A DNA stretch of 64,000 bases, taken from positions 130,698 to 194,697 of the forward strand of contig JAAXUA010000003.1 of assembly GCA_013336275.1 (NCBI GenBank). Direction: 5' to 3'. Source of the stretch: Candidatus Falkowbacteria bacterium (GTDB lineage Bacteria > Patescibacteriota > Patescibacteriia > Patescibacteriales > GWE2-39-37). How positions within the stretch are numbered: the stretch's first letter is position 1; every line of letters starts with the position of its first letter. This document shows positions 1-64,000 of this stretch, one piece after another. A program made the position numbers and the translations under genes. The notes under the pieces were generated by a model that made no database searches, had not been told where the DNA came from, and worked only from the letters and a program-made list of their open reading frames with translations.

Positions 1-1005
1 GACTGAGCTTGATAGCAGCATAATTCCGACGTTGAGCGGGGTCATGTCTAGGGCTGACTGCAAAAATATCGGCAAGATAAAAAAGACACCCATCTGGCTC
101 AAGGAAAGCAAAAGGAGCACCGTCAAACCGAAGGAAAAGGCCTTGTTTTTGAAGATTGAGAGCTGAAGAAGGGGGCTTCCGCCGTTAGCTTCGGCTCGTT
201 TTTCAATATAGATGAATAAAGAGATGAAATAAGCCGCTGCCATGAGCGCGAAGGGTATTATGGAGACGGTTTGTAACGGCCACTGCCAACCTGCGAAGGA
301 GAGGTCGGTCTTGGGTGCCCACCAACCCAGCTTTTGCCCCTCGATTAGGGCAAAGACTAAAGAAAACATGCCCAGAGACGAGGTTGCGGTGCCGGGCCAG
401 TCGAATTTCTTGCTAGCATCACCTTTTGTTTCCTTGATAAAAACCGACCCTAAAAGTACAAGAATGCCGATAAACACATTGATGCGCAAGGACCAGCGCC
501 AAGAGTGAAAGGTCGTAAGATACCCGCCAAGCAGCGGACCGAGAGCTGAGGCCCCGCCAGCTACCGCGCCCCAGATTCCAAAAGCGACGGCACGTTCTTT
601 GCCGGAAAATTCATTTACCAATAAAGAAAGGGATGAGGTGATCATCATCGAAGCTCCGATTGCTTCAATGATGGCCTCTCCTAAAAAAAGATATAAAACA
701 TTTGTGGCTTCGGAGGCGATAAAAGAACCGGCGGCAAAGAGCGTTACTCCGAGCAGGAATATGCGCTTGCGGCCATACATATCTCCGAGACGGCCGCTCG
801 TAATCAGCAGCGCGGAGATTATCAGAGCGTAGCCGGAAAGGACCCACTCGAGCGCGCTTAAGGAAGTGTTAAGATCTCGGATGATATACGGCAGGGAAAC
901 GTTCAGAACGGTTCCATCAATGATTACGATTGCTAAGCCTAACGCAAGAATAAAAAGCGCAAACCAACGATAGCGATGAAGCTGTTTGTCTGAAAAAAAA
1001 CTCAT
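1..1005 (-). CDS. MFS transporter (DHA2/EmrB-QacA-like); C-terminus lies beyond the window start
   Basis: Absent from the ORF track because it runs off the window. My minus-strand translation from ATG (complement of 1003-1005) reads MSFFSDKQLHRYRWFALFILALGLAIVIIDGTVLNVSLPYIIRDL...SGRLGDMYGRKRIFLLG (MFS motif A). It stays open for >330 aa with repeated hydrophobic segments. The ATG overlaps the TGA of the upstream gene (ATGA). Confidence 0.8.
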   Translation of the reverse strand, partial: MSFFSDKQLHRYRWFALFILALGLAIVIIDGTVLNVSLPYIIRDLNTSLSALEWVLSGYALIISALLITSGRLGDMYGRKRIFLLGVTLFAAGSFIASEATNVLYLFLGEAIIEAIGASMMITSSLSLLVNEFSGKERAVAFGIWGAVAGGASALGPLLGGYLTTFHSWRWSLRINVFIGILVLLGSVFIKETKGDASKKFDWPGTATSSLGMFSLVFALIEGQKLGWWAPKTDLSFAGWQWPLQTVSIIPFALMAAAYFISLFIYIEKRAEANGGSPLLQLSIFKNKAFSFGLTVLLLLSLSQMGVFFILPIFLQSALDMTPLNVGIMLLSSSV

Positions 1006-1685
1006 TTGCGATTAATTGCTTTTTTGTTTTTTTCTTCCTTGGAAAAGATGATGTATGAGTAGATTGTTGGAAACAGGGAAACTGATAAGACAACTAGCAA
1101 TAATAGTGGTATTTTCCAAGCGGCTGGAAAGAAAATTTCCAAAACCATAATCAACCCGCCCAGAACGAATAGCTTGCCGGACAAGCGATTCGTTTTATTC
1201 CAGACCGTTTCGCTGGAGAGGGTCCATGGAGTCCGTGCCCCCATGAACCAATTAAGCTTAAGTTTGCTCATGTAATTGCCGATTAGGATGAAAAGCAGGC
1301 CAACCATTGCTGGGACGATGTCGCCTATAGGCAAGTCATAGCCAAGACCGTTCAAGCTGATGAGTTGGTAGAGTAAGGCCATGAAGCCGATAATCGAATT
1401 TTTCAAAATGTGATAAGTGCGTCCGAATTCCTGATAGCGCTCTTTTTTGGGATCAAGCCGTGGTGCAAGCAGTAGTAGTAGGTAGATTATCAAGATAAGT
1501 GCCGGTAGAAAAAAGGAAGCAAAAAGAGGCGAGCTCCAGCCGTCGACCTGTCCGGAAATGTTCCAGTGGCTAGGAACCCGATCAGGGAAGCTCGGATAGT
1601 AAAAAAATCCGGAAATGGCAGTGATGGCCAACATGGCGATCGGTAGCCACTCGGTCCGAAGATTGGTGTTTTTTGGTTCGGACAT
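1002..1685 (-). CDS. SdpI/YhfL-family membrane protein (DUF1648 + SdpI-like)
   Basis: 227 aa, multi-TM. N-terminal motif PSHWNISGQVDGW and central NWFMGARTPWTLSSETVWNKTNRLSG are typical of the SdpI immunity family. Translationally coupled to the flanking genes. Confidence 0.75.
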   Translation of the reverse strand: MSEPKNTNLRTEWLPIAMLAITAISGFFYYPSFPDRVPSHWNISGQVDGWSSPLFASFFLPALILIIYLLLLLAPRLDPKKERYQEFGRTYHILKNSIIGFMALLYQLISLNGLGYDLPIGDIVPAMVGLLFILIGNYMSKLKLNWFMGARTPWTLSSETVWNKTNRLSGKLFVLGGLIMVLEIFFPAAWKIPLLLLVVLSVSLFPTIYSYIIFSKEEKNKKAINRK

Positions 1686-1689
1686 AGGT

Positions 1690-1956
1690 TTAGCGGTTAA
1701 TTTTGAAAAATGAAATGATTATCTCGGTTAACTCCTCAAAGGCGCTTAAGTTTAGGGAGTAGATTATTTCCTGGCCTTGACGTCTAGAACTGACCAACCC
1801 CGCCTGCTTTAGTGCGTTCAAGTGGTGAGACAAGGAGGGCGCAGTTATGGAAAAATTCTTGCCTAAATCGCCAGCAGAAAAATCCTGCTTCTTGAGCAAC
1901 TCTAGTATTTCTCTTCTTGTCGGATCGGCTAACGCGGAAAAGGTTTGACTAAGCAT
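1690..1956 (-). CDS. ArsR/SdpR-family HTH transcriptional regulator
   Basis: 88 aa; ALADPTRREILELL...SITAPSLSHHLNALKQAGLV is the ArsR-type winged HTH signature. First gene of a regulator-SdpI-MFS string. Confidence 0.85.
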   Translation of the reverse strand: MLSQTFSALADPTRREILELLKKQDFSAGDLGKNFSITAPSLSHHLNALKQAGLVSSRRQGQEIIYSLNLSAFEELTEIIISFFKINR

Positions 1957-1964
1957 AGTTTGAC

Positions 1965-1984
1965 ATTTAGATAACTATCTAAAT
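1965..1984. promoter_or_regulatory. 20-bp perfect palindrome ATTTAGATAACTATCTAAAT; candidate operator of the ArsR/SdpR operon
   Basis: Perfect inverted repeat 9 nt upstream of the regulator ATG. It overlaps a minus-strand TTGACA-16-TAATAT promoter read from the reverse complement. Confidence 0.5.
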
Positions 1985-2019
1985 ATTAGCAGACTGGGCA
2001 GAGGTGTCAAGGTGCCATG

Positions 2020-2048
2020 TTGACAAATACTGATAAAGATGTTATAAA
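2020..2048 (+). promoter_or_regulatory. sigma70-like promoter TTGACA-17-TATAAA
   Basis: TTGACA at 2020-2025, 17-nt spacer, TATAAA at 2043-2048, upstream of the 2096 ORF. Confidence 0.5.
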
Positions 2049-2095
2049 TAATAAATATTTCTTACAAATTACACGCCAGCACAAGGAGGCTGTCC

Positions 2096-2365
2096 ATGAA
2101 CCTTTTAGGGATTATCAGGCTAGCAGGCAAGTTTTTTGAAGAGCTCCTTCAACCCCAGGCCGTGATTCGGCCCAAGTCGGATTGGCAGGAAAAGCTGTGC
2201 ATAAACGTTGGCAACGGCGCCACCTGCCAAACCGAAGCTACTTTTGAGGCATTTTTCCAAAGAGGCAGACTGAAAGCGGCGGTTCGCTGCTGTGCTAGTC
2301 CGGAGTGCCAGGCAGAATCGAAAAAGATCGCCAAAAGCGCGGTTTCAGAAAAAACCCAGTCCTAG
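2096..2365 (+). CDS. hypothetical small Cys-containing protein (89 aa)
   Basis: AAGGAGG at 2083-2089, 6 nt before the ATG. Has its own promoter, and a hairpin terminator spans its stop codon. Five Cys (CINVGNGATC...RCCASPEC). No family recognised. Confidence 0.45.
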   Translation: MNLLGIIRLAGKFFEELLQPQAVIRPKSDWQEKLCINVGNGATCQTEATFEAFFQRGRLKAAVRCCASPECQAESKKIAKSAVSEKTQS

Positions 2366-2380
2366 GACTGGGTTTCTTTT
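2353..2380. terminator. bidirectional intrinsic terminator
   Basis: AACCCAGTCC-TA-GGACTGGGTT, flanked by an A-run upstream and TCTTTT downstream. Lies between the convergent 2096 ORF and the hemerythrin gene. Confidence 0.6.
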
Positions 2381-2783
2381 ATTTGATGCCGTGTTCTTGA
2401 AAGTGTTTGACGTATAGTTTGTCGACTTCACTTAAGTGATGGACAAGCCAATCTTCAAGGAAGTCGATCAGCTCGAAGGAGATTTCCATCTCGTTGTGGC
2501 TGACTCTCCGCTTGATGCTTTCGAGCTTGTCCTTGAATTTTCGGTGTTCTGCGATGTGGCTGTCAGTCTTTGGATAATTGGTCTTTCGAAAAAGGCTTTC
2601 CTCGGTTGAAAAATGCTTGATAATATAATTTTCAAGCTTTTTGAAAATTTCCATCAGCTTCACTTCGGTTTTTCTGGAGCCTATGGCATCATAAAGCTCA
2701 TCGATCGCTTTAACGAATTGTCGGTGCTGCTCATCGATTTCATGGAAACCGAGCGCATATTTGCTTTCCCATTGGATTGGCAT
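2379..2783 (-). CDS. hemerythrin-like metal-binding protein (bacteriohemerythrin)
   Basis: 134 aa. The opening W-x-x-x-Y-x-x-G-x-x-x-ID-x-QH (IQWESKYALGFHEIDEQHRQF) and later H/E ligand motifs (HFSTEE, HIAEHRKF, WLVHH) are the hemerythrin pattern. Confidence 0.85.
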   Translation of the reverse strand: MPIQWESKYALGFHEIDEQHRQFVKAIDELYDAIGSRKTEVKLMEIFKKLENYIIKHFSTEESLFRKTNYPKTDSHIAEHRKFKDKLESIKRRVSHNEMEISFELIDFLEDWLVHHLSEVDKLYVKHFQEHGIK

Positions 2784-2875
2784 AATTTGAGGTTATTGAT
2801 ATGACATCATGATAACCTACCGGTGATTCAAGGGCAAGTTTTGCAAATTGTCCTTGTCATCGCTACAATTAAGTA

Positions 2876-5440
2876 ATGAACAATCAATCAATTGCCGCCC
2901 TAGATTTTAAACACATAAAAAGCCTTTCTGACGCGACTGCGGCTTCGCGCTTGGCTCGTGAAGGCTACAACATCTTGTCGTCAGAAAAGCAGCGCGGCTT
3001 GCTTCGTGTTATCATGGAAGTCATAACCGAACCGATGTTTTTCCTGTTGATGGCCAGCAGTGCGATTTACTTCTGGCTTGGGGACACGCACGAAGCATTG
3101 GTCCTTTTGTCTTCCGTGGTTCTGGTGATATTCATTACCATCTATCAGGAGAACAAGACGGAAAAAGCTCTTCAGTCGTTAAAAGACCTGTCCAGCCCGC
3201 GTGCGCTGGTCATCAGGGGTGGCAAGGCCAAGCGAATTGCCGGCCAAGAAGTCGTCCGCGGCGATGTCGTGGTTCTGAGCGAAGGGGATCGAGTTCCTGC
3301 CGACGCCTTGATCGAATGGTCGAATAACCTGGTTGTCAACGAGTCGATACTGACCGGTGAGTCGATGCCCGTAGAAAAAGTCGCCGACAATGCTATCAGC
3401 ACAATCCAGACTCCGGGTACTGAAAAATCTGCGAGCGTCTATGCCAGCACCCTGGTTGTCAGCGGATCGGGTGTCGCGCGCGTAGTTAAGACGGCAAATC
3501 AGACGGAGGTCGGTAAAATCGGGACTTCTTTGGCCAAGGTTGAGCCGGAAAAAACCAGGCTCCAGCTGGAGATTAACAAACTCATCAGATTCTTCGCCAT
3601 ATACGGCTTTATCTTGTGTTTTAGCGTGGCGATCATATACGGGCTTAAGCGAGCCGATTGGCTGGGCGGAACCTTGGCTGGAATATCATTGGCGATGTCA
3701 GTGCTGCCTGAGGAATTTCCTGTGATCTTGACGGTGTTCATGGCGCTGGGGGCATGGCGTCTTTCAAAGATAAATGTCCTGACCAGCCGACAAAAGGTCA
3801 TCCAGGCTTTGGGCGGCATCACCGTGCTATGCGTAGACAAGACGGGCACTCTAACCAAGAATAGAATGGACCTGGAAGCTGTCGACGACGGGAATCAATG
3901 TGTCGACGTCGCTGTTGCCGGCTTATCCGGTTCATATCTTCGACTGGTCGAGTTGGCCATGCTGGCAAGTCAGCAGAAGCCCTTCGACCCGCTCGAAAAA
4001 TCAATTATCAAGCTTTACCAGAAACATAAGGCCAAGGACCATGATTCTGACGGCGGTGACTGGAAGCTGGTGCATGAGTATCCTCTTTCACATGAGCAAC
4101 TGTCTATCACTCACGTTTGGCAACAGCCTGAACAAGAAGATTATTTGGTGGCGGCCAAGGGGGCACCAGAGGCGATTATCGGCTTGTGCCATCTTGATGA
4201 GAAACAGTCTGAACTCTGGATGAAGAGGGTGCACGAGTTGGCATCGAAGGGTTTAAGGGTGCTTGCTGTTGCCTCGGCGAGCCATGAAGATGGCCAGCTG
4301 CCCCACAGTCAGCATGATTTTGAGTTCAAAATTTCAGGATTGCTCGGCTTTGCGGATCCGATCAGGGCGGAGGTTCCGGCGGCGATAGCTAGCTGTCATC
4401 AAGCCGGTGTCCGAGTAGTAATGATTACGGGAGACTATCCAGAGACTGCGGTCAAGATTGCTCAAAAGATCGGTTTAGGTAAAAACCCCCAAGTCGTGAC
4501 CGGCCAAGAGCTTTCGGCCATGACGCCTTCTGAGCTTAAGGAGCGTGTCGGCCAAACCGTTGTTTTTGCCAGGATTGCTCCAGAACAGAAGCTGCGGATA
4601 GTCAACGCTTTCAAAGATAATGGAGATATCGTTGGTATGACTGGGGACGGTGTCAATGATGCCCCGGCGCTTAAGTCGGCCAATGTCGGGATTGCCATGG
4701 GGCTTCGAGGTACCGATGTCGCACGCGAGGCGGCCGGGTTGGTGCTGCTCGATGATGACTTTGCTTCGATCGTCAAAGGCATCAATGCTGGGCGCCGGAT
4801 ATATGACAACATCCGCAAGGCGGTGGTCTATGTTTTGGCGATACACTTCCCGATTGCCGGCATCACTTTTTTGGCAGTGCTGGCAGATTGGCCGCTGATG
4901 CTTTTGCCCGTGCACCTGGCCTTTTTAGAATTAATAATCGATCCGGCGTGCTCGATCGCATTCGAGAACGAGCCAGCTGAAGAAAACGCCATGTTGAGGC
5001 CGCCGCGCCATCCGGACAAAAAAACCCTGACCAAGCGCTTGATCAGGATTGCGGTGTTCCAAGGCATTTCGATGCTGCTATTTTTGGTTCTGGTCTTCAA
5101 GTTGGCGGGCTATACTGGAAAAACAGTCGATCAAACGAGAGCAATGGTTTTTACGGCGCTCATCTTTGCCAACATCAGCCTGATACTCGCTAATCGTTCT
5201 TGGTCCAGATCGATCATCTCCAGCTTCAGGGTTAAAAATCAGGCAGCTTGGCTGGTATTAGGAGGCAGCTTGATTGTCTTGGCTATTACTATTTTCGTAC
5301 CGCAAGTGAGCAAGCTGTTCCACTTCGGTTTGCCAGGCTGGTTCGACTTGCTGTTGGCGGCAGTTCTTGGCGGCAGTAGCGTGTTGTGGTTCGAATTCCT
5401 TGAAAAGAAACCAGCGCAAAAATCCGGAATTGGAATATAA
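2876..5440 (+). CDS. cation-transporting P-type ATPase (type II, Ca2+/Mg2+-ATPase-like)
   Basis: 854 aa. TGES (SILTGESMP), phosphorylation motif CVDKTGTLTKN, hinge MTGDGVNDAPALK, and N- and C-terminal TM bundles. Confidence 0.9.
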   Translation: MNNQSIAALDFKHIKSLSDATAASRLAREGYNILSSEKQRGLLRVIMEVITEPMFFLLMASSAIYFWLGDTHEALVLLSSVVLVIFITIYQENKTEKALQSLKDLSSPRALVIRGGKAKRIAGQEVVRGDVVVLSEGDRVPADALIEWSNNLVVNESILTGESMPVEKVADNAISTIQTPGTEKSASVYASTLVVSGSGVARVVKTANQTEVGKIGTSLAKVEPEKTRLQLEINKLIRFFAIYGFILCFSVAIIYGLKRADWLGGTLAGISLAMSVLPEEFPVILTVFMALGAWRLSKINVLTSRQKVIQALGGITVLCVDKTGTLTKNRMDLEAVDDGNQCVDVAVAGLSGSYLRLVELAMLASQQKPFDPLEKSIIKLYQKHKAKDHDSDGGDWKLVHEYPLSHEQLSITHVWQQPEQEDYLVAAKGAPEAIIGLCHLDEKQSELWMKRVHELASKGLRVLAVASASHEDGQLPHSQHDFEFKISGLLGFADPIRAEVPAAIASCHQAGVRVVMITGDYPETAVKIAQKIGLGKNPQVVTGQELSAMTPSELKERVGQTVVFARIAPEQKLRIVNAFKDNGDIVGMTGDGVNDAPALKSANVGIAMGLRGTDVAREAAGLVLLDDDFASIVKGINAGRRIYDNIRKAVVYVLAIHFPIAGITFLAVLADWPLMLLPVHLAFLELIIDPACSIAFENEPAEENAMLRPPRHPDKKTLTKRLIRIAVFQGISMLLFLVLVFKLAGYTGKTVDQTRAMVFTALIFANISLILANRSWSRSIISSFRVKNQAAWLVLGGSLIVLAITIFVPQVSKLFHFGLPGWFDLLLAAVLGGSSVLWFEFLEKKPAQKSGIGI

Positions 5441-5495
5441 AAATTACGCCAGGCTTTTTGGGCCTGGCGCGAAGAAGTTTTGGAGGATGAGGTGA

Positions 5496-5696
5496 TTAAG
5501 AAAATGAAAAGTGGTGGCCGTTGGGGCAGATCCGAAGATCGAGGAAGCTGCCGCACTTTTCGCAGCGGTTGCCGAAAACTCCCGGCACTTTTTTGGTCGC
5601 GAAGGGCGAACGGATCACTTCATCGCGATAGGTTCCATACGGCGGTTCGGGGGGCATCTTGAAGGCGCCGCCACGTTCTTGGCAAAGCTGACTCAT
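5496..5696 (-). CDS. hypothetical small protein, possible C-terminal zinc ribbon (66 aa)
   Basis: Strong SD (reverse complement reads AAGGAGGATTTATCATG). The C-terminus CEKCGSFLDLRICPNGHH has a CxxC...CxxxHH arrangement. No family recognised. Confidence 0.5.
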   Translation of the reverse strand: MSQLCQERGGAFKMPPEPPYGTYRDEVIRSPFATKKVPGVFGNRCEKCGSFLDLRICPNGHHFSFS

Positions 5697-5948
5697 GATA
5701 AATCCTCCTTGGGTGGGGGTTGGAATGGGCTAGGTTTAGTATATTAATAGCATATTTACTGGATTTTGTCAATACCATATTGTTTTATACACTTGGCTAA
5801 TTCGGGAAAATAATACTGGTCCATGCGGACTTTTAAAACCAAAAACCCGTCGAGGATGTCGACGGGTTGTTTTTATGACAGGGGCTTGAAATAATTATCA
5901 TTCATGGGTAGTGTTAGTATAAATCGATCATTTTCAAAAGGAGGCGGT

Positions 5949-6404
5949 ATGTTATTCAGGGGCGATATCGAGGCATTTCAGGCGACGATGCGGTGTGTCG
6001 GCTGCTATCTCGAACATGAAGGAGAAATTCTTCTTTTACAGAAACAGGGAGAACATCTTTACTACCCAGGCAAATGGGGCGTTGTGGCAGGAAAGGTCGA
6101 TCCCAAAGAAGAACCTTCGGTAGCGATTGTCAGAGAGATCCAAGAAGAAATCGGTTATGAAATTACGCCAGATGTGTTGGGTAAGCCCAGCGAGATTCCA
6201 GTTATCCATCCGCATTTCCACTTCCTCTACTTCCTGTTTCATCTGAGCATTATCGGCGAACGGCCGCAAATCAGGCTAAGCTCTGAACATTGCCATTTTC
6301 AATGGCTTGCTCCCGAGCTCGCGGTCAGTCTAGACCTGATTGAAGATGAGGCGGAGGTTATTGCAATGCATTATGCCTTAGAAACCATCAAAGCCCGTAG
6401 TTAG
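5949..6404 (+). CDS. NUDIX hydrolase
   Basis: Nudix box GKWGVVAGKVDPKEEPSVAIVREIQEEIGYE. Start moved to the internal ATG 5949, which follows AAGGAGG; the track ORF begins at 5904. Confidence 0.85.
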   Translation: MLFRGDIEAFQATMRCVGCYLEHEGEILLLQKQGEHLYYPGKWGVVAGKVDPKEEPSVAIVREIQEEIGYEITPDVLGKPSEIPVIHPHFHFLYFLFHLSIIGERPQIRLSSEHCHFQWLAPELAVSLDLIEDEAEVIAMHYALETIKARS

Positions 6405-6452
6405 GGCTTTGTTTTTTTGAAAAAGTTTTTGGCCCTCAGCGAGTGGTACTGG

Positions 6453-7199
6453 CTAAGCTTCGATTTTGGTAAAAAGGTAGGCACCGACAGCCAGGACAAG
6501 CGCGGTCAACACGGAGAGTACGGCCAAATCTGTTGCTAAATGGAAGTGTGATACGTTGACCAAGGTGATTCTCAGGGCGTCGATGCCATATGTCAGGGGA
6601 TTGAAGATGGAGATGGTGCGGAGGAAGCTGGGAGCCGAATCGAGCGGGAATAAAGCGCCTGACAGGAAAAAGAGCGGCATGACCAGGAAATTCATTATGA
6701 GTTGGAAGCCCTGGAAATCGTCAAGCATCGCCGCGATGGCGGTGCCGAGGCCGGTAAACAGCAAGGCGATAATGAACATAACCAAGATCGCTGCCGGCAG
6801 CATGGCCAAAGAAAACGGGCGGAACCCGACCAGGAGCGAAAGGGTTAAGACGATCAAACCCTGGATGGTAGCAATCGTCGCTCCGCCCAGTGTCCGGCCG
6901 AGCATTATTTGCAGGCGCGGTACAGGCGCGACTAGCGTCTCTTTAAGGAAGCCGAATTGGCGATCCCAGATCAGTTCAATTCCAGAAAAGATGGCAGTAA
7001 AAAGCACGGCTTGCCCGACTACGCCCGGGGCAATGAAGTCCATGTAGTTGCCTCCACCGGCTTTGGCAAAAATCGGACCGAAGCCGAAACCGAAGGCGAC
7101 TAGAAAAAGCAGCGGTTGGCCGATGGAGCCGATAATGCGTGATTTGGAGCGGATGTAACGTTTCAGCTGCCTCAACCAGAGTATGTAGATAGTGTTCAT
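6453..7199 (-). CDS. ABC-2 type transporter permease
   Basis: 248 aa with six hydrophobic segments and an ABC-2 membrane-family look. Lies 4 nt downstream of the ATPase gene. Confidence 0.85.
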   Translation of the reverse strand: MNTIYILWLRQLKRYIRSKSRIIGSIGQPLLFLVAFGFGFGPIFAKAGGGNYMDFIAPGVVGQAVLFTAIFSGIELIWDRQFGFLKETLVAPVPRLQIMLGRTLGGATIATIQGLIVLTLSLLVGFRPFSLAMLPAAILVMFIIALLFTGLGTAIAAMLDDFQGFQLIMNFLVMPLFFLSGALFPLDSAPSFLRTISIFNPLTYGIDALRITLVNVSHFHLATDLAVLSVLTALVLAVGAYLFTKIEA

Positions 7200-7203
7200 A
7201 TGT

Positions 7204-8016
7204 TTAGCGTTTGTTGCCGCGGTGCATGCGGGCGAAACCCCTTAAATTATCGGCGCTACTGGCCTGCTCTTCTCTGATGGCGCGTCCGGTAAGATTGAGA
7301 AACGCGTCTTCCAGAGAATCAGTTCCGGTTTTTTCCATCAGCTCTTTGGCAGTACCGCTGGCGATAATTTGTCCCTTGTCGATGATGGCTATGCGCTGAG
7401 CTACGCGTTCGGCCTCTTCCATATAATGCGTAGTGAAAAATACGGTGACGCCTTCTTCACGATTGAGTTTTTTGACGTATTCCCACATCTGGTTGCGGGT
7501 TTGCGGGTCGAGGCCGAGCGTCGGTTCGTCCAGGAAGAAAATTTTGGGATGGTGCAGCAGTCCGCGCGCTATTTCCAGGCGCCGCTTCATGCCGCCTGAA
7601 AATGTTTTAACCAATGAGTCGCGCCGATCCCATAGCTCGGTTATTTCTAGGAGTTCTTTGATTCTTTCTCGGCGCAAAGGCGCAGGCAGTTTGTAGAGTA
7701 TGCCATGGAAGTCCATATTTTCGTATGTAGTCAGCTCTTCATCAAGGCTCGGATCCTGGAAGACGATACCGAAAGATTGTCGGGCTTGGTATTGCTGCTT
7801 GACCGGGTTGAAGCCGTTGAGCATCACTTCGCCGCTTGTCGGATTAAGCAACGTAGTCAGCATCTTGATAGTTGTTGATTTGCCAGCACCGTTCGGGCCG
7901 AGAAAAGCGAAAATTTCGCCGGGCTTTACTTCGAAAGATATATCGTTTACCGCCGTGAAATCACCGAATTTCTTGATTAGATTTTTGACCGAAATGGCCG
8001 ATGTTTGTGTATCCAT
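7204..8016 (-). CDS. ABC transporter ATP-binding protein (DrrA/ABC-2 subfamily)
   Basis: Walker A GPNGAGKST, signature FSGGMKRRLE, Walker B IFFLDEPT. Confidence 0.9.
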   Translation of the reverse strand: MDTQTSAISVKNLIKKFGDFTAVNDISFEVKPGEIFAFLGPNGAGKSTTIKMLTTLLNPTSGEVMLNGFNPVKQQYQARQSFGIVFQDPSLDEELTTYENMDFHGILYKLPAPLRRERIKELLEITELWDRRDSLVKTFSGGMKRRLEIARGLLHHPKIFFLDEPTLGLDPQTRNQMWEYVKKLNREEGVTVFFTTHYMEEAERVAQRIAIIDKGQIIASGTAKELMEKTGTDSLEDAFLNLTGRAIREEQASSADNLRGFARMHRGNKR

Positions 8017-8070
8017 TTTTTCATATTAACAGCCGTTTTGGCATTCCGCAACAGCTGGCGGGTTCGTACC

Positions 8071-8096
8071 AAAAAACAGGGCTAACCCTGTTTTTT
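8071..8096. terminator. bidirectional intrinsic terminator
   Basis: AAAAAA-CAGGG-CTAA-CCCTG-TTTTTT. Confidence 0.6.
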
Positions 8097-8120
8097 GGTG
8101 AATAAAGCAAGGAACAAATT

Positions 8121-8612
8121 TTAAATTGTGATTTTTTTTCTTTCAGTGTCTGGCTCCTGTTCGCCCTCGTCTTCTCCTTCGGACAAACTCATGAATTGAT
8201 TGAGCTTATCAAGGTATGGGACCATCTGCCTGGCAATCTCTTCTTCCGTCTCTTTATCCCCGGACTCTTTGACTGATTGCAGTTTCCGGTTCATTACGTC
8301 CACTACGGTTAAATTCAGGGAAAAGGATTCGAACAGCTTGAGGGCTATCTGGATTTGCTGCTTGTCTTCTTCACTTGTTTCCTCGTCAGACAGAAAATCA
8401 TTAAGTTCGAGCGTCTTGCCTGTTAAGCCTTCTTGGAGTTCGTTGATCTGTTTTGCCAGCGCTTGCCCTTCCTCTGGATTACTGAACGCTTCGTGCGTTC
8501 TTTTGCCGGCAAGCAATGCAAGGGCGCCGAGCCCGGCAACTAAAAAGCCGCGGCGGCTGATTTTGGGAGTTTCGCCATTGAAGGGTTGGTACATTTTTTC
8601 TTTGAAAGCCAT
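8121..8612 (-). CDS. hypothetical acidic protein with twin-arginine-like N-terminal signal/anchor
   Basis: 163 aa. SRRGFLVAGLGALALLAG near the N-terminus, then an E/D-rich helical sequence. No family recognised. Confidence 0.6.
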   Translation of the reverse strand: MAFKEKMYQPFNGETPKISRRGFLVAGLGALALLAGKRTHEAFSNPEEGQALAKQINELQEGLTGKTLELNDFLSDEETSEEDKQQIQIALKLFESFSLNLTVVDVMNRKLQSVKESGDKETEEEIARQMVPYLDKLNQFMSLSEGEDEGEQEPDTERKKITI

Positions 8613-8627
8613 ATTGGATTGAGATTA

Positions 8628-9278
8628 TTAAACGAAATTGGGACGCTTGATGACTTGGACGATCTGGCCGTTAACCAAGTACTTGTCGGCGTCTGAGCCG
8701 TGGATATAGATCGGCTGGATCGGCAAAGTGGATTCGGAGACCAGGGCGATCTGCTTGCGCGAGGTGTCGTGATAGAATCTTTTGATATTGGCGACATCGT
8801 CGATTACGGACAGGACGTAGTCGCCGTTATGCGGCGCTTTTTTGTGGCTATCGATTATGACATAGTCGCCGTTTTCGATAGGGCCGCCTGGGGCGGCAGT
8901 GGCTTTATTCATGGAGTCGCCGACGGCTTTGATAATGAAAAGCCCCTCAGGCTTTTTGCGCCCCGTAACGGCTGGCGATATCTTTAGGTACCCCTCGATA
9001 TTCTCCTCGGCGTAGATGTCGGCCGGACCGCAGTTGGCGGAGCCCATAATCGGTAAATTGAACAGCGGGGCAGTTTTGGACTTGACCGAAGCGGTGGCGG
9101 TTATGCTGTGGTTATTCGCATCTTTTTGCAAGAAGCCCTTTTTTTCGAGCTGCTCTAAATGATGTTTGACCTTTTGCGGGTGCGACTCTCCGACCAGCTG
9201 GCCGAGCTTTCGTAAGCCGACGGAGCTGATGTCTAATTGCTTGGTCAGTTGCAGTATTTTTTGTTGGATGATGTGCAT
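8628..9278 (-). CDS. lexA: LexA-like SOS repressor (S24 peptidase)
   Basis: 216 aa. N-terminal winged HTH (HPQKVKHHLEQLEKKGFL). C-terminal S24 catalytic Ser in AVGDSMN and Lys in ANIKRF. Confidence 0.85.
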   Translation of the reverse strand: MHIIQQKILQLTKQLDISSVGLRKLGQLVGESHPQKVKHHLEQLEKKGFLQKDANNHSITATASVKSKTAPLFNLPIMGSANCGPADIYAEENIEGYLKISPAVTGRKKPEGLFIIKAVGDSMNKATAAPGGPIENGDYVIIDSHKKAPHNGDYVLSVIDDVANIKRFYHDTSRKQIALVSESTLPIQPIYIHGSDADKYLVNGQIVQVIKRPNFV

Positions 9279-9301
9279 AAGTTTTTTGTGTTTCTGAAAT
9301 C

Positions 9302-9329
9302 ATTGTAGCAGGTTAGCCAAAATAGTCAA
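9302..9329 (-). promoter_or_regulatory. promoter TTGACT-16-TACAAT for lexA
   Basis: Read on the reverse complement of 9302-9329. Confidence 0.5.
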
Positions 9330-9330
9330 G

Positions 9331-9352
9331 AGTGTTCAAGAAACTTGACACT
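9331..9352. promoter_or_regulatory. imperfect inverted repeat AGTGTTCAAGAAACTTGACACT; candidate LexA operator
   Basis: Outer arms AGTGT/ACACT and inner arms TCAAG/CTTGA. Sits in the divergent lexA / dinB-operon intergenic region and overlaps the -35 of the plus-strand promoter. Confidence 0.4.
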
Positions 9353-9373
9353 ACGTCAAAACCGCAGTAAACT
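9345..9373 (+). promoter_or_regulatory. promoter TTGACA-17-TAAACT for the small ORF-dinB operon
   Basis: TTGACA at 9345-9350 and TAAACT at 9368-9373. Confidence 0.5.
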
Positions 9374-9401
9374 AAGGGTACTTAATCATTAAAGCACACC
9401 T

Positions 9402-9650
9402 ATGCTTGAGCAAGTGCATGAACCGATCGAGGTCTTGGTCAAGTTTTACAAGGCCCAGGTATTCCCCTCGTTCTTTAAGTGGCGTGAAAAGACCTATAAG
9501 GTCGAAAAGGTGAATTTGGTGCATCGTCTGAAAGAGGGCGAAAACAACATTTACTATTTCAGCGTCAGCGATAATGCTAATTTTTTCCGACTGGCCTTCT
9601 TCACGAAAGACCTGTCCTGGAAAATCGAAGAGCTTTACCATGAAGCATAG
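9402..9650 (+). CDS. small conserved-looking protein co-transcribed with dinB (82 aa)
   Basis: Overlaps the dinB start by 11 nt. Aromatic and beta-rich (FFKWREKTYKVEKVNLVHRL...YYFSVSD...FRLAFF...WKIEELY). Resembles small SH3-like ORFs I recall upstream of Y-family polymerases; the family name is uncertain. Confidence 0.55.
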   Translation: MLEQVHEPIEVLVKFYKAQVFPSFFKWREKTYKVEKVNLVHRLKEGENNIYYFSVSDNANFFRLAFFTKDLSWKIEELYHEA

Positions 9651-10848
9651 GATCATCGTCCACCTGGACATGAATTCTTATTTCGCTTCGGTTGAACAGC
9701 AGGCTAACCCGTTTTTGCGCGGCAGATCAGTGGCGGTTTGCGCTTATTTGTCTGAGAACGGGACAATCATCGCTTCGTCTGTCGAGGCCAAGGCTAAGGG
9801 CATCAAGACTGGCACGCGGGTCAGTGACGCTTTGCGTCTCGACCCCGAGCTGGTATTAGTTGAAAACGAACCAGCCAAATATCGAACGGTCACGGAGCGG
9901 ATTTTCAATATCCTACGCTCGTATACTGATGCGATGGAGCCTTATAGCATTGATGAGGCTTTTATGGACCTGACTGGCTGGGTCAAGGATTTTGCCGAAG
10001 CCGAGCAGGTGGCGCAAAAGATCAAGCAACGCATAACGATCGAAGTCGGTGATTGGCTCCGCTGTTCAGTGGGTATTTCCTGGACTAAGTTTCTGGCCAA
10101 GTTCGCCGGCGATATCGCGCCAAAGGGCGGTGTCCTGGTGATCACGTCAGAAAATCTGGAAAGCTTCTTGCTTTGCGATGTGCAGACAGCTTGGGGAATC
10201 GGCAAAGCCATGGCGGCACGCTTGCGGAGCTATGGGATCGTGACGCTCCTGGACCTTAAGAACAGCGACCCGATATTGCTAAGGCTGCGTCTCGGCAGTT
10301 GCGGCTATTATTTATGGTGCCATGTCAACGGACGAGAGATTTCAGGCGTCGCCCAAGAAGCGTCTCTGCCTAAGTCCATCGGCCATTCTTATTGCCTGCC
10401 AAGAAAAACTAGCGACAAAGAATATTTGGCCAAGGCATTGCTTAAGCTCTGCGAAAAGACGGGGCGCAGGCTAAGGGCACTCGGATTGGAGGCGAAAACC
10501 GGACATCTTTACGCCAGCTGCCTCCATGATAGTTACCACCAGAAGACTTTTCGCAGCCAGGAGGGAATTTTTACGACCAATGATCTATTTATGCCCCTTC
10601 ACGCCTTTTTATTGCAGACCAATTTGCCATTGCCAGTCTTCAAACTGGCAGTTACGGTAACCGGATTGGCTCCAGTCTCGAACCAGCTGGAATTATTTTC
10701 CGATAGATCAAAACACAAAGACATTAGCCTGGCCATGGACAGGATAAATGATCGTTATGGTGAATACACGGTAAAGAGCGGCTTGATGCTGGGCAGCGAC
10801 GACATGGCCAAGGACCGTGTCGGCTTTCGTAAAGTGGCAGGCTTATGA
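9640..10848 (+). CDS. dinB: DNA polymerase IV (Y-family)
   Basis: MKHRIIVHLDMNSYFASVEQ...YSIDEAFMDLTG; canonical Y-family catalytic motifs. Start taken at ATG 9640; the track ORF begins upstream in frame. Confidence 0.9.
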   Translation: MKHRIIVHLDMNSYFASVEQQANPFLRGRSVAVCAYLSENGTIIASSVEAKAKGIKTGTRVSDALRLDPELVLVENEPAKYRTVTERIFNILRSYTDAMEPYSIDEAFMDLTGWVKDFAEAEQVAQKIKQRITIEVGDWLRCSVGISWTKFLAKFAGDIAPKGGVLVITSENLESFLLCDVQTAWGIGKAMAARLRSYGIVTLLDLKNSDPILLRLRLGSCGYYLWCHVNGREISGVAQEASLPKSIGHSYCLPRKTSDKEYLAKALLKLCEKTGRRLRALGLEAKTGHLYASCLHDSYHQKTFRSQEGIFTTNDLFMPLHAFLLQTNLPLPVFKLAVTVTGLAPVSNQLELFSDRSKHKDISLAMDRINDRYGEYTVKSGLMLGSDDMAKDRVGFRKVAGL

Positions 10849-10918
10849 TGATGGATGGCAGGGTGCCTTTTTCTAGGAAATGGCTTATAATGATGTAATA
10901 ACGATTAAAATCCAAGCA

Positions 10919-12010
10919 ATGCAAACCAAGATCATCACGACCATCGGACCGAAATCAGAAGCGCCTGAGGTTATTAAGAAGATGGTTGAAGCGGGGGTGG
11001 ATATGTTCCGTTTCAATTTTTCACACACCACCACAGAACAATTTTTAAGGGTTTCTAAACTGATCAGGAAAATTTCCAAGGAACTGGGCAAGGATATCAA
11101 GATCATTCAAGACCTTCAGGGACCGCGCATACGCGTAGGTAAATTGCCGGCTGAGGGCGTCATGCTCGCTGATGGCCAGGAAATAGGTTTTACGGTCGGC
11201 CAGAATGATTTGCCAAACAACCTGATCAACATTGATGACAAAAAGCTGTATGAAGACATAAGGCGCGGCGATCCGCTTTTCTTATCCAACGGTTCGATTG
11301 AGTTGGTAGTGCTGGCGGTAAAGGGTGATGTCATCTGGTGCCGCGTGATTCAGGGCGGCCTGCTGACATCGAGCAAGGGGGTTAATGTGCCGGGCACTAA
11401 TCTTAAGCGCGGCGGACTTACTGAAAAGGATATCGCCGACGTCAAATTTGCGCTTAAGACCAAACAGGTTGATTATGTGGCTCTGTCTTTCGTACAAGAA
11501 GCCGAGGATGTTTCCAAATTGCGAGGCATAATCAGGAAGGAGGCCGGTGAAAAAAACAAGATCAAGATCATTTCCAAAATCGAGCGAGGAGTCGCGCTCA
11601 AGGACATCGACCGGATAATAGTCGAGTCCGATGTCATCATGTTCGCTCGAGGAGATCTCGGCATCGAGGTACCGGTCGAGAACCTGCCGATCATCCAGAA
11701 GAATATCGTCCGCCATGCGCATTGGCACAACACCCCGGTCATTATCGCCACCCAAGTGCTGACCTCGATGATTATTAGTCAGAACCCGACCCGGGCCGAG
11801 GTCAGCGATATTTCCAATGCCATCTTTGATCGCGGCGACGCCGTCATGCTTTCCGATGAGACGGCGGTGGGTGCCCACCCGATCGAGGCGGTCAAGATAT
11901 TGAAGAAAGTGATCAAGCGGACCGAAGAGTATCTGGAAAAGAAGAATTTTTTCGATCCGGAAATCCAGCGTGGCACGGTCAATAAATACTCCAACTTAAA
12001 TGTTGGCTGA
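10919..12010 (+). CDS. pyk: pyruvate kinase, short form lacking the C-terminal domain
   Basis: MQTKIITTIGPKS..., FRFNFSH, ARGDLGIEVP, MLSDETAVG. It ends about 30 aa after the last TIM-barrel motif, roughly 364 aa. Confidence 0.85.
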   Translation: MQTKIITTIGPKSEAPEVIKKMVEAGVDMFRFNFSHTTTEQFLRVSKLIRKISKELGKDIKIIQDLQGPRIRVGKLPAEGVMLADGQEIGFTVGQNDLPNNLINIDDKKLYEDIRRGDPLFLSNGSIELVVLAVKGDVIWCRVIQGGLLTSSKGVNVPGTNLKRGGLTEKDIADVKFALKTKQVDYVALSFVQEAEDVSKLRGIIRKEAGEKNKIKIISKIERGVALKDIDRIIVESDVIMFARGDLGIEVPVENLPIIQKNIVRHAHWHNTPVIIATQVLTSMIISQNPTRAEVSDISNAIFDRGDAVMLSDETAVGAHPIEAVKILKKVIKRTEEYLEKKNFFDPEIQRGTVNKYSNLNVG

Positions 12011-12037
12011 CTCTATTAACAATAGTTAGATAAAAAT

Positions 12038-12069
12038 ACCGCGACTCCTGGTGGAGGTCGCGGTTTTTG
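12038..12069. terminator. bidirectional intrinsic terminator
   Basis: ACCGCGACTCC...GGAGGTCGCGGT followed by TTTTTGG, between convergent genes. Confidence 0.6.
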
Positions 12070-12080
12070 GTTGAAGACTA

Positions 12081-12740
12081 TCAAATGAGCCCTTGCCAAG
12101 GCACTATATCCTTTTCCGATAAGCGCAGATCAGTGGGCTTGTTTCTCGTCCGGTAAACCATGACAGAGGCATTTTCGAAGACGCCGAGATCGAGCTGTCG
12201 CATCGCCTCCTCTATGGATAGGCACTGCATGATTTTCTGGAACAAAATGAGCCAGTGTCCGTGAGTGACGACAAGCACCTTTTGCCCGCCGCAGTCTCGC
12301 TGCAGCATATCAAGAAAACTGTGGATGCGCAGTTCGATATCCGGCCAATTCTCTCCGCCAAGAGGACGGTAGTGATATAGGTCCTCTTTTTCTTTTCGCT
12401 CGATTTCTTCGGGGAAGCGGAGTTTTACTTGATTCAGAGTCATGGTGTGCCAGATGCCGCGCTGCCCTTCGGCTAGGCGAGGATCCTCGATTTTTTTGCA
12501 GTCGGGGAACATGATATCCAACGTTTGCCGGGCACGCTCGTAATACGAGCAGTAGTGCTTGTCGAATTCACCGAAAGCGCGTCTCAGGTGTGATCCGGTC
12601 AAGGCTGCTTGTTGTCTGCCTCTTGGTGTGAGAGGAAATCTGTAGTTGGCGACAAGGGCTTGGGCACGCTCATTCACCCCCATGATGTTGCCTTCGGATT
12701 CGGCGTGTCGAACGAGTATCAGTGTTTTGGGCCAGGGCAT
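12081..12740 (-). CDS. histidine phosphatase family protein (phosphoglycerate mutase-like)
   Basis: LILVRHAESEGN (RHG motif) and a later VVTHGH. Start set at the ATG preceded by AAGGAG; the track ORF extends 13 codons further. Confidence 0.8.
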   Translation of the reverse strand: MPWPKTLILVRHAESEGNIMGVNERAQALVANYRFPLTPRGRQQAALTGSHLRRAFGEFDKHYCSYYERARQTLDIMFPDCKKIEDPRLAEGQRGIWHTMTLNQVKLRFPEEIERKEKEDLYHYRPLGGENWPDIELRIHSFLDMLQRDCGGQKVLVVTHGHWLILFQKIMQCLSIEEAMRQLDLGVFENASVMVYRTRNKPTDLRLSEKDIVPWQGLI

Positions 12741-12917
12741 GATAGTTTCTCCTTTTATTTTTAATGATCTGCCTTTCATTCATATTTTTGCACAGTCCAT
12801 AGAGAAGTGTATTAGAGATGCTTCAATATTGAAATAAAATAATAAGAATAACCACCAATTTTGCTAAAGTTAAGTAATATACTATAATAATAAATGTACT
12901 TAAATTAATACACTTTT

Positions 12918-13652
12918 ATGAAAATAAGCGCACTTTTAACCCGTCTAGGACTCACCGAGGATGAGACTAAGGTTTATTTAGCTTTGCTGCGCACCGGCAA
13001 GTTGAATATATCGGAATTGTCGAAAGTTACAGGCCTTTATCGCCCGATGGTTTATAAGCTCCTGCCTCGACTGTATGGCATGCAGCTGGTCGCATATCAG
13101 AAGGTCGGCAAAAGAACTTATTATGTAGCGGAGAATCCGGCACAGTTGAAGCTGCTGGTCGATAAGCTGTCTGATGACTTGGAGATGGTATCAGAGGAGC
13201 TGTTTCAGACGTATCGCAACGGTAAGCAGCGGCCGGTCATTAAGAATTTCGAAGGCAAAGAAGGAATCAGGCGGGTGTATGACGAGATGATGAGCCTATG
13301 TAAGAAGGGTGATATCATTTATCGCTACGAATCTCCTAAAAATTATCAGAAAAACAAGGAATATTATCCGAGACTGTATCTGAACAAAGCTGCCGGGGCG
13401 CGGGAAAGCATCATTGAAAAATTCGTCATAACCAACGAGAAGACGCACATGCTGAGACATAAGAGGCTTGAGCGTTACTCCAAATACGTGCCCGCATCTT
13501 TCGACCCGTTCGAGTATGATATTACGCAGCTTATCTACAAGAATAGAGTGGTTTTTATCGATTACAAAAGAGAGGCGGCTAACGTGATCGAGAGCACTAG
13601 GTATGCCGAGTTCCAAAAACGGCTGTTCAAATTATTATTCGATAAGATATAA
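12918..13652 (+). CDS. TrmB-family transcriptional regulator
   Basis: N-terminal LGLTEDETKVYLALLRTGKLNISELSKVTGLYRPMVYKLLPRL is the TrmB HTH. Paralogous in layout to the 27336-28091 gene. Confidence 0.75.
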   Translation: MKISALLTRLGLTEDETKVYLALLRTGKLNISELSKVTGLYRPMVYKLLPRLYGMQLVAYQKVGKRTYYVAENPAQLKLLVDKLSDDLEMVSEELFQTYRNGKQRPVIKNFEGKEGIRRVYDEMMSLCKKGDIIYRYESPKNYQKNKEYYPRLYLNKAAGARESIIEKFVITNEKTHMLRHKRLERYSKYVPASFDPFEYDITQLIYKNRVVFIDYKREAANVIESTRYAEFQKRLFKLLFDKI

Positions 13653-13678
13653 ACGCGATCCTCTGCGATTGCTGGGGT

Positions 13679-13707
13679 TTGACAGAAACGGCAAAAAAGT
13701 GTTAAAT
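13679..13707 (+). promoter_or_regulatory. promoter TTGACA-17-TTAAAT
   Basis: Upstream of the decarboxylase leader. Confidence 0.45.
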
Positions 13708-13819
13708 TGGCCTATTCTTAGCATTTGATGTTAAACGATCTTTAGTCAAGAAATTACGAAAGGAGGAAGTGCTGTTGCGATGCATGAACGCTGTATAACC
13801 CCAAGACAAGGAGGAGGAC

Positions 13820-15166
13820 ATGCTTAGTAAAAAAACGAAAGACAGGCTGTTTCCGATGATTCCCGAAGCGCTGGAACTGGTGGCTCGAAACGGTTCATCA
13901 AGTCCGTTGTTGGCGAATATGCCTTCGTGTCAGCTTAGCCAAGGGGTTCACCTGATCGATCAGCAGACTTTGATCGATCGGGCCAATGAGATGAAGCGCC
14001 ACATCTGGCCGGACGGCGGCGGGACGAACTTGTTCGCGGTCAAAGGACAGCCCAACCACTGGGTCTTGAAGACTTTGTTGGATGCTGGCTTCGGCCTGGA
14101 CTGCAGCTCGCCGACCGAGATCTGGGATGCGGCGAAGGTCGGCACGAACGGTCATCCGGTGATGTACACCGCTAACGCGACTCCCTGGGAGCACCTGGAG
14201 TATGCCAGGCAGAACGGCGCCATCCTGAATCTTGATGATGACTGCTATCTCGACGAGCTTTCCGGAAAAATGCCGCAAATCATCTCTTTCCGGGTCAATC
14301 TGGCCAAGGCCAGGCAGGACGGTCAGAGCAAGATTATCGGCAAGGCGACGAAACAGAAATACGGCGTTCCCGTCGGTAGGCTAATCGAGGCTTTCCGCAA
14401 GGCCAAGAAGCTGGGCATCAAGAATTTCGGCCTGCACACCATGTATGCCAGCAATTGCCGCAGCTGGGAAACTCACGCCAAGACGCTTGAGATCTTGCTC
14501 GGCCTGGCATTGCAGCTTGAGGCCGCTCTGGGTATCAAGCTCGTCTTCATCAATGCCGGCGGTGGCATCGGCGTCGACTACAAACACCCCGATGACCAGA
14601 GCATCAAATATGGCGAAGATGACAAGCCGTTCAATCTTGAGATGTATGGAGCGGACGCCAACCGTCAGCTTGCGGAATTCGAAAGCGTGCATGGCTGGCG
14701 GCCGGTCCTTTATCTGGAGTGCGCGCGTTATGTTGCGGCTCCTGCTGGCATCTGGGTAGCGCCGATCATCTCGGTGACGCAGAAATATCGTCGCTTTGCC
14801 TGTATGGCGGCCTGCGACGGCGCTGACCTGTTGCGCGCTGGGATTTATCCGGCCCACCATCACATCGTCGTACTGGATAAGGACTTCCAGGAAGTGAAAG
14901 ACCGGAAGATCATCCGCCAGTCGATTGTCGGACCGCTGTGTGAGAACATCCACGCCGTCTCGCAGCGCCTACTGCCGGAAATCAGGGTCGGTGACCACGT
15001 CGTTTTCAGCGACACCGGTTGCCATGGTATCGAGATGGGCATGAATTACAACGGTTGGACCAAGTCCGGCCAAGTCATGCACCTGGCTGGCGGTGGTCTG
15101 CAGCTCATCAGCTTGCCTCAGACCATAGCTGACATCAGATCTTTACAGGTCCCGCTGAATCAATAA
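13820..15166 (+). CDS. PLP-dependent decarboxylase, Orn/DAP/Arg (group IV, alanine-racemase fold) family
   Basis: FAVKGQPN (PLP Lys), GGGIGVDY, GPLCENIH and a C-terminal beta domain. Substrate (DAP versus polyamine precursor) cannot be assigned by eye. Confidence 0.8.
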   Translation: MLSKKTKDRLFPMIPEALELVARNGSSSPLLANMPSCQLSQGVHLIDQQTLIDRANEMKRHIWPDGGGTNLFAVKGQPNHWVLKTLLDAGFGLDCSSPTEIWDAAKVGTNGHPVMYTANATPWEHLEYARQNGAILNLDDDCYLDELSGKMPQIISFRVNLAKARQDGQSKIIGKATKQKYGVPVGRLIEAFRKAKKLGIKNFGLHTMYASNCRSWETHAKTLEILLGLALQLEAALGIKLVFINAGGGIGVDYKHPDDQSIKYGEDDKPFNLEMYGADANRQLAEFESVHGWRPVLYLECARYVAAPAGIWVAPIISVTQKYRRFACMAACDGADLLRAGIYPAHHHIVVLDKDFQEVKDRKIIRQSIVGPLCENIHAVSQRLLPEIRVGDHVVFSDTGCHGIEMGMNYNGWTKSGQVMHLAGGGLQLISLPQTIADIRSLQVPLNQ

Positions 15167-15369
15167 GCGGCCGCAACAACGAACAGCCCGGAGAGCGATC
15201 TCCGGGCTTATTTTATGGCTTAATAATTATTTGATGACGGCGTAGAGATAGTTAAATACTAATTTTTAGATCGAACCCTCATTGTGCCGGCCCGAGGAAG
15301 TGCTTCTTAATGGTTGCTTAATTGTTTTAACCGATTATTATAATAATAATAACACCTTTCAAAAAACAT

Positions 15370-15762
15370 ATGAAAAACAATGTAGCGATTATTAGTGCGG
15401 TTGTGATACTGCTTTTAGGCGGAAGCTATTTTTATTATGGCACGAGCGACGATCAGCCAAAGATTTACGACAACCCAACCGGTGTGAACGATCAGCCAAA
15501 GACAGAGGCAAAAGCATTCGCCTTGTCTGATGTTGCCCAACACGCCACGGTTGAAAATTGCTGGTTAGCGATCGAAGGAAAAGTTTATGACGTCACGAAG
15601 TATATTGACGGAGGCAAACATCCTGGAGGCGCAGCGATTATTCAGGGATGCGGCCGGGATGCGACCGAACTATTCAACACCAGGCCGATGGGCTCGAAAA
15701 CTCCGCATTCAGATAAGGCAAAAAGCTTTTTGCCGAATTTCTATATCGGCGACCTGAAATAA
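15370..15762 (+). CDS. membrane-anchored cytochrome b5-like heme-binding domain protein
   Basis: N-terminal TM, then HATVENCWLAIEGKVYDVTKYIDGGKHPGG (cyt-b5 HPGG motif). Confidence 0.75.
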   Translation: MKNNVAIISAVVILLLGGSYFYYGTSDDQPKIYDNPTGVNDQPKTEAKAFALSDVAQHATVENCWLAIEGKVYDVTKYIDGGKHPGGAAIIQGCGRDATELFNTRPMGSKTPHSDKAKSFLPNFYIGDLK

Positions 15763-15810
15763 AACTTATCTAAAAAACGGGCCTAGCGGCTCGTTTTTGA
15801 TATCTGATTT

Positions 15811-17154
15811 TCAATCGAGTTTTCTCAGAGTCGCTCGCATATAGACCAAGGTGATGATAGCGGCAGTCGTGTTTATGATGAATACCCCCCACCAGACGCC
15901 CTTGAGTTGCCAGTCGAGAACTACAGCCAGAACCCAGAAGATCAGAAGCGGAGCGGCGATTTGGCGGTAAAGACCGATCCAGATCGCATAAAGAGGCTTT
16001 TTTAATCCTTGCAGCGCGGAGGTTGCGACATAGAGAGTGGTATAGGCGAAGTAAACGAAAGCGGAGATGCGCAAATATTCGACGCCGATACGGACAACCT
16101 CTCGGTCTTGGGAAAACAGCCCCATTAGCTGAGGTGCCAGCGCCAGCACCAACGCTGCCCCCATGATGGTGACATAGAAACCATAGAGCAGGCACAGGCG
16201 GATTGTCTCTTTGACTCGACCAAACAGCTTGGCCCCATTATTCTGTCCTACCAGCGTCAGGGCGGCGATGTTCAGTCCGACGATCGGCAGTACCGCCATC
16301 TGGTCTATCCGTGTCGCGATGCCATAAGCGGCTACGCCGGCCTTACCGTAGCGGCTTATGAAATAAGTAATGACAAATATGCCGATTGCCACGGTCAGCA
16401 TGTTGAGACTGGCAGGGAATCCTTGGCGGGCGATGTCGCGGTAATAGCGCCAACGCGGAATCAACATGTCCTTGCACTCTTTGCAGAAGATGTCCGTGCG
16501 GCCGACCTTTATCAGCAAATATACGGTTGTCAGAAATTGGATGACGACGGTCGCCCAGGCCACGCCAGCCAAACCCATGGCAGGCAGGCCGTAGCCGCCG
16601 CGGATGAACCAGGGATCGAAGATTATGTTGAGGAAAAAACCGATCACCAGGAGGTTGCGGTAAGTTTTGGTATTTCCCTGAGAGCTCAGAATGCCGCTGA
16701 GAACGAAGCTTAACAAGAAGAAGACCGAGCCGTAGAAGATCACGTTGCTGTAGCTCAGAGACATGGCTAGGTATGAATCACTAGCACCAAGAGTTCGGAA
16801 AAGAAAGGGTGAAAAAGCCAAACCAAGCCAGGTTAGGATCAGCGAAACAAAGAACCCGAAGCTGATGGATTGGACCGAGTAAAAGCGGGCAGACTTCATG
16901 TCGCCGGCCCCGAGCGAGTTGGCTATAAGTGCAGTGGCGGCGGTCGACACGCCTGAGCCCAGGGCGATAATGATAAAAAAGACCGGGAAAGAAAGGGAGA
17001 GGGCCGCAAGGGCATCAGTTGAAACTATTCCGGCAAAATAGGTGTCGACGACGTTGAAAAGCGTGTTGAAGAGGAATCCCATGCTGCTAGGAATTGCGAT
17101 CATTTTGATCAAGTCAGGAATGGGGGCGGTTGTAAGGTGGTTATTATTTTCCAT
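15811..17154 (-). CDS. MATE family efflux transporter
   Basis: 447 aa, 12 TM. N-terminal IPSSMGFLFNTLFNVVDTYFAG is typical of MatE. Confidence 0.9.
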   Translation of the reverse strand: MENNNHLTTAPIPDLIKMIAIPSSMGFLFNTLFNVVDTYFAGIVSTDALAALSLSFPVFFIIIALGSGVSTAATALIANSLGAGDMKSARFYSVQSISFGFFVSLILTWLGLAFSPFLFRTLGASDSYLAMSLSYSNVIFYGSVFFLLSFVLSGILSSQGNTKTYRNLLVIGFFLNIIFDPWFIRGGYGLPAMGLAGVAWATVVIQFLTTVYLLIKVGRTDIFCKECKDMLIPRWRYYRDIARQGFPASLNMLTVAIGIFVITYFISRYGKAGVAAYGIATRIDQMAVLPIVGLNIAALTLVGQNNGAKLFGRVKETIRLCLLYGFYVTIMGAALVLALAPQLMGLFSQDREVVRIGVEYLRISAFVYFAYTTLYVATSALQGLKKPLYAIWIGLYRQIAAPLLIFWVLAVVLDWQLKGVWWGVFIINTTAAIITLVYMRATLRKLD

Positions 17155-17262
17155 AGGGTTATTTTATTTTACCCTACCACCTTTTAGATAAAAATAAAAT
17201 TAGATTCGGAAGTATTGTTAAATATTTGCAATGTACTACTATTAATGTAAATAATCACACCT

Positions 17263-17940
17263 ATGAAAAAAATCAAAGTAACCAAAGATGGGCCATATAT
17301 AGTTTCGGGCTCAGTGCCGTTAGCCAAAGAAACCGCCGAGGGTGAATATAACGGTGGCCCGGAGCGGTGGCATACCGAGAGAAAATTTACGACCGGCGAG
17401 ATATATTCCTTGTGCCGTTGCGGACGATCAGGCAACATGCCTTTTTGTGACGGAGCCCATCTCAAGTTCGGCTTTGATGGAACGGAGACGGCTGGTTATG
17501 ACAAGTTTGTCGACAAGGCCAAGCTGATCACGGGGCCGGGACTGGACCTGCTTGATTGGTATGACCTGTGTTCTTTGGCCCGTTTCTGCCACCTGGGCAA
17601 TAACACGTGGAACGACGTGGCTAATTCCGATAATCAGAAATCGAAAGAAGATGCTGTTTACTCTGCCTGTTGCTGTCCCTCAGGGCGTTTAGTTCCAGTG
17701 GATAAAACGACCAACCAACCGATTGAGCCTGAGCTTGAGCCATCAATCAGTCTAACCGAAGATCCGATAAAGGATGTCAGCGGTCCCTTGTGGGTCAAGG
17801 GTGGCATCGAGATTGAGTCGGCCGAAGGAAAATCTTATGAAATACGCAATAGAGTGACCCTGTGCCGCTGCGGCAAGTCAGAAAATAAGCCATTGTGCGA
17901 CAGCTCCCATGTCGGCTGCAAATTCAAAGACAATCTTTAA
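17263..17940 (+). CDS. CDGSH iron-sulfur domain protein (two CDGSH motifs)
   Basis: CRCGRSGNMPFCDGAH and CRCGKSENKPLCDSSH. Confidence 0.85.
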   Translation: MKKIKVTKDGPYIVSGSVPLAKETAEGEYNGGPERWHTERKFTTGEIYSLCRCGRSGNMPFCDGAHLKFGFDGTETAGYDKFVDKAKLITGPGLDLLDWYDLCSLARFCHLGNNTWNDVANSDNQKSKEDAVYSACCCPSGRLVPVDKTTNQPIEPELEPSISLTEDPIKDVSGPLWVKGGIEIESAEGKSYEIRNRVTLCRCGKSENKPLCDSSHVGCKFKDNL

Positions 17941-17953
17941 ATCGATTTAGAAC

Positions 17954-17981
17954 CCCGCCGCTGAAAACGGCGGGTTTTTTT
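17954..17981 (+). terminator. intrinsic terminator
   Basis: CCCGCCG-CTGAAAA-CGGCGGG followed by TTTTTTT. Confidence 0.7.
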
Positions 17982-18049
17982 GATGACAGATTTAATGGCA
18001 GCTTAATATCGCCGGATTAAAATTAAAAAATAATTCTAAGATAAAACAT

Positions 18050-18730
18050 ATGAAAATCGGAATAATGGGAACAGGCATTGTCGGCCGGTCGCATGCCGAA
18101 AAATTAACCGAGCTCGGGCATGAAGTCATGATCGGAACCCGTTCGGTCGAAAAGACCATGGCTGAAGACAAACCCGACGGCATGGGGAATGTGCCATTCC
18201 GCGATTGGCATAAAAGTAACCAAACAGTGAAGCTGGGGACCTTCGACGAAGCTGCCCGATTCGGAGAAATCGTTTATGACGTATTGAGAGGCGAGGTGGC
18301 GGTGGGCGTTTTCGCAAGTTTGGATAAGGAGAGCTTATCCGGTAAGATTGTCGTGGATATTGCCAACGCTCTGGACTTTTCTCAGGGCATGCCACCGCTA
18401 CTCCTGGTGCATGATGGCAATTCTTTGGGGGAACAGTTGCAAAAGGCGATTCCTGGAGCGAAGGTGGTAAAAACTCTGAATACGGTTTCGGCTCAGTTGC
18501 AGACCAATCCGATGATGCTTAACGACGGCGACCATCAGGTTTTTATGAGCGGCAATGATCCTGACGCCAAGAAGTCTGTGGAGGCGATTTTGCGAAGCTA
18601 TGGCTGGAAGAATATTCTCGATTTGGGCGACATAACGACGGCCAGGGGAACCGAGCTGCTGATGCCGATGTGGCTCCGTTTGTGGGGTGCTCTGGGTACA
18701 CCCTTATTTAACTACAAGATAATCAAGTAG
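18050..18730 (+). CDS. NAD(P)-binding oxidoreductase (F420_oxidored/NADPH-dependent reductase-like Rossmann protein)
   Basis: MKIGIMGTGIVGRSHAEKLTELGHEVMIGTR dinucleotide-binding start; 226 aa. Confidence 0.7.
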   Translation: MKIGIMGTGIVGRSHAEKLTELGHEVMIGTRSVEKTMAEDKPDGMGNVPFRDWHKSNQTVKLGTFDEAARFGEIVYDVLRGEVAVGVFASLDKESLSGKIVVDIANALDFSQGMPPLLLVHDGNSLGEQLQKAIPGAKVVKTLNTVSAQLQTNPMMLNDGDHQVFMSGNDPDAKKSVEAILRSYGWKNILDLGDITTARGTELLMPMWLRLWGALGTPLFNYKIIK

Positions 18731-18769
18731 GGCTTTGTGTTTGCTTGTCGCGATCAGGCAGGCTCGTGA

Positions 18770-19144
18770 TTATTTTTTGGCTTTCCCCAGGTTTTCTTGG
18801 ACTCTAAACCGGGTCATTCTTGCAATCAAATCCAGCGGAAGCGGCTCATCAAGCGGAAATTGGATGGCACCTTTCGATCGTTTGTATCCTTTAAGCTCTT
18901 TATCAAAGGCCTTGATTGCTGAGGGCGTCGGATAAAATCCGATATGGCCAGAATACGCTGCGAAGTGAACCAAGTTTCCCTGCAAGACAAAAGTCGGTAT
19001 CCCGTATTTGATCGTTTCTTCGGCGGCGGGCGCCTCTTTTTTGATGGCAGCTCGAACTTTTGCCAAGAGCTTCTGAATATTTTGAGGAAAGCTCTTGATG
19101 TACTTGTCTGTGTCGTAATCAGGGGTGTTAATCATATTTTGCAT
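18770..19144 (-). CDS. DUF1801/YdhG-like domain protein
   Basis: 124 aa; IKYGIPTFVLQGNLVHFAAYSGHIGFYP pattern. Confidence 0.7.
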   Translation of the reverse strand: MQNMINTPDYDTDKYIKSFPQNIQKLLAKVRAAIKKEAPAAEETIKYGIPTFVLQGNLVHFAAYSGHIGFYPTPSAIKAFDKELKGYKRSKGAIQFPLDEPLPLDLIARMTRFRVQENLGKAKK

Positions 19145-19231
19145 AATATCGATGGATGTATCTTTTTTAAATCATCACGTCTTGTTATACTAACATCGCA
19201 GACTGAGATTAAAAAGTCATTAAAAATAGGT

Positions 19232-20110
19232 ATGGCAGTGCTTTTCGCTTTCGGTGCGATGATTCTTTGGAGTGTCGGTGATTTTTTAGTGCAAAGGATG
19301 GCTAAAAACATCGGAAATTTCGAAGCCTTGGCCTGGATAAATCTGATAGGCGGGCTTGGTTTGTTGCCTTTCGTCATCGGCGATCTGGGGTTACTGGCAA
19401 CGCCAAGGTATTTGCTGCCGCTGCTAGCGTTGGGCGTCATTGATTTTGTTTTTGGTTTGACTATTTTGAAGGCCTACGAGAGAGGCAAGCTTTCGGTGAT
19501 TGAAGTTGTGATGATTGTCGAGCTGCCGTTTACGATATTGCTGGGCATGTTATTTTTCAAGGAGAGCTTAACTTTGCTGCAGATCATTTTGGTTTTAATG
19601 ATACTTGTGGGAGTTTCATTGATTTCCCGAGGAGAGGAAAGTATTTTGAAAAAATTTTACATCCTGATTACCGGAGCGGCTAGACCATATGAAAAAGGTG
19701 TCATCTTGGCTCTGGTTGCAGCACTTCTCAGCGCTTTTTATAATTTCATGATCGCGGTCAACGCCCGCGATGTTGCGCCGGTCATGGCTATCTGGTTTCC
19801 TTGGGTGGTAAGTTTGACTTTTTTGCTCGTGTATATGCTTTATAAAAGAGGGACGGACAAGTTTTTTGCCCACGGCCGAAAACATATGAAGCTGATTTTA
19901 TACGGGAGCTTGATTGAGACGGCTGCTTGGCTTTTTTTCGCGTTCGCACTGTCCAAAAAAGAACTCTCGATAACCACCGCAATCACTGAAAGTTACCCGG
20001 CGTTGGCTATGTTTTTAGGTGTCAAATTCAATAAGGAAAAAATTACAGGTCTTCAATACGCCGGAGCCGCCACGGCATTGTTGGCAAGCGTTGCGATGGC
20101 GTTTTCGTAG
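19232..20110 (+). CDS. EamA/DMT family transporter
   Basis: 10-TM protein starting MAVLFAFGAMILWSVGDFL. The track ORF start (18944) is antisense to the DUF1801 gene and was rejected. Confidence 0.8.
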   Translation: MAVLFAFGAMILWSVGDFLVQRMAKNIGNFEALAWINLIGGLGLLPFVIGDLGLLATPRYLLPLLALGVIDFVFGLTILKAYERGKLSVIEVVMIVELPFTILLGMLFFKESLTLLQIILVLMILVGVSLISRGEESILKKFYILITGAARPYEKGVILALVAALLSAFYNFMIAVNARDVAPVMAIWFPWVVSLTFLLVYMLYKRGTDKFFAHGRKHMKLILYGSLIETAAWLFFAFALSKKELSITTAITESYPALAMFLGVKFNKEKITGLQYAGAATALLASVAMAFS

Positions 20111-20248
20111 AAGAAAAGGCGTTAAGTTTTTTCTGGCAGCCATTGACTTAGTTTAGATAAAATTGTATATTAGCAGATAAATTTATAGAGCGTTCATTAA
20201 ATCTAACCAGCCATAGCAGGAAAAATAACGAGCCAAAGGAGGCCGCCA

Positions 20249-20776
20249 ATGTTCGATTGCGATTTGTTAGCCATGCACCACGCTACATGCGGATTGGCAA
20301 CACCGACGTATAGTCACGGTTCAATCCATCCAGTTTGTTCCCCCTTTTCGCCTACGCGCGAAATATTCGTTCGGGAGCCAGAGCCTTATTTGAGGCCGTT
20401 AATCACCGAAAGCCTGGTTATGAGCGAGGCATTGAGACCTCCCTTGATCGAGGCCGGTTGGCGACCTGAGCCGCGCTTCATTTCGGAGCCAGAGCCGTTA
20501 CCTAAGTTCGAAATACCGACTTTCAAGCCTTTTGTATTGGATATCCCGACGTTCGAACCGGAACCGCTTCCCAGTTTCAGCCTCCCGGCATTCAGGCCAT
20601 CGGTCCTGGACATTCCGGTGTTCGAACCGGACCCGCCGCCGATCTTTACGATGCCGAAGATCGATCGGTATCCGTTTCTTACATCCAGGGTGACCATCGA
20701 TTCGGATGATGACAACGATCCTTATGGCTTGTTCGGCTCGAAGAAACGAAAGAGCATCTTCGATTCCGACGATTAA
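20249..20776 (+). CDS. hypothetical proline-rich tandem-repeat protein
   Basis: AAAGGAGG SD. About 23-aa repeats EPEPLPKFEIPTFKPFVLDIPTF / EPEPLPSFSLPAFRPSVLDIPVF / EPDPPPIFTMPKIDRYPF. Acidic C-terminal tail. No signal peptide seen. Confidence 0.6.
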   Translation: MFDCDLLAMHHATCGLATPTYSHGSIHPVCSPFSPTREIFVREPEPYLRPLITESLVMSEALRPPLIEAGWRPEPRFISEPEPLPKFEIPTFKPFVLDIPTFEPEPLPSFSLPAFRPSVLDIPVFEPDPPPIFTMPKIDRYPFLTSRVTIDSDDDNDPYGLFGSKKRKSIFDSDD

Positions 20777-20971
20777 CCTGTTCGCGGAGACAGACAACTT
20801 CTGTCTCCGCGTCAAATCTTTAAGCTTATAATAATGAACTCAGAGATTTGATAAAAAAGTAAAACATTTTTTGTGAAGCTCTGGTCTACACCCCCCGAAC
20901 GGGTGTTTTTGTTTTGAGTAATATATAAAAAAGCGCCCCGACAAGATCGGGGCGCGTGATGGTTGGGCCAG

Positions 20972-23035
20972 TCAGCGGAGCTGGCGCCATTTGCTGTTGC
21001 CGCTGGGCTTTCTTTTTTCCACTTTCTTCTCTTGGATGTTGAGGAAAAAGCTGATTAGGCCCTTAAAAGCGGCTACCGTACCGGTTTTGCTCATGTTGTA
21101 GCGGCGAAGCAGCTCTTCGCCAGTCATGGAGCAGTTGCCCGCGCGAAGTTTGTCTTTGACGAACAGAGCATGGTGCTTTATGGGAAAAAGGGCGAGTTCA
21201 TTGTCGGTCGCGCCTTTTTGGGATTGCCATTCTTTCAGACATGCAATCATGCGCTGACGCCAAGAGTGATGGTGGATGTCGAAGTCCTCCTCGTTCCTTT
21301 CAGGCATCTCGAAGCCTTTCTGGACCAGATAGGCTTCGCCGACTTCGCTCAGGAAGTGCACTCGGGAGTTTCCGATTTCGGCTGCATATAAGCAGCCTTT
21401 TTCGGTCAGGTCTTCGAGCAGCTGTCTGATATAGATCGGCCAGACATCCGCGTAGGCGCCGAAGTAGTCACCGTATTTTTTCTTGTCGGCGACCTCTTCG
21501 TTGCCCTCCAGGACGGCTAAGAGCTCATTGGTGGAGACAGGGTACTTCATGATGAATCCGAGGATTATCTCTAGCTTCAGGTCGCTCATGCCTTTGCTCA
21601 GCGTGATTTCATTGAAGACGTTGGTCTTGAAGTATCGCCTGATCACGTCTGCATGATTGTCAGCATTGGCGCAATCGATCATCAGCTGGAGCCGCTTGAG
21701 CTTGATTATCTTCCTGGCTTCCAGCTCTTCCTGGTCGATTGAGATCTTTTCGCCGAAAGGGAAAAGGACCTGTTCGTCTTGCCGGACAATGTGGCCGAAG
21801 TCGACCAGAATGCCGACCGCCGCGCTGGCAACTGTTTTCAGCGAAGGCTTTTCCGCAATCAGTTTTTCCAGGAAGTGGTTCAGCTGGGCATAAGACGCGG
21901 GCGACCGTTGGTACTCGGTGATCTTCGCGTTGAGCCGGTAAAGAAAGTCGTAGACTTTTTGGATCTTTTCCAGGCTGGGACTTTCTTGGAAAACGAAGAA
22001 CTGCTGAGTGGTGTAGTCCTTGACCCAATTGAACAGGATGGCTTTGGCTGGACGGCTGTCCCTGCCTGCCCGTCCGGATTCTTGGATGTAGGCCTCGAGC
22101 GATCCGGGGATGGAATAGTGGATGATTGTGTAAACGTCGGGTTTATCGATGCCCATGCCGAAGGCGCTGGTGCAGACCATGACTCGGTTTTCGCCTTCAA
22201 GGAAGAGCCGGCTTTGTTCGCTCCTTTCCCGAGGGTCCATCTTGCCGTGGTAGATCGAGGTCGCATACCGCTGTGACAAGGCTTTGTACAGGACGTAGGC
22301 TTGCCGGGTTGTCGAGGTATAGATCATGATCGATCCGGTCTCGGCAGAACGGATAGCGTCATCCAGCCGGAGAATCTTGTCTTCTATGCTCGAGACATGG
22401 ACCACTTCGAAGCTGATGTTGTCCCGGAACGGCTCTCCCATGATGACTTCGAGTTCGGTGATCTTGAGGATTCGTTTGACGTCTTCGATGACGTGCGGCG
22501 GAGCCGTGGCTGTGAAGAGCGCCAGCTGGGGTTGGCCGAGCTGCTTGCGGATCTCGTCGATGAACAGATAGCTCGGACGGAAGTTGTGTCCCCAGAGTGA
22601 GACGCAGTGGACTTCATCTATTACCAGTAGTCCGACCTCGCGAGCTTTGACGTAGCTGAGGATGGTGCTGGCCGACAACCCTTCGGGCGAGATGTAAAGG
22701 ATATCGATTTCGCCTTTCTCTACCATTTTCAGAATCGCTTTGCGTTGGTCAGCGCCCAGGTTGGAATGGAGCTGTACCCCTCGAAGCCCGTTGATCTTTC
22801 TTACTTGGTCGTCCATCAGGGCGATCAGCGGGGAGATGACAACGGTCATCTTGGGCAGCCTCAGCATGGCCGGAATCTGGAAAATCAGGGACTTGCCTGA
22901 TCCCGGCGGCAGGATGACCAACGTGTCTTTGCCGCTTTGAATGGAAAACATGGCCTCTGACTGCATCGGTAGAAGATTCGAAAGGCCCATTTCTTTCAAA
23001 CAGCGGTTTACCTGACTATCAAATCGGTTGTCCAT
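20972..23035 (-). CDS. RecQ-family DNA helicase with divergent C-terminal region
   Basis: PPGSGKSL (motif I), DEVHCVSLWGHNFRPSY (DExH + RecQ motif), TTRQ..., GMGIDKPDV, QESGRAGRD. The usual RecQ Zn-binding Cys cluster is not visible. Start set at ATG 23035, which follows AAAGGAGG. Confidence 0.85.
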   Translation of the reverse strand: MDNRFDSQVNRCLKEMGLSNLLPMQSEAMFSIQSGKDTLVILPPGSGKSLIFQIPAMLRLPKMTVVISPLIALMDDQVRKINGLRGVQLHSNLGADQRKAILKMVEKGEIDILYISPEGLSASTILSYVKAREVGLLVIDEVHCVSLWGHNFRPSYLFIDEIRKQLGQPQLALFTATAPPHVIEDVKRILKITELEVIMGEPFRDNISFEVVHVSSIEDKILRLDDAIRSAETGSIMIYTSTTRQAYVLYKALSQRYATSIYHGKMDPRERSEQSRLFLEGENRVMVCTSAFGMGIDKPDVYTIIHYSIPGSLEAYIQESGRAGRDSRPAKAILFNWVKDYTTQQFFVFQESPSLEKIQKVYDFLYRLNAKITEYQRSPASYAQLNHFLEKLIAEKPSLKTVASAAVGILVDFGHIVRQDEQVLFPFGEKISIDQEELEARKIIKLKRLQLMIDCANADNHADVIRRYFKTNVFNEITLSKGMSDLKLEIILGFIMKYPVSTNELLAVLEGNEEVADKKKYGDYFGAYADVWPIYIRQLLEDLTEKGCLYAAEIGNSRVHFLSEVGEAYLVQKGFEMPERNEEDFDIHHHSWRQRMIACLKEWQSQKGATDNELALFPIKHHALFVKDKLRAGNCSMTGEELLRRYNMSKTGTVAAFKGLISFFLNIQEKKVEKRKPSGNSKWRQLR

Positions 23036-23187
23036 GGCTTTTAGCCTCCTTTTAGCTTGAATTGTATTTTGGGGTACGGGTTGGTTGTATAAGGAACGGC
23101 TTTCGCAATCAAGTAAATTACAATATTTTGCTATTTTTGTCAATAGCATGGAAGTTGCTTATATTACGGGTGGACGACCTTAAAATC

Positions 23188-23196
23188 TGCTATAAT
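23188..23196 (+). promoter_or_regulatory. extended -10 element TGCTATAAT
   Basis: It ends 6 nt before the ATG at 23203, implying a leaderless or near-leaderless mRNA. Confidence 0.4.
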
Positions 23197-23202
23197 TTTA
23201 AT

Positions 23203-23685
23203 ATGCCTATACAGCCATATCAGCAGGCGGTTATTGACCTGATGATTCGCCACGAAAATGCTATGCGGGACCTGTACCTGCTTTATTCGGCCCAACACAA
23301 GGGGAGATATTGGGATTTTTGGCATCAGCTGGTCAAGGAGGAGACCTCTCACGCTAACACGGTCAAGTTGATCGAGGTTAGTCTTGAGCAAGGCAAAGCC
23401 GATTTTAGGGAGGATCGTTTCAAGACCGACCTGATTGAAAAATCATTGAGCTACATCAGTGGGAAAATCGCCGAAGCGCAAACCGGCGAGGTGGCAATAT
23501 TGCGAGCACTAGCCACTGCACTGGAAATAGAAAACTCTTTTATTGAGCATGAATATTTTTCCGTCATTGATGAGGATTCGGAAGACCTTAGGTTCATACT
23601 CAAGCTTTTGCAAAAAGGCACCAACGATCATCAGGAGCGAGTGAAGTCAGCCTGGGAGGCTGAAAATAAAAGCATCACCACCTAG
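23203..23685 (+). CDS. ferritin-like / rubrerythrin-like di-iron four-helix-bundle protein
   Basis: Two E-x-x-H pairs (VKEETSHA and EIENSFIEHE) in a predicted all-helical 160-aa protein. The track ORF begins upstream at 23062. Confidence 0.6.
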   Translation: MPIQPYQQAVIDLMIRHENAMRDLYLLYSAQHKGRYWDFWHQLVKEETSHANTVKLIEVSLEQGKADFREDRFKTDLIEKSLSYISGKIAEAQTGEVAILRALATALEIENSFIEHEYFSVIDEDSEDLRFILKLLQKGTNDHQERVKSAWEAENKSITT

Positions 23686-23714
23686 CTTAAATAAATTAAT
23701 ATTAAATAAATCAT

Positions 23715-25076
23715 ATGTTTGAAAAATCCAAAAATTTTATCATTTTTAAGATTCTTGCAATCGGATTCTTGACGTTGCTGCTGCTTATCCCAACTGCCAT
23801 GATAAGCAGTCTGGTGGATGAGCGGGAACAAAGGAGGAATGAGGCAATAAACGAGATTGATGCCAAGTGGGGCAATAAGCAGACGATCGTCGGACCGATT
23901 TTGACCCTGCCATATAAAAAGATCATTCAACAGGACAATAAGGCTATCGAGCAAATCGAATATGCCCACTTCTTGCCGGACACCTTATCCATCAAGGGCG
24001 CTATCGCTCCCGAAATGAGACAAAGAGGAATTTATCAGGTGGCTGTCTATGGTTCTGATTTGAAATTTCAAGGGGCTTTCAGTCAGCCGAATTTAAAAGA
24101 TCTTAATATCGCGTCAGATAAAGTTCTGTGGGAAGACGCGTTTGTCTCGATAGGGATTTCTGACATGAGGGGCATCAAGGACGAGATAAAAATTACCTGG
24201 AACGGGAAAGAGGCGAATGCCAAGCCCGGGCTGGGCAGTGAGATGGTTCTGGGAGAATTTGATTCACGTGCTTTCGAAGGCGAGGTGATTGAAAAAAGTC
24301 GGACAACTAACGGGCTGAACTCGGGAGTTAACGCTAAAGTAGCGCTAGGCCCTGCCAACACTGGGGCGAACACATATTCCTTTGATCTTAATTTGAACGG
24401 TAGCGAAGGTCTTTATTTTGTGCCCCTGGGAGGCGAGACAGCTGCAGAGCTTGCATCCGTCTGGAAGGATCCTAATTTTGGAGGAGCATTTTTACCCGAC
24501 GAAAGGGAAGTTGGTAAAGATGGATTCCGTGCCAAGTGGAAAGTGTTGCAGCTTAATAGGAATTTTCCGCAAAGCTGGTTAGGCGACAGCAACCAAGAAA
24601 TGTCATCTTCAGCCTTTGGCGTTAATCTTTTAATCCCTGTCGACGAATACCAGAAGAACGCGCGCTCGATTAAATACGCCATTCTATTTATAGCGCTGAC
24701 CTTCTTGATATTTTTCTTTTCCGAAGTGATGAACAAGAATCGCATCCATCCGATGCAATATCTTTTAGTCGGGCTGGCACTAGTCTTGTTCTTCTCGTTG
24801 CTATTATCCCTTAGCGAGCATTTGAATTTCAATTTAGCTTATCTTCTGTCCAGTTCGGCGACGATATTGATGGTAACGCTTTATTCCAGGCACATCTTCA
24901 AAAGCTCTCGCATGTCATTGCTACAGGCTGGAATTATGATTATAGTTTACGGGTTCATCTTCGCAATCCTTCAACTCCAGGATTATTCTCTGCTGGTCGG
25001 CAGTATCGGACTGTTCGCAATCTTGGCAATCGTAATGTTCATATCCAGAAAGATTAACTGGTATGAAATTGGCTGA
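23715..25076 (+). CDS. creD: cell envelope integrity protein CreD family
   Basis: 453 aa. N-terminal TM + LVDEREQRRNEAINEIDAKWGNKQTIVGPILTLPY, a large external domain, and a C-terminal cluster of 5 TM. Confidence 0.75.
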   Translation: MFEKSKNFIIFKILAIGFLTLLLLIPTAMISSLVDEREQRRNEAINEIDAKWGNKQTIVGPILTLPYKKIIQQDNKAIEQIEYAHFLPDTLSIKGAIAPEMRQRGIYQVAVYGSDLKFQGAFSQPNLKDLNIASDKVLWEDAFVSIGISDMRGIKDEIKITWNGKEANAKPGLGSEMVLGEFDSRAFEGEVIEKSRTTNGLNSGVNAKVALGPANTGANTYSFDLNLNGSEGLYFVPLGGETAAELASVWKDPNFGGAFLPDEREVGKDGFRAKWKVLQLNRNFPQSWLGDSNQEMSSSAFGVNLLIPVDEYQKNARSIKYAILFIALTFLIFFFSEVMNKNRIHPMQYLLVGLALVLFFSLLLSLSEHLNFNLAYLLSSSATILMVTLYSRHIFKSSRMSLLQAGIMIIVYGFIFAILQLQDYSLLVGSIGLFAILAIVMFISRKINWYEIG

Positions 25077-25365
25077 TAAAAAGAAGCGAGCCCCCCTTGG
25101 GGCAACCTATGCCGTAAATCGATTCTGAACTCCTTGGTAAAAACACCCATAACATTTATTAAAAAAGTTATGGGTGTTTTTTATTATTTGCCGGGCAGAA
25201 GCTCAAAAAGCCTTATCAATTGAGCATTTGCCTGGCCTAAGCGTTGTCCATGGCTAGCGATGTATTAAGCGAATTGATAAGTTAATCAATACTTAATTAA
25301 GGTTTGATTAAATCACCATATAGACCAAGATTTAACGGTCGCTTATAAGATGTAGCTCCATAATC

Positions 25366-27153
25366 ATGAAATCAGATCAGTATATCGTATTAATTTTGAT
25401 TATCTCCAGCCTCTGTTTGGCTGCGATATTTGCATTCTCTGGCCAAGACGAACAACAGTCTGACGAGCAGAGGATAAAAAATTTGCTTTTGAGAATGACG
25501 CCTCTAGAAAAAATCGGACAAATGGTGTTGGTTGATAAAAATGCCGTTAAGCCTGAAGATATTACGCGAAAACTTATTGGCGGGGTGCTGTCGGGAGGTG
25601 GCGGAAATCCAGAGATAAATACGCCCCAGGGTTGGCGTCAAATGGTTTTGGAATATCAGAATGCAGCATATAAATCACGTCTAGCGATCCCGATATTGTA
25701 TGGTGTCGATGCTGTTCATGGCAATGGCAATGTTTATGGTGCGGTTATTTTTCCCCACAACATCGGATTGGGGGCAACGCGGAATGCGAAGCTGGTGGAA
25801 GAGATTGGCAGGATTACGGCAGAAGAAATAAGTGCCACGGGGGCTAATTGGAATTTTGCACCTGTATTATCGATGCCGATGGATTATCGCTGGGGCAGGG
25901 TTTATGAGTGTTATAGCACGGACCAGGCCTTAGTAACTGAATTGAGTAAGAGCTATATTAACGGCCTGCACAGTCAAAATGTCCTTGCTACCCCTAAACA
26001 TTTTATCGGCGAAGGGAGTGAAAACTGGGGCTCATCGAATGAATATGAGTTGGATCAGGGTAATATTATAATGAGCATCGATGAGTTGAAAAGTACTCAG
26101 CTCGACCCTTTCAAGGAAGCAGTCAGGGCGGGTTCTATGAGTATCATGATTTCGCGAAGCTCATTGAATGGAAAAAAAATTAGCGCTGATAAATATCTTC
26201 TGACCGACCTTTTGAAGAACGAAATCGGTTTCAAGGGTTTTCTGGTGTCCGATTGGGGAGCCATTGATCAGATACAGGGTGATTATTATCAAGATATCGT
26301 AACTTCGATCAACGCGGGAATGGATATGGTCATGTTGCCGTCTGATTATGATTCATTTATCGATAAGATTTCAGAGGCCATAAAAAATGGAGACATAAAG
26401 CAAGAGAGAATCGATGATGCTGTGACGCGAATATTGCGCGCAAAGTTTTCGATTGGGTTATTTGACGAGGCAACCGACTCATCGGGGTTGTTGGAAAAAA
26501 TCGGTTCAAGCAGCCATCGTGAAGTTGCTAGGCAAGCCGTGCGGGAATCGCTTGTGCTTTTGAAAAATGAGCGAAATGCCCTGCCCATAATAAACCCAAG
26601 AAGGATCTTGATAGTCGGGCGAGCTGCTGACGATATAGGCATGCAGGCTGGCGGTTGGACAATCGAGTGGCAAGGAGGCCACGGGGACACGACGCCTGGC
26701 ACCTCCATCCTCAGCGCTTTTAAAAACGAGTTTAAGGATTCAGAAATTATTTACGACGCGATGGCTACGGGAACCAAATCAATAAAAGCCGATGTGGGAG
26801 TCGTAGTGGTGGGTGAGCGGCCCTATGCTGAAGGTGTGGGTGATCGCCAGAGGTTATTATTGTCGCCAGAGGATTTGAAGCGAATTCAAGTAGCTAAAAA
26901 GAATAGCGATAAAGTAGTGTTGGTTATTTTGTCTGGCCGACCGTTAATTGTTCAGAACGCTTTAAGGGACGTTGATGCGGTCGTCGTGGCTTGGTTGCCT
27001 GGAACCGAGGGCGCTGGAATTACAGACGTCTTGTCTGGCAAATATAATTTTTCCGGAAAGCTACCATTGGCCTGGCCGAAAACAATGGAGCAAATTGAAA
27101 AAAAGGATGTGAGAGATCCATTATTCAAATTCGGTTTTTGGCTAACCTACTGA
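25366..27153 (+). CDS. glycoside hydrolase family 3 (beta-glucosidase-like), N-terminal anchor
   Basis: GVDAVHGNGNV, KHFIGEG, GFLVSDWGA (nucleophile Asp), and a C-terminal alpha/beta sandwich domain. Confidence 0.85.
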   Translation: MKSDQYIVLILIISSLCLAAIFAFSGQDEQQSDEQRIKNLLLRMTPLEKIGQMVLVDKNAVKPEDITRKLIGGVLSGGGGNPEINTPQGWRQMVLEYQNAAYKSRLAIPILYGVDAVHGNGNVYGAVIFPHNIGLGATRNAKLVEEIGRITAEEISATGANWNFAPVLSMPMDYRWGRVYECYSTDQALVTELSKSYINGLHSQNVLATPKHFIGEGSENWGSSNEYELDQGNIIMSIDELKSTQLDPFKEAVRAGSMSIMISRSSLNGKKISADKYLLTDLLKNEIGFKGFLVSDWGAIDQIQGDYYQDIVTSINAGMDMVMLPSDYDSFIDKISEAIKNGDIKQERIDDAVTRILRAKFSIGLFDEATDSSGLLEKIGSSSHREVARQAVRESLVLLKNERNALPIINPRRILIVGRAADDIGMQAGGWTIEWQGGHGDTTPGTSILSAFKNEFKDSEIIYDAMATGTKSIKADVGVVVVGERPYAEGVGDRQRLLLSPEDLKRIQVAKKNSDKVVLVILSGRPLIVQNALRDVDAVVVAWLPGTEGAGITDVLSGKYNFSGKLPLAWPKTMEQIEKKDVRDPLFKFGFWLTY

Positions 27154-27335
27154 AATTAGTACAAACGAATTCATCAGGATTCATGAGTTAGGGTTTTATA
27201 TGTAGTGAACCATTACCGTTTTTTACATAAAAGAAAATCCTCGCAAAAAGCGAGGGTTTTCTTTTAGAGGCAAGCTATATAATATGTTCAGGACAATATA
27301 TAAAATGAAGTTAGATTCAGTTTAGTTTAGCCGTT

Positions 27336-28091
27336 CTATTTGCCCAATCTCCAAAGTGTATCAAAGAATTGCTTGTAGCTTTCTGCAATTTGCTGATTTT
27401 GAATCAAGAAGGCTGTAACTGGTTCACCAAAAAGATTAAAGCTGATTTTATCAGACCAGATATTCGTATTAACAAGGCCTGTAAACAATCCTGGCAGAAG
27501 GCGGTATTCGAAATTTAATCTCTCAGATTTAGATAGACTTAGCGCATCTCTTTGAGGTTCACTACCAATATATTTAATTTTAATATTTTTCTTGTTCCTG
27601 GTTTTTTCATAGCCGAAAAGTTTATCACTTAGTATTCTGCTAAAATTATCACCCTCTCCGCCGATTATTAGGAGTTCAGAATTAGCTTTGGCTGTGTTCA
27701 GAAGATTGAGTTCGTGTGAGACATATGACTCTTCTCCCTGAAAAACTTCAAATTGTTGAGCGGGCGGTAAGATAATGGCCTTCTGAAGCTGGAGAACGAC
27801 ATTGTCTGCTAGTTTTTTTTGTTGATCAACAAGTTTTGAAATTTGAGATGGATTTTTTGCAGAGAATTTTTTTCGACCCCGCTTTATTATATGTTGAACT
27901 AGCCCCCTTTTTTCAAGCGCTTCAATTGATTGATATACATACTGTCCATGTAGGTTGGTCTGGCTTATTATCTTAGAGCTGCCCACCTCCCCTAGAAAGA
28001 GAAGTGATATATAAACAGATGATTCGTTTTTGGTTAGACCTAGCCTAGAAAGATCGTTTATCAATCCTTGTTTTACATTTTCATCAAACAT
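27336..28091 (-). CDS. TrmB-family transcriptional regulator
   Basis: LSRLGLTKNESSVYISLLFLGEVGSSKIISQTNLHGQYVYQSIEALEKRGLV. Divergent from the PEP-utilising enzyme gene. Confidence 0.7.
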   Translation of the reverse strand: MFDENVKQGLINDLSRLGLTKNESSVYISLLFLGEVGSSKIISQTNLHGQYVYQSIEALEKRGLVQHIIKRGRKKFSAKNPSQISKLVDQQKKLADNVVLQLQKAIILPPAQQFEVFQGEESYVSHELNLLNTAKANSELLIIGGEGDNFSRILSDKLFGYEKTRNKKNIKIKYIGSEPQRDALSLSKSERLNFEYRLLPGLFTGLVNTNIWSDKISFNLFGEPVTAFLIQNQQIAESYKQFFDTLWRLGK

Positions 28092-28245
28092 ATTTGATAT
28101 TAGTATGATAATTACCCAGTATAATTGATAATTATATCATATTTTTTATCATCAAAATATATTGACATAATAATTATTTTGTGCAATAATATAATATTGC
28201 TGAATGTGGTTTTCGGTTTAACTGCAATAATATATAATCATATAT

Positions 28246-30507
28246 ATGACGTATACAAAAAAATTTAAAGAGTTGAGTAAAAAATCGGCACACATTGCGG
28301 GCGGGAAAGGCGCATCATTGGGCGAGATGATAAATTCTGGCATCCCTGTTCCGGATGGTTTTGTGGTTATGACACTCAGCTTCGATTTATTTATCAAAAA
28401 AAATAACATTGAGTCAGAGATTTCTAGTATTTTAGCGAGTGTTAATATCAAGGACAGCCAAACCATAGAGGAGGCTTCATGGAAAATTCGAAAGCTAATC
28501 ATGTCCTGTTCAATTCCAAAGGAGATCGAAAAGGAAATATTAAGTCGGTTTAAGGCGTTGAAAGCACCCTATGTGGCGGTTAGATCATCTGCCACTGCAG
28601 AGGATGGCGCCTCAGCAGCATGGGCCGGTCAACTCGAGAGCTACTTAAACACAAACGACAAGACATTGCTTTTGAATGTTAAAAAGTGTTGGGCTTCTTT
28701 ATTTACTCCGCGGGCGATATTTTATCGAATTGAGCAAAAATTTGAAAATAAAAAAGTGGCCGTTGCGGTGGTTGTTCAGAAGATGGTAAACAGCGAATGC
28801 TCAGGAATAGCCTTTAGCATCCATCCCGTTTTGAATGATAGCCGACAGATAGCGATTGATGCCGGCTACGGCTTGGGCGAATCTATCGTGGGTGGCCTGG
28901 TTACGCCAAACAGTTATTGCGTAGCAAAAGATACTTTCTGCATTTTGGATAAGATTCATTACGAACAAGAGAAGAAGCTGGTCAGGAGTTCGCAAGGAGG
29001 CAATGTTTGGAAAAAAACAAGCAAAAAGGAAAGGAGCCTATTCGTTTTAAGCGATGAAAAAATTATCACATTGGCGAAGATTGTTGCAAGAATCGAAAAG
29101 CATTATGGATTCGCTTGCGACATCGAGTGGGCGTATGAAAAAGGAAAATTTTACATCGTTCAAAGCAGGCCAGTCACCACGGTGAACAGGAAAAATCAGA
29201 CGTCTCTTGAACAATTGAATTGGTACTATTGGGGTTGTTGGAAAAACACGGCCCTTTGGGCCTCGCCTTGGTATCAAATGGCAAAAACCAAGGTCGTTAA
29301 AGAGTTGGGTCTGAAGAATTTGATTTCTGGTAAAAGCATATTTACAGACGGCCATTATTTTACCCTGCAAACTGATTTCGATTTAGTAAGGCCGGAGATA
29401 ATCGCGAGTTTGGAAGGAAAAAGCGAATGGTTGAATCAGTATTTCAAATTGTGCGACATTCACACGAAGAAGCTCATCAGGCTGAAGAGTGATAAAAATT
29501 TATCAGTGTTTTTAATGGAACTTTACGAGGTGTTTACTTTGTCGCTATTATCTCGGTATGTCGATGTGAATTTGGAACACTACGCAAAAAGAGTCTGCAA
29601 TGATTTAAAGTATCCATATCAAGACCTGGTTTCGCAAATGTTATTGAGAAAGGAAACGCCTTCAAGCGGGTATGGTAAAGCTATTTCAAGTAAGATGCCA
29701 GCTGAAGAGATCCTTGAGGAGTTCGGCTGGTTCGGCGCAAGTTTTTATACGGGCGAGCCGACTTTAACGCTTGAAAAAATCAAGTCTGATAGAAAAGAGC
29801 TGACTGCGGTCCGTAAATCGCACTCGAAAACCATAAAACTGGATAAACGTTTGCGTAAGTGTGTAGATGTCGGTTCGGAAATTTCTTTCATCAGGACGAA
29901 CTTAGCCGAGGTGTTCAGCATGGTGTCTTATGAATACTTTGATCAGTTAAAGGAGGTGGCCAAAAAGAGCAAGCTTAAGTTTGAGGATGTGATGAGGATG
30001 ATCCCTGAGGAGGTTGTTGCATTAGTTAAGAACGGCCGGAAGCCGAAAAATATCAAAGCCAGAAAGAATGAATTCGGAATCGTGGCAGACAAAAAGGGCA
30101 TAAGGCTTATATACGGAAAAGAATTGGCCGTAATGACGAATAAATTTTCGTATTTATATAAGCCTAGCGAATCGCTAAACGAGTTTACGGGTTTGAGCGC
30201 CTTTAATGGCATTGCGAAAGGCATTGCCAGAATCGTTTTGGAGGCGAAGGACATTGGCAAAGTTGGCGAGGGTGAAATAATAGTCGCCCCCGAGACTACG
30301 CCGGATTACATACTTGGCATGAAGAAGGCGGCAGCCTTTGTGACGAATCAGGGCGGCATAACATCTCACGCGGCAATCGTTGCAAGAGAAATGCAGAAGC
30401 CTTGCGTCATCGCCACTAAGATCGCGACTGAGGCGATCAAGGATGGAGATTTGATCGAGGTGAATGCGAACCAGGGTATAGTAAAGATTTTAGAAAAAGG
30501 CAAATGA
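28246..30507 (+). CDS. PEP-utilising phosphotransferase: PpsA-type ATP-grasp N-domain + unknown middle domain + C-terminal phosphohistidine swivel domain (rifampin-phosphotransferase-like architecture)
   Basis: N-terminal GGKGASLGEMINSGIPVPDGFVV (PPDK_N). C-terminal TNQGGITSHAAIVAREMQKPCV (mobile His domain) is the last domain, and no PEP/pyruvate TIM-barrel follows. Confidence 0.8.
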   Translation: MTYTKKFKELSKKSAHIAGGKGASLGEMINSGIPVPDGFVVMTLSFDLFIKKNNIESEISSILASVNIKDSQTIEEASWKIRKLIMSCSIPKEIEKEILSRFKALKAPYVAVRSSATAEDGASAAWAGQLESYLNTNDKTLLLNVKKCWASLFTPRAIFYRIEQKFENKKVAVAVVVQKMVNSECSGIAFSIHPVLNDSRQIAIDAGYGLGESIVGGLVTPNSYCVAKDTFCILDKIHYEQEKKLVRSSQGGNVWKKTSKKERSLFVLSDEKIITLAKIVARIEKHYGFACDIEWAYEKGKFYIVQSRPVTTVNRKNQTSLEQLNWYYWGCWKNTALWASPWYQMAKTKVVKELGLKNLISGKSIFTDGHYFTLQTDFDLVRPEIIASLEGKSEWLNQYFKLCDIHTKKLIRLKSDKNLSVFLMELYEVFTLSLLSRYVDVNLEHYAKRVCNDLKYPYQDLVSQMLLRKETPSSGYGKAISSKMPAEEILEEFGWFGASFYTGEPTLTLEKIKSDRKELTAVRKSHSKTIKLDKRLRKCVDVGSEISFIRTNLAEVFSMVSYEYFDQLKEVAKKSKLKFEDVMRMIPEEVVALVKNGRKPKNIKARKNEFGIVADKKGIRLIYGKELAVMTNKFSYLYKPSESLNEFTGLSAFNGIAKGIARIVLEAKDIGKVGEGEIIVAPETTPDYILGMKKAAAFVTNQGGITSHAAIVAREMQKPCVIATKIATEAIKDGDLIEVNANQGIVKILEKGK

Positions 30508-30523
30508 GTTAATCATATAAAAA

Positions 30524-30547
30524 ACGAGCTTGCTTGGCTCGTTTTTT
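30524..30547 (+). terminator. intrinsic terminator
   Basis: ACGAGC-TTGCTTG-GCTCGT followed by TTTTT. Confidence 0.65.
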
Positions 30548-30553
30548 ATATTT

Positions 30554-30629
30554 TGGGGTGGCTACAGGGAATCGAACCCTGATAATCGGCACCACAAGCC
30601 GGTGTAATAACCGCTATACGATAGCCACC
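30554..30629 (-). tRNA. tRNA-His (GTG) with encoded G-1 and CCA
   Basis: The reverse complement folds as a cloverleaf: G-1:C73, acceptor GTGGCTA/TAGCCAC, anticodon loop TTGTGGT, T-arm CAGGG-TTCGATT-CCCTG, 3' CCA. Confidence 0.9.
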
Positions 30630-30710
30630 ATAAAGTCCATGCTGAATGGACTAAAATAATATACTGTAAAAAAACCGTTCTGGCAAGACCGTGCCTAAAA
30701 TGAATTTCAG

Positions 30711-30782
30711 TACCCCCGGCAGGAGTCGAACCTACGTAACCAGCTTAGAAGGCTGGTGTTCTATCCGTTGAACTACGGGGGC
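30711..30782 (-). tRNA. tRNA-Arg (TCT)
   Basis: Reverse complement GCCCCCGTAGTTCAACGGATAGAACACCAGCCTTCTAAGCTGG...GGTTCGACTCC...CGGGGGTA. Anticodon loop CTTCTAA. Confidence 0.9.
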
Positions 30783-31021
30783 AAAAATGACAAATTTGCC
30801 AATTTTTTGGCAAATATTAGTCATTAGTAATATAAATTGTAGCAAAAAAGGTCAGAAAAGTCAAAGCCTTGAAAAAAAATAGCCTTTGTGTTATGGTTTG
30901 GAAGTATTTTAATAAATAAATGACCCTTTCTTGGACCTCGGATGTCTTGCGTATATATAATGTAAGGCGCTTCTTCGGAAAAAGAGGTTACCCGACTCTC
31001 GGATAGGGACACGAAAAACGA

Positions 31022-31399
31022 ATGTTGGACAAAAAAGTCAAACAGCGGATCATTCAGAAGTTCCGCACCCACGCTAACGACACCGGTTCTTCTCAGGTGC
31101 AAATCGCTATCCTGACTGAAGAAATCGAACGCTTGACCGATCATTTGAAAGGCCACAAGCAGGATCATTCTTCCCGTCGCGGCCTTCTGAAGAAGGTCAA
31201 CGAACGCCGAAAATTGCTGAAGTATCTGCAAAAGGAAGACGAAGCCGCTTTCGGCGAATTGGCCAAGAAGCTTAAGCTGAAGATTGCCAAGAAGATGATT
31301 GAGGAAGAAGAGGAGCGCAAGCGCATCGAAGAAGCCATGATGGCTGGCGATGTGTTGAAGTCGGAAACGGAAGAAGAGGTCGTTGAAGAGGCTGCGTAA
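31022..31399 (+). CDS. rpsO: 30S ribosomal protein S15 with ~35-aa K/E-rich C-terminal extension
   Basis: FRTHANDTGSSQVQIAILTEEIERLTDHLKGHKQDHSSRRGLLKKVNERRKLLKYL is the S15 core. The extra tail KLKLKIAKKMIEEEEERKRIEE...EEEVVEEAA follows. Confidence 0.9.
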   Translation: MLDKKVKQRIIQKFRTHANDTGSSQVQIAILTEEIERLTDHLKGHKQDHSSRRGLLKKVNERRKLLKYLQKEDEAAFGELAKKLKLKIAKKMIEEEEERKRIEEAMMAGDVLKSETEEEVVEEAA

Positions 31400-31434
31400 G
31401 GCCTGCTCCGAATTGTCGGAGAAATAATATCCAT

Positions 31435-31932
31435 ATGATAAAACACAAGGAGCAACGCGTTGGTGTCCTGGTCGACGTATCGAACATGTACCACTCCGCG
31501 AAAAACCTGTTCAAGCGCCGCGTTAACTATAAAGAAGTCTTGAACGCTGCCGTGGCCGAGCGCAAGCTCATTCGCGCCACCGCCTATGCGGTCAAGACCG
31601 AGGGTGAAGAAGAGCTGCCTTTTTTCGAGGCCTTGTCCCAGCAGGGATTCGAGGTCAAGATGAAGGACTTGCAGATTTTTGCAGGCGGCATGAAGAAAGC
31701 TGATTGGGATGTCGGTATCGCTATCGACGCGATCAAGCTAGCTTCGAAGCTGGATGTGATCGTGCTCGTCACCGGCGATGGCGATTATATCCCGCTCGTC
31801 AACTATCTGCAGAACACCACGGGCTGCTTGGTAGAAGTGGTCGGTTTCCGCCAGACGACTTCATCGAAATTGATCGAAGAAGCCGATGATTTCATTAATC
31901 TGAGCGAGAATAGGAGATTCTTATTGCGATAA
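31435..31932 (+). CDS. NYN-domain (LabA/DUF88-like) putative ribonuclease
   Basis: VGVLVDVSNMYHSAKNL...DWDVGIAIDA...VLVTGDGDYIPLV pattern of PIN-like NYN domains. Confidence 0.8.
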   Translation: MIKHKEQRVGVLVDVSNMYHSAKNLFKRRVNYKEVLNAAVAERKLIRATAYAVKTEGEEELPFFEALSQQGFEVKMKDLQIFAGGMKKADWDVGIAIDAIKLASKLDVIVLVTGDGDYIPLVNYLQNTTGCLVEVVGFRQTTSSKLIEEADDFINLSENRRFLLR

Positions 31933-31946
31933 CATATACAAAAGGA

Positions 31947-31971
31947 GGGGGCGGCTTTGCCGCCCCCTTTA
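31947..31971 (+). terminator. intrinsic terminator / attenuator
   Basis: GGGGGCGGC-TTT-GCCGCCCCC followed by TTTAT. Confidence 0.55.
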
Positions 31972-32079
31972 TCGCGTTAGCTGATAATTATTAACATAAG
32001 CTTGGCTGGCAAACAGATAGTGCTGTGGGTTATGACTCATAGTCCTGTAGTTTGTCGGCCAGGCCGAAAAAGAAAAAGT

Positions 32080-34377
32080 ATGTCACAAGAAAAAGTGCTT
32101 AGCACTGAATGGCTTGGCCGGACCTTGACGATCAAGACCGGCAAGCTGGCCAAGCAGGCCACCGCCGCCGTCACTGTCCAATACGGCGAAACCATGGTTT
32201 TGGCGACTGTCGTCGAAGCCAAAGAAGAGCGCATGGTTGATTTCTTCCCTTTGACCGTCGAGCTTGAAGAGCGCTTGTATGCCGCTGGCATCATCAAGGG
32301 CTCACGCTGGCTCAAACGTGAGGGTCGTCCGACTGAAGACGCTGTCCTGACCGGACGCATGATTGATCGCTCGATCCGCCCATTGTTCAGAGATGGTTCG
32401 CGCAAGGATGTGCAGATCATCATCACCGTATTGTCTGCCGACCAGGAGAACGACCACGATATCATTTCGCTGGTTGCCGCTTCAACCGTCCTGTCTATTT
32501 CCGGTTTGGATTGGAATGGACCGATTGCCGGCATCCGTGTCGGACGTGTCGAGGGCAAGCTGGTCCTTAACCCGACTTATGCCGAGCGCGAGAACAGCGA
32601 CTTGGATCTGATTGTCGCTGGCACTGACAAGCGCACCATCATGATCGAAGCCGGCGCCAAGGAAATCAAGGAAGATGAGGTATTGGAAGCGATCATGCTG
32701 GGACAGCGTGAGATGCAGCCGGCTATCGAGTTAATTGAGAAGTTCAAGGGCTTGATCGAGGCTCGTCCGTTCGCAGAAAAGAAAAAGCTGGTTCACCCGG
32801 AAGAATTGGAGGCCGAAAAGGAATTTGAAAAGGTTTTGGCGACGGCTCAGGCTTGGCTTGATCAGAACGTCAAGAATATCTTGTTTGATAAGGAGCTTAA
32901 TTCCAAGGGTCAGCGGAAAGCCGCAGTTGGCGAACTGAAGGATCGTTTGGACATCTATCTCTTTGAACAGGGCATCGGCAAGGACCGCCGCAGCAAGGCG
33001 ATCAACAAGCTGTTGTTCCCGGCTATCGAAGCTGAAGTGACTCGCGCCATCTTAGAGGAAGGCAAGCGTGTCGATGGCCGTGGTCTCGAAGAAATCCGCT
33101 CACTGACCTCTGAAGTTTCTTTGTTGCCCCGCACCCATGGTTCCGGCCTATTCTCGCGCGGCGAGACCCAAGTCTTGTCGGTCGCCACTTTAGGCGCTCC
33201 CGGCCTGGAGCAGAATCTCGAAGGCATCGAAGGCGCTGGCACCAAGAGCTATATGCATCATTATAACTTCCCGCCGTTTTCGGTTGGTGAAGTCAAGAAT
33301 ATCGGCGTGCCGAGCCGCCGCGACATCGGTCATGGGGCCTTGGCTGAAAAAGCCTTGCTGCCAGTTCTGCCAGGTCGCGAAGAATTCCCGTATACCATTC
33401 GCGTCGTTTCGGAAACCTTGGGTTCGAATGGCTCATCTTCGATGGGTGCAACCTGCGGTTCGACCTTGGCGCTGATGGATGCAGGCGTGCCGATCAAGAA
33501 ACCGGTCGCCGGCGTTGCTATCGGCCTAGCCTCGAATCATGATATGAGCAAATGGCAAGTTTTGACCGATATCCAGGATTTGGAAGACGGCGAAGGCGGC
33601 ATGGACTTTAAAGTGACTGGAACTGAAGATGGCATCACCGCCATACAGCTCGACACTAAGACCATCGGCTTGGACGAAGCGATCGTCAAGGAGGCTTTGC
33701 GCCAGGGCAGGAACGGACGTTTGAAGATTTTAGATGTAATCAAGGAAGCGATTCCGGCTGTGCGTCCGGAATTGTCGCAATATGCTCCGCGCATCGTCAG
33801 CTTTCATATCAATCCTGATAAGATCCGTGATGTCATCGGTTCCGGTGGCAAGGTTATCAATGAGATTATTGCCGCCACCGGCGTATCAATCGACATCGAG
33901 GATGACGGATTGGTGATGGTTTGCGGCAATGATGCAGAACGCTCCAAACAGGCGATCGAATGGATCAAGAATATCGCTCGCGAGTATGAAGTCGGCGAGG
34001 TGCTGACCGGCACCGTTGTGCGCATGCTCGACTTCGGCGCCTTCATCGAGATCGGTCCGAAGACCGACGGAATGGTGCACGTTTCTCAACTAGCGCCATA
34101 TCGCATCGGCAAGCCGGAAGACTTCTTGAATGTCGGCGATACAGTTACAGTAAAGATCAAGGAAGTCGATGAGAAGGGACGCATCAACCTGACCATGCTC
34201 GGATTGACGGAAAACGAACCGCTATGGAAAGAGGAAAAAGGTAAGGCTTCTGGCGAAAGCGGTGGCTTCAATCGAGGCGGCTTCGAACGTCAGGGTAACG
34301 ACCGAGGCGGTAATCGTCGCGGAGGTGACAGACCATATAACGACCGACCGAGACCACCACGTCCCCCAATGATGTAA
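32080..34377 (+). CDS. pnp: polyribonucleotide nucleotidyltransferase (PNPase) with RGG-rich C-terminal tail
   Basis: Two RNase PH domains, KH (GSGGKVINEI) and S1 (GTVVRMLDFGAFIE). Tail GGFNRGGFERQGNDRGGNRRGGDRPYNDRPRPPRPP. Start set at ATG 32080 (MSQEKVL...). Confidence 0.95.
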   Translation: MSQEKVLSTEWLGRTLTIKTGKLAKQATAAVTVQYGETMVLATVVEAKEERMVDFFPLTVELEERLYAAGIIKGSRWLKREGRPTEDAVLTGRMIDRSIRPLFRDGSRKDVQIIITVLSADQENDHDIISLVAASTVLSISGLDWNGPIAGIRVGRVEGKLVLNPTYAERENSDLDLIVAGTDKRTIMIEAGAKEIKEDEVLEAIMLGQREMQPAIELIEKFKGLIEARPFAEKKKLVHPEELEAEKEFEKVLATAQAWLDQNVKNILFDKELNSKGQRKAAVGELKDRLDIYLFEQGIGKDRRSKAINKLLFPAIEAEVTRAILEEGKRVDGRGLEEIRSLTSEVSLLPRTHGSGLFSRGETQVLSVATLGAPGLEQNLEGIEGAGTKSYMHHYNFPPFSVGEVKNIGVPSRRDIGHGALAEKALLPVLPGREEFPYTIRVVSETLGSNGSSSMGATCGSTLALMDAGVPIKKPVAGVAIGLASNHDMSKWQVLTDIQDLEDGEGGMDFKVTGTEDGITAIQLDTKTIGLDEAIVKEALRQGRNGRLKILDVIKEAIPAVRPELSQYAPRIVSFHINPDKIRDVIGSGGKVINEIIAATGVSIDIEDDGLVMVCGNDAERSKQAIEWIKNIAREYEVGEVLTGTVVRMLDFGAFIEIGPKTDGMVHVSQLAPYRIGKPEDFLNVGDTVTVKIKEVDEKGRINLTMLGLTENEPLWKEEKGKASGESGGFNRGGFERQGNDRGGNRRGGDRPYNDRPRPPRPPMM

Positions 34378-34393
34378 GATATTCAGATATACA

Positions 34394-34426
34394 ATACCGC
34401 CGGCATACCGCCGGCGGTATTTTTTT
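34394..34426 (+). terminator. intrinsic terminator after pnp
   Basis: ATACCGCCGGC-ATACC-GCCGGCGGTAT followed by TTTTTT. Confidence 0.8.
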
Positions 34427-34430
34427 CGGG

Positions 34431-34459
34431 TTGACTTGTGATATGATGAGTGGTAGATT
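34431..34459 (+). promoter_or_regulatory. promoter TTGACT-17-TAGATT
   Basis: Directly after the pnp terminator and upstream of the 34524 ORF. Confidence 0.45.
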
Positions 34460-34523
34460 GGAGGATATTTGAACATTTATCCGGCGCCAGAGTGCGCCAC
34501 ATCCTGCACTGAGGAGGCAAGAC

Positions 34524-34961
34524 ATGGCAAGAAAAACGACGAGAGAGCTGTTGTTTGACCAGGAACCGTTCAGCTTTTTGGGCGGAGAGGAGTTTACCGT
34601 AAGCGAACTATTCCCAGGAGTGGTAGAAGACGAGGACGCATCCGCGGCCAGGTTCGAATCTCATGTGAGCGACGCGTGCTTGGCACCGGAACTTCTTGAG
34701 CCCTCGGAAATAGCGGAGATAAGGGCATTGAGAGCCCAGGGCATGATTCCTGATCTTTCCGATCACCCCTGCTGCGCCCAGGAGCTGTCCATTGAAGAAG
34801 TGGCTGACCCCTCAACCAGCAGTGAACCGACCCGCTTTTTGCCCCTCTCGTTCTTTAGGGAGCTCAAGCGAATGAGGCGACTATTCAAAAGCAAAGTCGC
34901 CCAATCCCGCCGCATCGAATTTCCCGACGGTCATGTAGTTATGGTGCTTCGACACACCTAA
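34524..34961 (+). CDS. hypothetical acidic protein (145 aa)
   Basis: GAGGAGG SD 6 nt upstream. Has its own promoter and a downstream hairpin (AAAAGGCC...GGCCTTTT). No family recognised. Confidence 0.55.
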   Translation: MARKTTRELLFDQEPFSFLGGEEFTVSELFPGVVEDEDASAARFESHVSDACLAPELLEPSEIAEIRALRAQGMIPDLSDHPCCAQELSIEEVADPSTSSEPTRFLPLSFFRELKRMRRLFKSKVAQSRRIEFPDGHVVMVLRHT

Positions 34962-35054
34962 AGGCTTCATAAATCGCCAACCAAAAGGCCCCCTTCCAAG
35001 GAGGCCTTTTCAAATACCTAAAGTCGGTTCCGGATGACGTTTTTAGTTTAAAGT

Positions 35055-35083
35055 TTGACAAATACATAATATATTAGTAGTAT
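35055..35083 (+). promoter_or_regulatory. promoter TTGACA-17-TAGTAT upstream of nusA
   Basis: TTGACA at 35055-35060 and TAGTAT at 35078-35083. Confidence 0.5.
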
Positions 35084-35092
35084 GCAAATAAG

Positions 35093-35125
35093 GCTAGTTG
35101 TATTTTTACAATTAGCTTTTTTTTC
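35093..35125 (+). terminator. terminator-like hairpin within the nusA leader (candidate attenuator)
   Basis: GCTAGTTGTA-TTTTT-TACAATTAGC (one G:T pair) followed by TTTTTTTT. About 75 nt before the nusA ATG. Confidence 0.45.
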
Positions 35126-35200
35126 AACCAATAAGGCGCTATTGCAGAATTAATCGTGCATTTGGCAACAGAGACTTTAAATAATTTTAAATATAAATTC

Positions 35201-36379
35201 ATGTCAGATATCAGCAATGCTATCAAACAGATTTGCGAGGAGAAAGGCCTGAGCTATGACGCAGTTCTAGAAACGGTCGAATCAGCCTTGGCCGCCGCCT
35301 ATCGCAAAGATTTCGGTGAAAAGAACCAGAACATCAAAGTCGAATTTGACCCGGAAACCGGCAAGTCAAAGGTTTATGATGTAAAGCTGGTCGTCGAAGA
35401 CCTTCCCGAAGAGGAGCTGGTCGAGGGCGAAGAGGAAGCCGTCGAGGAGTATATCGAGGGTGAAGAAGGTGAAAAGAAGTTCAATCCCAAGACCGAGATG
35501 CAGATCAAGGATGCCAAATTGATCAAAAAGACCATCAAGCTCGGAGAAGAACTGCGCATCAAGCTTGAGCCGCCCGCCTCCTATGGACGCATGGCTGCCC
35601 AGACTGCCAAGCAGGTGATTATCCAGCGCTTGCGAGAGGCTGAGCGCGATATGGTTTTTTCAGAATTCAAGGATAAAGAACACGAAGTCGTCGGCGGCGT
35701 GGTCCAAAGGCGTGAAGGCGGCGTGGTTTTCGTCGACCTTGGCAAGGCTATCGGCATCTTGCTGCCCGACGAACAGATCCATGGTGAGCGCTACAATATA
35801 GGCGACCGGGTCAAGGTTTACGTCAAAGAGGTGCGTCTTTCACCTAAGGGCCCGGAAATAATCTTGTCCCGCACCTCGGATGAGATCTTGAAGAAAGTGT
35901 TTTATCTCGAAATCCCAGAAGTATCAAACGGCTTGATTGAAATAAGGTCGGTTGCCCGCGAAGCCGGACATCGCTCCAAAGTAGCGGTTTACACCAGCTC
36001 TGATAAGGTTGATCCGATCGGCTCATGCGTCGGGCAGCGCGGCGCTCGCATCCAGACCATTATCCAGGAATTAGGAGGCGAAAAGGTCGATATCATCAGT
36101 TACGATGAGGACCCGGCCCGCTTTATCGCCAACGCCTTAGCCCCGGCTAAGATTGTCGGCGTCGAAGTCAAGGACGATGACCGCCGAGCCGTTGTGACCG
36201 TGGCAGAAGATCAGCTATCATTAGCTATCGGCAAAGGCGGTCAGAACGCCCGCTTGGCCGCCCACTTGACCGGTTGGAAGATCGATATCGTGACTAACGG
36301 CCAGTCGGCAGCACCGACCGCGGTTGAAGAGGTTGCGGAAGAAAGCGACGACGAGGAAGTCAATGAGGAAGATAATTAA
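35201..36379 (+). CDS. nusA: transcription termination/antitermination factor NusA
   Basis: N-terminal domain, S1, and two KH domains (CVGQRGARIQ, AIGKGGQNARLA). Acidic insertion EDLPEEELVEGEEEAVEEYIEGEEGE and an acidic C-terminal tail. Start set at ATG 35201. Confidence 0.9.
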   Translation: MSDISNAIKQICEEKGLSYDAVLETVESALAAAYRKDFGEKNQNIKVEFDPETGKSKVYDVKLVVEDLPEEELVEGEEEAVEEYIEGEEGEKKFNPKTEMQIKDAKLIKKTIKLGEELRIKLEPPASYGRMAAQTAKQVIIQRLREAERDMVFSEFKDKEHEVVGGVVQRREGGVVFVDLGKAIGILLPDEQIHGERYNIGDRVKVYVKEVRLSPKGPEIILSRTSDEILKKVFYLEIPEVSNGLIEIRSVAREAGHRSKVAVYTSSDKVDPIGSCVGQRGARIQTIIQELGGEKVDIISYDEDPARFIANALAPAKIVGVEVKDDDRRAVVTVAEDQLSLAIGKGGQNARLAAHLTGWKIDIVTNGQSAAPTAVEEVAEESDDEEVNEEDN

Positions 36380-36403
36380 TAATAATAAGCTCCAAAGAAA
36401 TCT

Positions 36404-38428
36404 ATGATTATCGGATTAATTTTGGGAAGTGCGCTGTTGGCCATCATTTATGGCGCAGTGCTCATCAAAATGGTAACTAAGCTGTCTGCAGGAAATGAGA
36501 AGATGCAGGACATCGCCAAGGCGATCCAAGAAGGCGCTCGCGCTTATCTTAACCGCCAGTACAAGACCGTCGCTGTGGTGGCCGCTGTACTGTTCATCAT
36601 AATCGGCTTCGTGCCGAGTCTGGGCTGGAAAACGGCCATCGCCTTCATTATCGGTGCCGGCTTGTCGGCTTTGACCGGTTACATCGGCATGAATGTATCA
36701 GTCCGCGCGAATGTCCGCACCGCTGAAGCGGCACGCGGCGGCATGCAGAAAGCTCTCGACGTCGCATTCCGCGGCGGCAGCGTCACCGGATTACTGGTGG
36801 TCGGCTTGGGCCTCTTGGGAACGGCCGGTTTTTATTTCGTGACCAAGGACACCCACGCCTTGATCGGTCTGGGTTTCGGCGGTTCGTTGATTTCCATATT
36901 CGCTCGCTTGGGCGGCGGCATCTTCACCAAGGCAGCTGACGTCGGCGCCGACTTGGTCGGTAAAGTCGAAGCAGGAATTCCTGAAGATGACCCACGTAAC
37001 CCGGCCGTAATCGCCGACAACGTCGGAGACAACGTCGGAGATTGCGCTGGCATGGCTGCCGACTTGTTTGAGACTTATGCTGTGACTTCTGTGGCCACCA
37101 TGGTTCTTGGCTCGCTGATGTTCAGCAAGATGGATAGCGTAGACAATATAGTGGTCTATCCTTTGGTTCTGGGTGCGATTTCTATCATTACATCTATCAT
37201 CGGTACCTTTTTCGTCAAGCTGGGCAAGAGTAACAATATCATGGGCGCTTTGTACAAAGGCTTGATCGTGGCTGGCGTCTTGGCCGCAGCCGCTTTTTAT
37301 CCGGTCACCAAGTATATTCTGGGCGACTCCATCATTACCGATGCCGGACTAAAAATCACTTCAATCAACATCTATTGGGCGTCATTGATCGGTCTGGCCG
37401 TAACTGCTGCCATGGTCGTCATCACTGAATATTATACTTCTACTAAGTATTCCCCAGTCAAAGATATCGCTAAATCATCCGAGACTGGCCACGGCACCAA
37501 CATCATCACTGGCTTAGCCGTGTCGATGAAGTCCACCGCCGCTCCGGTCATCGTGATCGTTGCCGCTATTTTGGGTGCCTTTTCTTTGGCTGGTATCTAT
37601 GGCGTCGCCGTGGCGGCGATGGCCATGCTTTCGATGGCCGGAATTATCGTAGCCATCGATTCATATGGTCCGATTACCGATAACGCAGGCGGCATCGCCG
37701 AAATGGCTGAGATGGGAGAAGATGTGCGCAACGTTACTGATCCCCTCGACGCAGTCGGCAACACCACCAAGGCCGTAACCAAGGGCTATGCCATCGGCTC
37801 AGCCGCTTTAGCTGCTTTGGTGCTTTTTGCTGATTTCACCCACAGTCTGACAGCTGTTTCGGGCAAGGAGTTCGTGTTTGTTATTGATAACCCGTTCGTC
37901 TTGGCCGGTTTGCTAATCGGCGGTCTTTTGCCTTACTACTTCGGCGCTTTGTCGATGCAGGCCGTAGGCCGCGCCGCTGGTGCAGTCGTTGAGGAGGTCC
38001 GCCGCCAATTCAGGGAGAAGCCAGGCATCATGCAGGGAACTGACAAGCCGGATTATGGAAAAACTGTTGATATCGTCACCAAGGCGGCTATCAGCGAAAT
38101 GATCATCCCGGCCTTAATCCCGGTTGCCGCTCCGATTTTGGTCGGCTTATTCCTGGGCATCGAGGCCCTGGGCGGCCTCTTGGTCGGCTCGATCATTACG
38201 GGCATCTTCGTCGCCATTTCTATGACCTCTGGCGGCGGCGCTTGGGATAACGCCAAGAAATACATCGAAGAAGGCCATCATGGCGGCAAGGGCAGTTTTG
38301 CCCATCAGGCAGCCGTGACCGGAGACACCGTCGGCGATCCGTATAAGGATACCGCCGGTCCGGCCATCAACCCGATGATCAAGATCATGAATATCGTGGC
38401 CTTGCTGATTATCGGACTGTTAGTATAA
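36404..38428 (+). CDS. hppA: membrane-bound H+-translocating pyrophosphatase, K+-independent type
   Basis: [29 protein letters not shown], and [16 protein letters not shown] (Lys in GNTTKA is the marker I recall for K+-independent enzymes). Confidence 0.95.
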
Positions 38429-38537
38429 TTTGATTTTTCTTTGCGGAGATGGATTGATCATCTCCGCAGCTGAGCAATCAAGCTCGTACATTTAACCCGG
38501 CGCAATAATGCGCCATACTACCAAGCGGAGGTAATGT

Positions 38538-38777
38538 ATGAAAAATGGACGTGAGCCACGCAGACATGGTGTAGAAAAGAAAGAGTTGAATGTGGTAGCC
38601 AAGATCCGCGGCTTAGGCAAGGTGACCGTTGTCAGCTCGCACAAGCCCCAGCACTGCAAGGTGAGCGGAATACTGACGACCATCGGTCTCAAAGTTGTCA
38701 GCACCGGTCATCAGATCAGCTGCCACTCGGCGCATATCAGAAAAGGTATCGCCCTACTCAAAACCAGTTTCGCATAG
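38538..38777 (+). CDS. hypothetical small His/Cys-containing protein (79 aa)
   Basis: GGAGG 6 nt upstream, with a strong terminator-like hairpin downstream (GAGGGGAGAG...CTCTCCCCTC). Internal repeat VVSSHKPQHC / VVSTGHQISC. No family recognised. Confidence 0.4.
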   Translation: MKNGREPRRHGVEKKELNVVAKIRGLGKVTVVSSHKPQHCKVSGILTTIGLKVVSTGHQISCHSAHIRKGIALLKTSFA

Positions 38778-38878
38778 CGCTCAAGCTTACCCGACTAAAG
38801 TAGCGAGGCAGCCGCCTCGACCAATGAGGGGAGAGACCAACTCTCCCCTCCCTTTGATTAATTAATATTAAAATAGTT

Positions 38879-40165
38879 ATGAAAATCGAACGCAAGGATT
38901 TAGAGAAGGGACAGATCGAATTATTGATCGAAGTTCCGGCTGAAGAGGTTAAGAAATATCTTTCTCGCGCTGTCGAAAAGCTGTCGAACGAGGTTAAGAT
39001 CGAGGGTTTCCGTCCAGGCAAAGCTTCTTTCGAGGCGATGAAATTGAAAATCGGCGAACTGCCGATTTATGAAGAGGCCGCCCGCTTCGTGATCAATAAG
39101 ACCCTGGGCAAAGTGCTTGAAGATGAGGTTAAGGAAACCATAATCGGCCAACCTGAGGTTAATATCACAAAATTGGCGCCAGACAACCCGCTTGAATACA
39201 AGGTTATTGTCACCAAACTGCCCGAAGTTACACTGGGCCAGTATAAGGATTTGGAAATGAAGCAGGACAAGGTCAAGGTTGATGATGAAGACGTAGCCAA
39301 GCTGCTCTCCGAGCTCAGAGAGATGCGAGTGAAGGAAGTTATCAGCGAAGAGGCGGTCGGAGAGAATGACAAGATCGTGGTTGACATTAATATGTCCATC
39401 GACAACGTCCCGGTTGAAGGCGGTCAAGCCAAGGACACCGCCGTTGTTATGGGTAAGGGCTATGTCGTTCCGGGTTTCGATAAGCAACTGATCGGCGCCA
39501 AGAAGGGTGATGAGCGCGCCTTCGCTCTGCACTTCCCGGAGAACCATCATCAGAAGAATCTTGCTGGCAAGATGGTTGATTTCGCAGTAAAGATCAAGGA
39601 CGTGTACAAGCGCGAATTGCCCGAGCTGGATGACCAGTTCGCTGTCGGTTTCGGCTCCCGCACAGTCGAGTTGCTGAAAGAAGACATCAAGAAATCAATT
39701 GAGAAGGAAAAGGAACAGCAGGCCGGTCAGAAGATCGAGATTGAATTATTGAACAAGCTGATCGAAACTAGCAAGTTCGGCGATATTCCGGAGCAGATGG
39801 TCGAGCGCGAAACGCACACCATGATGCACGAGCTTGAGCATGATGTCGAGCATCAAGGAGCTAATTTTGATGACTATCTGTCTAGCCTGAAAAAGAGTCG
39901 CGCACAAATCATGCTGGATATGACACCCGACGCCGTGAAACGAGTCAAATCGTCTTTGATTATCCGTCAGATTGCCATCGACGAGAAGGTTACTGTCGAG
40001 AAGGAAGAGATTGAAGAAGAGATCCGTCATATCCTGAGCCATTATCCGAACAACCCTGAAGTGGCCGAGCGTATCAACTCACATGATTATTACCATTATC
40101 TGGAAAATTCGATGACCAATCGAAAAGTCATAAAGAAGTTGCACGATTGGAACGTTAAGAAATAA
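38879..40165 (+). CDS. tig: trigger factor
   Basis: N-terminal ribosome-binding signature GFRPGKAS, a central FKBP-like region and a C-terminal helical arm; 428 aa. Confidence 0.9.
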   Translation: MKIERKDLEKGQIELLIEVPAEEVKKYLSRAVEKLSNEVKIEGFRPGKASFEAMKLKIGELPIYEEAARFVINKTLGKVLEDEVKETIIGQPEVNITKLAPDNPLEYKVIVTKLPEVTLGQYKDLEMKQDKVKVDDEDVAKLLSELREMRVKEVISEEAVGENDKIVVDINMSIDNVPVEGGQAKDTAVVMGKGYVVPGFDKQLIGAKKGDERAFALHFPENHHQKNLAGKMVDFAVKIKDVYKRELPELDDQFAVGFGSRTVELLKEDIKKSIEKEKEQQAGQKIEIELLNKLIETSKFGDIPEQMVERETHTMMHELEHDVEHQGANFDDYLSSLKKSRAQIMLDMTPDAVKRVKSSLIIRQIAIDEKVTVEKEEIEEEIRHILSHYPNNPEVAERINSHDYYHYLENSMTNRKVIKKLHDWNVKK

Positions 40166-40216
40166 GCAAATTCAATAAAAAAACATCCCCCCACCATGGA
40201 GGATGTTTTTTTATTG

Positions 40217-40299
40217 TGCCGCGGGAGGGACTCGAACCCTCACGAGATTGCTCTCAGCAGATTTTAAGTCTGCCGCGTATACCATTCCGCCACCACGGC
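40217..40299 (-). tRNA. tRNA-Leu (TAA), type II long variable arm
   Basis: Reverse complement GCCGTGGTGGCGGAATGG...GCAGACTTAAAATCTGC...GAGGGTTCGAGTCCCTCCCGCGGCA. Confidence 0.9.
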
Positions 40300-40344
40300 T
40301 TGCGATGGAAAATGCCAAAGCTCCGAAACCGGAGCTTAGTGCTG

Positions 40345-40721
40345 TGGAGATGAGGAGAGTTGAACTCCTGTCTAATGAAGTTTTTAAAAACAGTTTACAA
40401 GCCGTAGCTACTTTATTTGTCTAGCTGTAATCATCAAAAGTGGCAAAAGCGATTACAGCGATCCCTGAAATTTCGGACAAACGACCAGGGCCTTCGATTG
40501 CCTATCTCTGAAGAATAACACCCGGATCGCGAGACCAGAGACTACCCGCGGCGGATGGTTGCGGCTATTAAGCGGCAACAGGTGCAAAGGCAGGTACCTT
40601 CCAGGTAAAGCCTTTGGCTAAAGTGTTTTTGGCACTTATGAATTTGAACCAGTTTTAGGCGATGATTCAGCGCCGGCTTGAGTGTTTTCAAAGTTCTTCA
40701 CTATCGATGCCCGTCATCCCC
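40345..40721 (-). ncRNA. ssrA: tmRNA (ssrA)
   Basis: The 5' GGGGATGACGGGCATCGA pairs with 3' ...CATCTCCA, including the G3:U wobble. T-arm GGAGTTCAACTCTCC. Internal tag frame GCC AAA AAC ... GCA CCT GTT GCC GCT TAA TAG gives (AKNTLAKGFTWKVP)AFAPVAA** (complement of 40565-40633). Immediately downstream of smpB. Confidence 0.85.
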
Positions 40722-40738
40722 ATGATAGTGTCTAGATA

Positions 40739-41206
40739 CTATTGGAGACGGTGCTTGGTCAAGGTTTTTAGGGTGCGGTCAGATTCCCGTTTCTTGATTA
40801 CTTCCCGTTTATCGTATTTCTTACGACCCTTGCCGATGCCGAACTCTAGCTTAAGTAAGCTGCGTTTAGTATAGATTTTAATCGGAACCAGTGTCAAGCC
40901 TTGTTCCTGCTTCTTGCCGATCAGATAGTTGATCTCTTTCTTTTTCAAAAGCAGCTTGCGTGAACGGTAGGGATCGTAGCCATCAACTTTGCTGGCGTGC
41001 TTGTAAACCGGAATATGAGCATTAATCAGATAGAGTTCAGGCAATTTCGGCCCGCTGGCTTTGACTGTGACGAACGCGCCTTTTAGGCTAACATGACCGG
41101 TTTTTACTGATTTAACCTCTTGGCCAGACAAAACCAGCCCAGCCTCGTAGGTTTGGTTGATGTCGTAGTCGAATTTGGCGCGTTTGTTGTAGGCTAAAGT
41201 TGGCAT
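40739..41206 (-). CDS. smpB: SsrA-binding protein SmpB
   Basis: NKRAKFDYDI...EAGLVLSGQEVKSVK...YRSRKLLLKKKEI. Confidence 0.95.
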   Translation of the reverse strand: MPTLAYNKRAKFDYDINQTYEAGLVLSGQEVKSVKTGHVSLKGAFVTVKASGPKLPELYLINAHIPVYKHASKVDGYDPYRSRKLLLKKKEINYLIGKKQEQGLTLVPIKIYTKRSLLKLEFGIGKGRKKYDKREVIKKRESDRTLKTLTKHRLQ

Positions 41207-41355
41207 ATAATTGCTTAATTCTAGTATAATTCCAGACTATTTACAACCTCTTGCCAAAAATAATAAAATTATCTATACTAACCTTTAGTAAAAAGCTCGA
41301 ACAAAGCTTTTTCTATTTTTCCACAATTAGTATCAAGCAGTCTTAAAGGCAGAGA

Positions 41356-41427
41356 GCGGGTATCGTATAATGGCTATTACATTACCTTGCCATGGTAGAG
41401 ATGGGGGTTCGATTCCCCCTACCCGCT
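41356..41427 (+). tRNA. tRNA-Gly (GCC)
   Basis: GCGGGTATCGTATAATGGCTATTACATTACCTTGCCATGGTAGAGATGGGGGTTCGATTCCCCCTACCCGCT. Acceptor GCGGGTA/TACCCGC, anticodon loop TTGCCAT, discriminator U. Confidence 0.9.
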
Positions 41428-41450
41428 CCCTGCTTTTAAATTTCTCAAAG

Positions 41451-41542
41451 AGGGGTATCGCCTGCCTGCCGGCAGGCAGGTATAATGGCTATTACATTAC
41501 CTTGCCATGGTAGAGATGGGGGTTCGATTCCCCCTACCCGCT
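41451..41542 (+). pseudogene. second tRNA-Gly(GCC) copy disrupted by a 20-nt palindrome in the D-loop, with two acceptor-stem changes
   Basis: Identical to copy 1 from TATAATGG to the discriminator. Positions 1-2 read AG instead of GC, giving two acceptor mismatches. CCTGCCTGCCGGCAGGCAGG is inserted between ...GGTATCG and TATAATGG. Confidence 0.6.
41461..41480. repeat. 20-nt perfect palindrome CCTGCCTGCCGGCAGGCAGG (copy 1)
   Basis: Read directly; identical to 53934-53953. Confidence 0.95.
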
Positions 41543-41554
41543 CAAGAAGCAAAA

Positions 41555-41578
41555 ACAGTCCTAATAGGGCTGTTTTTT
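41555..41578 (+). terminator. intrinsic terminator after the tRNA-Gly pair
   Basis: ACAGTCC-TAATA-GGGCTGT followed by TTTTT. Confidence 0.6.
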
Positions 41579-41736
41579 GCAGTTTTGGCTGATTTTAGTA
41601 TTGACTAATAATAAAAATCATGCTTTAGTATATGATTGCCGTTTTTTGGCAAATGTTCTTAAAAACAACAAATAACTATGGTGCAGATGAGCTGCAACAT
41701 ATCACAACGCCCAAGAGGCAACGAAAGGAGAAAGTG

Positions 41737-43005
41737 ATGCAAAAATGCAACTGTAGGCTGGGAGGGAAGGATTTGACGAGCGCGGTGTTGACGTATAACC
41801 AGTTTTTTGACGACTTGAAGAAGTGCTTCGTCGGACGGGATCGGGTGATAGATAATCTCCGATTTGCCATGGTGCAGAAACAGCACCTCCTGACCTTCGG
41901 ACCTCCGGGAACCTCCAAAACCGCCATCTTCGACGTCCTGTACAGCGGTTTGACCGAGGCGAACGGCTTCCATGCCGAGCTGTCGATGTTCATGACCGAG
42001 GACGCGCTTTTCGGACCCTACAACCCCAAGAAGATGAGGGAAGAAGGCGTATTGGAGCACAACGTTTCCGGCATGCTGCCGGAAGCGAACGTGGCGCGCC
42101 TCGGAGAATTCCTGGACGCCAACATGCCGCTGCTCAGGTCGACCTTGTCGGCCTTGAACGAACGGCGCATGGTGCGGGGAAGGCAGAATCTGAGCATCCC
42201 GCTCATTACAGCCTACTGTGATACCAACACCAACCCCGGGACTTTCCTGGAACGCCACCCCGAAGCCTGGGCAGTGCTCGACCGTTTCCTTTTCATGGCC
42301 TACGTCGACTACCTGTCTGACCCCGCAGAAATCACCGAGATGCTGCTTCGCTTCCAGGGAGGCAACGTCACCAACCTGTCCGGACGGCTTTCGATCAATC
42401 TGATCAACGAACTGTCGCGCCTGACGCTTGAGCCGCCATCGATCATCAAGAGCGAATTGATTTTCAGGAAGCTGGCTCAGGGTATGCAGGAATACCGCAT
42501 CCAACGACGCGCCGCCATCAGCGGCGATAAGCTCCCGGGAATAATCCTTCCGGAGATTTCTGATCGGCGGCTTTGCTGGGCCTCACAGGTTGCCGAAGTA
42601 AACGCCATCTTGAACGGCCGCGAGGAAGTCGTAGCCGAAGATATCGTGGCCCTGAAACAGGTGCTCGGTACCACCGCTGCTGAAGAAGAGATGTGGGTAA
42701 AAATCGCTGCCAAGATCATCGAAGAGGTGAAGGAAGAGCAGAAGATGCAGCTTGACCACGCGCAGTACATCGCCCTTGAAGGCCTGATCAAAGAGCTCGA
42801 CCAGATCGACCCGTCGGCAGCTGCTGACATCACGGCGCTGAAGCAGCTTGGCGAGAATCTCATGTCCCTGAAAAGGCAAGTTGAGATCATCGTTCCGGAA
42901 AACGACCAGGTAGCTTCGCTTTCAAAAAGGGCCTCCGGCATAATCACTGACAAGACTTCAGCTATCAGGGGACACGCAGCGACATTTGCCGGCATGACCA
43001 ACTAA
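41737..43005 (+). CDS. RavA/MoxR-like AAA+ ATPase with long helical C-terminal region
   Basis: GAAAGGAG SD. Walker A GPPGTSKT. LPEANVARLGEFLDANMPLLRSTLSALNER aligns without gaps with my recollection of RavA [36 protein letters not shown] sensor region. The track ORF begins at 41632. Confidence 0.8.
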   Translation: MQKCNCRLGGKDLTSAVLTYNQFFDDLKKCFVGRDRVIDNLRFAMVQKQHLLTFGPPGTSKTAIFDVLYSGLTEANGFHAELSMFMTEDALFGPYNPKKMREEGVLEHNVSGMLPEANVARLGEFLDANMPLLRSTLSALNERRMVRGRQNLSIPLITAYCDTNTNPGTFLERHPEAWAVLDRFLFMAYVDYLSDPAEITEMLLRFQGGNVTNLSGRLSINLINELSRLTLEPPSIIKSELIFRKLAQGMQEYRIQRRAAISGDKLPGIILPEISDRRLCWASQVAEVNAILNGREEVVAEDIVALKQVLGTTAAEEEMWVKIAAKIIEEVKEEQKMQLDHAQYIALEGLIKELDQIDPSAAADITALKQLGENLMSLKRQVEIIVPENDQVASLSKRASGIITDKTSAIRGHAATFAGMTN

Positions 43006-43013
43006 CCCAGGAG

Positions 43014-43976
43014 GTGATCGCTTTGCTTTTACCATTATTAGCAGGCGCCGCAGCTGTTGCAGCGGCCGCAGCATTGGCCTGGTATCTCTGGAAGAAAATC
43101 AGGAATAGCCAGGAAGAACAGCAGCAAGAACAGAGCGGTTTTCCCGGGAATCAAGGAGAAGGAGGAGGATCGAGAGGCGACAATCAGCAATCAGGACCGA
43201 GCCAGGAAGAACGTGAACGGCGCGCTCGCGAAGACATGGCGCGCAAGAACGAACTGTTGCGCTCGATAGTCAAGTCGATCGAGTTTTCGACCCGCGAAGT
43301 GGTTTCTGATATCCAGCTGCCCGGGACTTTACCCAGGCAATCGATCGTGCCGACCTCGAATTACAATGTCAGGCCGATCAAAGGTGCGGGCGAGTTCTCT
43401 TCGATACTCCCGTCGGCCCACATGCTTGATGATGAACAGTTTTATGGCCGCCTTTCCGCCAACAACTTGCTGGTGTCAGAATATCACGAGTATTACGGCA
43501 GCGGACGTCGCGTCCTTTTCGCCGCTTTCGACGGATCGGGCAGTATGGAGAAATACGGGCGCGCCCAGTGGGCCATCGGCCTTTGCGAGGCGATAATCGA
43601 TCGTTGTATCGAGCAGCAGGCCGAGCTCTACCTCTTGGTATATTCCGGAGTAATCAAGGGCGTGTATCACGTTTTTGACCGCAAGTCGGCCGAGGCGGTG
43701 AAGAGGAAGCTTAGGGAAATTCTCAGCCCCGAGGGAGGTACCGATATCAACCTGGCGCTCGACACCATCTTCGATATGATCAAGTCGGGCAAGTTCGACG
43801 AGGCCCGCGCCCTGCTGGTGACCGACGGAACAGAATCGGTCGATGAGGAACACATCTTGCAACGGCGCAAAACTGAGAAGGTCTTCCTTCATACGGTCAG
43901 CATCGCCGGGGAAAGGGATGATCTGCGCCGGGTTTCCAGCCGCTTCGACCAGTTGGCCATGTTCTCCGGCTCATAG
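43014..43976 (+). CDS. membrane-anchored VWA-domain protein (ViaA-like partner)
   Basis: N-terminal TM (LLLPLLAGAAAVAAAAALAWYLW), Q/E/G-rich linker, and a VWA domain with MIDAS residues DGSGS...GGTD...TDG. The true start may be TTG 43023, 8 nt after AGGAGG. Confidence 0.8.
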   Translation: MIALLLPLLAGAAAVAAAAALAWYLWKKIRNSQEEQQQEQSGFPGNQGEGGGSRGDNQQSGPSQEERERRAREDMARKNELLRSIVKSIEFSTREVVSDIQLPGTLPRQSIVPTSNYNVRPIKGAGEFSSILPSAHMLDDEQFYGRLSANNLLVSEYHEYYGSGRRVLFAAFDGSGSMEKYGRAQWAIGLCEAIIDRCIEQQAELYLLVYSGVIKGVYHVFDRKSAEAVKRKLREILSPEGGTDINLALDTIFDMIKSGKFDEARALLVTDGTESVDEEHILQRRKTEKVFLHTVSIAGERDDLRRVSSRFDQLAMFSGS

Positions 43977-43998
43977 TTATTGAAACCAAGCACATTCA

Positions 43999-44029
43999 CC
44001 CCCGCTCTCACAAGGAGCGGGGCTTTTTT
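43999..44029 (+). terminator. intrinsic terminator after the VWA gene
   Basis: CCCCGCTC-TCACAAGG-GAGCGGGG followed by CTTTTTTA. Confidence 0.7.
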
Positions 44030-44115
44030 ATCCCTCATTTCCTCATTGATACTTAATCGAAATGATTATATAGTGAAAGTACTTAGGTTAGTAGTTTTTT
44101 AATAAAACAAAAGAT

Positions 44116-47100
44116 ATGTTTCTAAAAGACCAAGAAGTACAACAGGTTTCGGGGGTGACACCGCAAGAAAGCGTTGCCAAGACCCCTAATTTTAAAAAAA
44201 TCATCGTTGCAGCGCTCGCGTGTCTGGTTGTTGCCGGCGCCGGATTGGCGGCCTTCAGTTTTTTGAGTTCGCAAAATGACGCGACTGGAAAGCTCAAGCT
44301 GTCATTGTCGGTTAAAGGGGCTGACCTTAACGGCATTGAAAAGGGCGCGGCCTTTATCCTGTCTTCAAACAAGAAATTATCCGCAGGAGAAATCGAAAAG
44401 AATTTGAAATTCGACCCGCAGGTAAAATTCGAAGCAAAAGAAAAGAAGTCTTTGCTTACGTCATTGGTGAATAGCGTTCTGGCTGCCAGCCAAGGCGGCG
44501 CATTCAATAATGAGTATGAGCTTACGCCCAAGGAAGAATTATCGGATGGGGTGATATATAAGATTCAGACCGCCACCGGCACCGAGATGCAGCTTGATCA
44601 TGATTATTCTTGGGCCTTCAATGTCAAAGAGGATTTCGATATCGATGAATCATTGCCGAACAATGAGGCGACCGGGGTGCCGGTCAACACGGGAATCGAG
44701 GTGACGATGAACCGGTTGGATATCGGTAGTGACGCCGGAAAATATTTCGCCATCGAGCCGAGCATCAAGGGTCGATTCGAGGTTGGAATAAACAAGATCA
44801 CTTTCGTGCCCGAGGGCGACTTGAAAGAAAAAACGTTGTACAAGGTCACGATAAAGAAGGGCTATCAGGCTGGCGAGAAAAATGAAGAGCTCATGGAGGA
44901 TAAGTCATTTTCTTTTGAGACCGCCACTGGCGATTCTGGCGCATACGCGCCGAGTATGTCATGGGGCAATGATTATTTTGAACTATCGACTGATAAGGAA
45001 GGATTTTTGGAGGCAAGCGGCGACGCCACCACATCGGAGGCAGTGTTTAGCCGATACGCCGATACAGCAGGATTTTTAAAAGATTTTTATGATTATCGCG
45101 ACCGCATGTATGGCTGGTCGAACTTCAATAAGGAGCCCTTCAAGCCTGGCTCCGGAGTGCAAGAGGTCGCCAAGTTCAGGCCGGAGTTGCTGAAGCGCGC
45201 TGAGGGTGACAGCTATGGATTGATCAAGCTGCCACGTAAATTGGACGCCGGTTTTTATGTGGCCAAGCTGTCAGTCGGAGATGATACGGATTACGCTTTC
45301 ATCAGGGTTTCTCCATTGGCGTACTATTATTCGGAAATCAACGGTGATGGTCTCATTTGGGCATATGATTTTGCCAATAAAAAACCTTTTGCCAGCGTCA
45401 GGGTGAGTTTGCTTGATAAGGCAGGAACCGAGAAGCAGCTGGGGCAGACTGATAATGACGGCCTGCTAAAGTTTGATTCCAGCTCGGATAAGGATGATAA
45501 TTCCGGCACGACCTTGCTCTTCAAGGGGGAAGGTGTTGGCGAAACAGTTGCTCCCGATGCCGGGCGCATCATGCAGAAGCGTCGCAACTATTTTCAGGGT
45601 TATCTTAATACTGATCGTTACGCATATCGCCTGACGGACACGGTTCATTTTTGGGGAGTGGTCAAAGGCAGGAGCTTCGACTTGAGGCAGAAGAAAGTCA
45701 AAGTCCGTTTGGATGACTATATTGAAAAAGAGGTCATGGTTTCGCCATTCGACACGATCGAGGGGCAGCTTGATTTCGCCGGACTTCCTTCGGGGTACCA
45801 CAATCTTGTTGTCAGCTATGACGACGAGACGATTACCCAATCCGGAATCGAGGTCTTTTCTTTTGAAAAGCCGCTTTACAAGATAGAGGTTGTGCCAGAA
45901 AAGAGCTTTTCTGTGACGGATGTCCCGGTTAAGGCCAAAGTGAAGGTTAATTTTTTCGATGGCACACCGGTCAAAAACATGGATTTGAATTATTCCATTT
46001 ATTGGCGCGGTGATAATAATGGAACCGTCAGGACCAATGATCAAGGAGAAGCCGAACTCTCCTACACCCCCGGTTATTATTTTGAAGAGACTAGCGACCA
46101 ATATTCCGATTCTTGGACGACTTATCCCAACAGTCTGAGATTCTCGGTCAAGCCGCAATTGCCGGAGGAGGGCGAGATTTGGGGAGAGGCTTATGTCAGT
46201 ATTTATGCCCCCAAGGTCTATCTGCAATCCGAGGCTTCAGAAAAAGGCAACGCCTTGGTGTTCAAGAGCAAGGCTAACGACCTGGAGCTGGCAACGAGCT
46301 CTGAGGAAAACATGATCGGCAGGCCGGCCGTCGGAATCAAGGTTTTGGCCAAAGTTGTCCGGTATTATTATGAAGAAAGACCAGACGGGGAATATTATGA
46401 CCCGATCGAGAAAGTTAAAATCAAGAAGTTTGTTTATGAATTAAAGAAGGAGACAGTCAAGGAGGCCGAGGGCACGAGCGATCAGAAGGGCGAGTGGTCG
46501 GTGGAGGTAGACAAGAAAGAAATAAAGAAATTCGGCTACCTTAAAACCATCTTTTCGACCCAGGATAGCAACGGTAAAAAAGTGATGAGCTCCGCCCAGT
46601 CTTATAACTACTATCCGAACGATAACAGCGCATTGAATCTGGAAAATGCCGACCTCGAAAAGACCCCAGGCATTTCCTACAAAATCGGTGATAAGGTTAA
46701 TTTGCGGGTGGTCATGACTGGCACCAAAAAGCCGGTCGATGACCGGACTTTAATTATCAGCTTCCAGGAACGGTTGCGAGACGCGAAGCTGGTCAGCAAG
46801 CCGGAATTCAGCGAGGATTTTTCCGCGGAGCACCTACCTTCAATGACGTATATGGCCGTCAAGATGATGCCGAGCGGCTTCATTGAAAGTTATTATATTA
46901 CGGCGTCGTATAAGGACGAGGAGAATAAGCTGTCTGTCGAAATCGCACCCAACAAGGAAAGGTACAAGCCCCGCGAAGACATCAATCTTGATATCACGAT
47001 AAAGAATAAATCAGACCAAGGCGTCAAGGCAGTGGCCAACGTTGCGGCCGTCGATGAATCGCTATTCAGTGTGACGCCTTGGGGCTATGGCGGAGAGATT

Positions 47101-49518
47101 TTGAGCTCATTATATTCAGACATCATGGCTTATCCCAACTCCTTGTCCACTCGCTATGTTATCGATTATCGGAACGGCGCGGAGAAGGGTGGTTGTTTCG
47201 TCGCTGGCACGGAAATCAACCTCGCCGATGGTACGAAGAAGAAAATAGAGGAGCTGCGAGTCGGCGATGAAGTGTCGACTTTCGAAAAAGATAATTCTCC
47301 TACCAGAGCCAAGAGCGTGATCCAGGGCATATCATCACATTTGGTTGATGGCTACCTCGTGATCAACGGTCAGCTGAAAGTTACGCCTGAACACAAGATC
47401 ATGGTCAGCGGAGAATGGAAAATGGCCGGTGCCGCCAGGGTGGGAGATCTCTTGGCCAATGATCAGGGTGAGTCTGAGAAAATCAGCGAAATAAGATATG
47501 TCGGATCCAGGAATGCCAGGGTTTATAATATTATCGTCGGACGATACCACACCTATTTCGCTCAGGGTTATTATGTCCATAATGCCGAAAAGGGCGGCGG
47601 CGGGGATGTCAGGAATTTTTTCGAGGACACGCCGCTGTATAAGCAGATAGAGTCGGATGACAATGGCCAGCTCAAAGCCTCGTTCAGGGTACCGGACAAT
47701 CTGACTAGCTGGAGAGTTTCTGTTAACGCCTATAGTCCGGAAAGCTTTAGCGCTGGCAGCCAAGACAAGCTCATTCCTGTTGGATTACCGCTGTTTGCCG
47801 ATGCCGTGGCGGCCAGAAAGTATCTGACGGGCGACTCGCCCATCATTAAAGTCAGAGCTTTCGGCACCGAGTATAAGAAAAATGAGCCGATTGAGTTCAG
47901 CGTGACGAGCGATAGCTTGAAATTGCAATTCGCGACCACGACCAGCTTGAACGAAGTGGCGGTGAGTCTTGGCCGTCTGCCCAAGGGAAGACATAGCCTG
48001 ATTCTCCGGGTCAAGCAGGGAGAGCTCAAGGATGCTTTGGAAAAGAAATTCGAAGTCATAGATAATTATTTCAAGGAATTGAAGACCGATAGCCGGCTGA
48101 TTACCGATGGCCAGGCCGGGCTTAAGGGGAATAGCGGCAGTTTCACTGACATTGTTTTCGTCGATGAAGGCAAAGGCAAATTCTTCGAAAGGCTTTTGGG
48201 ACTCAACTGGCAATCAAGCGTACGTTCCGACATTCAATCGGCATCATATCTGGCGGCCAAGACTTTGGATGAATATTTCTATGGAGGTGAAAAAAAATTC
48301 AGCCAAGAGATCAGCTTAGCCGGTTATCAGTCCCGTGAAAACGGGTCAGGTCCGCTGGCAGTTTTCCCCTACAGCAAGCCTAATCTGGCCTTGACCGCGG
48401 AGATCGCTGATGCCATGCCGGAATCATTCGACAATTCATGGGCGATAAACGGCCTAGAAGCGCGATTACGCGAGCAGAAGCTTGATGATAAAGAGACGGC
48501 TCAAGCGCTTTGGGCGCTAGCGGCCCTGGATAGGCCGCAGCTGCCGCTGATTAACTACCTTAAGGATAGTGCCAGCACCTCGCTGGAAGCCAAGGTTTAT
48601 CTGGCCTTGGCCCTGAGCCGAGTGGGCGACGTTGAAGGTGCCCGCGCCTTGTATTTTGATCAGCTGCTTCCGCAGACGAAAGCTGACGGAGGACAAGCGC
48701 ATTTAGAGGTTTCTGCCGTCAAAGAGAAGAACGTCAAAGTTACCGCGATCTTCGGCGTTCTGGTATCGCGCATGGAAGCTGGTATGGACGGCAATAATCT
48801 GAAGTCGATCATGAACTACCTCTCAGCCAATCAGCCTAAAGATGACACGATAACGCTCGAGGAGGCCATGATCACGAGAAGTGAGATCGCTAAGGCCGAT
48901 CAATCTGACAGCTCCCTCGATTTCCGGACGTCAGACCGTAACGGTAAGATTGATTTGAGCAAGGGGCAGTCGTTCCAGCTGACTATTTCCGAACAAGAGA
49001 TGCAAACATTGTCTTTTAGCAATATCAAAGGATCGGCCAGAGCGATCAGTTATTACGAGGATTATGCTGACCCGGCCAAAATGACGACCAGCAAGTCGGT
49101 CAGCGTTGAGCGGCAGTACTTGGTCAATGGCAAAGAGGCGACCGAGTTCAATGAAGGTGATCTTATCACGATCCGCTTGACGCCTCGTCTTTCGGCCGAA
49201 GCTCCCGACGATTCCTATCAGCTGGTTGAGTATCTGCCGTCAGTATTCAAACCCATCGTCCGCGATTATAGCCCGGACATGCAGACCGGCAGCAATTGCG
49301 ATCCGATCTGGTATCCGGTAAGGACGACCGACGAGGCCGTATATTTCAGCATCGGCAAATGGTTCCAGTCGTCGAATGTTTGCCAGCAACGGACAATCAA
49401 TTTCCGCGCCAGGGCTATCGGCAAAGGAAGCTTCAAAGCGCAGCCAGCAGCGATACAGTCTTTGAATGATGTGGGCATAATGAACTTGTCGAAAGAGAGG
49501 ACCGTTATAGTCAAGTAA
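44116..49518 (+). CDS. signal-anchored alpha-2-macroglobulin-family protein (MG-domain array, no CxEQ thioester) with an embedded Hint domain
   Basis: 1800 aa. N-terminal KK + TM anchor. MG-type motifs (DRYAYRLTDTVHFWGVVKG; VANVAAVDESLFSV). A2M-domain hallmark RNFFEDTPLY...FRVPDNLTSWRVSVNAYS. Helical TED-like region without C-x-E-Q, and only 4 Cys in total. C-terminal VRTTDEAVYF...RARAIGKGSFKAQPA resembles the bacterial A2M end domain. Confidence 0.8.
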   Translation: MFLKDQEVQQVSGVTPQESVAKTPNFKKIIVAALACLVVAGAGLAAFSFLSSQNDATGKLKLSLSVKGADLNGIEKGAAFILSSNKKLSAGEIEKNLKFDPQVKFEAKEKKSLLTSLVNSVLAASQGGAFNNEYELTPKEELSDGVIYKIQTATGTEMQLDHDYSWAFNVKEDFDIDESLPNNEATGVPVNTGIEVTMNRLDIGSDAGKYFAIEPSIKGRFEVGINKITFVPEGDLKEKTLYKVTIKKGYQAGEKNEELMEDKSFSFETATGDSGAYAPSMSWGNDYFELSTDKEGFLEASGDATTSEAVFSRYADTAGFLKDFYDYRDRMYGWSNFNKEPFKPGSGVQEVAKFRPELLKRAEGDSYGLIKLPRKLDAGFYVAKLSVGDDTDYAFIRVSPLAYYYSEINGDGLIWAYDFANKKPFASVRVSLLDKAGTEKQLGQTDNDGLLKFDSSSDKDDNSGTTLLFKGEGVGETVAPDAGRIMQKRRNYFQGYLNTDRYAYRLTDTVHFWGVVKGRSFDLRQKKVKVRLDDYIEKEVMVSPFDTIEGQLDFAGLPSGYHNLVVSYDDETITQSGIEVFSFEKPLYKIEVVPEKSFSVTDVPVKAKVKVNFFDGTPVKNMDLNYSIYWRGDNNGTVRTNDQGEAELSYTPGYYFEETSDQYSDSWTTYPNSLRFSVKPQLPEEGEIWGEAYVSIYAPKVYLQSEASEKGNALVFKSKANDLELATSSEENMIGRPAVGIKVLAKVVRYYYEERPDGEYYDPIEKVKIKKFVYELKKETVKEAEGTSDQKGEWSVEVDKKEIKKFGYLKTIFSTQDSNGKKVMSSAQSYNYYPNDNSALNLENADLEKTPGISYKIGDKVNLRVVMTGTKKPVDDRTLIISFQERLRDAKLVSKPEFSEDFSAEHLPSMTYMAVKMMPSGFIESYYITASYKDEENKLSVEIAPNKERYKPREDINLDITIKNKSDQGVKAVANVAAVDESLFSVTPWGYGGEILSSLYSDIMAYPNSLSTRYVIDYRNGAEKGGCFVAGTEINLADGTKKKIEELRVGDEVSTFEKDNSPTRAKSVIQGISSHLVDGYLVINGQLKVTPEHKIMVSGEWKMAGAARVGDLLANDQGESEKISEIRYVGSRNARVYNIIVGRYHTYFAQGYYVHNAEKGGGGDVRNFFEDTPLYKQIESDDNGQLKASFRVPDNLTSWRVSVNAYSPESFSAGSQDKLIPVGLPLFADAVAARKYLTGDSPIIKVRAFGTEYKKNEPIEFSVTSDSLKLQFATTTSLNEVAVSLGRLPKGRHSLILRVKQGELKDALEKKFEVIDNYFKELKTDSRLITDGQAGLKGNSGSFTDIVFVDEGKGKFFERLLGLNWQSSVRSDIQSASYLAAKTLDEYFYGGEKKFSQEISLAGYQSRENGSGPLAVFPYSKPNLALTAEIADAMPESFDNSWAINGLEARLREQKLDDKETAQALWALAALDRPQLPLINYLKDSASTSLEAKVYLALALSRVGDVEGARALYFDQLLPQTKADGGQAHLEVSAVKEKNVKVTAIFGVLVSRMEAGMDGNNLKSIMNYLSANQPKDDTITLEEAMITRSEIAKADQSDSSLDFRTSDRNGKIDLSKGQSFQLTISEQEMQTLSFSNIKGSARAISYYEDYADPAKMTTSKSVSVERQYLVNGKEATEFNEGDLITIRLTPRLSAEAPDDSYQLVEYLPSVFKPIVRDYSPDMQTGSNCDPIWYPVRTTDEAVYFSIGKWFQSSNVCQQRTINFRARAIGKGSFKAQPAAIQSLNDVGIMNLSKERTVIVK
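47194..47583 (+). other. Hint / bacterial intein-like (BIL) domain, residues 1027-1156 of the A2M-like ORF
   Basis: CFVAGTEINLADG (Cys1, block A), LKVTPEHKIMV (T-x-x-H, block B), VYNIIVGRYHTYFAQG (block F), YYVHN (block G). The +1 residue is Ala. AEKGG flanks both junctions. Confidence 0.8.
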
Positions 49519-50340
49519 ATGAGTATCAAGAAAATTGCGCTACTGTCTCTGGTTTTTATTCTTGCCGCCGAGCCTAGCTTCGCTGGCGCCAGTTTATCTT
49601 ACGAATACAGGGAGTACAAAAGTTTGGTCGGACGGCAGAAGAACACCGGCTACAGCCTCCGCACTAAGACACCTTTTATCGGCGTTGTTTCCCACCACTT
49701 GCCTACGGCCTCCCCTTTAATAGATAATTTTTACTATCAGCTCAGAAAGGGGCGCCCCAACATCAAAACTTTCGTCGTAATCGGCCCGGATCATTCTGAG
49801 CGGTGCCGGCAGAAATTTAGCGTCAGTGATTCCAACGTTTCCACCATGTATGGCGAGTTGCAGTCTGATAAGCGAGTCTTTCAGGCCCTGCTGTCGGCAG
49901 GAGCAAAAAGCGAAGCGGGGTGTTTCGAGGGCGAACATTCAATCGGAATCCAAGCTAACTACATCCGCAAATTTTTTCCGACAGCGAAAATCGTGCCGAT
50001 CCTGTTATCATACTCAGCCAAGCAGCGTGATTTTGAGATATTGATAGAGACATTAAAAAAAAATCGGGCCGACATTTTCGTCTTGGCCAGCGTTGACTTC
50101 AGCCACTATCTAGAGGCAAGGCAGGCAGATGCAGTCGATGCAGTCAGCCGGAAGATGATCAACGCTCTTGATGGCTCATCTTTTACTCTGAAGCAGATCG
50201 ACTCGCCAGCAACAATCAAGATAATCTTGGGGCTGGCTAAAAAGCTCCAATTAAAGCCGGAAATTATCGAACATAGGAACTCGTTTGATTATAACGGCGC
50301 GTACAAGAATACGACCAGCTATTTTTCGATTTTGTTCTAA
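49519..50340 (+). CDS. Memo/LigB-like (AmmeMemoRadiSam-B family-like) protein with Sec signal peptide
   Basis: Signal MSIKKIALLSLVFILAAEPSFA. The motif order VVSHH..., VVIGPDHSE, GEHSIGIQANYIRKFFP, IVPILLS, SVDFSHY mirrors the Memo-family His-containing motifs. The ATG abuts the A2M stop (TAAATG). Confidence 0.55.
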   Translation: MSIKKIALLSLVFILAAEPSFAGASLSYEYREYKSLVGRQKNTGYSLRTKTPFIGVVSHHLPTASPLIDNFYYQLRKGRPNIKTFVVIGPDHSERCRQKFSVSDSNVSTMYGELQSDKRVFQALLSAGAKSEAGCFEGEHSIGIQANYIRKFFPTAKIVPILLSYSAKQRDFEILIETLKKNRADIFVLASVDFSHYLEARQADAVDAVSRKMINALDGSSFTLKQIDSPATIKIILGLAKKLQLKPEIIEHRNSFDYNGAYKNTTSYFSILF

Positions 50341-50415
50341 AGCCGCTGGCTCGGGGTCTTTTATAGACAAATTTAAATTTGTTCGCTATTATTACGTCAT
50401 AATACTAAACTGATT

Positions 50416-50976
50416 ATGAAAAGAACTTGGCGTAGGCCGCAAAAAAAGGATGAAGGGAAGCTATTTCGGGCGAATCAGCAGATTCGCGCTTTTGAATTGA
50501 TGGTAATCGATGAAAATGGCGAAAATTTAGGAAAAATGGACACTCGCGATGCTTTGCGCTTAGCCGAGGAAGCTGGCTTGGATTTGGTTGAGGTGAATCC
50601 TCTGGCCAACCCGCCGATTGCTAAGATTTTGGATTATGGACAATTCAAATATGAGAAAGAAAAGCAGGCCCATAAGAAAAAAGTCCAGCAGAAAAAGGTT
50701 GAAATCAAAGGCATCCGCCTAACAGTACGTATCAGTCAGAATGATTTTAATTTCAAACTGGAGCAGGCTAAGGGATTTTTGGAAAAAGGGAATAAGCTTA
50801 AGATTGAATTGATGTTGCGTGGCCGGGAAAGACAGCACCCAGAAAAGGCGGTCGAGAATATTCAGAACTTTATTGTCGAATTGGAAAAAGACGAGAGGTT
50901 TAAGCTGGTGCGGGAGCAGGACTTGACAAGAAAAGGTTCTGGGTTTATTATAATACTGTTTAATAAGACCGTTTAG
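50416..50976 (+). CDS. infC: translation initiation factor IF-3
   Basis: ANQQIRAFELMVIDENGENLG...LDLVEVNP...PPIAKILDYGQFKYEKEK...KGIRL...; followed by rpmI-rplT. Confidence 0.9.
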   Translation: MKRTWRRPQKKDEGKLFRANQQIRAFELMVIDENGENLGKMDTRDALRLAEEAGLDLVEVNPLANPPIAKILDYGQFKYEKEKQAHKKKVQQKKVEIKGIRLTVRISQNDFNFKLEQAKGFLEKGNKLKIELMLRGRERQHPEKAVENIQNFIVELEKDERFKLVREQDLTRKGSGFIIILFNKTV

Positions 50977-51037
50977 GTATTGTCTAAACCAGGGTATAGT
51001 CCTGTTTTTTTATTTAAAAAAAGCCAAAATAGTTTGT

Positions 51038-51232
51038 ATGCCGAAGATTAAGACCCACAAAGCAACTGCAAAGCGCTTTACAATCACTAAAACTAGCAAA
51101 ATTATCCACCGTAAGCCTGGCCAGGATCACTACAATGCCAGAGAAAACGGTTCAACGGGCACCAAGAAGAAGCGCGACATCAACGCTAACCCGGCTTATG
51201 TCAAGACGATTCACGCCTTGACGCAGAAATAG
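51038..51232 (+). CDS. rpmI: 50S ribosomal protein L35
   Basis: MPKIKTHKATAKRFTITKTSKIIHRKPGQDH. Confidence 0.9.
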   Translation: MPKIKTHKATAKRFTITKTSKIIHRKPGQDHYNARENGSTGTKKKRDINANPAYVKTIHALTQK

Positions 51233-51282
51233 TCTAGTATTGTCTAATATTAGTATTTATTATTTAGAAATTTTTTACCGAT

Positions 51283-51630
51283 ATGCCAAGAGTTAAACGA
51301 GGAACTACACACATCAAGAAACGCCGAAAACTGTTAGCCAAGACTAAGGGCTACATGTGGGGTCGCAAGAACCTTATTAAGGCTGCAAAAACCGCCGTAC
51401 TTAAGGCTGGTGTTCATGCCTTTGTCGATCGCCGCAAAAAGAAACGCGTTAACCGCGGACTTTGGCAGATCAAGATCAGCGCTTTTGTCAAAGAGCATGG
51501 CGTAAGCTATTCTCGCTTCATCGATGCTCTTAAGAAGAGCCAGGTAGAATTGGACAGGAAGGTTTTGGCCGATTTGGCTGTAAGCAACAAAGAAGTTTTG
51601 GCCAAAATTTTAGCTGAGGTCAAAAAGTAA
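51283..51630 (+). CDS. rplT: 50S ribosomal protein L20
   Basis: MPRVKRGTTHIKKRRKLLAKTKGY...RRKKKRVNRGLWQIKISA. Confidence 0.95.
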   Translation: MPRVKRGTTHIKKRRKLLAKTKGYMWGRKNLIKAAKTAVLKAGVHAFVDRRKKKRVNRGLWQIKISAFVKEHGVSYSRFIDALKKSQVELDRKVLADLAVSNKEVLAKILAEVKK

Positions 51631-51666
51631 TTTTGACAAACAGTTTAAAAAATGCTATAGTTTATT

Positions 51667-51894
51667 ATGAATTTGATCAGACTTATCCAAATAGCTCAGA
51701 TTGTCCTTGCCGTCTTATTGATGGTGGCAATCCTGCTTCAAAGTCGCGGTACCGGCTTGTCAGGCATTTTTGGTGGCGCTAGCAGCATTTACCGCACTAA
51801 GCGTGGCATAGAAAAAACTCTATTTTATTCTACTATCGTTTTAGCGGTTCTATTTTTCGGAACCGCACTTGCCACTCTTTTCTTGAAAAAATAA
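51667..51894 (+). CDS. secG: preprotein translocase subunit SecG
   Basis: 75 aa, two TM; LLQSRGTGLSGIFGG motif. Confidence 0.8.
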   Translation: MNLIRLIQIAQIVLAVLLMVAILLQSRGTGLSGIFGGASSIYRTKRGIEKTLFYSTIVLAVLFFGTALATLFLKK

Positions 51895-51911
51895 CTTATT
51901 TTATTTAAGTT

Positions 51912-53885
51912 GTGGCCAAGAACTCGTTTAATTTTAGGCATCGTACGAGTAAGCTGCTTTATTCTATAAAGCGGTTTTGGTCTGCAACCGTCGGTTTAGT
52001 GGGCGGTCTTTTAAGGAAAAAAGGTGAAATCCGGACGGAAAATGATCAAAAACGTTCGGCTGATTTGGACAAGAAGCTGGTTTATTCGATGGCACCGGCG
52101 CGCATTCCCAGTCTAGCCCAGCTGAAGTATATTGAAAATTTTTTGAATCCCCGCGAGCGCTTGGTGTGGCGCATATCCACTTCAGTGTTTGTCATTTCCT
52201 TATTGGTTTTCGGTGCAAGCTTTGTAAATAAACACCTTGAAACTCTGCCTGTAGCTGGCGGAACTTACACCGAGGGGGTGGTCGGTTTGCCGAAATATAT
52301 CAACCCGCTTTATTCGGTCGTCAATGATGTTGATGCGGATTTAAGCCAGCTGGTTTATTCTTCCTTGTTCAAACGCAACAACCAGGGACAGCTGACTGCC
52401 GACTTAGTGCAAAGCTACCAGGCTGCGCCCGATGGCAAAAGTTACCTTTTGAAGCTTAGGGAGAATGTGGTTTGGCATAATGGCGACAAATTCAAAGTCG
52501 ATGACGTTATTTTTACTTTTAACGCCATCAAAGATCCTTTGTATAAGTCACCATTGCGCCAAAGCTTCAGCGGGGTTGCCTTGGAAAAAATCGATGACTC
52601 GACTGTCCGCTTCTCATTGTCGCAGCCTTATGCCGGATTTCTCGATTTGCTGACCTTCGGTATCTTGTCACAAGCACTCTGGTATCAGATCCCACCCAAT
52701 TCGGTCAGTTTAGCTGAACTGAATCTGAAGCCGATCGGCACCGGCCCCTACATGTTCAAGTCATTGGTTAAAGATAGGAACGGAAATCTGATTTCATATC
52801 ACCTAGAGGCTAACCCGGAATATTATGGCGGCAGTGTCCACATCCAGGATTGGCAATTCAAGTTCTACCCATCTTTCGAGGAATTGATTGCGAAACTGAG
52901 TGATGGTTCCGTCGATGGCGCAAGCTATCTGCCCAACAACCTGTTCACTGATATTTCTGGCAAGACCTTTTTGGATTATAATCAGATCTCCTTGCCTCAG
53001 GCCATGGCGGTGTTTTTCAATCTGAAAGCCAACCCAGCCCTAACTGATCAGAAGGTTAGGCAGGCACTGTCACTCGCCATTAACAAGCAAGAATTGATTG
53101 ACAAGAGCCTGTTCGGCAACGCCAAGCTGATTGACGGTCCGATATCGTCGGACAATTTCGCCTTCAACCCGGACCAGAAAAAATATCAATTTGATCAGGC
53201 AGGAGCGACAAAGCTGTTGTCGGAGGCTGGATATCAGGCTGTAGAGATAAATAAGGACAAGATTGCCCAGGCGGAAAAAGACAAAACAAGCGCAGACAAG
53301 AAAGTGAAGGATGCGGCCGAAAGCATATTGGCTCTGGGCGAGGGGCGTTGGATGGCCAAGAATGGCAGTTATCTGGTAATCAGGTTGACCAGCGTCGATG
53401 CTGGCGACAATGCGGCTGTTCTTGACGCGATTAAGAATTATTGGCAGGGTATCGGAGTTAAGACGGCTATAGAGCTGGTAGCACCGAACCAGATACAATT
53501 TGAGGTCGTACGCAATCGGAATTTCGAGAGCTTGTTCTATGGCGAAATGCTCGGTGCCGACCCGGATATTTATCCGTTCTGGCACACTTCCCAGGCTACC
53601 AGCCAGGGTTTAAACCTGACCGGGTATAGCAACAGGGAGGTAGACAAACTGCTTGAGGAGGCCAGAGTAAATGCCAACCAGTCGCAAAGAGCCGAGGCCT
53701 ACAAGAAGGTTCAGGCAATTTTGGCAGAAGAGGAGCCGGCCATTTTCCTGTATTCGCCAGTATATAGTTATATCCAAAAAAAGACAGTTAAGAACATGAA
53801 TGTTGCCACGATTATCGTGCCAAGCGATCGCTTGGCCAACGTTAATGAGTGGTACATTAAGACCAGTCGAAGGTTTAAGTGGTAA
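51912..53885 (+). CDS. membrane-anchored ABC transporter substrate-binding protein, family 5 (peptide/nickel-type), orphan
   Basis: GTG start and an N-terminal TM. GGTYTEGVVGLPKYINPLY and the SBP_bac_5-like body. No permease or ATPase adjacent. Confidence 0.8.
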   Translation: MAKNSFNFRHRTSKLLYSIKRFWSATVGLVGGLLRKKGEIRTENDQKRSADLDKKLVYSMAPARIPSLAQLKYIENFLNPRERLVWRISTSVFVISLLVFGASFVNKHLETLPVAGGTYTEGVVGLPKYINPLYSVVNDVDADLSQLVYSSLFKRNNQGQLTADLVQSYQAAPDGKSYLLKLRENVVWHNGDKFKVDDVIFTFNAIKDPLYKSPLRQSFSGVALEKIDDSTVRFSLSQPYAGFLDLLTFGILSQALWYQIPPNSVSLAELNLKPIGTGPYMFKSLVKDRNGNLISYHLEANPEYYGGSVHIQDWQFKFYPSFEELIAKLSDGSVDGASYLPNNLFTDISGKTFLDYNQISLPQAMAVFFNLKANPALTDQKVRQALSLAINKQELIDKSLFGNAKLIDGPISSDNFAFNPDQKKYQFDQAGATKLLSEAGYQAVEINKDKIAQAEKDKTSADKKVKDAAESILALGEGRWMAKNGSYLVIRLTSVDAGDNAAVLDAIKNYWQGIGVKTAIELVAPNQIQFEVVRNRNFESLFYGEMLGADPDIYPFWHTSQATSQGLNLTGYSNREVDKLLEEARVNANQSQRAEAYKKVQAILAEEEPAIFLYSPVYSYIQKKTVKNMNVATIIVPSDRLANVNEWYIKTSRRFKW

Positions 53886-53918
53886 TTTTACATTAGTTAC
53901 AATAGAGTAAAATAATAA

Positions 53919-53969
53919 GCCGAGGTGGTGAAACCTGCCTGCCGGCAGGCAGGTTGGTATACACGCATG
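53919..53969 (+). pseudogene. 5' fragment of tRNA-Leu(CAG) carrying the 20-nt palindrome in the D-loop
   Basis: GCCGAGGTGGTGAAA-[CCTGCCTGCCGGCAGGCAGG]-TTGGTATACACGCATG matches the intact gene at 54028. It then diverges (AACATGCGTGCCCGGGG...) and has no T-arm or 3' acceptor. Confidence 0.55.
53934..53953. repeat. 20-nt perfect palindrome CCTGCCTGCCGGCAGGCAGG (copy 2)
   Basis: Read directly; identical to 41461-41480. Confidence 0.95.
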
Positions 53970-54027
53970 AACATGCGTGCCCGGGGTACTTGGAAAAACA
54001 ATATTTTACAATAGAATAAAATAATAA

Positions 54028-54111
54028 GCCGAGGTGGTGAAATTGGTATACACGCATGCTTCAGGTGCATGTGGGGGCAACCCCGTGGAGGTTCAAGTCC
54101 TCTTCTCGGCA
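54028..54111 (+). tRNA. tRNA-Leu (CAG), type II
   Basis: GCCGAGGTGGTGAAATTGGTATACACGCATGCTTCAGGTGCATGTGGGGGCAACCCCGTGGAGGTTCAAGTCCTCTTCTCGGCA. Anticodon stem CATGC/GCATG, loop TTCAGGT. Confidence 0.9.
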
Positions 54112-54261
54112 CAATCAGATTTCAGTAAGAAATCTCCTACTAAATTAATAAGGAGTACGCAAGGACTCTTGGTCGGCGCGCTTAGCGCCGCTTTGAACTC
54201 TCGCATCGGCTCAACCGATGCAATTTTTCCGGACAATGATCCGGAGCTACTCATCAAATCT

Positions 54262-56130
54262 ATGATCACTAAGTACAAAAGCGGTTCCGCCGCTCTGCCA
54301 TCGGCAGGCGGTCGGGCAAAACCGAAATTTGCTCGTCAGGACACACAGTCCAGGCGAGCCGAAGCGCCCCGGCCTAAACAGGTACAGGGCCAAGCGCCGG
54401 CTGTTCCATCTGAACGTCCGCGCCGCATTATCCGCGAGCGGAGTTTCGCTGGCGGCAAGCTCCGCGTCATGGTTATGGGCGGGCTTGAAGAAGTCGGCCG
54501 TAATATGACTGTTTTCGAATATGACAAGGAAATCATAATCGTCGACATGGGCTTGCAGTTTCCGGAAGAAGACATGCCCGGTATCGATTATATCATTCCT
54601 AATATCACTTATCTGGAAGACAAGAAGGACTGGGTCAAGGGCGTGATCATTACTCATGGCCACATGGACCACATCGGTGCCATCCCTCATCTGGTCCCAG
54701 CTTTGGGTAACCCGCCGATGTTCATGGGCAAGCTGACCGCTGGTCTGGTCAAAAAATTGACCGAAAAATATCATCGCCAAGTCAATCTTGACATCGCGGA
54801 AATCGACGAGAATTCCAAGCTCCAGCTGGGCCGAAATTTTCAGGTCGAATTCTTGCGCGTCAACCATTCTATCCCCGATGGCTTCGCAATTATCGTCCGT
54901 ACGCCGGTCGGCACAGTAATCCATACTGGCGATTTCAAAATCGATTACACGCCGGTCAACGACAAGCCGGCCGACATCAATCGCATCGCCCTCCTAGGAG
55001 CTAGCGGCGTCCTGATGCTGATGGCCGACTCTACTGATGCGACCCATCCAGGCTATCAAGTCTCAGAATCTTATATCGGTGACGAGATGAACAAGCTGTT
55101 CGATAAGATCGAAGGCCGAATCATCATCGGCACCTTCGCCTCGCAGATCAGCCGTGTCCAGAAAATCCTGGAGCTGGCCGAGAAGCATGGGCGCAAAGTC
55201 TCTTTGCAGGGGCGCACCATGAATGACAACGTGGAAGTCGCTCATCAAATCGGATATTTGAAGTTTAACCCTTCGTTGATAGTCGATGATAAAGATTTGC
55301 ATAAATATCCAGACAACAAGCTGATCATCTTAGGCACTGGCGCCCAGGGCGAATCCAGCGCCTTCCTATCACGCGTCGTCAACAAGGAGCATCGGACGGT
55401 CGAGCTTAAAAAAGGCGATACTGTCATTTTTTCCTCATCCGTTATTCCTGGAAACGAACGCTCGATCCAGACATTGAGAGATATGGTCGTACGCCAAGGT
55501 GCCAAGGTGATACATTATCACATGATGGATGTCCATGCCGGCGGCCACGCCAAACAGGAAGACCTGAAGCTGATGATGCGTTTGATCAAGCCGGAATATT
55601 TTATGCCGATCGAGGGCAATCATTATCTTCTGCAGGCGAATGCTGATTTGGCTCGCGGTGTCGGCATCCCGGAAGAGAAGATCTTTGTCGCTGACAACGG
55701 CCAAGTGGTCGAGTTCAGCAAGGATCAGTCCGGAAAAGTCACCGGGCGCATGTCCAATGAAAAGGTCCCGTCAGATTATATCATGGTTGACGGCCTGGGC
55801 GTAGGCGATGTTTCCCATATCGTTTTGCGCGATCGCCGAGTCATGGCCGAAGACGGCATGATCGTGATCATTACCACGGTCGACAACAAGACCGGCGAGC
55901 CGATCGGCAACCCAGATATCATTTCCAGAGGCTTCGTCTATATGAAAGAGAATAAGGAACTGATAGAAAAAACCAGGATGAAGGTCAAGAAGATCGTCAA
56001 AGACCATGATCCGCGCACCCCGGCCGATGATGATTATCTCAAGAACAAGATTCGCAATGACGTCGGGCAGTTCCTGTATGCCAACACCAAGCGCAGACCG
56101 ATGGTCTTGCCGGTGGTGATAAAAGTATAA
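54262..56130 (+). CDS. rnj: ribonuclease J (metallo-beta-lactamase / beta-CASP)
   Basis: LRVMVMGGLEEVGRNMTVFEY, ITHGHMDHIGA, beta-CASP motifs, and a C-terminal domain. The track ORF start (54034) overlaps tRNA-Leu. The real start is uncertain: ATG 54262 or TTG 54169. Confidence 0.85.
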   Translation: MITKYKSGSAALPSAGGRAKPKFARQDTQSRRAEAPRPKQVQGQAPAVPSERPRRIIRERSFAGGKLRVMVMGGLEEVGRNMTVFEYDKEIIIVDMGLQFPEEDMPGIDYIIPNITYLEDKKDWVKGVIITHGHMDHIGAIPHLVPALGNPPMFMGKLTAGLVKKLTEKYHRQVNLDIAEIDENSKLQLGRNFQVEFLRVNHSIPDGFAIIVRTPVGTVIHTGDFKIDYTPVNDKPADINRIALLGASGVLMLMADSTDATHPGYQVSESYIGDEMNKLFDKIEGRIIIGTFASQISRVQKILELAEKHGRKVSLQGRTMNDNVEVAHQIGYLKFNPSLIVDDKDLHKYPDNKLIILGTGAQGESSAFLSRVVNKEHRTVELKKGDTVIFSSSVIPGNERSIQTLRDMVVRQGAKVIHYHMMDVHAGGHAKQEDLKLMMRLIKPEYFMPIEGNHYLLQANADLARGVGIPEEKIFVADNGQVVEFSKDQSGKVTGRMSNEKVPSDYIMVDGLGVGDVSHIVLRDRRVMAEDGMIVIITTVDNKTGEPIGNPDIISRGFVYMKENKELIEKTRMKVKKIVKDHDPRTPADDDYLKNKIRNDVGQFLYANTKRRPMVLPVVIKV

Positions 56131-56145
56131 TATTTAAAGCCGATA

Positions 56146-56181
56146 TAAAAAAACACGCCAGCATTGCTGGCGTGTTTTTTT
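56146..56181. terminator. bidirectional intrinsic terminator
   Basis: AAAAAAA-ACACGCCAGC-ATT-GCTGGCGTGT-TTTTTT between convergent genes. Confidence 0.8.
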
Positions 56182-56194
56182 GTCTGCAAAAATA

Positions 56195-56413
56195 TTATTC
56201 TTCTTCGGCTGCCTCGTCTTGCAGCAGTTCGCGCATAGCCATCAGTTCGTCTTTGATGAATTCAAGATTATCCTCATCAGAAAGCTTGCCGCGTTCAAGA
56301 AAATAATCGATAGTCTCATCGACTACCTGCTCGAAAGAGTCGATATCGTAAGCGCCTTGCTCTTCGACTTTGGTTTTGACCAGTTCGTAGATTTCAGAAG
56401 TTGTCTCGTCCAT
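56195..56413 (-). CDS. hypothetical small acidic protein (72 aa)
   Basis: An intact ORF ending at the bidirectional terminator, very E/D-rich. No family recognised. Confidence 0.5.
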   Translation of the reverse strand: MDETTSEIYELVKTKVEEQGAYDIDSFEQVVDETIDYFLERGKLSDEDNLEFIKDELMAMRELLQDEAAEEE

Positions 56414-56730
56414 ATTTTAGTTTATGTATTTGAATTGAGTATAAGTTTATTGCTGGAAAATGGCAAGACCAGCAATAATTACTATTTGAATTATCAACAA
56501 TCAAGATTAATAATCCGTTAAGGATGAGTCGGGTGCCACTTGCCGACCGGAATCAAACGGAGGGACTTTGATGCATTTTTGGCGAAATTATTGATTATTT
56601 TATGATTCTTCGCTTGCGAAATCTATAGCAATAGAGCAGAGACAGAAAAGGCCCGATTCGGCTTGGATGAATTTTTAAAAAGTGTTATAATAATTACACT
56701 GAATCGTATTCTCAATAAACCAAGGAGAAA

Positions 56731-58065
56731 ATGCAGCCAATAATCAAAGTAGAGCACTTAAACGTTATCTATAATCTGGGCAAGAGCAGCGAATACCGGG
56801 CTTTGTCTGATATAAACCTCGAGATTTATCCCGAAGAATTCGTGATATTTTTCGGTCCGTCCGGTTGCGGCAAGTCGACCCTGCTTTATTCCATCTCAGG
56901 CCTGGAGACCAATATCCAAGGCAATGTCATCGTTGATGGCAAGAATATCGCACTGTTTGATAAGAAGGAGATTCTGAAGTTCCACCGCACTACCATCGGC
57001 ATGATTTTTCAGGCTTTTTACCTCATCGCTTCTTTGACAGTGCAAAAAAATGTCGCCTTGCCTCAGATTTTCATCAATGGCGACAAGAAAGAGCGCACCA
57101 AGCGCGCCCTGGATCTTCTCGAATATTTCGGTGTCGGCAAGCAGGCGCGCAAGTTGCCGACAGAGCTCTCGGGCGGTCAGCAGCAGCGCGTCGCGATTGC
57201 CCGGTCCCTGGTCAACGATCCAGCCATTCTGATGGCCGACGAACCTGTCGGCAACCTGGACTCCAAGTCCTCACAGGACGTAATGGACATGTTAAAGACG
57301 CTTAACGAGAAGGAAAAGAAAACCATTATCCTTGTCACTCATAACCCGGCATTTTTAAGCTATGCTCACCGCGTGTTTTACCTGAAGGATGGTCACCTGA
57401 TCGAGACCAGAGTCAATAAGAACGTGCATGGCGTGCAGATACCGGTAGCTGAAAACAAGCCTAATATTTCCAAGGAATTAGAGCTGCTTATACAGACGTT
57501 TTCCAGCTTGTCGCCGAATCAGATCGGTAATTTGCTGATTCCGTTCAAGGCCAAGCAGATTGTCGCCGAAGCCTTGATCGGCATGACGACCGAAGAGATC
57601 GAGAAAATCGAGAAAAAAGTTGAGAATCTCCTGATGACCGGCGTTTACGACACCGAATCGACCTTTGAATTCCTTGACCAGAGCATGGAAAAAGGCGGAG
57701 CTGACCTCGACCGCCGCACCGCCAGAAAACTGGCCGACAAGATCAAGGATATCGTGGGTGAAATCAAACGACTCGAAACCGAAGAGAATAAGATAAGGAT
57801 GCACATCATGCCAGACGCCGGCAGCGAGGTTATGGAAGTCAGACACTACTTGCTTGATGAGTATAATGTCGATATCAAGAACTTCATCGTGCTCGAGGTG
57901 CTCGACCGGGCCATCAAGGAACGCTTAGACAATGTCATCGATCGTGACGTCTTCCGCAAGCGCATCAATGCACCGTTGCGACGGGGCGGGGCTGGCATCA
58001 ATCGCCGCACGGCCAAAAAAATGGGCAAGCGCTTAGAATTGTTGATCTTGGGCAAGTACAAGTAA
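56731..58065 (+). CDS. ABC transporter ATP-binding protein (MacB/LolD-type) with ~220-aa C-terminal extension
   Basis: AAGGAG SD. Walker A GPSGCGKST, signature LSGGQQQRVAIAR, Walker B ILMADEPVGNLD. The extension contains two similar motifs, GGADLDRRTARKLADKI and GGAGINRRTAKKMGKRL. Confidence 0.85.
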   Translation: MQPIIKVEHLNVIYNLGKSSEYRALSDINLEIYPEEFVIFFGPSGCGKSTLLYSISGLETNIQGNVIVDGKNIALFDKKEILKFHRTTIGMIFQAFYLIASLTVQKNVALPQIFINGDKKERTKRALDLLEYFGVGKQARKLPTELSGGQQQRVAIARSLVNDPAILMADEPVGNLDSKSSQDVMDMLKTLNEKEKKTIILVTHNPAFLSYAHRVFYLKDGHLIETRVNKNVHGVQIPVAENKPNISKELELLIQTFSSLSPNQIGNLLIPFKAKQIVAEALIGMTTEEIEKIEKKVENLLMTGVYDTESTFEFLDQSMEKGGADLDRRTARKLADKIKDIVGEIKRLETEENKIRMHIMPDAGSEVMEVRHYLLDEYNVDIKNFIVLEVLDRAIKERLDNVIDRDVFRKRINAPLRRGGAGINRRTAKKMGKRLELLILGKYK

Positions 58066-58097
58066 TTTAAGAAGCACCACCAGTTAAATATAGAATT

Positions 58098-59300
58098 ATG
58101 AAACTGCGCGACACATTATCACTGTCCACCAGAATGTTCAAAACTAGAAAGATGCGTACTTTCTTGACGATTTTGGGCGTGGGCGTCGGTATCGGAACCG
58201 TGCTTTTTCTGGTTTCGCTGGGCTACGGTTTGCAGAATGTGGTTTTGAGCAAAATTACTACAGCGGATTCGCTTTTGAGTTTGGATGTCACTCCTGGAAT
58301 CTCGAGCGCGATCAACTTATCCCAGGATAATGTCAGTTCGATCGGCAAAATGCCTCATGTGTCCGAAGTCAGCCCGATGGCTAACTACTCGGCTCAGCTG
58401 ACGATCGAGCAGCTTACCGGAGATGGTTTGGTCTATGCCGTAAATCCCTCCTTCTTTCGTCTGGGCGGCATCATTCCGCAACGCGGCAAAGTGCTGCAAA
58501 CGGATGAGGTTTATGAGGCGGTCATCTCTTCGGCTGCGGCCAAGCTTTTCAACTTGGATGCCGACAAGGTCTTGGGCAGGGAAATCGGCTTGAGCCTTTT
58601 TATGCCCAAGGGTACGGCCCAAGAGGGCAACGAAGAGCTGGGCGTGATCAAACGCAATGAAAAATATCGCATCGTCGGCGTAATCGAAGATGATACCACT
58701 AGTTATGTGTTCATTCCGATGAAGACGCTGAGCGATTTGAATATTTCGACTTATAACCAACTGAAGGTCAAGGTTGAGGCTAGCCAATTTACGGACGCTG
58801 TCCGTACGGCGGTCATAGATCAGGGCTTTATCGTCTCCTCATTATCAGATACTATCGAGCAAGCCAACAAGATTTTCAGCATTGTTCAGATCGTGCTCTC
58901 ATTGTTCGGTTTGGTTGCATTGATCGTTTCCGCCATCGGCATGTTTAACACCATGACTATCGCCTTGCTTGAGAGAATCAATGAGATCGGCATTATGCGC
59001 GCCATCGGCGCCTCAAAGATGGACATCTTAGTCCTGTTCTTGTTGGAGTCGCTCATGATGGGCCTGTTGGGTGGCATCATGGGCATAACTGTCGGCTATT
59101 TAGGCGGCGAATTAGCTAATATCGGTATCAATATTTTGGCCAAGAATTTCGGCGGCCAAAGCCTCAACCTATTCTACAGGCCGGCCTGGTTTATCGCCTT
59201 TATCATGGTCTTTTCTGGTTGTGTCGGCTTGCTGACCGGCGTATATCCTGCCCGAAAAGCGGCTAAAATCAACCCTCTTGACGCTTTAAGGTATAAATAA
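58098..59300 (+). CDS. ABC transporter permease, FtsX/MacB family
   Basis: 400 aa. TM1, a large extracytoplasmic domain, and three C-terminal TM with the FtsX signature (NTMTIALLERINEIGIMRAIGASK). Confidence 0.85.
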   Translation: MKLRDTLSLSTRMFKTRKMRTFLTILGVGVGIGTVLFLVSLGYGLQNVVLSKITTADSLLSLDVTPGISSAINLSQDNVSSIGKMPHVSEVSPMANYSAQLTIEQLTGDGLVYAVNPSFFRLGGIIPQRGKVLQTDEVYEAVISSAAAKLFNLDADKVLGREIGLSLFMPKGTAQEGNEELGVIKRNEKYRIVGVIEDDTTSYVFIPMKTLSDLNISTYNQLKVKVEASQFTDAVRTAVIDQGFIVSSLSDTIEQANKIFSIVQIVLSLFGLVALIVSAIGMFNTMTIALLERINEIGIMRAIGASKMDILVLFLLESLMMGLLGGIMGITVGYLGGELANIGINILAKNFGGQSLNLFYRPAWFIAFIMVFSGCVGLLTGVYPARKAAKINPLDALRYK

Positions 59301-59318
59301 ATCGTTAGCTTTCCGCGC

Positions 59319-59347
59319 TTGACATAATGGCGGATTTTATTTATATT
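59319..59347 (+). promoter_or_regulatory. promoter TTGACA-17-TATATT upstream of rpmF
   Basis: TTGACA at 59319-59324 and TATATT at 59342-59347. Confidence 0.5.
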
Positions 59348-59382
59348 GAACCAGTCCTAATAGTAATTTAAAAATAACGAAA

Positions 59383-59398
59383 CCTGCCGTCAGGCAGG
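59383..59398. repeat. hairpin CCTGCC-GTCA-GGCAGG (same stem as the 20-nt palindrome)
   Basis: Read directly. The flanks GAAA|...|CTGG resemble the flanks of the copy at 53934 (GAAA|...|TTGG). Confidence 0.8.
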
Positions 59399-59400
59399 CT

Positions 59401-59461
59401 GGCAAAATGCAAAATTTATGAAGCTCTGTCAGACAGAGCAACAAGAATTTTACATTTTGCC
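59401..59461 (+). promoter_or_regulatory. long bipartite hairpin + U-tract in the rpmF leader (candidate attenuator / r-protein leader)
   Basis: GGCAAAATGCAAAATT...AATTTTACATTTTGCC (16 bp, one mismatch) encloses GCTCTG-TCAGA-CAGAGC and is followed by TTTTAAGTTTT. It ends 20 nt before the rpmF ATG. Confidence 0.45.
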
Positions 59462-59481
59462 TTTTAAGTTTTACATTTTTT

Positions 59482-59679
59482 ATGCCAGTACCAGCTAAAC
59501 GCCGTCCAACTAGCGAAGCTCGTCGCGGACGATCACATCAAGCCTTGAAGAAGGTTTCGGTAGCCGCTTGCCCTAAGTGCGGCAAGAACGTATTGCCCCA
59601 TACTGCCTGCAAGTTTTGCGGCAACTATAAAGGCAAGCAAGTTTTGAAGCTTGAAGCCAAGCCGAAAGCAAAGAAATAA
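59482..59679 (+). CDS. rpmF: 50S ribosomal protein L32 (zinc-ribbon form)
   Basis: MPVPAKRRPTSEARRGRSH...CPKCGKNVLPHTACKFCG. Confidence 0.9.
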   Translation: MPVPAKRRPTSEARRGRSHQALKKVSVAACPKCGKNVLPHTACKFCGNYKGKQVLKLEAKPKAKK

Positions 59680-59751
59680 GCGTTACAAATAGTGTTCAGA
59701 TTTACGAATCATCATTCGTAAATCAAAATAAATTTGTAGCTACCATATCAT

Positions 59752-60219
59752 ATGTCCAATCGCCACCTAGGCCGAACCATTGCCATGCAAACCCTGTTTT
59801 TGTGGGATTTTAATGGTTGCCAGACGGGCGATTTGACCGAAGTGGTTGAGAAGAACGTTGAGCATTTCGCTCCCAATCTCGATGACCACAGCTTTACCTA
59901 CGACATCGTAAAAGGCGTCATCAACAATGTCAAAGAGATCAATCAGTATATCATCCGCTACGCCACCGAATGGCCGCTGGAACAGATTACGATCGTTGAT
60001 CGCAACATCCTGCGCATCGGCGTCTACGAGCTGATTTATGACCAGGAGATACCTGCCAAGGTCGCCATCAACGAGGCGATCGAAATCGCCAAGACATTCG
60101 GCGGTGAATCCTCTGGAAAGTTCGTAAACGGCGTCTTGGGGGCAATCTATAAGGACATGGAAAAGCAGGGAATCAAGAAAGCTGCCGATAACAAGCAGCC
60201 GGAAGCAGCGTCAGAATAA
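59752..60219 (+). CDS. nusB: transcription antitermination factor NusB
   Basis: [13 protein letters not shown]..., [37 protein letters not shown]. Confidence 0.9.
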
Positions 60220-60352
60220 AGGTTTGAAAATTAATTTCGTAAGCCGTGAAGATTGAATAAAATACTTTGCATGGTCAAGGAAGCTTATTCCTCAGATCCG
60301 CAAAAAGCCCTTGGCTTTTCTATTCATTCTTGACTGCTTACTCACAAAATCT

Positions 60353-61045
60353 ATGAAAGAATTAGCAGAGCTGGAGCGCATCGTCGGCCTTCAGTTTAAG
60401 AACAAAAGCCTTCTGAAACAGGCCGTGGTTCATCGTTCCTATCTCAATGAGCATCCTGATGCTGACACTTCGCATAACGAACGCCTGGAATTTTTGGGTG
60501 ACGCCGTTTTGGAAATCATCGTCACCGAGCATCTTTTCCACAAATTTCCTGACACGCCAGAGGGTGATTTGACCAATTGGCGGGCCAGTTTGGTAAACGC
60601 CAAGATGCTGGCCAAGGTGGCTCAGGAGCTGGAGATAGAAGAGTTCTTGTACTTATCCAAAGGCGAGGCCAAAGATAAGAATTCCAAGGCGAGGCAGTAT
60701 ATCCTGGCTAATGCAATCGAAGCGCTTATCGGTGCGATGTATCTTGACCAAGGCACGGAACCGGCGAAGCGTTTTATCGACGTCAACATCCTTGCCAAAC
60801 TCCAGTTTATCCTTTCCAATGAGCTATACTTGGATCCAAAATCTAAATTCCAAGAGCGCGCCCAGGAGCAGTACAAGGTGACACCGCATTACAAAATATT
60901 GAACGAGACCGGGCCGGATCATGCCAAAACTTTCGAAGTAGGCGTATATTTGGGCGAGGAGCTTGTGGCTAAAGGCAAGGGGTCATCTAAACAGGAAGCT
61001 CAAGTTGACGCCGCCGCCAAAGCTGTGAAAAAATTGAAGTGGTAA
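60353..61045 (+). CDS. rnc: ribonuclease III
   Basis: HRSYLNEH...NERLEFLGDAVLE (RNase III signature) and a C-terminal dsRBD (GPDHAKTFEV...GSSKQEAQVDAA). Start set at ATG 60353. Confidence 0.9.
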   Translation: MKELAELERIVGLQFKNKSLLKQAVVHRSYLNEHPDADTSHNERLEFLGDAVLEIIVTEHLFHKFPDTPEGDLTNWRASLVNAKMLAKVAQELEIEEFLYLSKGEAKDKNSKARQYILANAIEALIGAMYLDQGTEPAKRFIDVNILAKLQFILSNELYLDPKSKFQERAQEQYKVTPHYKILNETGPDHAKTFEVGVYLGEELVAKGKGSSKQEAQVDAAAKAVKKLKW

Positions 61046-61064
61046 TTTAAAATTTGGAAATAAC

Positions 61065-61092
61065 AAAAAAACAGCCCCAAGGCTGTTTTTTG
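61065..61092 (+). terminator. intrinsic terminator after rnc
   Basis: AAAAAAA-ACAGCC-CCAA-GGCTGT-TTTTT. Confidence 0.75.
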
Positions 61093-61124
61093 TTTTGGCT
61101 ATTCGTGGTATTATTAATTTGAAT

Positions 61125-61140
61125 CCTGCCTATAGGCAGG
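61125..61140. repeat. hairpin CCTGCC-TATA-GGCAGG (same stem family)
   Basis: Read directly, 22 nt upstream of the pilT ATG. Not followed by a T-run. Confidence 0.8.
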
Positions 61141-61162
61141 CGGATTAAAATTATAAACTACC

Positions 61163-62215
61163 ATGACAATACTCGAAATCTTCCAAAGCGCTGTCGCCTC
61201 TAAAGCTTCTGATGTTCACTTGGTTGTGAATATGCCGCCGATGTTGCGTGTCGATGGCGAGCTCTTGGATCTCGATGCCAAGGTCCTGACGGCCAAGGAA
61301 GTCGAGACTCTGAGCTTCTCCTTGATTTCTAAGGAAGAAAAAGAGAGGTTTCTAGCTACCAAGGAATTGGATTTCGGCTATGAGATGAACGATAAGACCC
61401 GTTTCCGTATCAATCTTTTTTTCGAGAAAGGAAATATCGGCATGGTTGCGCGCGTCATTTCCAATGAAATACCGACGCTCGAAAGCGTCAGCACCCCAGA
61501 GATAGTTTATGAATTGCTGAATCTGAATCAAGGCCTGATTCTAGTCACTGGCCCGACCGGCTGCGGCAAGTCGACAACCCTTGCGGCGATGATCAATTTT
61601 ATCAATCAGAAACGCCGTGCCAACATCATCACGCTGGAAGATCCGATCGAATATATTTTTAAATCAGATAAGAGCGTTATCGTGCAGCGTCAACTCGGCA
61701 GCGATATGGTGAATTTTTCAGAAGGGTTGAAGCATGCGTTGCGCCAGGATCCGAACGTCATCATGGTTGGCGAGATGCGAGACTTGGAGACGATCGCTAC
61801 CACCATCACCTTGGCCGAAACCGGTCACTTGGTGCTGGCCACCTTGCATACTTATAGCGCTTCACAGACCATCGACCGTATTATTGATATTTTTCCTCCC
61901 CATCAGCAGAACCAGGTGCGTATGCAGTTATCAACAACCTTGGCCGGAATCATTTCCCAGCGCCTGATCCCGCGCAAGCAGGGCGGGCGCGTAGCTGCTC
62001 GAGAAATCATGATCAACATCCCGGCAGTCTCCAATCTGATCCGGGAAAACAAGATCGCCCAGTTGCGCACCGTCATTGAGACCAATTCCAAGAAGGGTAT
62101 GGTCTCGATGGATCAGGATTTAAAGCGTCTGTTCAGCGAAAATATCATTTCCAAGGAAGTAGCCCAAAGTTACATGGAAAATCCCGAGTTTATTGAGAAG
62201 TTTCACTTAATATAA
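61163..62215 (+). CDS. pilT: type IV pilus retraction ATPase PilT
   Basis: ASDVHLVVNMPPMLRVDGEL, Walker A GPTGCGKST, RQDPNVIMVGEMRD, LATLHT; 350 aa. Confidence 0.85.
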   Translation: MTILEIFQSAVASKASDVHLVVNMPPMLRVDGELLDLDAKVLTAKEVETLSFSLISKEEKERFLATKELDFGYEMNDKTRFRINLFFEKGNIGMVARVISNEIPTLESVSTPEIVYELLNLNQGLILVTGPTGCGKSTTLAAMINFINQKRRANIITLEDPIEYIFKSDKSVIVQRQLGSDMVNFSEGLKHALRQDPNVIMVGEMRDLETIATTITLAETGHLVLATLHTYSASQTIDRIIDIFPPHQQNQVRMQLSTTLAGIISQRLIPRKQGGRVAAREIMINIPAVSNLIRENKIAQLRTVIETNSKKGMVSMDQDLKRLFSENIISKEVAQSYMENPEFIEKFHLI

Positions 62216-62279
62216 AATAGCTAATATTAAATAAAATAATGGAAATTCCACCCCCGGAATTATTTTTAGGTTTGAGGGG

Positions 62280-62307
62280 TTGACAGGGGTGGAAAATACT
62301 GTATAAT
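62280..62307 (+). promoter_or_regulatory. near-consensus promoter TTGACA-16-TATAAT (TG immediately upstream of the -10)
   Basis: TTGACA at 62280-62285 and TATAAT at 62302-62307, about 350 nt upstream of the 23S 5' end. Confidence 0.6.
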
Positions 62308-62402
62308 AGTAATTACTTTTAACTTGACTTACGCTATGTGTAAAAAACTTTTAGCCTTAGTAAGTAAAAGCGGTTAGATCCAGCTATTTTTGGTTGGTAC
62401 TG

Positions 62403-62424
62403 CCGCTCGGACGAGCGGTTTTTT
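62403..62424 (+). terminator. terminator-like hairpin in the 23S upstream leader
   Basis: CCGCTC-GGAC-GAGCGG followed by TTTTTT. Confidence 0.5.
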
Positions 62425-62519
62425 GTTTCTTAAATTGAAAATTCATTAAAGGCTGAAACTTGTTGCCCTCTAGCACTAATCTTCAGCCTTGAATGGCATT
62501 TAGGCCCTCGGGTCGGACT

Positions 62520-62548
62520 TTGACAACAGAATACTGATTATCTATTAT
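62520..62548 (+). promoter_or_regulatory. second promoter TTGACA-17-TATTAT upstream of 23S
   Basis: The -10 is overlapped by a 12-bp perfect inverted repeat TGATTATCTATT/AATAGATAATCA (62535-62570). Confidence 0.5.
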
Positions 62549-62654
62549 CACGACAAAAAATAGATAATCACGCATATTGAGGATAGTAAAAAGAATCAAA
62601 TGTTAACGATAAAAGCAAAGAGAATCCGCACTTAGACTTTAAAAGTAGAAGTGT

Positions 62655-64000
<1,346 letters not shown>

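Follow-up and report, generated by a model that had tools for sequence, protein, structure and literature searches.

A 20-bp perfect palindrome in duplicated tRNA genes of a Candidatus Falkowbacteria genome: a probable miniature insertion element

Two damaged tRNA copies with the same palindrome

How has one and the same 20-nt sequence come to sit in damaged copies of two different tRNA genes? In the window analysed here (the whole stretch of 64 kb), the perfect palindrome CCTGCCTGCCGGCAGGCAGG has been found exactly at positions 41461-41480, within a second copy of tRNA-Gly, and at 53934-53953, within a partial copy of tRNA-Leu, as a sequence-only reading of this DNA had reported. These are the only matches in the window, even when up to three mismatches are allowed, and 100 shuffles gave an expectation of 0.00 against the two observed, so that chance does not account for them, as that reading had held. 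Folded as DNA, the palindrome gives a plain hairpin with an 8 bp stem and a 4-nt loop (-8 kcal/mol), in which flanking 3-nt bulges are absent. The wider pattern CCTGCC-N(0-20)-GGCAGG has yielded 6 matches at 4 places in the window against 0.03 expected; two additional hairpins, at 59383 and 61125, have this stem in common with the palindrome. The first, CCTGCCGTCAGGCAGG, is contained in a 21-nt lineage-specific insertion (59381-59401) that is absent from the relative L236, and the second, CCTGCCTATAGGCAGG, occupies 61125-61140 in a region that does not align to L236; both were found by pattern search and carry no strand assignment. The 59381-59401 insertion lies upstream of the gene for ribosomal protein L32, and the 61125 hairpin upstream of a PilT/T2SSE-like gene. 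Variants of the 20-mer are described by the pattern CCTG.CTG.{4}CAG.CAGG, with TCCGCCAGCTGGCGGA named alongside for counting, while GCGATCGC, considered in the context of the cyanobacterial HIP1 sequence, has shown no enrichment.

At the tRNA-Gly locus, copy 1 (41356-41427, forward strand) is recognised by ARAGORN, scores 61.2 bits with the Rfam tRNA model, and is 100% identical to the single tRNA-Gly of the relatives L121 and L122, which agrees with its earlier description as a normal tRNA-Gly(GCC). Pseudo-copy 2, on the same strand, consists of a 5' end read from the sequence (41451-41460, AGGGGTATCG), the palindrome, which is a clean insertion in the D-arm after tRNA position 10, and a remainder (41481-41543) that is 100% identical to copy 1. 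The insertion point is exactly the junction of ...GGTATCG and TATAATGG, where bases have been neither duplicated nor lost, and the claimed base identity of the two copies holds over 64 nt (41480-41543 versus 41365-41428). Two acceptor-stem pairs of pseudo-copy 2 are broken. The difference at its 5' end, previously read as AG in place of GC, is real, but a 1-nt deletion is an equally possible reading (caaagaG-GGGTATCG versus cagagaGCGGGTATCG), in which case the similarity reaches about 7 nt upstream of the tRNA. ARAGORN arrives at a tRNA-Gly for 41472-41543 only by using half of the palindrome as an acceptor strand, and the Rfam score of this interval is 41.9 bits versus the 61.2 bits of copy 1.

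The 23-nt spacer between the two tRNA-Gly copies (41428-41450, forward strand) is partly homologous to the sequence downstream of the relatives' tRNA-Gly (ctgcttttaaatttctcaaagagggg in the window versus ctgctttaaattttgttcgagaggggg in L121), the corresponding stretch of L121 comprising the terminator hairpin's 3' half and what follows it, and a conserved terminator homologous to that of L121 follows pseudo-copy 2 at about 41556-41578. Directly 5' of copy 1, 27 nt (41329-41355, forward strand) are missing from the closest relatives, L121 and L122, where the alignment reads ccacaatt|TGCGGGT, the window having 27 additional bases at the bar; they are possibly the remnant of an earlier insertion. 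In L132, a locus of one relative of the window genome, a GIY-YIG ORF occupies this very place and abuts the orthologous tRNA-Gly. The tRNA-Gly pseudo-copy is full length and lies downstream of the intact gene, while the usual pattern elsewhere is an upstream 5' fragment, and since the closest relatives already have a partial duplicate at the tRNA-Gly locus, one event alone does not account for its history; both points weigh against the origin proposed below.

At the second locus, the intact tRNA-Leu(CAG) (54028-54112, forward strand; ARAGORN, Rfam 49.6 bits) is conserved in L236-L240, and a lineage-specific block of 132 nt (53886-54017, forward strand) is absent from the 95% relative L236, as seen in the alignment and its indel list. 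Within this block lie new upstream sequence, the palindrome-bearing 5' fragment of tRNA-Leu, a spacer, and the first part of the duplicated upstream sequence. Duplicated segment A (53897-53933, forward strand), 97% identical to 54006-54042, comprises in its 37 nt the 22 nt upstream of the gene and nucleotides 1-15 of tRNA-Leu(CAG); the palindrome follows as a clean D-loop insertion after nucleotide 15, and the 16 nt of segment B (53954-53969, forward strand) continue with nucleotides 16-31 at 100% identity to 54043-54058, so that the fragment ends in the anticodon stem. Beyond CACGCATG, the fragment runs on as AA-CATGCGTG; this beginning of a 36-nt spacer (53970-54005, forward strand) forms a second perfect hairpin by pairing with the last bases of segment B. 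A promoter-like site for the intact tRNA-Leu has its -35-like hexamer in the same spacer, and the presence of promoter-proximal sequence in the Leu fragment indicates that it originated as duplicated DNA and not from an RNA copy.

At both loci, copy-to-copy alignment has thus borne out the insertion of the palindrome without target-site duplication and without loss of tRNA bases, as well as the presence of an intact gene next to each insert-bearing copy. It might be supposed that the insert is an unusual D-loop intron excised from the transcripts of otherwise functional tRNAs, as had also been suggested, since 41472-41543 is still called a tRNA by both programs and pseudo-copy 2 matches copy 1 so extensively. 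This explanation is highly improbable. The carriers are truncated or broken in the acceptor stem: once the insert is taken out, two acceptor positions of the tRNA-Gly are still mispaired, and the tRNA-Leu breaks off at the anticodon stem. In bacteria, tRNA introns are group I ribozymes of at least 200 nt located in the anticodon loop, and archaeal tRNA introns require a bulge-helix-bulge motif; the insert here measures 20 nt and lies in the D-arm, matches no Rfam intron family, and neither a group I ribozyme nor a bulge-helix-bulge has been found. In other genomes, the palindrome is found in 5' or 3' fragments of tRNAs, where it takes varied positions (9-22, anticodon stem, variable loop, T-loop), and the 20-mer occurs in proteins and intergenic DNA as well. 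The functional tRNA genes are those at 41356-41427 and 54028-54112, and the palindrome-bearing copies are not functional tRNAs.

Distribution and insertion behaviour of the palindrome

The identical 20-mer occurs across many phyla, in the genomes of at least 120 species, where about 0.5 would be expected by chance (596 Gb divided by 4^20, by our own arithmetic), and in 35 viral contigs; the range covers Patescibacteria, Bacteroidota, Planctomycetota, and Proteobacteria as well as phages. One viral contig (L221, L228, L229), with 60% GC, is dense in palindromes. Among relatives, about 300 kb of SmpB-ascertained loci contain 5 exact and 5 near-exact copies, corresponding to a low density of about one copy per 30-60 kb. 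Most sites avoid genes, as 72% of them lack an open span of 150 codons versus 20% of random positions, and the copies that do lie in coding sequence are read in frame as LPAGRQ, e.g., in FtsK, GatB, a dehydratase, trigger factor (with a net gain of 21 nt), and PMT_2. Relatives show simple empty sites for the 21-nt in-frame insertions of housekeeping genes. The intergenic bias together with the in-frame retention indicates that selection has acted.

That most carrier genomes are metagenome-assembled might raise the suspicion of an assembly, adapter, or chimera artefact, to which we assign a negligible probability. The 20-mer is also found in isolates (Winogradskyella, Flagellimonas, Longitalea, Flavivirga, Aquiflexum, and Aestuariivivens), in long-read assemblies, and in one curated complete genome, the traces of selection just described do not fit such an origin, and orthologous copies share inherited point changes (L133/L143 and L196/L198).

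The palindrome behaves as an insertion. Since the relatives have a single tRNA-Gly, a single tRNA-Leu, and no palindrome, the state of the window is derived, and nine filled/empty pairs, namely both sites of the window and those in L004, L083, L106, L109, L037, L118, and L093, differ by exactly 20 nt. At every site examined, presence or absence differs between close relatives. This variability, and the location of copies in pseudo-copies, in coding sequence, and in copies of the palindrome itself, makes it very unlikely that the sequence is a hairpin kept by the host for a function, i.e., a conserved and immobile protein operator, RNA-processing or stability signal, or terminator. Such a function would agree with the exact conservation of 20 bases, with the mostly intergenic location, and with a variant in L244, CCTGCCTACCGGTAGGCAGG, in which a compensatory double change leaves the symmetry perfect; however, the palindrome is not followed by a T-run, no Rfam family matches the hairpin, and its position relative to genes is inconsistent.

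The flanks show a weak symmetric bias towards A (-1, -3) and T (+1, +3), and no target tetra- or pentanucleotide is conserved in them. A classic target-site duplication has been considered and rejected, as a sharp peak at 7 nt reflects pre-existing tandem arrays of 7-8-mers and the filled/empty tRNA pairs show none; the mobile-element model does not account for those sites that lie inside arrays of 7-8-nt tandem repeats. Structured DNA appears to be favoured, in that stems of at least 6 bp bracket the palindrome at 13 of 168 sites versus 3.6 expected, the palindrome is nested within its own copy in L018, L042, and L021, and it is interrupted by another hairpin in L136.

Among known mobile sequences, MITEs resemble the palindrome in being non-autonomous, in their inverted repeats, and in depending on an enzyme encoded elsewhere; they differ in measuring at least 50 bp and in their fixed-length target-site duplications, of which the nine filled/empty pairs show none. 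REP and BIME sequences come closer, as short (20-40 bp), dispersed, non-coding hairpin palindromes inserted without target-site duplication. REPs are imperfect palindromes in which a GTAG or CGTC head defines two large superfamilies (PMC3733652). The 20-mer lacks both tetranucleotides, begins with CCTG, and is a perfect palindrome; REPs occur in tens to hundreds of copies and strictly outside genes, whereas the 20-mer has few copies, some of them in RNA-gene copies and in frame in protein genes. REPs are lineage-specific, whereas the 20-mer is identical across phyla. Elements derived from IS200/IS605 (PATE) have a fixed tetra- or pentanucleotide target and differing end hairpins, features absent from the 20-mer, which is a single symmetric hairpin. 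A hairpin element of either style had been among the earlier suggestions, and of this the idea of an inserted element without target-site duplication stands. It would travel as single-stranded DNA, by means of a Y1 HUH transposase (RAYT or TnpA) whose gene lies elsewhere in the genome. The hairpin form and the preference for hairpin tips and structured DNA speak for it, and insertion into REP loops has a precedent in IS1397 and IS621. The missing head and target sequence, the low copy number, the copies within genes, and the cross-phylum identity speak against it, and among the about 45 ORFs of the 64-kb window, to which this search was confined, there is no RAYT (Y1_Tnp) gene and no other transposase, HUH, GIY-YIG, HNH, or other candidate mobilising gene. 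We therefore regard a Y1 HUH origin as distinctly improbable.

Rickettsia palindromic elements are 100-150 bp long and confined to Rickettsia, unlike the 20-bp palindrome found across phyla. In yeast mitochondria (GC clusters) and in Allomyces and chytrids (double-hairpin elements), short GC-rich palindromes are mobile in AT-richer DNA, are tolerated in frame and in variable regions of rRNA, and often border insertions of free-standing endonuclease ORFs. These are organellar, species-specific elements of about 30-70 bp or two hairpins, and the 20-mer is bacterial or phage-borne and crosses phyla. The literature has yielded no paper with the 20-mer, its 13-mer core, or LPAGRQ, related work consisting of analogies only, and the 20-bp element appears not to have been described before.

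tRNA pseudo-copies and small GIY-YIG genes

The earlier concern that the 20-mer could be a generic hairpin with no enrichment at tRNA genes is half right. It is widespread and lies mostly outside tRNAs, but the flanks, once joined, show a tRNA match that spans the junction at 13 of 168 sites versus 10 of 1680 random positions, an enrichment of about 13-fold in tRNA-derived sequence, and 12 of 127 sites versus 1 of 2520 have an intact 'empty' copy no farther than 400 nt away. Wherever the neighbourhood is readable, the palindrome-bearing tRNA copy is a dispensable pseudo-copy adjoining an intact gene, which supports the supposed connection between palindrome and tRNA duplications.

Such duplications have a second companion. 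The order pseudo-copy with the palindrome or a close variant, GIY-YIG ORF, and intact tRNA is found in at least six loci of different phyla (L037, L106, L118, L232, L077, and L243), and in GIY-YIG-ascertained loci hairpins of this family lie in the adjacent tRNA copy at 3 of 6. The encoded proteins (PF01541) are about 80 residues long (78-91 aa) and consist of the catalytic domain only, without a DNA-binding domain; their nearest solved relatives are UPF0213 and SLX1, I-TevI is reached only at E = 0.003, and NCBIfam offers no name for them. An I-TevI-like fixed distance between cleavage and insertion was considered and rejected, as 6-34 nt of tRNA sequence separate palindrome and ORF. Phage T4 SegB is a free-standing GIY-YIG endonuclease gene in a tRNA cluster. 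The arrangement is shared in that an ORF is placed at a conserved gene, a duplicated part restores function, and the displaced fragment becomes a pseudo-copy; it differs here in the Slx1/UPF0213-type protein, in the varying end points of the fragments, in the lack of the ORF in the window, and in being known from sequence alone. In fungal mitochondria, free-standing GIY-YIG genes likewise come with a duplicate of part of the gene that they have invaded (PMC4162613, PMC5626475).

What the window shares with these loci is a partial duplicate of a tRNA that adjoins its intact counterpart and is absent in close relatives, and what it lacks is an ORF between the tRNA copies: tblastn finds no GIY-YIG gene in it, and the spacers of 23 and 36 nt contain no such ORF. 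In L083, the spacer retains the ORF start MFYVYIQ. The two spacers and the 27 nt that precede copy 1 show weak resemblances (…PGYLEKQYF…, …SIKQS*), in segments too short to support a claim of ORF remnants. By analogy with L083, L037, L118, and L106, the 36-nt spacer may be the former site of a GIY-YIG ORF, and, judged from other loci, both window spacers may once have held one. The earlier proposal of a recombination scar at tRNA genes thus holds as far as the duplications match the GIY-YIG/tRNA footprint, but it does not cover a 20-mer that is constant across phyla.

One may ask whether the palindrome belongs to the GIY-YIG cassette as an integral component that travels with the nuclease gene, through homing or through co-conversion from a donor allele. 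There it might keep the tRNA repeats from recombining, shield the leftover copy from renewed cutting, or stabilise the mRNA at its 5' end, and solitary palindromes would be cassettes that have lost the ORF. The palindrome or a close variant is located 16-46 nt 5' of the ORF in consistent orientation in the six loci named above and in L060, where its 20 nt bring the N-terminal part of an HsdS in frame with the GIY-YIG domain; a half-copy lies about 45 nt upstream of the ORF in L010, and the relatives of L176 lack both its fragment and its palindrome. Against this, the variable stretch of host tRNA between palindrome and ORF means that the two are not one contiguous insert, and the three inserts in the L244 pseudo-copy point to repeated separate events. 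Of the 7 GIY-YIG genes in the unbiased, SmpB-ascertained loci, not one adjoins a palindrome, by which an obligatory partnership is rejected, and most palindrome sites have no GIY-YIG gene in the 8-kb locus and neither tRNA nor ORF remnant, the in-frame housekeeping insertions included. We consider an integral cassette part unlikely; the link could be indirect, given these two observations, with both partners tied to tRNA pseudo-copies.

Proposed origin and meaning

The reading that we favour, and hold to be probable, is that of a miniature palindromic insertion element lodged in pseudo-copies that derive from invasions of GIY-YIG cassettes whose ORFs have since been lost. The 20-mer would be a copy of a non-coding, perfectly palindromic insertion element belonging to a small class of GC-rich palindromes of 16-20 bp that are identical across many bacterial phyla and phages. 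Clean insertion would favour DNA capable of forming stem-loops, such as hairpin centres, the element's own copies, and tRNA arms, and selection would spare harmless sites only, i.e., intergenic DNA, in-frame positions of proteins, and dispensable pseudo-copies of RNA genes, as the two damaged tRNA copies of the window would be. The layout of a partial copy beside an intact tRNA would be the footprint of small stand-alone Slx1/UPF0213-like GIY-YIG genes at tRNAs, and in the window the nuclease ORFs would have been deleted, leaving the short spacers.

Insertion may take place at breaks in extruded stem-loop DNA, with a structure-specific GIY-YIG nuclease as the leading candidate for the cutting enzyme. 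Hydrolytic GIY-YIG nucleases are not known to join DNA, so that a second activity would be needed. The constant 20-mer could then come either from an excised fragment that is re-ligated or from another copy, by copying via microhomology. More tentatively, and with a probability that we put well below that of the favoured reading, perfect palindromes of at most 20 bp would constitute the smallest known mobile DNA, spread by stand-alone Slx1/UPF0213-like GIY-YIG nucleases that cut extruded stem-loop or cloverleaf DNA, into which the palindrome is ligated or copied by microhomology. Nothing in the mobile-element model explains why 20 bases are identical in distant phyla, and the question is raised which conserved enzyme holds them so.

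For annotation, the palindrome leads to false tRNA calls, as for the pseudo-copy at 41472-41543, to 7-residue insertions in conserved proteins, and in one case to fused reading frames, and it offers a sharp marker of recent insertion for strain-level comparison in uncultured lineages. If the favoured reading is right, GIY-YIG genes repeatedly colonise tRNA loci via partial tRNA duplication, and a testable role is offered for the very common, uncharacterised stand-alone GIY-YIG (UPF0213) proteins. If the nuclease propagates the palindrome, this would be the first function for the bacterial UPF0213 proteins and would explain both the recurrent tRNA pseudo-copies and the short in-frame LPAGRQ insertions. 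If the element is what it appears to be, a previously unnoticed selfish sequence of 20 bp would reside in a large part of the bacterial world, and the lower size limit of mobile DNA would be pushed well under that of MITEs and REPs.

The palindrome at two tRNA loci of the window

The 20-nt palindrome CCTGCCTGCCGGCAGGCAGG is found at 41461-41480 and 53934-53953, its sole matches in the window even when up to three mismatches are allowed, and shuffled window controls have given no copy. Both sites have been borne out as the sequence-only reading described them, with the same 20-mer in each. An intact tRNA-Gly(GCC) gene (41356-41427, 61.2 bits in Rfam) is followed after 23 bases by a second copy with 100% identity over 64 nt, which is damaged at the first bases of its acceptor stem and in which the palindrome indeed lies exactly between GGTATCG and TATAATGG. 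At the other site, it interrupts a duplicate that comprises nt 1-31 of tRNA-Leu(CAG) and the 22 nt preceding them, and that lies 36 nt upstream of the intact copy (54028-54112); because promoter-proximal sequence is included, this fragment represents duplicated DNA and not an RNA copy. Further hairpins with a CCTGCC/GGCAGG stem are present at 59383 and 61125, and in the window the stem pattern is matched 6 times, at 4 places (0.03 expected). The initial find is real, and the element appears to be undescribed as far as the available literature shows: a search by sequence has found the 20-mer in no paper within the searchable literature, and no Rfam family matches its hairpin.

Syntenic relatives have a single tRNA-Gly(GCC) adjoining SmpB and lack the palindrome. 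The closest ones at this locus, L121 and L122 (SmpB 90% identical, tRNA identical; L-numbers denote loci fetched from other genomes and viral contigs), carry the intact tRNA-Gly and a terminator hairpin, followed after ∼190 nt by a 3' fragment (18 nt) of tRNA-Gly, and the 23-nt spacer of the window is partly homologous to their post-tRNA sequence; therefore, the locus had been partly duplicated before the palindrome arrived. The ∼190 nt (L121:2600-2800 and L122, minus strand) contain a hairpin with a 19-bp stem, aaataaatatgttttgccg...cggcaaaacatatttattt, and no ORF, and a similar block with a 25-nt tRNA-Gly fragment is seen in L138. In Saccharibacteria-like relatives, the AT-rich intergenic DNA around tRNA-Gly contains many other GC-rich hairpins, of the types CCCGCCGAGTCGGCGGG, GCGGGCTTGCCCGC and GTTCCGCCATGGGCGGAAC, located upstream of the gene in L132 (three copies) and L133/L136; L133 also has a 110-nt insertion with CTTGCC repeats at its borders.

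At the tRNA-Leu locus, the relative L236 (RNase J 95% identical, ∼79% at the DNA level) has only one tRNA-Leu(CAG), whose start lies 10 nt past the preceding gene. In this comparison, the entire 132-nt block containing the tRNA-Leu fragment and the palindrome is found in the window alone. The hairpin at 59381-59401 is likewise a window-specific 21-nt insertion absent from L236, whose 20.5 kb contain no palindrome-family member. Downstream of the intact gene, L236 (9720-9826), L238 and L239/L240 carry a 100-nt insertion and a 3' fragment of tRNA-Leu(CAG), TCAAGTCCTCTTCTCGGCACAA; this tRNA was therefore also a target on its other flank, in an independent event.

The window derives from a Patescibacteria chromosome of ∼48% GC with genes for tmRNA, SmpB, trigger factor, IF3, RNase J and the start of the 23S rRNA gene, and no GIY-YIG, transposase or HUH gene has been found in its 64 kb. 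The RNase J shows full identity to an NCBI protein labelled 'Candidatus Falkowbacteria bacterium'. For the tmRNA (40344-40721), which adjoins SmpB and tRNA-Leu(TAA), the predicted tag, AKNTLAKGFTWKVPAFAPVAA, is exceptionally long. Of the 23S rRNA gene, the initial 1344 nt (62657-64000) account for only 1154 model positions and therefore contain ∼190 nt of extra sequence; inverted repeats lie at 62893-62944 and 63497-63546, and in the Saccharibacteria relative L093 a GIY-YIG ORF lies within the 23S region (4806-5021). In an 1800-aa alpha-2-macroglobulin-like protein (44116-49518), residues ∼1022-1155 correspond to an inserted Hint/intein-like domain (PT-HINT, Vint), an arrangement shared with L236. 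At 8628-10848, divergently oriented genes for a LexA-like S24 peptidase and a Y-family (IMS) DNA polymerase possibly form an SOS mutagenesis module in a small-genome bacterium.

Distribution and target choice

The exact 20-mer has been found in at least 120 stretches in a scan of one genome per species, vs roughly 0.5 expected by our own arithmetic. Carriers among the matches listed belong to Patescibacteria, Bacteroidota (cultured isolates included), Omnitrophota, Planctomycetota, Verrucomicrobia, Elusimicrobia, Nitrospirota-like groups, Bdellovibrionales and various proteobacterial MAGs, and 35 viral contigs carry it as well, some in several copies. The loci fetched through SmpB, a sample unselected for the palindrome, contain 5 exact and 5 near-exact copies in ∼300 kb. 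Orthologous copies of related genomes have point changes in common (L133/L143, L196/L198), and the element is therefore real, inherited DNA; a reading as artefact fails on the tested features.

Wherever they can be compared, filled and empty copies differ by exactly 20 bases, without target duplication or loss, as seen at both window sites and in L004, L083, L106, L109, L037, L118 and L093. Base preference in the flanks is no more than weak, and symmetric (A at -1/-3, T at +1/+3). Sites are mostly intergenic, 72% being without a long open frame vs 20% of random positions. The 20-mer has a stop codon in no frame, and inside genes it is translated in frame as LPAGRQ, namely in an FtsK motor domain, a GatB catalytic domain, a sugar-nucleotide dehydratase, a PMT-family glycosyltransferase and a trigger factor; in the latter, the site is empty in relatives, the net gain is 21 nt, and the target read GGCAGA beforehand. 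Insertion at centres or tips of pre-existing hairpins has been observed at 13 of 168 sites (3.6 expected), the targets including other palindrome copies (L018, L042, L021), and in L136 the orthologous palindrome is itself interrupted by a different GC-rich hairpin. A reading as regulatory hairpin also fails on the tested features. Some sites fall in 7-8-nt tandem arrays. Such arrays adjoin tRNA genes and palindrome sites in L237 (2130-2230) and L239 (2040-2110), upstream of tRNA-Leu(CAG), and also in L101, L082, L209, L045, L050 and L058; in the L239 units (TTTAGAC TTTAGGC TTTAGCC TTTAGTC), one position cycles through all four bases.

The joined flanks match a tRNA gene across the junction at 13/168 sites vs 10/1680 random positions, and 12/127 sites have an intact empty copy no farther than 400 nt away, vs 1/2520. 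The tRNA carriers are pseudo-copies, with an intact copy of the same tRNA adjacent wherever the neighbourhood is readable (L029, L099 and L225 not checked). Fragments of the 5' part carry the palindrome in the D-arm and lie upstream of the intact gene (window tRNA-Leu, L001, L004, L030, L083), and a 3' fragment with the palindrome in the T-loop lies downstream (L176); the T-loop position recurs in L029, the variable loop is occupied in L225, and L093 carries the palindrome in a 5S rRNA fragment. Positions within tRNA thus comprise nt 9-22, the anticodon stem-loop junction, the variable loop and the T-loop, which argues for recognition of structure, not sequence. An intervening sequence of the D-loop, one of the explanations first offered, fails on the tested features.

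A de novo palindrome census of all fetched DNA has revealed a second family, TCCGCCAGCTGGCGGA, a GC-rich perfect palindrome that behaves like the 20-mer, also across phyla. Although never used as a search query, it has been seen in 9 copies spread over 8 loci from different phyla (L011, L015, L016, L032, L040 at 4467-4482, L108, L110, L125), with a near-variant in the window (9189-9205); its copies occupy the centres of longer hairpins and, in L032, an in-frame position within a DHH-family gene. In the viral contig L221/L229, the centre of one repeat unit is taken by the 20-mer or by TCCGCCGCGGCGGA. Given this exchange and the second family, the 20-mer belongs to a class of such palindromes.

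GIY-YIG genes beside tRNA pseudo-copies

In L037 (WWE3), L106, L118 (Chitinophagales), L232 (viral) and L077 (Bdellovibrionales, palindrome with one mismatch), an ORF of ∼80 aa, a bare GIY-YIG catalytic domain (PF01541), occupies the gap between pseudo-copy and intact tRNA. Of such an ORF, just the first seven codons (MFYVYIQ) are left in L083; in L132, a GIY-YIG ORF abuts the tRNA-Gly orthologous to that of the window, with its stop codon within the D-arm; and L060 unites palindrome and GIY-YIG domain within hsdS in a single continuous frame. Among six loci ascertained through the GIY-YIG protein and not the palindrome, three hold family inserts in a tRNA copy: the exact palindrome in L242, whose contig is shared with L232, a 20-nt variant within a tRNA-Arg fragment in L243, and three inserts in one tRNA-Leu pseudo-copy in L244, one of which keeps its perfect symmetry through a compensatory double change.

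The nearest solved relatives of these proteins are UPF0213 BH0048 and EF2693, followed by the structure-specific endonuclease SLX1, and I-TevI is far more remote. Bacterial stand-alone Slx1-like domains have been described as the minimal GIY-YIG form in a 2006 survey, which notes the mobility of the domain and leaves the parasite status of these forms open (PMC1564403).

The tmRNA/SmpB neighbourhood of relatives is a GIY-YIG hotspot with 7 genes in 387 kb, mostly adjoining SmpB, tmRNA or tRNA genes. In L143 (3680-3850) and L136 (4030-4200), a complete tRNA-Leu(TAA) is nested between the 5' part (GTCCAGTGGTGGAATTGGTATACAC...) and 3' part of an outer tRNA-Leu(TAA), with a GIY-YIG ORF directly upstream in L143. 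A larger GIY-YIG gene with a KNW-type C-terminus (L010:2900-3420) is split by a ∼190-nt MITE-like insert with terminal inverted repeats aaggggactgttttcaa..., and the half-palindrome GCCGGCAGGCAGGCAGG lies ∼45 nt upstream of its start.

A probable miniature element and its proposed collecting points

An Slx1-like GIY-YIG nuclease is the leading candidate for making the break, given the co-location of such genes, their relatedness to a structure-specific nuclease and the preference for stem-loop targets. The link may be indirect, since the palindrome lies beside 0 of 7 GIY-YIG genes at unbiased loci and most 20-mer sites have no such gene nearby. A hairpin element of the REP/RAYT kind, as had also been proposed, fails on the tested features. 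Like REPs, mitochondrial GC clusters and RPEs, the 20-mer is a miniature palindromic repeat, but it differs from them in size, perfect symmetry and cross-phylum identity, and in being tied to tRNA pseudo-copies and GIY-YIG genes.

The account with the best support comes in three parts. The 20-mer would be a miniature palindromic insertion element that enters structured DNA cleanly and survives only where it is harmless. The damaged tRNA copies would be what Slx1-like GIY-YIG genes usually leave behind when they settle at tRNA loci together with a partial tRNA duplicate, the ORFs having presumably been deleted since in the window. The pseudo-copies, being tRNA-like in fold and dispensable, would then serve as collecting points for the element.

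Follow-up and report, generated by a model that had tools for sequence, protein, structure and literature searches.

A conserved A2M-Hint/Memo cassette of CPR bacteria and a MoxR/VWA pair that is very probably its chance neighbour

Four consecutive forward-strand genes in the genome of a tiny uncultured Candidatus Falkowbacteria bacterium (CPR/Patescibacteria) encode, in order, a MoxR-class AAA+ ATPase, a VWA protein, an A2M homologue with an inserted Hint domain and a Memo-like protein, and raise the question whether they make up one system or simply lie side by side. We analyzed them within a window of 64,000 nucleotides, the term being used here for the whole stretch of DNA examined (Table 1). 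In an earlier note on this DNA, domains had been assigned to all four genes, and these assignments were borne out by Pfam and NCBIfam matches. The ATPase and the VWA domain had been placed inside the cell, and the A2M body and the Memo-like protein outside; this predicted topology agrees with a hydrophobicity scan and with the charge distribution. The accompanying caution, that functional coupling of the four genes was a matter of adjacency alone, is upheld by the results below.

Table 1. Features of the locus, with positions counted from the first nucleotide of the window
Feature	Coordinates	Strand	Description
tRNA-Gly (GCC)	41355-41430	+	Intact; upstream border of the MoxR/VWA unit; ARAGORN; Rfam 61.2 bits
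tRNA-Gly duplicate	41472-41543	+	Degenerate partial duplicate; Rfam 41.9 bits, against 61.2 for the intact copy
Gene 1 (ORF)	41632/41737-43005	+	MoxR-class AAA+ ATPase, RavA-like core, 422 aa
Gene 2 (ORF)	43014-43976	+	Membrane-tethered VWA protein, 320 aa
Intrinsic terminator closing unit A	44000-44029	+	9-bp stem, 7 G-C pairs, T run
Promoter-like site of the A2M/Memo unit	44046-44074	+	TTGATA-17-TATAGT; consensus scan, 10/12; match to consensus alone
Gene 3 (ORF)	44116-49518	+	A2M homologue with Hint, 1800 aa
Gene 3, signal-anchor helix	44188-44271	+	aa 25-52; hydrophobicity scan; preceded by a 24-aa tail ending in KK
Gene 3, Hint	47194-47583	+	aa 1027-1156, 130 aa; between A2M_BRD and A2M/MG7; AEKGG on both sides
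Gene 4 (ORF)	49519-50340	+	Memo-like protein, secreted or anchored, 273 aa

Gene adjacency was scored in 80 species-representative genomes (GTDB species loci) with an A2M homologue, and the MoxR/VWA pair adjoins the A2M gene in one of them (1/63 when counting those with readable upstream sequence). This sole species genome, L006, carries an A2M that is 76% identical to that of the window and shows full synteny, as does L001 (77% identity), where MoxR/VWA and A2M/Memo are likewise adjacent; in the remaining loci, neither phmmer nor profile HMM searches found MoxR/VWA beside A2M. The pair was also not found beside A2M in relatives at 54–59% identity, among which the relative at 56% is readable for only about 450 nt 5′ of the A2M gene. 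A2M-Hint and Memo are kept in three of these relatives, flanked by TsaE and signal peptidase II (59% identity), by an HD-domain protein and DUF5666 (55%), and by an RRM protein and gyrase A (54%). Seen from the other side, 9/9 readable loci with a gene 1 homologue, from Pacebacteria, Buchananbacteria and metagenomes, have a gene 2 homologue next, and no A2M or Memo gene was found near these pairs; the metagenome part of the search, made with the MoxR alignment, covered 24 mostly short loci, about four of them with several kb downstream. The possibility raised in the earlier note, that the four genes belong to one system, fails at this point: MoxR/VWA adjoins A2M/Memo only in fully syntenic relatives, the adjacency is lineage-specific, and the four-gene AAA+/VWA/A2M/Memo “system” should be dropped.

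The stretch between genes 2 and 3 contains the hairpin and T run seen previously, with a folding energy of −17.5 kcal/mol for 44000-44022 (z = −3.5; 0/200 shuffles fold as well), followed by a promoter-like site. Both elements are base-for-base the same in L001 and L006, where the neighbouring bases vary, and their presence accords with the two transcription units that had been proposed. In gene content and conservation the two pairs are independent, and we consider it very probable that they are two separate operons, unit A (MoxR/VWA) and unit B (A2M-Hint/Memo), which have become neighbours by chance in one Falkowbacteria lineage. Since no fewer than three assemblies of this lineage, independent of one another (the window, L001 and L006), have the units side by side, a lineage-specific functional recruitment may exist.

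Gene 1 has Pfam matches to PF20030 bpMoxR (121 bits, cut-off 27), AAA_5 and AAA_lid_8, and its sole match among solved structures is E. coli RavA (E 4e-19, RavA 17-285). The alignment to the RavA core had been described as free of gaps; the alignment itself stands, with a few short gaps. Against the RavA equivalog NF010054 the protein scores 75.9 bits, where the cut-off is 681, over positions 18-332 of the 498 in the model; it is not a RavA equivalog, and the label “RavA” fits the AAA+ core only, RavA beyond that core being unmatched by gene 1. The start at 41737 agrees with homologue lengths and with an AGGAG upstream. A MoxR-class AAA+ core is marked by Walker A, sensor 1, an arginine finger, sensor 2 and an AAA lid, and gene 1 shows these, with a helical tail at its C terminus; its Walker A motif GPPGTSKT, N164, R183 and R277/R278 are invariant in the family alignment (A2). 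The Walker B region, RLGEFLD, is unusual in having Gly in place of the RavA Asp, which makes even ATPase activity uncertain. A hydrophobicity scan of gene 1 found no hydrophobic segment.

Gene 2 matches VWA_2, VWA and VWA_CoxE in Pfam, and phmmer returned no match for it among solved structures. Its description as a TM helix, a Q/E/G-rich linker and a VWA domain with a full MIDAS proved correct: an N-terminal hydrophobic helix (aa 1-26, with no positive n-region and followed by KKIR) precedes the charged low-complexity linker and the VWA domain, where the MIDAS elements DGSGS, GGTD and TDG can be read directly. The GTG start does lie 8 nt past the gene 1 stop. An AGGAGG at 43009-43014 overlaps this GTG, so the TTG at 43023 may be the real start of gene 2. 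Ten gene 2 homologues have in common the N-terminal helix, a basic cluster and a DxSxS motif, with lengths of 204–350 aa, some ending at contig ends (about 265–350 aa in the readable loci). We propose that unit A (41737-43976), which ends at the conserved terminator, would be a CPR-wide chaperone-type pair in which translation couples a RavA-like ATPase closely to a VWA adaptor, the latter probably held on the cytoplasmic membrane face by its N-terminal helix. Other MoxR-VWA pairs suggest by analogy that a client peptide would be bound at the MIDAS and that the client would be remodelled by the ATPase. A defence-system reading, prompted by PF20030, was rejected: among the four proteins PADLOC gave only a marginal PbeC match for gene 1 (E 0.005, 13.7 bits) and no match for genes 2–4, and the defining propeller fusion is absent.

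Another origin for the neighbourhood is that MoxR/VWA is a small horizontally acquired islet, inserted at tRNA-Gly beside a resident A2M/Memo cassette. The pair lies directly 3′ of tRNA-Gly, and the tRNA-Gly pair reported earlier is present, with the correction that its second member is a degenerate partial duplicate of the kind that integration can leave: its 3′ ~60 nt repeat the first copy exactly, and its 5′ end is swapped for a palindromic GC-rich stretch. The GC content moves from 0.40–0.45 to 0.55–0.59 across the pair and then to 0.44–0.49, and the pair is found at unrelated places in other CPR genomes. However, L001, L006 and L093 carry one tRNA-Gly at the same place and no duplicate, and the single copy in relatives with the same arrangement means that the duplicate is window-specific and unlinked to the MoxR/VWA pair. 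At the gene level, the GC contents of 0.557 and 0.558 (and GC3) lie about +1.6 sd from the window mean, and other genes match these values. Neither an integrase nor any other mobility gene was found nearby, close gene 1 homologues are all from CPR, and a scan of viral contigs gave no relatives. No relative with SmpB, tRNA-Gly, A2M, Memo and IF3 in synteny and a clean empty MoxR/VWA site was found here. We regard insertion of an islet as unlikely, and retain the chance meeting of two operons as the preferred explanation.

The A2M/Memo pair of unit B had been pointed out correctly in the earlier note, which understated how broadly it is conserved. Gene 3 matches Big_5, bMG3, A2M_BRD (aa 854-985), A2M (aa 1174-1212) and bMG10 in Pfam, together with PT-HINT/Vint/Hint (aa 1022-1155), and the A2M family profile matches the solved structures of ECAM, Sa-A2M, CD109, TEP1 and human A2M. 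The CxEQ thioester motif is absent from gene 3, as it is from the TED position throughout the family (0/85 members), and the only cysteines of the protein are 36, 1027, 1728 and 1756. With these Pfam domains and profile matches, and without CxEQ, gene 3 has the A2M fold lacking a thioester that defines Type II. The positive-inside rule suggests an N-in/C-out orientation of its anchor. Relatives of gene 3 occur in at least 561 species genomes, and the BRD-Hint-MG7 segment has 372 representatives (50% clustering) at E ≤ 1e-30.

Gene 4 was rightly labelled Memo/LigB-like, as judged by matches to Memo PF01875 (80 bits) and TIGR04336 (94.1 bits, cut-off 26). No solved structure was matched by phmmer with gene 4 itself, and the family profile was needed to reach human MEMO1 (E 1e-8). 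The positions aligned to the metal-site His/Asp residues of MEMO1 are conserved (HH59-60, H92, H140, D193 and H196); what we take to be the position of the Memo Cys-Gly motif, which lies beyond the MEMO1 alignment, is Asp-Ser in gene 4. An N-terminal hydrophobic segment, at aa 6-26 in gene 4, is present in all family members.

In 58 of the 72 readable A2M loci, Memo is the next gene (+1) and has the same orientation, and the A2M stop and Memo start overlap or abut in 43/60, as in the window, where the gene 4 ATG indeed abuts the A2M stop (TAAATG). Among the recurrent annotated neighbours in the 80 loci, Memo is the only strong one (59 loci), and an ECF sigma factor comes next. Fusion of Memo to a CapA-like (PGA_cap) domain is seen in many lineages. 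The cassette loci are labelled Parcubacteria, Microgenomates (Collierbacteria), Peregrinibacteria, Gracilibacteria, Dojkabacteria and Saccharibacteria, and the cassette thus spans the radiation. A strict dependence of Memo on Hint is not supported, since Memo is absent beside 13 Hint-bearing A2Ms and present beside the Hint-less A2M of L063; two more distant Hint-less A2Ms are without Memo.

Among solved structures, the Hint domain matches the RecA mini-intein and Hint domains of toxins, and its insertion point aligns, by profile alignments that provide the residue-level mapping onto A2M, with human A2M ~703-717, within the bait region 690-728 (PMC8267569). The intein blocks are preserved (Cys1 in 84/84, TxxH in 84/84 and HN in 83/83), with a length of 128–130 aa. 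The residue at +1 is E in 30, D in 22, A in 19, Q in 5, S in 4, N in 2 and K in 1 of the 83 sequences; it is Ala in the window, where splicing would call for Cys, Ser or Thr. With no nucleophile at +1 in most members (79/83), the Hint should cleave and not splice, although the four Hints with Ser at this position could splice. The predicted fragments of gene 3 are 114.7 and 71.2 kDa; the bait-cleavage products of Sa-A2M are 102 and 77 kDa, and those of MagD 91 and 74 kDa (PMC5764988).

From these features we propose that unit B (44046-50340) would be a cassette of two genes that occurs throughout the CPR and has a conserved promoter-like site of its own. The first product would be an A2M-like surface protein without a thioester, anchored in the membrane, with a flexible, Gly-rich bait linker that carries a seemingly catalytically intact Hint without a splicing nucleophile; the second would be a co-translated, secreted Memo-like metalloprotein. 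The Hint would (i) form a thioester at Gly1026-Cys1027 and cyclise Asn1156, and (ii) thereby cut the chain where proteases cut classical A2Ms, leaving an anchored N-fragment of a predicted ~109–115 kDa and a C-fragment of ~71 kDa. The cut may be made constitutively, maturing the protein into two chains as happens with C3, or only upon a trigger, the protein then being a self-cleaving bait. Finally, Memo would act extracellularly as an accessory of the A2M-like surface protein.

The same domain could be an ordinary selfish mini-intein that is spliced out, in which case the cassette would be a conventional Type II A2M with an unrelated neighbour. The structural match to the RecA mini-intein and the intact Cys1, TxxH and HN are what a mini-intein would show, and the precise absence of Hint from three members (L063, L077 and L085), where a continuous Gly-rich linker remains, resembles an empty intein site. 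Against this, a +1 residue of E, D, A, Q, N or K makes canonical trans-esterification and ligation impossible in the 79/83 members concerned; the domain lacks a homing endonuclease and is constant in length. Moreover, the Hint occupies one fixed site in 77/80 species loci across the radiation, which suits a domesticated domain, and the Memo linkage in 58/72 loci is far above that of a chance neighbour. A spliced mini-intein is therefore improbable, and a cleaving Hint remains our preferred reading of the insertion.

A bolder extension of the cleaving Hint, which we offer tentatively, is that it replaces both A2M hallmarks: the Gly-Cys thioester may serve as the covalent warhead in place of the lost CXEQ, and self-cleavage may take the part of bait cleavage. 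With the same reserve, gene 3 could be a trap set off by itself or from outside, or else a device for attachment, in which the N-fragment becomes coupled to an external nucleophile such as a protease amine or a wall or host-surface component, much as Hedgehog is coupled to cholesterol, and in which the co-translated extracellular Memo(-CapA) metalloprotein is an obligatory partner. If true, this would be a new mechanistic class in the A2M/complement superfamily, conserved across an episymbiont radiation.

The notion that all four genes serve one system, in which cytoplasmic MoxR/VWA remodels or exports the surface A2M (for example, with the VWA MIDAS site gripping the short cytoplasmic A2M tail) and Memo acts outside, is highly improbable and already largely refuted by the neighbourhood survey. 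In its favour, the genes share a strand and lie together in the window, in L001 and in L006, predictions put both the VWA domain and the A2M tail on the inner membrane face, and Type II A2Ms need membrane partners such as MagB (PMC5764988). Against it, the adjacency is limited to 1/80 species genomes and gone in relatives at ≤59% identity, other MoxR/VWA pairs lack A2M and Memo genes in their vicinity, the two pairs are parted by a terminator and a promoter-like site that are both conserved, and the A2M N-terminal tail is not conserved in the family consensus (alignment A1).

With two independent operons as the preferred reading, the A2M-Hint/Memo module, rather than the four-gene set, is the one worth following. 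Bacterial macroglobulins are currently sorted by two contexts: those with a thioester accompany PBP1c, and those without lie in the mag operon. The earlier note had stated that neither context is present here, which holds for pbpC, not found among the window neighbours (VWA, Memo, IF3, L35, L20 and SBP_5), and is consistent for the Mag partners, none of which was noted among the annotated neighbours; nor does any PBP family appear among the recurrent annotated neighbours of the 80 loci. The A2M-Hint/Memo cassette would be a third genomic context, neither of the pbpC nor, as far as the annotated neighbours show, of the mag-operon type, with the functions proposed above. This context is apparently large, extending to at least several hundred species, with a Memo partner unlike the known A2M partners and a predicted non-splicing Hint exactly at the classical protease cut site. 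We found no description of the A2M-Hint architecture or of the A2M-Hint/Memo cassette in the literature searched (A2M with CPR, Hint, intein or Memo). A2M-domain surface proteins receive a passing mention in Vampirococcus. Few surface proteins have been characterised in CPR bacteria, which live attached to other cells, and a near-universal 200-kDa surface protein therefore offers a testable handle on their envelope biology; its predicted self-cleavage chemistry also bears on the ways in which the A2M/complement fold can be triggered.

Comparison with known systems places unit A near the RavA-ViaA and MoxR-vWA couples, with which it shares the succession of a MoxR-class AAA+ gene and a VWA gene whose product has a complete MIDAS. 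It differs from them in the unmatched RavA sequence beyond the AAA+ core, in the atypical Walker B region, in its short membrane-tethered VWA partner, in having no third component in the window and in occurring in CPR instead of multicellular bacteria. The match of gene 1 to PF20030 is shared with the β-propeller ternary systems of Kaur et al. 2020 (PMC7159879), whereas gene 2 consists of TM helix, linker and VWA only, with no β-propeller or effector domain.

For unit B, gene 4 resembles AmmeMemoRadiSam B and MEMO1 in its Memo family match and conserved histidine-rich metal site. It differs in its signal/anchor and predicted extracytoplasmic location, in its linkage to A2M and in its frequent fusion to PGA_cap in the family; the AMMECR1 and radical-SAM partners are absent from the window genes scanned (32–59 kb) and from the recurrent neighbours. 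Bacterial intein-like (BIL) domains, pretoxin PT-HINT and Hedgehog-type Hint domains cleave instead of splicing. The gene 3 Hint shares with BIL, PT-HINT and the Hedgehog C-terminal domain a mini-Hint of ~130 aa with Cys1, TxxH and terminal HN, in a secreted or surface protein, and the lack of a +1 nucleophile, so that the expected reaction is cleavage, or transfer to a nucleophile from outside, and not ligation; unlike them, it sits inside an A2M scaffold at the bait region and not upstream of a toxin or at a C-terminus.

Among Type I proteins, ECAM/YfhM and Sa-A2M are the best solved-structure matches (family profile E about 1e-23) and share with gene 3 the domain order, bait position and C-terminal MG10, whereas gene 3 is without CXEQ, lipobox and pbpC neighbour and has the Hint insert. 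MagD/YfaS, the Type II protein of magABCDEF, likewise is a multi-MG-domain A2M without CXEQ, associated with the cytoplasmic membrane and co-encoded with accessory proteins, and for both proteins, by prediction in the case of gene 3, cleavage at the bait position gives fragments of roughly 90–110 and 70–77 kDa (PMC5764988). The partners differ: no Mag partner was noted among the annotated neighbours, and the partner is instead a secreted Memo-like protein, PGA_cap-fused in some lineages. Gene 3 also belongs to a CPR bacterium instead of a Gram-negative host with a periplasm, is anchored by its own TM helix and has a bait linker with a catalytically intact Hint.

The region comprises two neighbouring operons, each conserved separately: a MoxR AAA+/VWA pair (genes 1 and 2, unit A) and a cassette of a Hint-bearing macroglobulin (A2M-Hint) and a Memo-like protein (genes 3 and 4, unit B). 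The earlier note had placed four open reading frames here, all of which were recovered by ORF calling on the window; its idea that they might form one system is not supported by the neighbourhood survey it had proposed, which we ran from both sides. One genome per GTDB species was scanned with an alignment of 33 A2M family members, giving 588 matching stretches, 561 of them encoding an A2M relative; the best 80 of these 561 loci were retained with at most 10 kb per side, and all their ORFs were searched, first by phmmer with the window proteins as queries and next by hmmsearch with family profiles. Hint was found in 77 of these best 80 loci, and of the 72 whose downstream sequence could be read for at least 900 nt, 58 have Memo directly 3′ of A2M in the same orientation. 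MoxR and VWA stand beside A2M in L006 only (1/80, or 1/63 where 800 nt or more could be read upstream), a 76% identical relative whose synteny with the window is complete from tmRNA to tRNA-Leu; the metagenome contig L001 (77% identity) is also fully syntenic. On metagenome contigs, relatives at 59, 55 and 54% identity retain A2M-Hint and Memo amid wholly different flanking genes; those at 56 and 49% have little or no readable upstream sequence. From the other side, neither A2M nor Memo was found near the MoxR/VWA pair in the readable loci elsewhere, including Pacebacteria and Buchananbacteria loci with several kb of flank. Because the two pairs were never seen adjacent outside a single genus-level lineage, the one-system idea is refuted in the sense of the earlier note, which had tied it to adjacency in related genomes.

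By record label, the best 80 loci belong to Parcubacteria groups, Microgenomates (Collierbacteria), Peregrinibacteria, Gracilibacteria, Dojkabacteria and Saccharibacteria. Typical CPR loci (L006, L010, L016, L017, L021 and others) also occur in many GTDB records under the titles ‘uncultured Gammaproteobacteria’ or ‘Pseudomonadales’ (‘binchicken’, co-assembly bins), and in one under ‘Nanoarchaeia archaeon’. The taxonomic labels of such records look wrong, and the tmRNA tag peptide of L006 is that of the window.

The hairpin and T-run noted between genes 2 and 3 was confirmed (−17.5 kcal/mol, z −3.5); between it and gene 3 lies a promoter-like TTGATA-17-TATAGT. Every base of both elements is the same in two relatives with 76–77% A2M identity while nearby intergenic bases differ, which points to selection on the terminator and the promoter-like site. 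Their conservation supports the predicted division into two transcription units.

The gene 3 product is 100% identical to a protein annotated as hypothetical in a Candidatus Falkowbacteria MAG, which places the window in a CPR/Patescibacteria genome. According to the window annotation, the genes around the four-gene region are housekeeping genes. We also considered whether the MoxR/VWA pair could be a recent insertion at tRNA-Gly, a minor alternative. The pair does lie just after tRNA-Gly and by a partial duplicate of it, but this duplicate is specific to the window; relatives of the same gene order have one copy, as counted in L001, L006 and L093. GC steps from 0.40–0.45 to 0.55–0.59 over the pair and back to 0.44–0.49, yet its GC and GC3 are just ~1.6 sd above the window mean, a deviation that other genes equal. 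Moreover, there is no integrase near the pair, the homologues are CPR proteins, and none was found in a viral contig collection, so that the evidence against recent insertion outweighs the three hints for it.

The second tRNA-Gly matches the first exactly over its 3′ ~60 nt and carries a GC-rich palindrome, gcctgcctgccggcaggcagg, in place of the 5′ end, with Rfam scores of 41.9 bits for the second copy versus 61.2 for the first. The compositional outlier of the window is a minus-strand gene (GC 0.365 and GC3 0.31 versus means of 0.49 and 0.59), and the 26–30 kb region around it is likewise GC-poor. The rRNA genes seem unlinked, because no 16S rRNA match occurs upstream of the 23S gene anywhere in the window.

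Coordinates of features in the window and at homologous loci
Feature	Location	Coordinates	Detail
Gene 1, RavA-like MoxR AAA+	window	41737–43005 (+)	
Gene 2, VWA	window	43014–43976 (+)	
Gene 3, A2M-Hint	window	44116–49518 (+)	1800 aa
Gene 4, Memo-like	window	49519–50340 (+)	
Upstream flank	window		PNPase, NusA, H+-pyrophosphatase, trigger factor, tRNA-Leu, tmRNA, SmpB, tRNA-Gly
Downstream flank	window		IF3, L35, L20, SBP_5 protein, tRNA-Leu, RNase J
Second tRNA-Gly	window	41431–41543	partial duplicate
Hairpin and T-run	window	44000–44029	
Promoter-like site	window	44046–44074	
Compositional outlier gene	window	27336–28091 (−)	
23S rRNA	window	62657–64000	gene starts at 62657
HEGGH multi-TM protein	L092	10281–11003	3′ of MoxR/VWA
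HEGGH multi-TM protein	L094	4662–5360	3′ of MoxR/VWA
HEGGH multi-TM protein	L095	5203–5901	3′ of MoxR/VWA
Secreted/TM protein	L092	7162–7887	5′ of MoxR/VWA
Secreted/TM protein	L095	1714–2814	5′ of MoxR/VWA
Secreted/TM protein	L102	314–1126	5′ of MoxR/VWA
Memo–PGA_cap fusion	L009	7417–9189	20 more (e.g. L014, L015, L017, L062)
ECF sigma factor (Sigma70_r2 + r4_2)	L012	9294–9857	same strand as A2M; 15 more loci
ECF-type sigma factor	L117	7450–7998	5′ of Hint-less A2M
A2M without Hint	L063	9989–14899	
A2M without Hint	L077	2293–7575	
A2M without Hint	L085	2205–7478	
Long A2M tblastn match	L010	10001–16854	main ORF 11314–16857
Long A2M tblastn match	L051	9857–17803	main ORF 12263–17806

The reading of gene 1 as RavA-like holds for the AAA+ core and not for the full RavA equivalog (76 bits versus a cut-off of 681). 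In Pfam it matches PF20030 (bpMoxR, 121 bits), AAA_5 and AAA_lid_8, and its sole relatives among solved structures are those of E. coli RavA (E 4e-19; AAA+ core, RavA residues 17–285); with both the RavA model and the solved-structure comparison, the portion of RavA past this core has no match in gene 1. The Walker B region (aa 120–127) of the gene 1 family alignment reads RLGEFLD: Glu124 is invariant, Gly123 and Asp127 are each at least 90% conserved, and Gly123 occupies the position of the Mg-coordinating Asp of RavA. The family may have an altered Mg2+/ATP site, and since Gly replaces this Asp, ATPase activity is not to be assumed for gene 1. Gene 2 has the architecture first described for it: an N-terminal helix (aa 1–26) followed by a basic cluster, then a linker rich in Q, E and G, and a VWA domain whose MIDAS motifs are DGSGS, GGTD and TDG. 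Its GTG lies 8 nt past the gene 1 stop; the TTG at 43023 may instead be the true start, because the Shine-Dalgarno sequence overlaps the GTG.

In CPR, gene 1 homologues of 38–90% identity are followed by a gene 2 homologue in 9/9 loci with readable downstream sequence, and the gene 2 homologues share the N-terminal helix, basic cluster and DxSxS motif. At three other CPR loci a multi-TM protein of ~235 aa bearing the HExxH-like motif HEGGH lies 3′ of the pair, and at three, two of them shared with the former set, a secreted or TM protein that matches no Pfam family lies 5′; the window holds no homologue of either. This arrangement suggests that MoxR/VWA and its two CPR neighbours make up a four-gene membrane module of their own. 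By what is known of MoxR–VWA couples (PMC7159879 and RavA–ViaA work cited there), unit A would be a chaperone-type couple near the membrane, its VWA MIDAS binding a client peptide that the AAA+ ring then remodels.

For unit B, neighbours within five genes of A2M were clustered across the best 80 loci. Memo is the single dominant neighbour, occupying +1 in 59 of them; 16 of 63 readable loci have an ECF-type sigma factor immediately 5′ of A2M, and every other family recurs in at most 9 of the best 80. In 43 of 60 cases the start codon of Memo overlaps or touches the A2M stop, typically by 4 or 1 nt, and the window junction is TAAATG, the gene 4 ATG touching the A2M stop as first noted. In 21 loci Memo is C-terminally fused to a PGA_cap domain (CapA-like, poly-γ-glutamate capsule synthesis). 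Neither a PGA_cap gene nor an ECF sigma factor homologue was detected in the window. An ECF-type sigma factor also precedes an A2M that lacks Hint. The assignment of gene 4 to the Memo family stands (PF01875 and TIGR04336 matches), as does its N-terminal hydrophobic segment, which all A2M-linked Memo proteins share. They conserve the metal-site histidine positions of human MEMO1 (HH59-60, GPxH92, EH140S and SxD193FSH196Y), with Asp-Ser at the position of the usual Memo Cys-Gly motif. In L010 and L051 the tblastn A2M match spans 6.9–7.9 kb versus a main ORF of ~5.5 kb, and these loci may hold a second gene or, upstream, a further A2M-like segment.

Gene 3 contains the domains ascribed to it: a signal-anchor helix (aa 25–52), Big_5, bMG3, A2M_BRD, Hint (aa 1027–1156), A2M and bMG10. 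Across 84 distinct family sequences, Hint is 128–130 aa long with invariant Cys1 (84/84), TxxH (84/84) and terminal His-Asn (83/83); Gly-Gly precedes it in 78/83, and at +1, 79/83 have E, D, A, Q, N or K (Ala in the window). Since the thioester and Asn-cyclisation chemistry is kept and the ligation nucleophile is missing, Hint is expected to cleave rather than splice. A2M_BRD precedes it and the A2M/MG7 domain follows, and its junction residues align with human A2M ~703–717 (profile and pairwise alignments), within the bait region (residues 690–728; PMC8267569). Double cleavage is predicted to yield fragments of 114.7 kDa (109.4 kDa minus the anchor), 14.4 kDa and 71.2 kDa; bait cleavage products are 102 and 77 kDa for Sa-A2M, and 91 and 74 kDa for MagD (PMC5764988). 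The CxEQ thioester is absent from the A2M-Hint family, and the window A2M has four cysteines in all, including Hint Cys1. In three family members Hint is precisely missing and a Gly-rich linker (...AEKGG-GSGSGGD...) is unbroken; the AEKGG motif flanks the insert on either side in Hint-bearing proteins, and the two forms resemble a filled and an empty insertion site. The BRD-Hint-MG7 segment, searched against 1.84 billion representatives, matched 372 clusters at E ≤ 1e-30, and almost every one of the top 150 is a 1.7–1.9-kaa protein matched in a single stretch at about the same position, so the architecture defines a large family.

Based on these conserved features, we propose that unit B makes a thioester-less macroglobulin anchored at the surface, in which Hint would cleave the chain at the bait position. 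The cut could be (i) constitutive, as a two-chain maturation like that of C3, or (ii) made on a trigger, with the Gly1026 acyl group possibly handed to an outside nucleophile. The macroglobulin would have an extracellular Memo(-CapA) metalloprotein as its partner, and the ECF sigma factor would control cassette expression in some lineages. Sequence features and conservation are observed here; chemistry, topology and biological role we infer. For Vampirococcus, protease defence has been briefly suggested as a role of its A2M-domain proteins (PMC8080830), and unit B could likewise defend an exposed episymbiont surface against proteases. The self-cleavage mechanism proposed for the cassette is specific and testable.

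Among known systems, gene 1 belongs with the PF20030/RavA-like MoxR clade, and gene 2 lacks the propeller-vWA fusion that defines the β-propeller ternary system (PMC7159879). Gene 4 belongs to the Memo family and lies outside an AmmeMemoRadiSam context. None of the four proteins matches a defence system in PADLOC, and the full-text literature searched, which leaves out most subscription journals, gave no account of a Hint insert in an A2M or of A2M-Memo linkage. The cassette is real and widespread, and as a variant of bacterial macroglobulin systems it is apparently undescribed. Type I bacterial A2Ms differ in having CXEQ and pbpC (PMC5764988), neither of which was found with gene 3, and, in line with the earlier note, no pbpC or mag/yfaS partners were noted among the A2M neighbours. 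From its sequence, the Hint of gene 3 would be of the BIL/PT-HINT/Hedgehog kind, with non-splicing autoprocessing, and not an intein. Nearest in kind to gene 3 are the Type II bacterial A2Ms, which lack the thioester, are membrane-associated and are encoded with accessory proteins (PMC5764988); their mag operon partners were not noted among the recurrent neighbours of the cassette, whose own recurrent partner is Memo.

Follow-up and report, generated by a model that had tools for sequence, protein, structure and literature searches.

An intact BIL-type Hint domain in the bait loop of a thioester-less alpha-2-macroglobulin homologue from Candidatus Falkowbacteria

The analysis confirmed that positions 47194-47583 of the window, the 64,000-nt stretch of Candidatus Falkowbacteria DNA that was analysed, encode an intact Hint domain of the bacterial intein-like (BIL) type, which lies in the bait loop of a thioester-less alpha-2-macroglobulin (A2M) homologue. 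The open reading frame concerned (44116..49518, forward strand) specifies a protein of 1800 aa that is 100% identical to the NCBI entry 'hypothetical protein HGA34_03710 [Candidatus Falkowbacteria bacterium]', and the same arrangement of A2M and Hint was found in hundreds of related proteins of CPR bacteria. The identity, position, conservation and phylogenetic spread of the Hint, as well as its co-occurrence with a thioester, were established directly. The best explanation, which we consider probable when taken as a whole, is that a catalytically competent autoprocessing domain of the BIL or PT-HINT type, with predicted activity and products, has been inherited vertically as a resident part of the bait loop in a CPR-wide family of A2M homologues, which would be membrane-anchored and exposed on the cell surface. 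The features of the locus are as follows (window coordinates, strand, description, evidence).

44116..49518, +, A2M-family ORF with embedded Hint (HGA34_03710); Pfam, fold match to ECAM and SaA2M, ECAM profile match
44194..44265, +, N-terminal signal-anchor or transmembrane helix, about aa 27-50; hydrophobicity
44638..44922, +, Big_5 Ig-like domain, aa 175-269; Pfam PF13205, E 1.6e-9, above cut-off
46675..47070, +, A2M bait-region domain (A2M_BRD), aa 854-985; Pfam PF07703, E 8.7e-10
47137..47193, +, N-side disordered linker ending G-A-E-K-G-G, aa 1008-1026; pLDDT <50
47194..47583, +, Hint / BIL domain without endonuclease insert, aa 1027-1156 (130 aa); Pfam, AF2, Foldseek, conserved catalytic residues
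47584..47610, +, C-side linker A-E-K-G-G-G-G-D-V, aa 1157-1165; pLDDT <50 for aa 1156-1163
47611..47751, +, start of the 'A2M' domain, MG6-alpha/MG7 hallmark R-N-F-F-E-D-T...P-D-N-L-T-S-W-R, aa 1166-1212; Pfam PF00207
48166..48894, +, TED-like helical domain without thioester motif, aa 1351-1593; all-helical AF2 model
49102..49461, +, C-terminal MG domain (bMG10-like), aa 1663-1782; Pfam PF17973, E 8e-4, below cut-off
49519..50340, +, Memo-like gene, adjoining the stop codon of the A2M ORF; Pfam PF01875, E 2.9e-22

Based on its series of domains and a superimposable fold, HGA34_03710 is a member of the A2M/TEP superfamily. The bait-region domain scored 39.5 bits against a Pfam cut-off of 22.7 and aligned to its ECAM counterpart in the profile comparison, the A2M (MG7) domain (PF00207, aa 1174-1212) reached 21.8 bits against a cut-off of 21, and the matches to bMG3, MG2, MG4 and bMG10 were all below the Pfam cut-off. 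The C-terminal MG domain aligned to that of ECAM with a domain i-Evalue of 7.3e-10, and the overall profile match with ECAM had an E value of 1.4e-23. The Foldseek search with the AF2 model of residues 601-1800 (pLDDT 82.7) showed that the best PDB matches are E. coli ECAM (5a42, E 3.7e-44) and Salmonella SaA2M (4u48, E 8e-43), followed by A2ML1, C3/C4/C5, TEP1 and CD109. The domain order given in the initial annotation was recovered by profile HMMs, with A2M_BRD, Hint and A2M (MG7) above cut-off and in sequence, TED unmatched and bMG10 below cut-off. The most hydrophobic 19-mer of the protein is found at aa 29-47 (mean Kyte-Doolittle 2.64) and is the sole such segment; everything beyond this helix is predicted to be extracytoplasmic. 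As read earlier from the letters, the protein has four Cys only (36, 1027, 1728 and 1756), and the C-x-E-Q thioester motif was not found anywhere in its 1800 aa. Likewise, aa 1351-1593 showed no C-x-E-Q, no Cys and no Pfam TED match.

The Hint (aa 1027-1156) begins with CFVAGTEINLADG, passes through LKVTPEHKIMV and ends with VYNIIVGRYHTYFAQGYYVHN, after which Ala follows. Its catalytic residues are Cys1027, the block B T-x-x-H (Thr1090-P-E-His1093) and His1155-Asn1156, and the +1 residue is Ala1157, not Cys, Ser or Thr, as the initial annotation had it. Judged by sequence, the domain holds every residue needed for an N-S acyl shift and Asn cyclisation, and since the +1 nucleophile is absent, it is of the BIL type and not a canonical intein. 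The claim of a complete Hint with all canonical residues was borne out by two Pfam models above cut-off, PT-HINT at 1037-1155 (E 9.1e-10, 39.4 bits vs 27.7) and Vint at 1026-1103 (E 3.3e-8, 33.9 bits vs 27), and by a Hint fold in the domain modelled alone (AF2, pLDDT 85, pTM 0.80). The best Foldseek match of this model was BIL2 (6y75, E 7e-12, TM 0.78, 30% identity), with further matches to 2lwy (E 2.7e-9) and Hedgehog (1at0, E 1.3e-5); the TM values to BIL2, CthBIL and the NpuDnaB intein were 0.73-0.78. BUBL BIL2 was also the best match by sequence (2.5e-8). The Hint site falls between the A2M bait-region domain (854-985) and the start of MG7 (1174-1212), i.e., in the bait loop, where it had first been placed. 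In the AF2 model, the two junction linkers (aa 1008-1026 and 1156-1163) are the sole long low-confidence stretches around the Hint, and the modelled geometry of these flanks is not confident (pLDDT <50).

The pentapeptide AEKGG is present on both junctions and is encoded by different codons (gcg gag aag ggt ggt / tgt ... cat aat / gcc gaa aag ggc ggc). The initial annotation was correct on this point for HGA34_03710, but the exact AEKGG...AEKGG duplication is limited to the subclade of the window protein and is not a family trait. The family-wide junction pattern is G-A-E-x-G-G/C ... H-N/(x)-[E/D/Q]-K-G-G. Among the 155 thioester-less members, Gly precedes Cys1 at position -1 in 146 and at -2 in 137, and Lys is present at the position of Lys1159 (codon at nt 47590-47592) in 152. 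A Lys within +1..+3 of the Hint Asn was found in 270 of 272 sequences, and the +1 residue of A2M-Hints is A, D, E or Q in nearly all cases, C, S or T being rare. The nearest non-A2M Hints are also flanked by GG...K(GG), with Lys at +1 in 32 of 46. The conserved GG and Lys flanks may accordingly reflect a junction preference of this Hint subfamily and not a nucleophile.

At least 155 thioester-less proteins of CPR/Patescibacteria carry the Hint at the same site, and the initial view of a singular case gave way to a family of hundreds, members of which are already labelled with both domains by automatic pipelines. One homologue is named 'polymorphic toxin-type HINT domain-containing protein' in NCBI. 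Within the 155, Cys1, the block-B His and the His-Asn pair are conserved in all, the block-B Thr in 153, and Arg1166 at the start of the A2M domain in all; in ten full-length members, Cys1 of the Hint is the only cysteine. Conservation of the catalytic residues would be equally expected of a purely selfish element that must excise itself. The identities of Hint and host co-vary (r = 0.91), long-range comparisons show slightly stronger conservation in the Hint than in its host, and the pN/pS of the Hint against the nearest relative is about 0.26. Moreover, it is kept at one site in very divergent CPR lineages, with host identity down to ~30%.

According to the initial annotation, the Hint might supply the reactive thioester that this A2M has lost. 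The scoring of homologues for the Hint insert and for C-x-E-Q did not bear this out. A sister clade contains at least 119 proteins with a Hint at the same site, the thioester motif YPYGC[V/I/T]EQT and a Pfam TED match; both Hint and thioester were found in 119 of the 120 proteins of this thioester-bearing clade, and the motif is exactly YPYGCVEQT in 88 of the 119. C-x-E-Q is absent from all 155 thioester-less members of the Hint clade. Hint-less, thioester-less relatives also exist and are nested among the Hint-bearing ones in NJ trees, which are rough (p-distance based) and weakly supported at deep nodes. The presence of the Hint and the absence of the thioester are thus uncoupled, and the view of the Hint as a substitute for a lost thioester found no support. 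The Hint-less relatives have a continuous chain with a single GAE[K/R/M]GG copy at the Hint site, and several lineages lost the Hint cleanly, keeping the gene and its Memo partner. Because these nested relatives keep a continuous chain, the joined chain is functional.

If the domain acts as its residues suggest, then after export and folding Cys1027 would perform an N-S acyl shift, the Gly1026-Cys1027 peptide bond and with it the Gly1026 carbonyl turning into a thioester, and cyclisation of Asn1156 would cut the C-terminal junction. As the +1 residue is Ala, canonical trans-esterification is impossible. By one route (a), the Gly1026 thioester would be attacked by a junction-adjacent amine, either the epsilon-amine of Lys1159, following the example of BUBL BIL2, or the alpha-amine of Ala1157 once it is free, which would mirror BIL splicing without nucleophilic side chains; the two A2M halves would be re-tied and the 14-kDa Hint discarded. 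By another route (b), water would resolve the thioester, giving a C3-like two-chain molecule held by the common MG6 sandwich. The activation of ECAM consists in the untethering of its disordered bait (PMC4498604), and uncompensated self-cleavage would therefore be costly in thioester-bearing members. Route (a) is slightly favoured, since discharge of the A2M would be the expected result of untethering the bait in these relatives. Of the two outcomes put forward in the initial annotation, transfer of the N-terminal chain to a nucleophile and self-cleavage into two chains, the former, with lysine as acceptor, gains some support from BUBL BIL2, the closest solved relative, which does exactly that (PMC8616854).

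The alternative in which cuts at both junctions and hydrolysis of the thioester release the Hint, leaving a non-covalent heterodimer, seems to us rather unlikely. The products would be a membrane-anchored chain of ~1026 aa ending ...AEKGG and a 644-aa chain starting AEKGGGG..., comparable to the action of furin on pro-C3 at the same topological position. The insertion point presumably matches the processing site of C3/C4/C5, whose chains also match the model, the junction linkers are disordered and the +1 residue is non-nucleophilic; moreover, the products of BIL domains are reportedly for the most part cleaved at the N- and C-junctions rather than ligated (PMC7664689). However, in thioester-bearing relatives the conformational change would be expected to follow once the bait is untethered, and the thioester would be wasted (PMC4498604), the chain of Hint-less relatives is continuous at the Hint site, and the near-invariant post-junction Lys would have no role.

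By analogy with BUBL, the Hint could represent a second, ATP-independent covalent chemistry that passes the thioester-activated C-terminal Gly of the membrane-anchored N-terminal chain to a lysine epsilon-amine, which we put forward as a doubtful extension. In cis, the acceptor would be the invariant post-junction Lys, and an isopeptide bond would close the bait again, leaving a free N-terminal stub. In trans, the acceptors would be lysines on attacking proteases or on surface proteins of host cells, which would become tethered to the surface of the CPR cell. Where the thioester is present as well, excision of the Hint could also set off the A2M conformational change from within, without any protease.

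It is improbable that the Hint is a neutral or selfish passenger, an old derivative of a mini-intein that must remove itself for the A2M to work and adds no function. Any embedded self-excising element needs intact catalytic residues, the clean losses with gene and Memo partner kept agree with such an origin, and the lack of an endonuclease fits a degenerate, non-mobile remnant. Against this, very divergent CPR lineages have kept the domain at a single site although clean loss is evidently possible, and its long-range conservation exceeds that of the host. Inteins typically persist in conserved active sites, unlike this Hint in the most variable loop of its host. Without a +1 nucleophile, traceless splicing is also inefficient (PMC7664689). 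Highly improbable is a reading close to the idea of the initial annotation, a Gly1026 thioester that persists at the exposed bait until it is attacked by a second molecule through a lysine or some other nucleophile, so that this molecule (for example a protease, the cell wall or a surface protein of a host cell) is covalently tethered to the membrane-anchored N-terminal chain: BUBL BIL2 does conjugate its ...GG N-extein to substrate lysines (PMC8616854), nearly all members have GG at the end of the N-extein and A2Ms classically capture proteases by thioester-lysine chemistry (PMC4498604), but the normal thioester beside the Hint in at least 119 relatives makes compensation unneeded, a nucleophile acting in trans would face competition from the conserved cis Lys only 2-3 residues away, and Hint-less, thioester-less relatives persist.

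The neighbours of HGA34_03710 are MoxR, VWA, Memo and IF3. The Memo-like gene is a conserved partner of the A2M family: it lies directly downstream in 33 of the 40 A2M-Hint loci with room for it, also adjoins Hint-less and thioester-bearing relatives, and is often followed by, or fused to, PGA_cap. Mag-like genes were not seen in the nine loci inspected.

A2M/complement and Hint/intein are two of the best-known protein-thioester systems, and here they are fused at the single loop governing A2M activation. The fusion is preserved in hundreds of proteins of CPR/Patescibacteria, ultra-small, episymbiotic bacteria that make contact with host cells through their surface proteins. The autoprocessing reading, if the Hint is active, would make these the first A2Ms with an autocatalytically processed bait and would bear on the gating of A2M activation, on the purpose of BIL domains and on CPR cell protection or attachment. 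The family includes natural controls (Hint with thioester, Hint without thioester, neither), and the Memo and PGA_cap partners may help to place the bacterial Memo family in a functional setting. In agreement with the initial annotation, which was aware of no described A2M with an embedded Hint, no paper describing this architecture was found in the searchable literature.

HGA34_03710 shares with the bacterial A2Ms ECAM/YfhM, SaA2M and MagD/YfaS the fold and the succession of multiple MG domains, bait region, MG7, helical TED-like domain and C-terminal MG, and, by prediction, the membrane-anchored, extracytoplasmic location. It differs from them in the 130-aa Hint of its bait loop, in its anchor, which is an N-terminal TM helix and not a lipobox, in the downstream Memo-like gene in place of a mag operon or PBP1c neighbour, and in its hosts, as the Hint-A2Ms belong to CPR/Patescibacteria, which have no outer membrane. 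The sister clade has a thioester like Type I A2Ms (E. coli ECAM/YfhM, Salmonella SaA2M), whereas HGA34_03710 has no C-x-E-Q and is not assigned to that type. Type II A2M (P. aeruginosa MagD/YfaS) is thioester-less as well (PMC5764988), but its six-gene mag/yfa operon is missing here, and membership was likewise rejected.

BIL domains, e.g., Clostridium thermocellum BIL4 (PDB 2LWY), have the same Hint fold, Cys1, T-x-x-H and H-N, with no +1 nucleophile or endonuclease, and also lie in variable regions of large secreted or surface proteins; lacking this nucleophile, they cleave or splice (PMC7664689). Unlike BIL domains scattered in hypervariable proteins, the A2M-Hint keeps one fixed position in hundreds of orthologues. 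Among solved structures, the nearest is that of Tetrahymena thermophila BUBL1 BIL2 (PDB 6Y75/6TMM), whose N-extein ends ...R-G-G before residue 1, compared with ...E-K-G-G before Cys in the A2M-Hint. In BUBL BIL2, the epsilon-amine of a lysine resolves the thioester, which gives a Lys-isopeptide with the ...GG C-terminus, and several substrates receive this N-extein on their lysines with no need for ATP (PMC8616854); in the A2M-Hint, the near-invariant Lys just past the C-junction is a candidate acceptor. Its N-extein consists of ~1000 aa of MG domains instead of a ubiquitin-like domain and its host is bacterial, not a ciliate; the isopeptide formed by BUBL BIL2 would be a putative product of the A2M-Hint.

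Pretoxin-HINT (PF07591) of polymorphic toxins, where the Hint directly precedes a C-terminal toxin domain and an immunity gene is adjacent, is the best-scoring Pfam model, but no toxin domain follows the Hint; MG7, TED-like and MG10 domains do, and the next gene is Memo-like, so such a system was rejected. A canonical class 1 intein was discarded on the +1 residue (Ala in HGA34_03710; C, S or T rare family-wide), and Hedgehog/Hog autoprocessing, in which a C-terminal Hint precedes a sterol/adduct-recognition region and cleavage at a C-terminal Asn is lacking, because here the Hint lies inside the protein, has H-N as its last residues and precedes 644 aa of A2M domains. C3/C4/C5, which match the fold of the model, have an extra domain and chain processing between the MG6 halves, just before the R/S-x-F-P-E-[ST]-W-type strand. 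We take the Hint insertion point to be this equivalent loop, where they carry the processing site and the ANA domain; there, however, processing is done by furin and convertases and not by an embedded autocatalytic domain, and ANA is unrelated to Hint.

The A2M-family protein is encoded by a single ORF in the window, and its Hint domain occupies the position of the bait. The features of the gene and the Pfam domains of its product are as follows:

44116-49518, plus strand: A2M-family ORF of 1800 aa, identical to the NCBI entry 'hypothetical protein HGA34_03710 [Candidatus Falkowbacteria bacterium]'
nt 47194-47583, plus strand: Hint domain, residues 1027-1156, CFVAGTEINLADG ... LKVTPEHKIMV ... 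VYNIIVGRYHTYFAQGYYVHN, followed by Ala
aa 854-985: A2M_BRD (Pfam, E 8.7e-10)
aa 1026-1103: Vint (Pfam, E 3.3e-8)
aa 1037-1155: PT-HINT (Pfam, E 9.1e-10)
aa 1174 onwards: 'A2M' domain (Pfam, barely over the cut-off)
aa 1663-1782: bMG10 (Pfam, under the cut-off)

The Hint sequence blocks and the Ala behind them read as described in the initial annotation, and the Pfam order (A2M_BRD, PT-HINT/Vint, 'A2M', bMG10) agrees with its placement of the Hint between the A2M bait domain and the 'A2M' domain. The 1800-aa protein contains, as had been reported, four cysteines (36, 1027, 1728 and 1756) and no C-x-E-Q, the thioester motif of the A2M TED. The pentapeptide AEKGG was likewise seen at both Hint junctions in different codons, which differ at four of the five third positions. 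The protein has one hydrophobic helix, at the N-terminus (~aa 27-50).

The AlphaFold2 model of residues 601-1800, calculated from an input with 33 homologues, had a mean pLDDT of 82.7, and its best matches in the PDB were E. coli ECAM (E 3.7e-44) and Salmonella A2M (E 8e-43); next in rank were eukaryotic A2Ms, TEP1, CD109 and C3/C4/C5. ECAM was also matched by sequence with the family profile (E 1.4e-23), and in this alignment the Hint site maps onto the Gly-rich bait stretch of ECAM. In the model, the Hint forms a separate beta-rich domain on two linkers (aa 1008-1026 and 1156-1163), and near the Hint long stretches with pLDDT < 50 are confined to these linkers. Modelled by itself, the Hint reached a pLDDT of 85 and superposed best on BIL2 from the Tetrahymena BUBL1 locus (6y75/6tmm; E 7e-12, TM 0.78, 30% identity), then on the bacterial intein-like (BIL) domain of Clostridium thermocellum (2lwy), and then on mini-inteins and Hedgehog. 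BIL2 was the best PDB match by sequence too (2.5e-8). The Hint and the A2M flanks assigned earlier thus have both Pfam matches and corresponding folds, BIL2-like for the former and ECAM/Salmonella A2M-like for the latter, so that two of the grounds for refutation named in the initial annotation, a missing Hint match or fold and flanks other than A2M, fall away and its observation is confirmed. Residues 1082-1210 of PDB 8w20_A, a 1368-aa 'Intein C-terminal splicing domain-containing protein', also match the Hint (E 2.3e-6); such a domain may thus have a further large host here that is not an intein protein.

The full-length search yielded 13 further homologues with the Hint (30-77% identity, all ~1780-1810 aa) and 19 without it. 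As every query of the wide searches contained the Hint, the numbers of Hint-bearing and Hint-less proteins are not an unbiased census. When a profile of residues 851-1300 was compared with 1.84 billion cluster representatives, the bait domain, Hint and MG7 were matched unbroken in ~140 of the best 150 hits, these ~140 proteins being 1700-1930 aa long. Among GTDB species representatives, the architecture occurs in MAGs labelled Falkow-, Parcu-, Sacchari-, Doudna-, Moran-, Peregrini-, Magasanik-, Gracili-, Collier- and Gottesman-bacteria, Peribacteria and Paceibacterota; some MAG labels, e.g., 'uncultured Gammaproteobacteria', are probably unreliable. Hundreds of assemblies made independently contain this architecture, which rules out an assembly or frameshift artefact, and the Hint-bearing A2M is a family rather than an isolated curiosity.

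Cys1, the block-B His and the terminal His-Asn are present in all 155 aligned members, while the block-B Thr and Phe2 are each found in 153 (the remaining two carry Ser in place of Thr). Gly occupies position -1 in 146/155 and -2 in 137/155, and in 10 full-length members the Hint Cys1 is the sole cysteine. Nearly all members have A, D, E or Q at +1, where S, T and C are very rare, and a Lys follows the C-junction at +1 to +3 in 270 of 272 sequences. The family flanks follow the pattern G-A-E-x-G-G/C ... H-N/(x)-[E/D/Q]-K-G-G (slashes mark the junctions), and no such conservation is seen for the corresponding Lys in the N-flank copy (G61, K43, R14). The exact AEKGG duplication is therefore a trait of the window's subclade, the general rule being GG before and x-K-G(G) after the Hint.

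Pairwise identities of the Hint and of the rest of the protein are correlated among the 14 closest members (r = 0.91), and at long range conservation is slightly higher in the Hint than in its host. Against the nearest relative (locus L010), pN/pS was ~0.26 in the Hint and ~0.14 in the flanks; dN/dS is uninformative for this pair since dS is saturated. The Hint contains no endonuclease insert. It is a vertically inherited, constrained domain and not a recently arrived mobile intein. In the NJ tree built on the Hint-masked alignment, Hint-less proteins are placed at several points within the Hint-bearing radiation: P0016 groups with P0014 and P0048 (bootstrap 0.89), P0015 falls within the window's clade (0.92), and monophyly of the Hint-less proteins received 0/100 support. 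Hint-less proteins retain one GAE[K/R/M]GG copy at the Hint site, the expected remnant of recombination between flanking repeats. The NJ tree of Hints alone did not resolve a single origin of the A2M-Hints (bootstrap 0 for monophyly), and mean Hint identities (0.42 between the A2M-Hint sets A1 and A2 vs 0.35 between A and other Hints) give a hint of common origin.

Scoring the homologues for the Hint insert and C-x-E-Q, as the initial annotation had suggested, revealed that the two features vary independently. The motif is absent from all 33 proteins closest to that of the window, Hint-bearing or Hint-less, and some loci of the GTDB scan encode A2Ms with the Hint at the same site together with a canonical thioester motif, e.g., L058 (...GGGGG/CFVAGT ... 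WVHN/QKGMTRQSFKDTAYW ... YPYGCVEQT). A search with the L058 protein found 320 relatives; among the 120 listed, 120 have the Pfam PT-HINT domain, 115 have the TED and 119 have both junctions and a YPYGC[V/I/T]EQT-type motif, so that the combination occurs in at least 119 proteins. Of these 119 listed proteins, 89 have no cysteines other than Cys1 of the Hint and the one of the thioester motif, thus exactly two. Their sources are mostly Microgenomates-type CPR (Gottesman-, Davies-, Woese- and Woyke-bacteria). Given this co-occurrence and the nested Hint-less proteins, the Hint is older than the thioester loss in the window lineage, has been lost several times and is uncoupled from thioester status. 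The proposal that the Hint supplies the thioester that the A2M has lost is thus rejected as an evolutionary rationale; the earlier interpretation is partly supported, holding for what the domain is and where it lies but not for its replacement role. Thioester-plus-Hint A2Ms were also seen on contigs binned outside CPR, namely L048 (4838-9973; Limisphaerales-labelled MAG, Verrucomicrobiota) and L058/L092 (Limnocylindrales-labelled MAG, Chloroflexota), whose closest relatives are CPR Microgenomates (~60% identity); mis-binning or horizontal transfer could account for this.

The genes adjoining the A2M gene in the window and in its relatives are listed below:

window 49519-50340: Memo-like gene (PF01875), abutting the A2M stop codon
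L001 5490-6284, L003 13337-14221, L006 10874-11770: Memo-like genes 3' of the A2M
L008 8382-9197, L009 11235-12152, L090 10066-10938: Memo-like genes 3' of the A2M
window 41632-43005 and 43014-43976: bpMoxR-type AAA+ ATPase and VWA protein, just upstream of the A2M-Hint gene

Memo lies directly downstream in 33 of the 40 A2M-Hint loci with room, often overlapping the A2M stop codon, and also beside the Hint-less P0016 and P0022. Among the downstream Memo ORFs, several reach 570-650 aa; Memo is sometimes followed by PGA_cap (CapA-like), and in one nearby case the two are fused. A thioester-bearing member has the order rhomboid, A2M-Hint, Memo, PGA_cap. The analysis turned up no established functional connection of Memo with A2Ms. 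The MoxR-VWA pair probably does not belong to the module, as it is kept solely in the closest relative (L010 2073-4326). The mag operon and PBP1c are absent from the window and from the relatives' A2M loci inspected. On the Daviesbacteria contig L090, a rhomboid protease gene (4302-4958) directly precedes a thioester-plus-Hint A2M. ECF-type sigma factor genes (Sigma70_r2/r4_2; L005 7450-7998 and L009 5490-6017) lie immediately upstream of Hint-less P0015 and P0022, abutting or overlapping the starts of the A2M-like genes; such TM-anchored Hint-less proteins might double as anti-sigma sensors.

In the literature searched, no paper was found that treats a macroglobulin together with a Hint domain or PT-HINT, and for macroglobulin combined with intein or intein-like, all papers retrieved were unrelated by title and abstract. 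A2M-domain surface proteins of CPR were described in Vampirococcus as putative defences against host proteases, with no mention of a Hint (PMC8080830). Public pipelines already give relatives of the window protein both labels, so the architecture is visible in databases, its description not having been found in that literature.

The nearest Hints outside A2Ms (Omnitrophota, Planctomycetota, DPANN archaea and others) are also flanked by GG and K(GG): Lys is found at +1 in 32/46 and Gly at -1 in 28/46. The Hint subfamily as a whole may thus prefer such junctions, which fits either a common Lys-nucleophile chemistry or a requirement of kinetics alone. Some of these Hints form tandem arrays of the same subfamily, with up to ~7 copies joined solely by K-G-G or K-G (...VHN-KGG-CF...), in Omnitrophota and other non-CPR MAGs:

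proteins P0154, P0163 and P0175: tandem Hint arrays
L088 6812-9538, L080 6827-8368 and L065: tandem Hint arrays

Since the residues for the N-S acyl shift and Asn cyclisation are invariant and a +1 nucleophile is absent, the window Hint is of BIL type. The missing +1 nucleophile rules out a canonical intein, and the lack of a toxin domain rules out a polymorphic-toxin PT-HINT. We favour an outcome in which the Hint would excise and the chain would then be re-tethered via Lys1159 or the new alpha-amine of Ala1157. The main rival is a C3-like maturation into two chains. Against it stands ECAM, in which untethering of the disordered bait is the activation trigger (PMC4498604), so that plain double cleavage would discharge the A2M in the thioester-bearing clade; Hint-less descendants, moreover, function with a continuous chain. 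Less likely are trans-conjugation, with transfer from the Hint thioester onto lysines of other molecules, and a Hint that is a neutral passenger. Excision with re-tethering is further favoured by the chemistry of BIL2, whose N-extein ends in ...RGG and whose ...GG thioester is resolved by a lysine epsilon-amine into an isopeptide, as summarised by its authors (PMC8616854). In the A2M-Hints, too, the N-extein ends in ...GG, and a near-invariant Lys stands just behind the C-junction.
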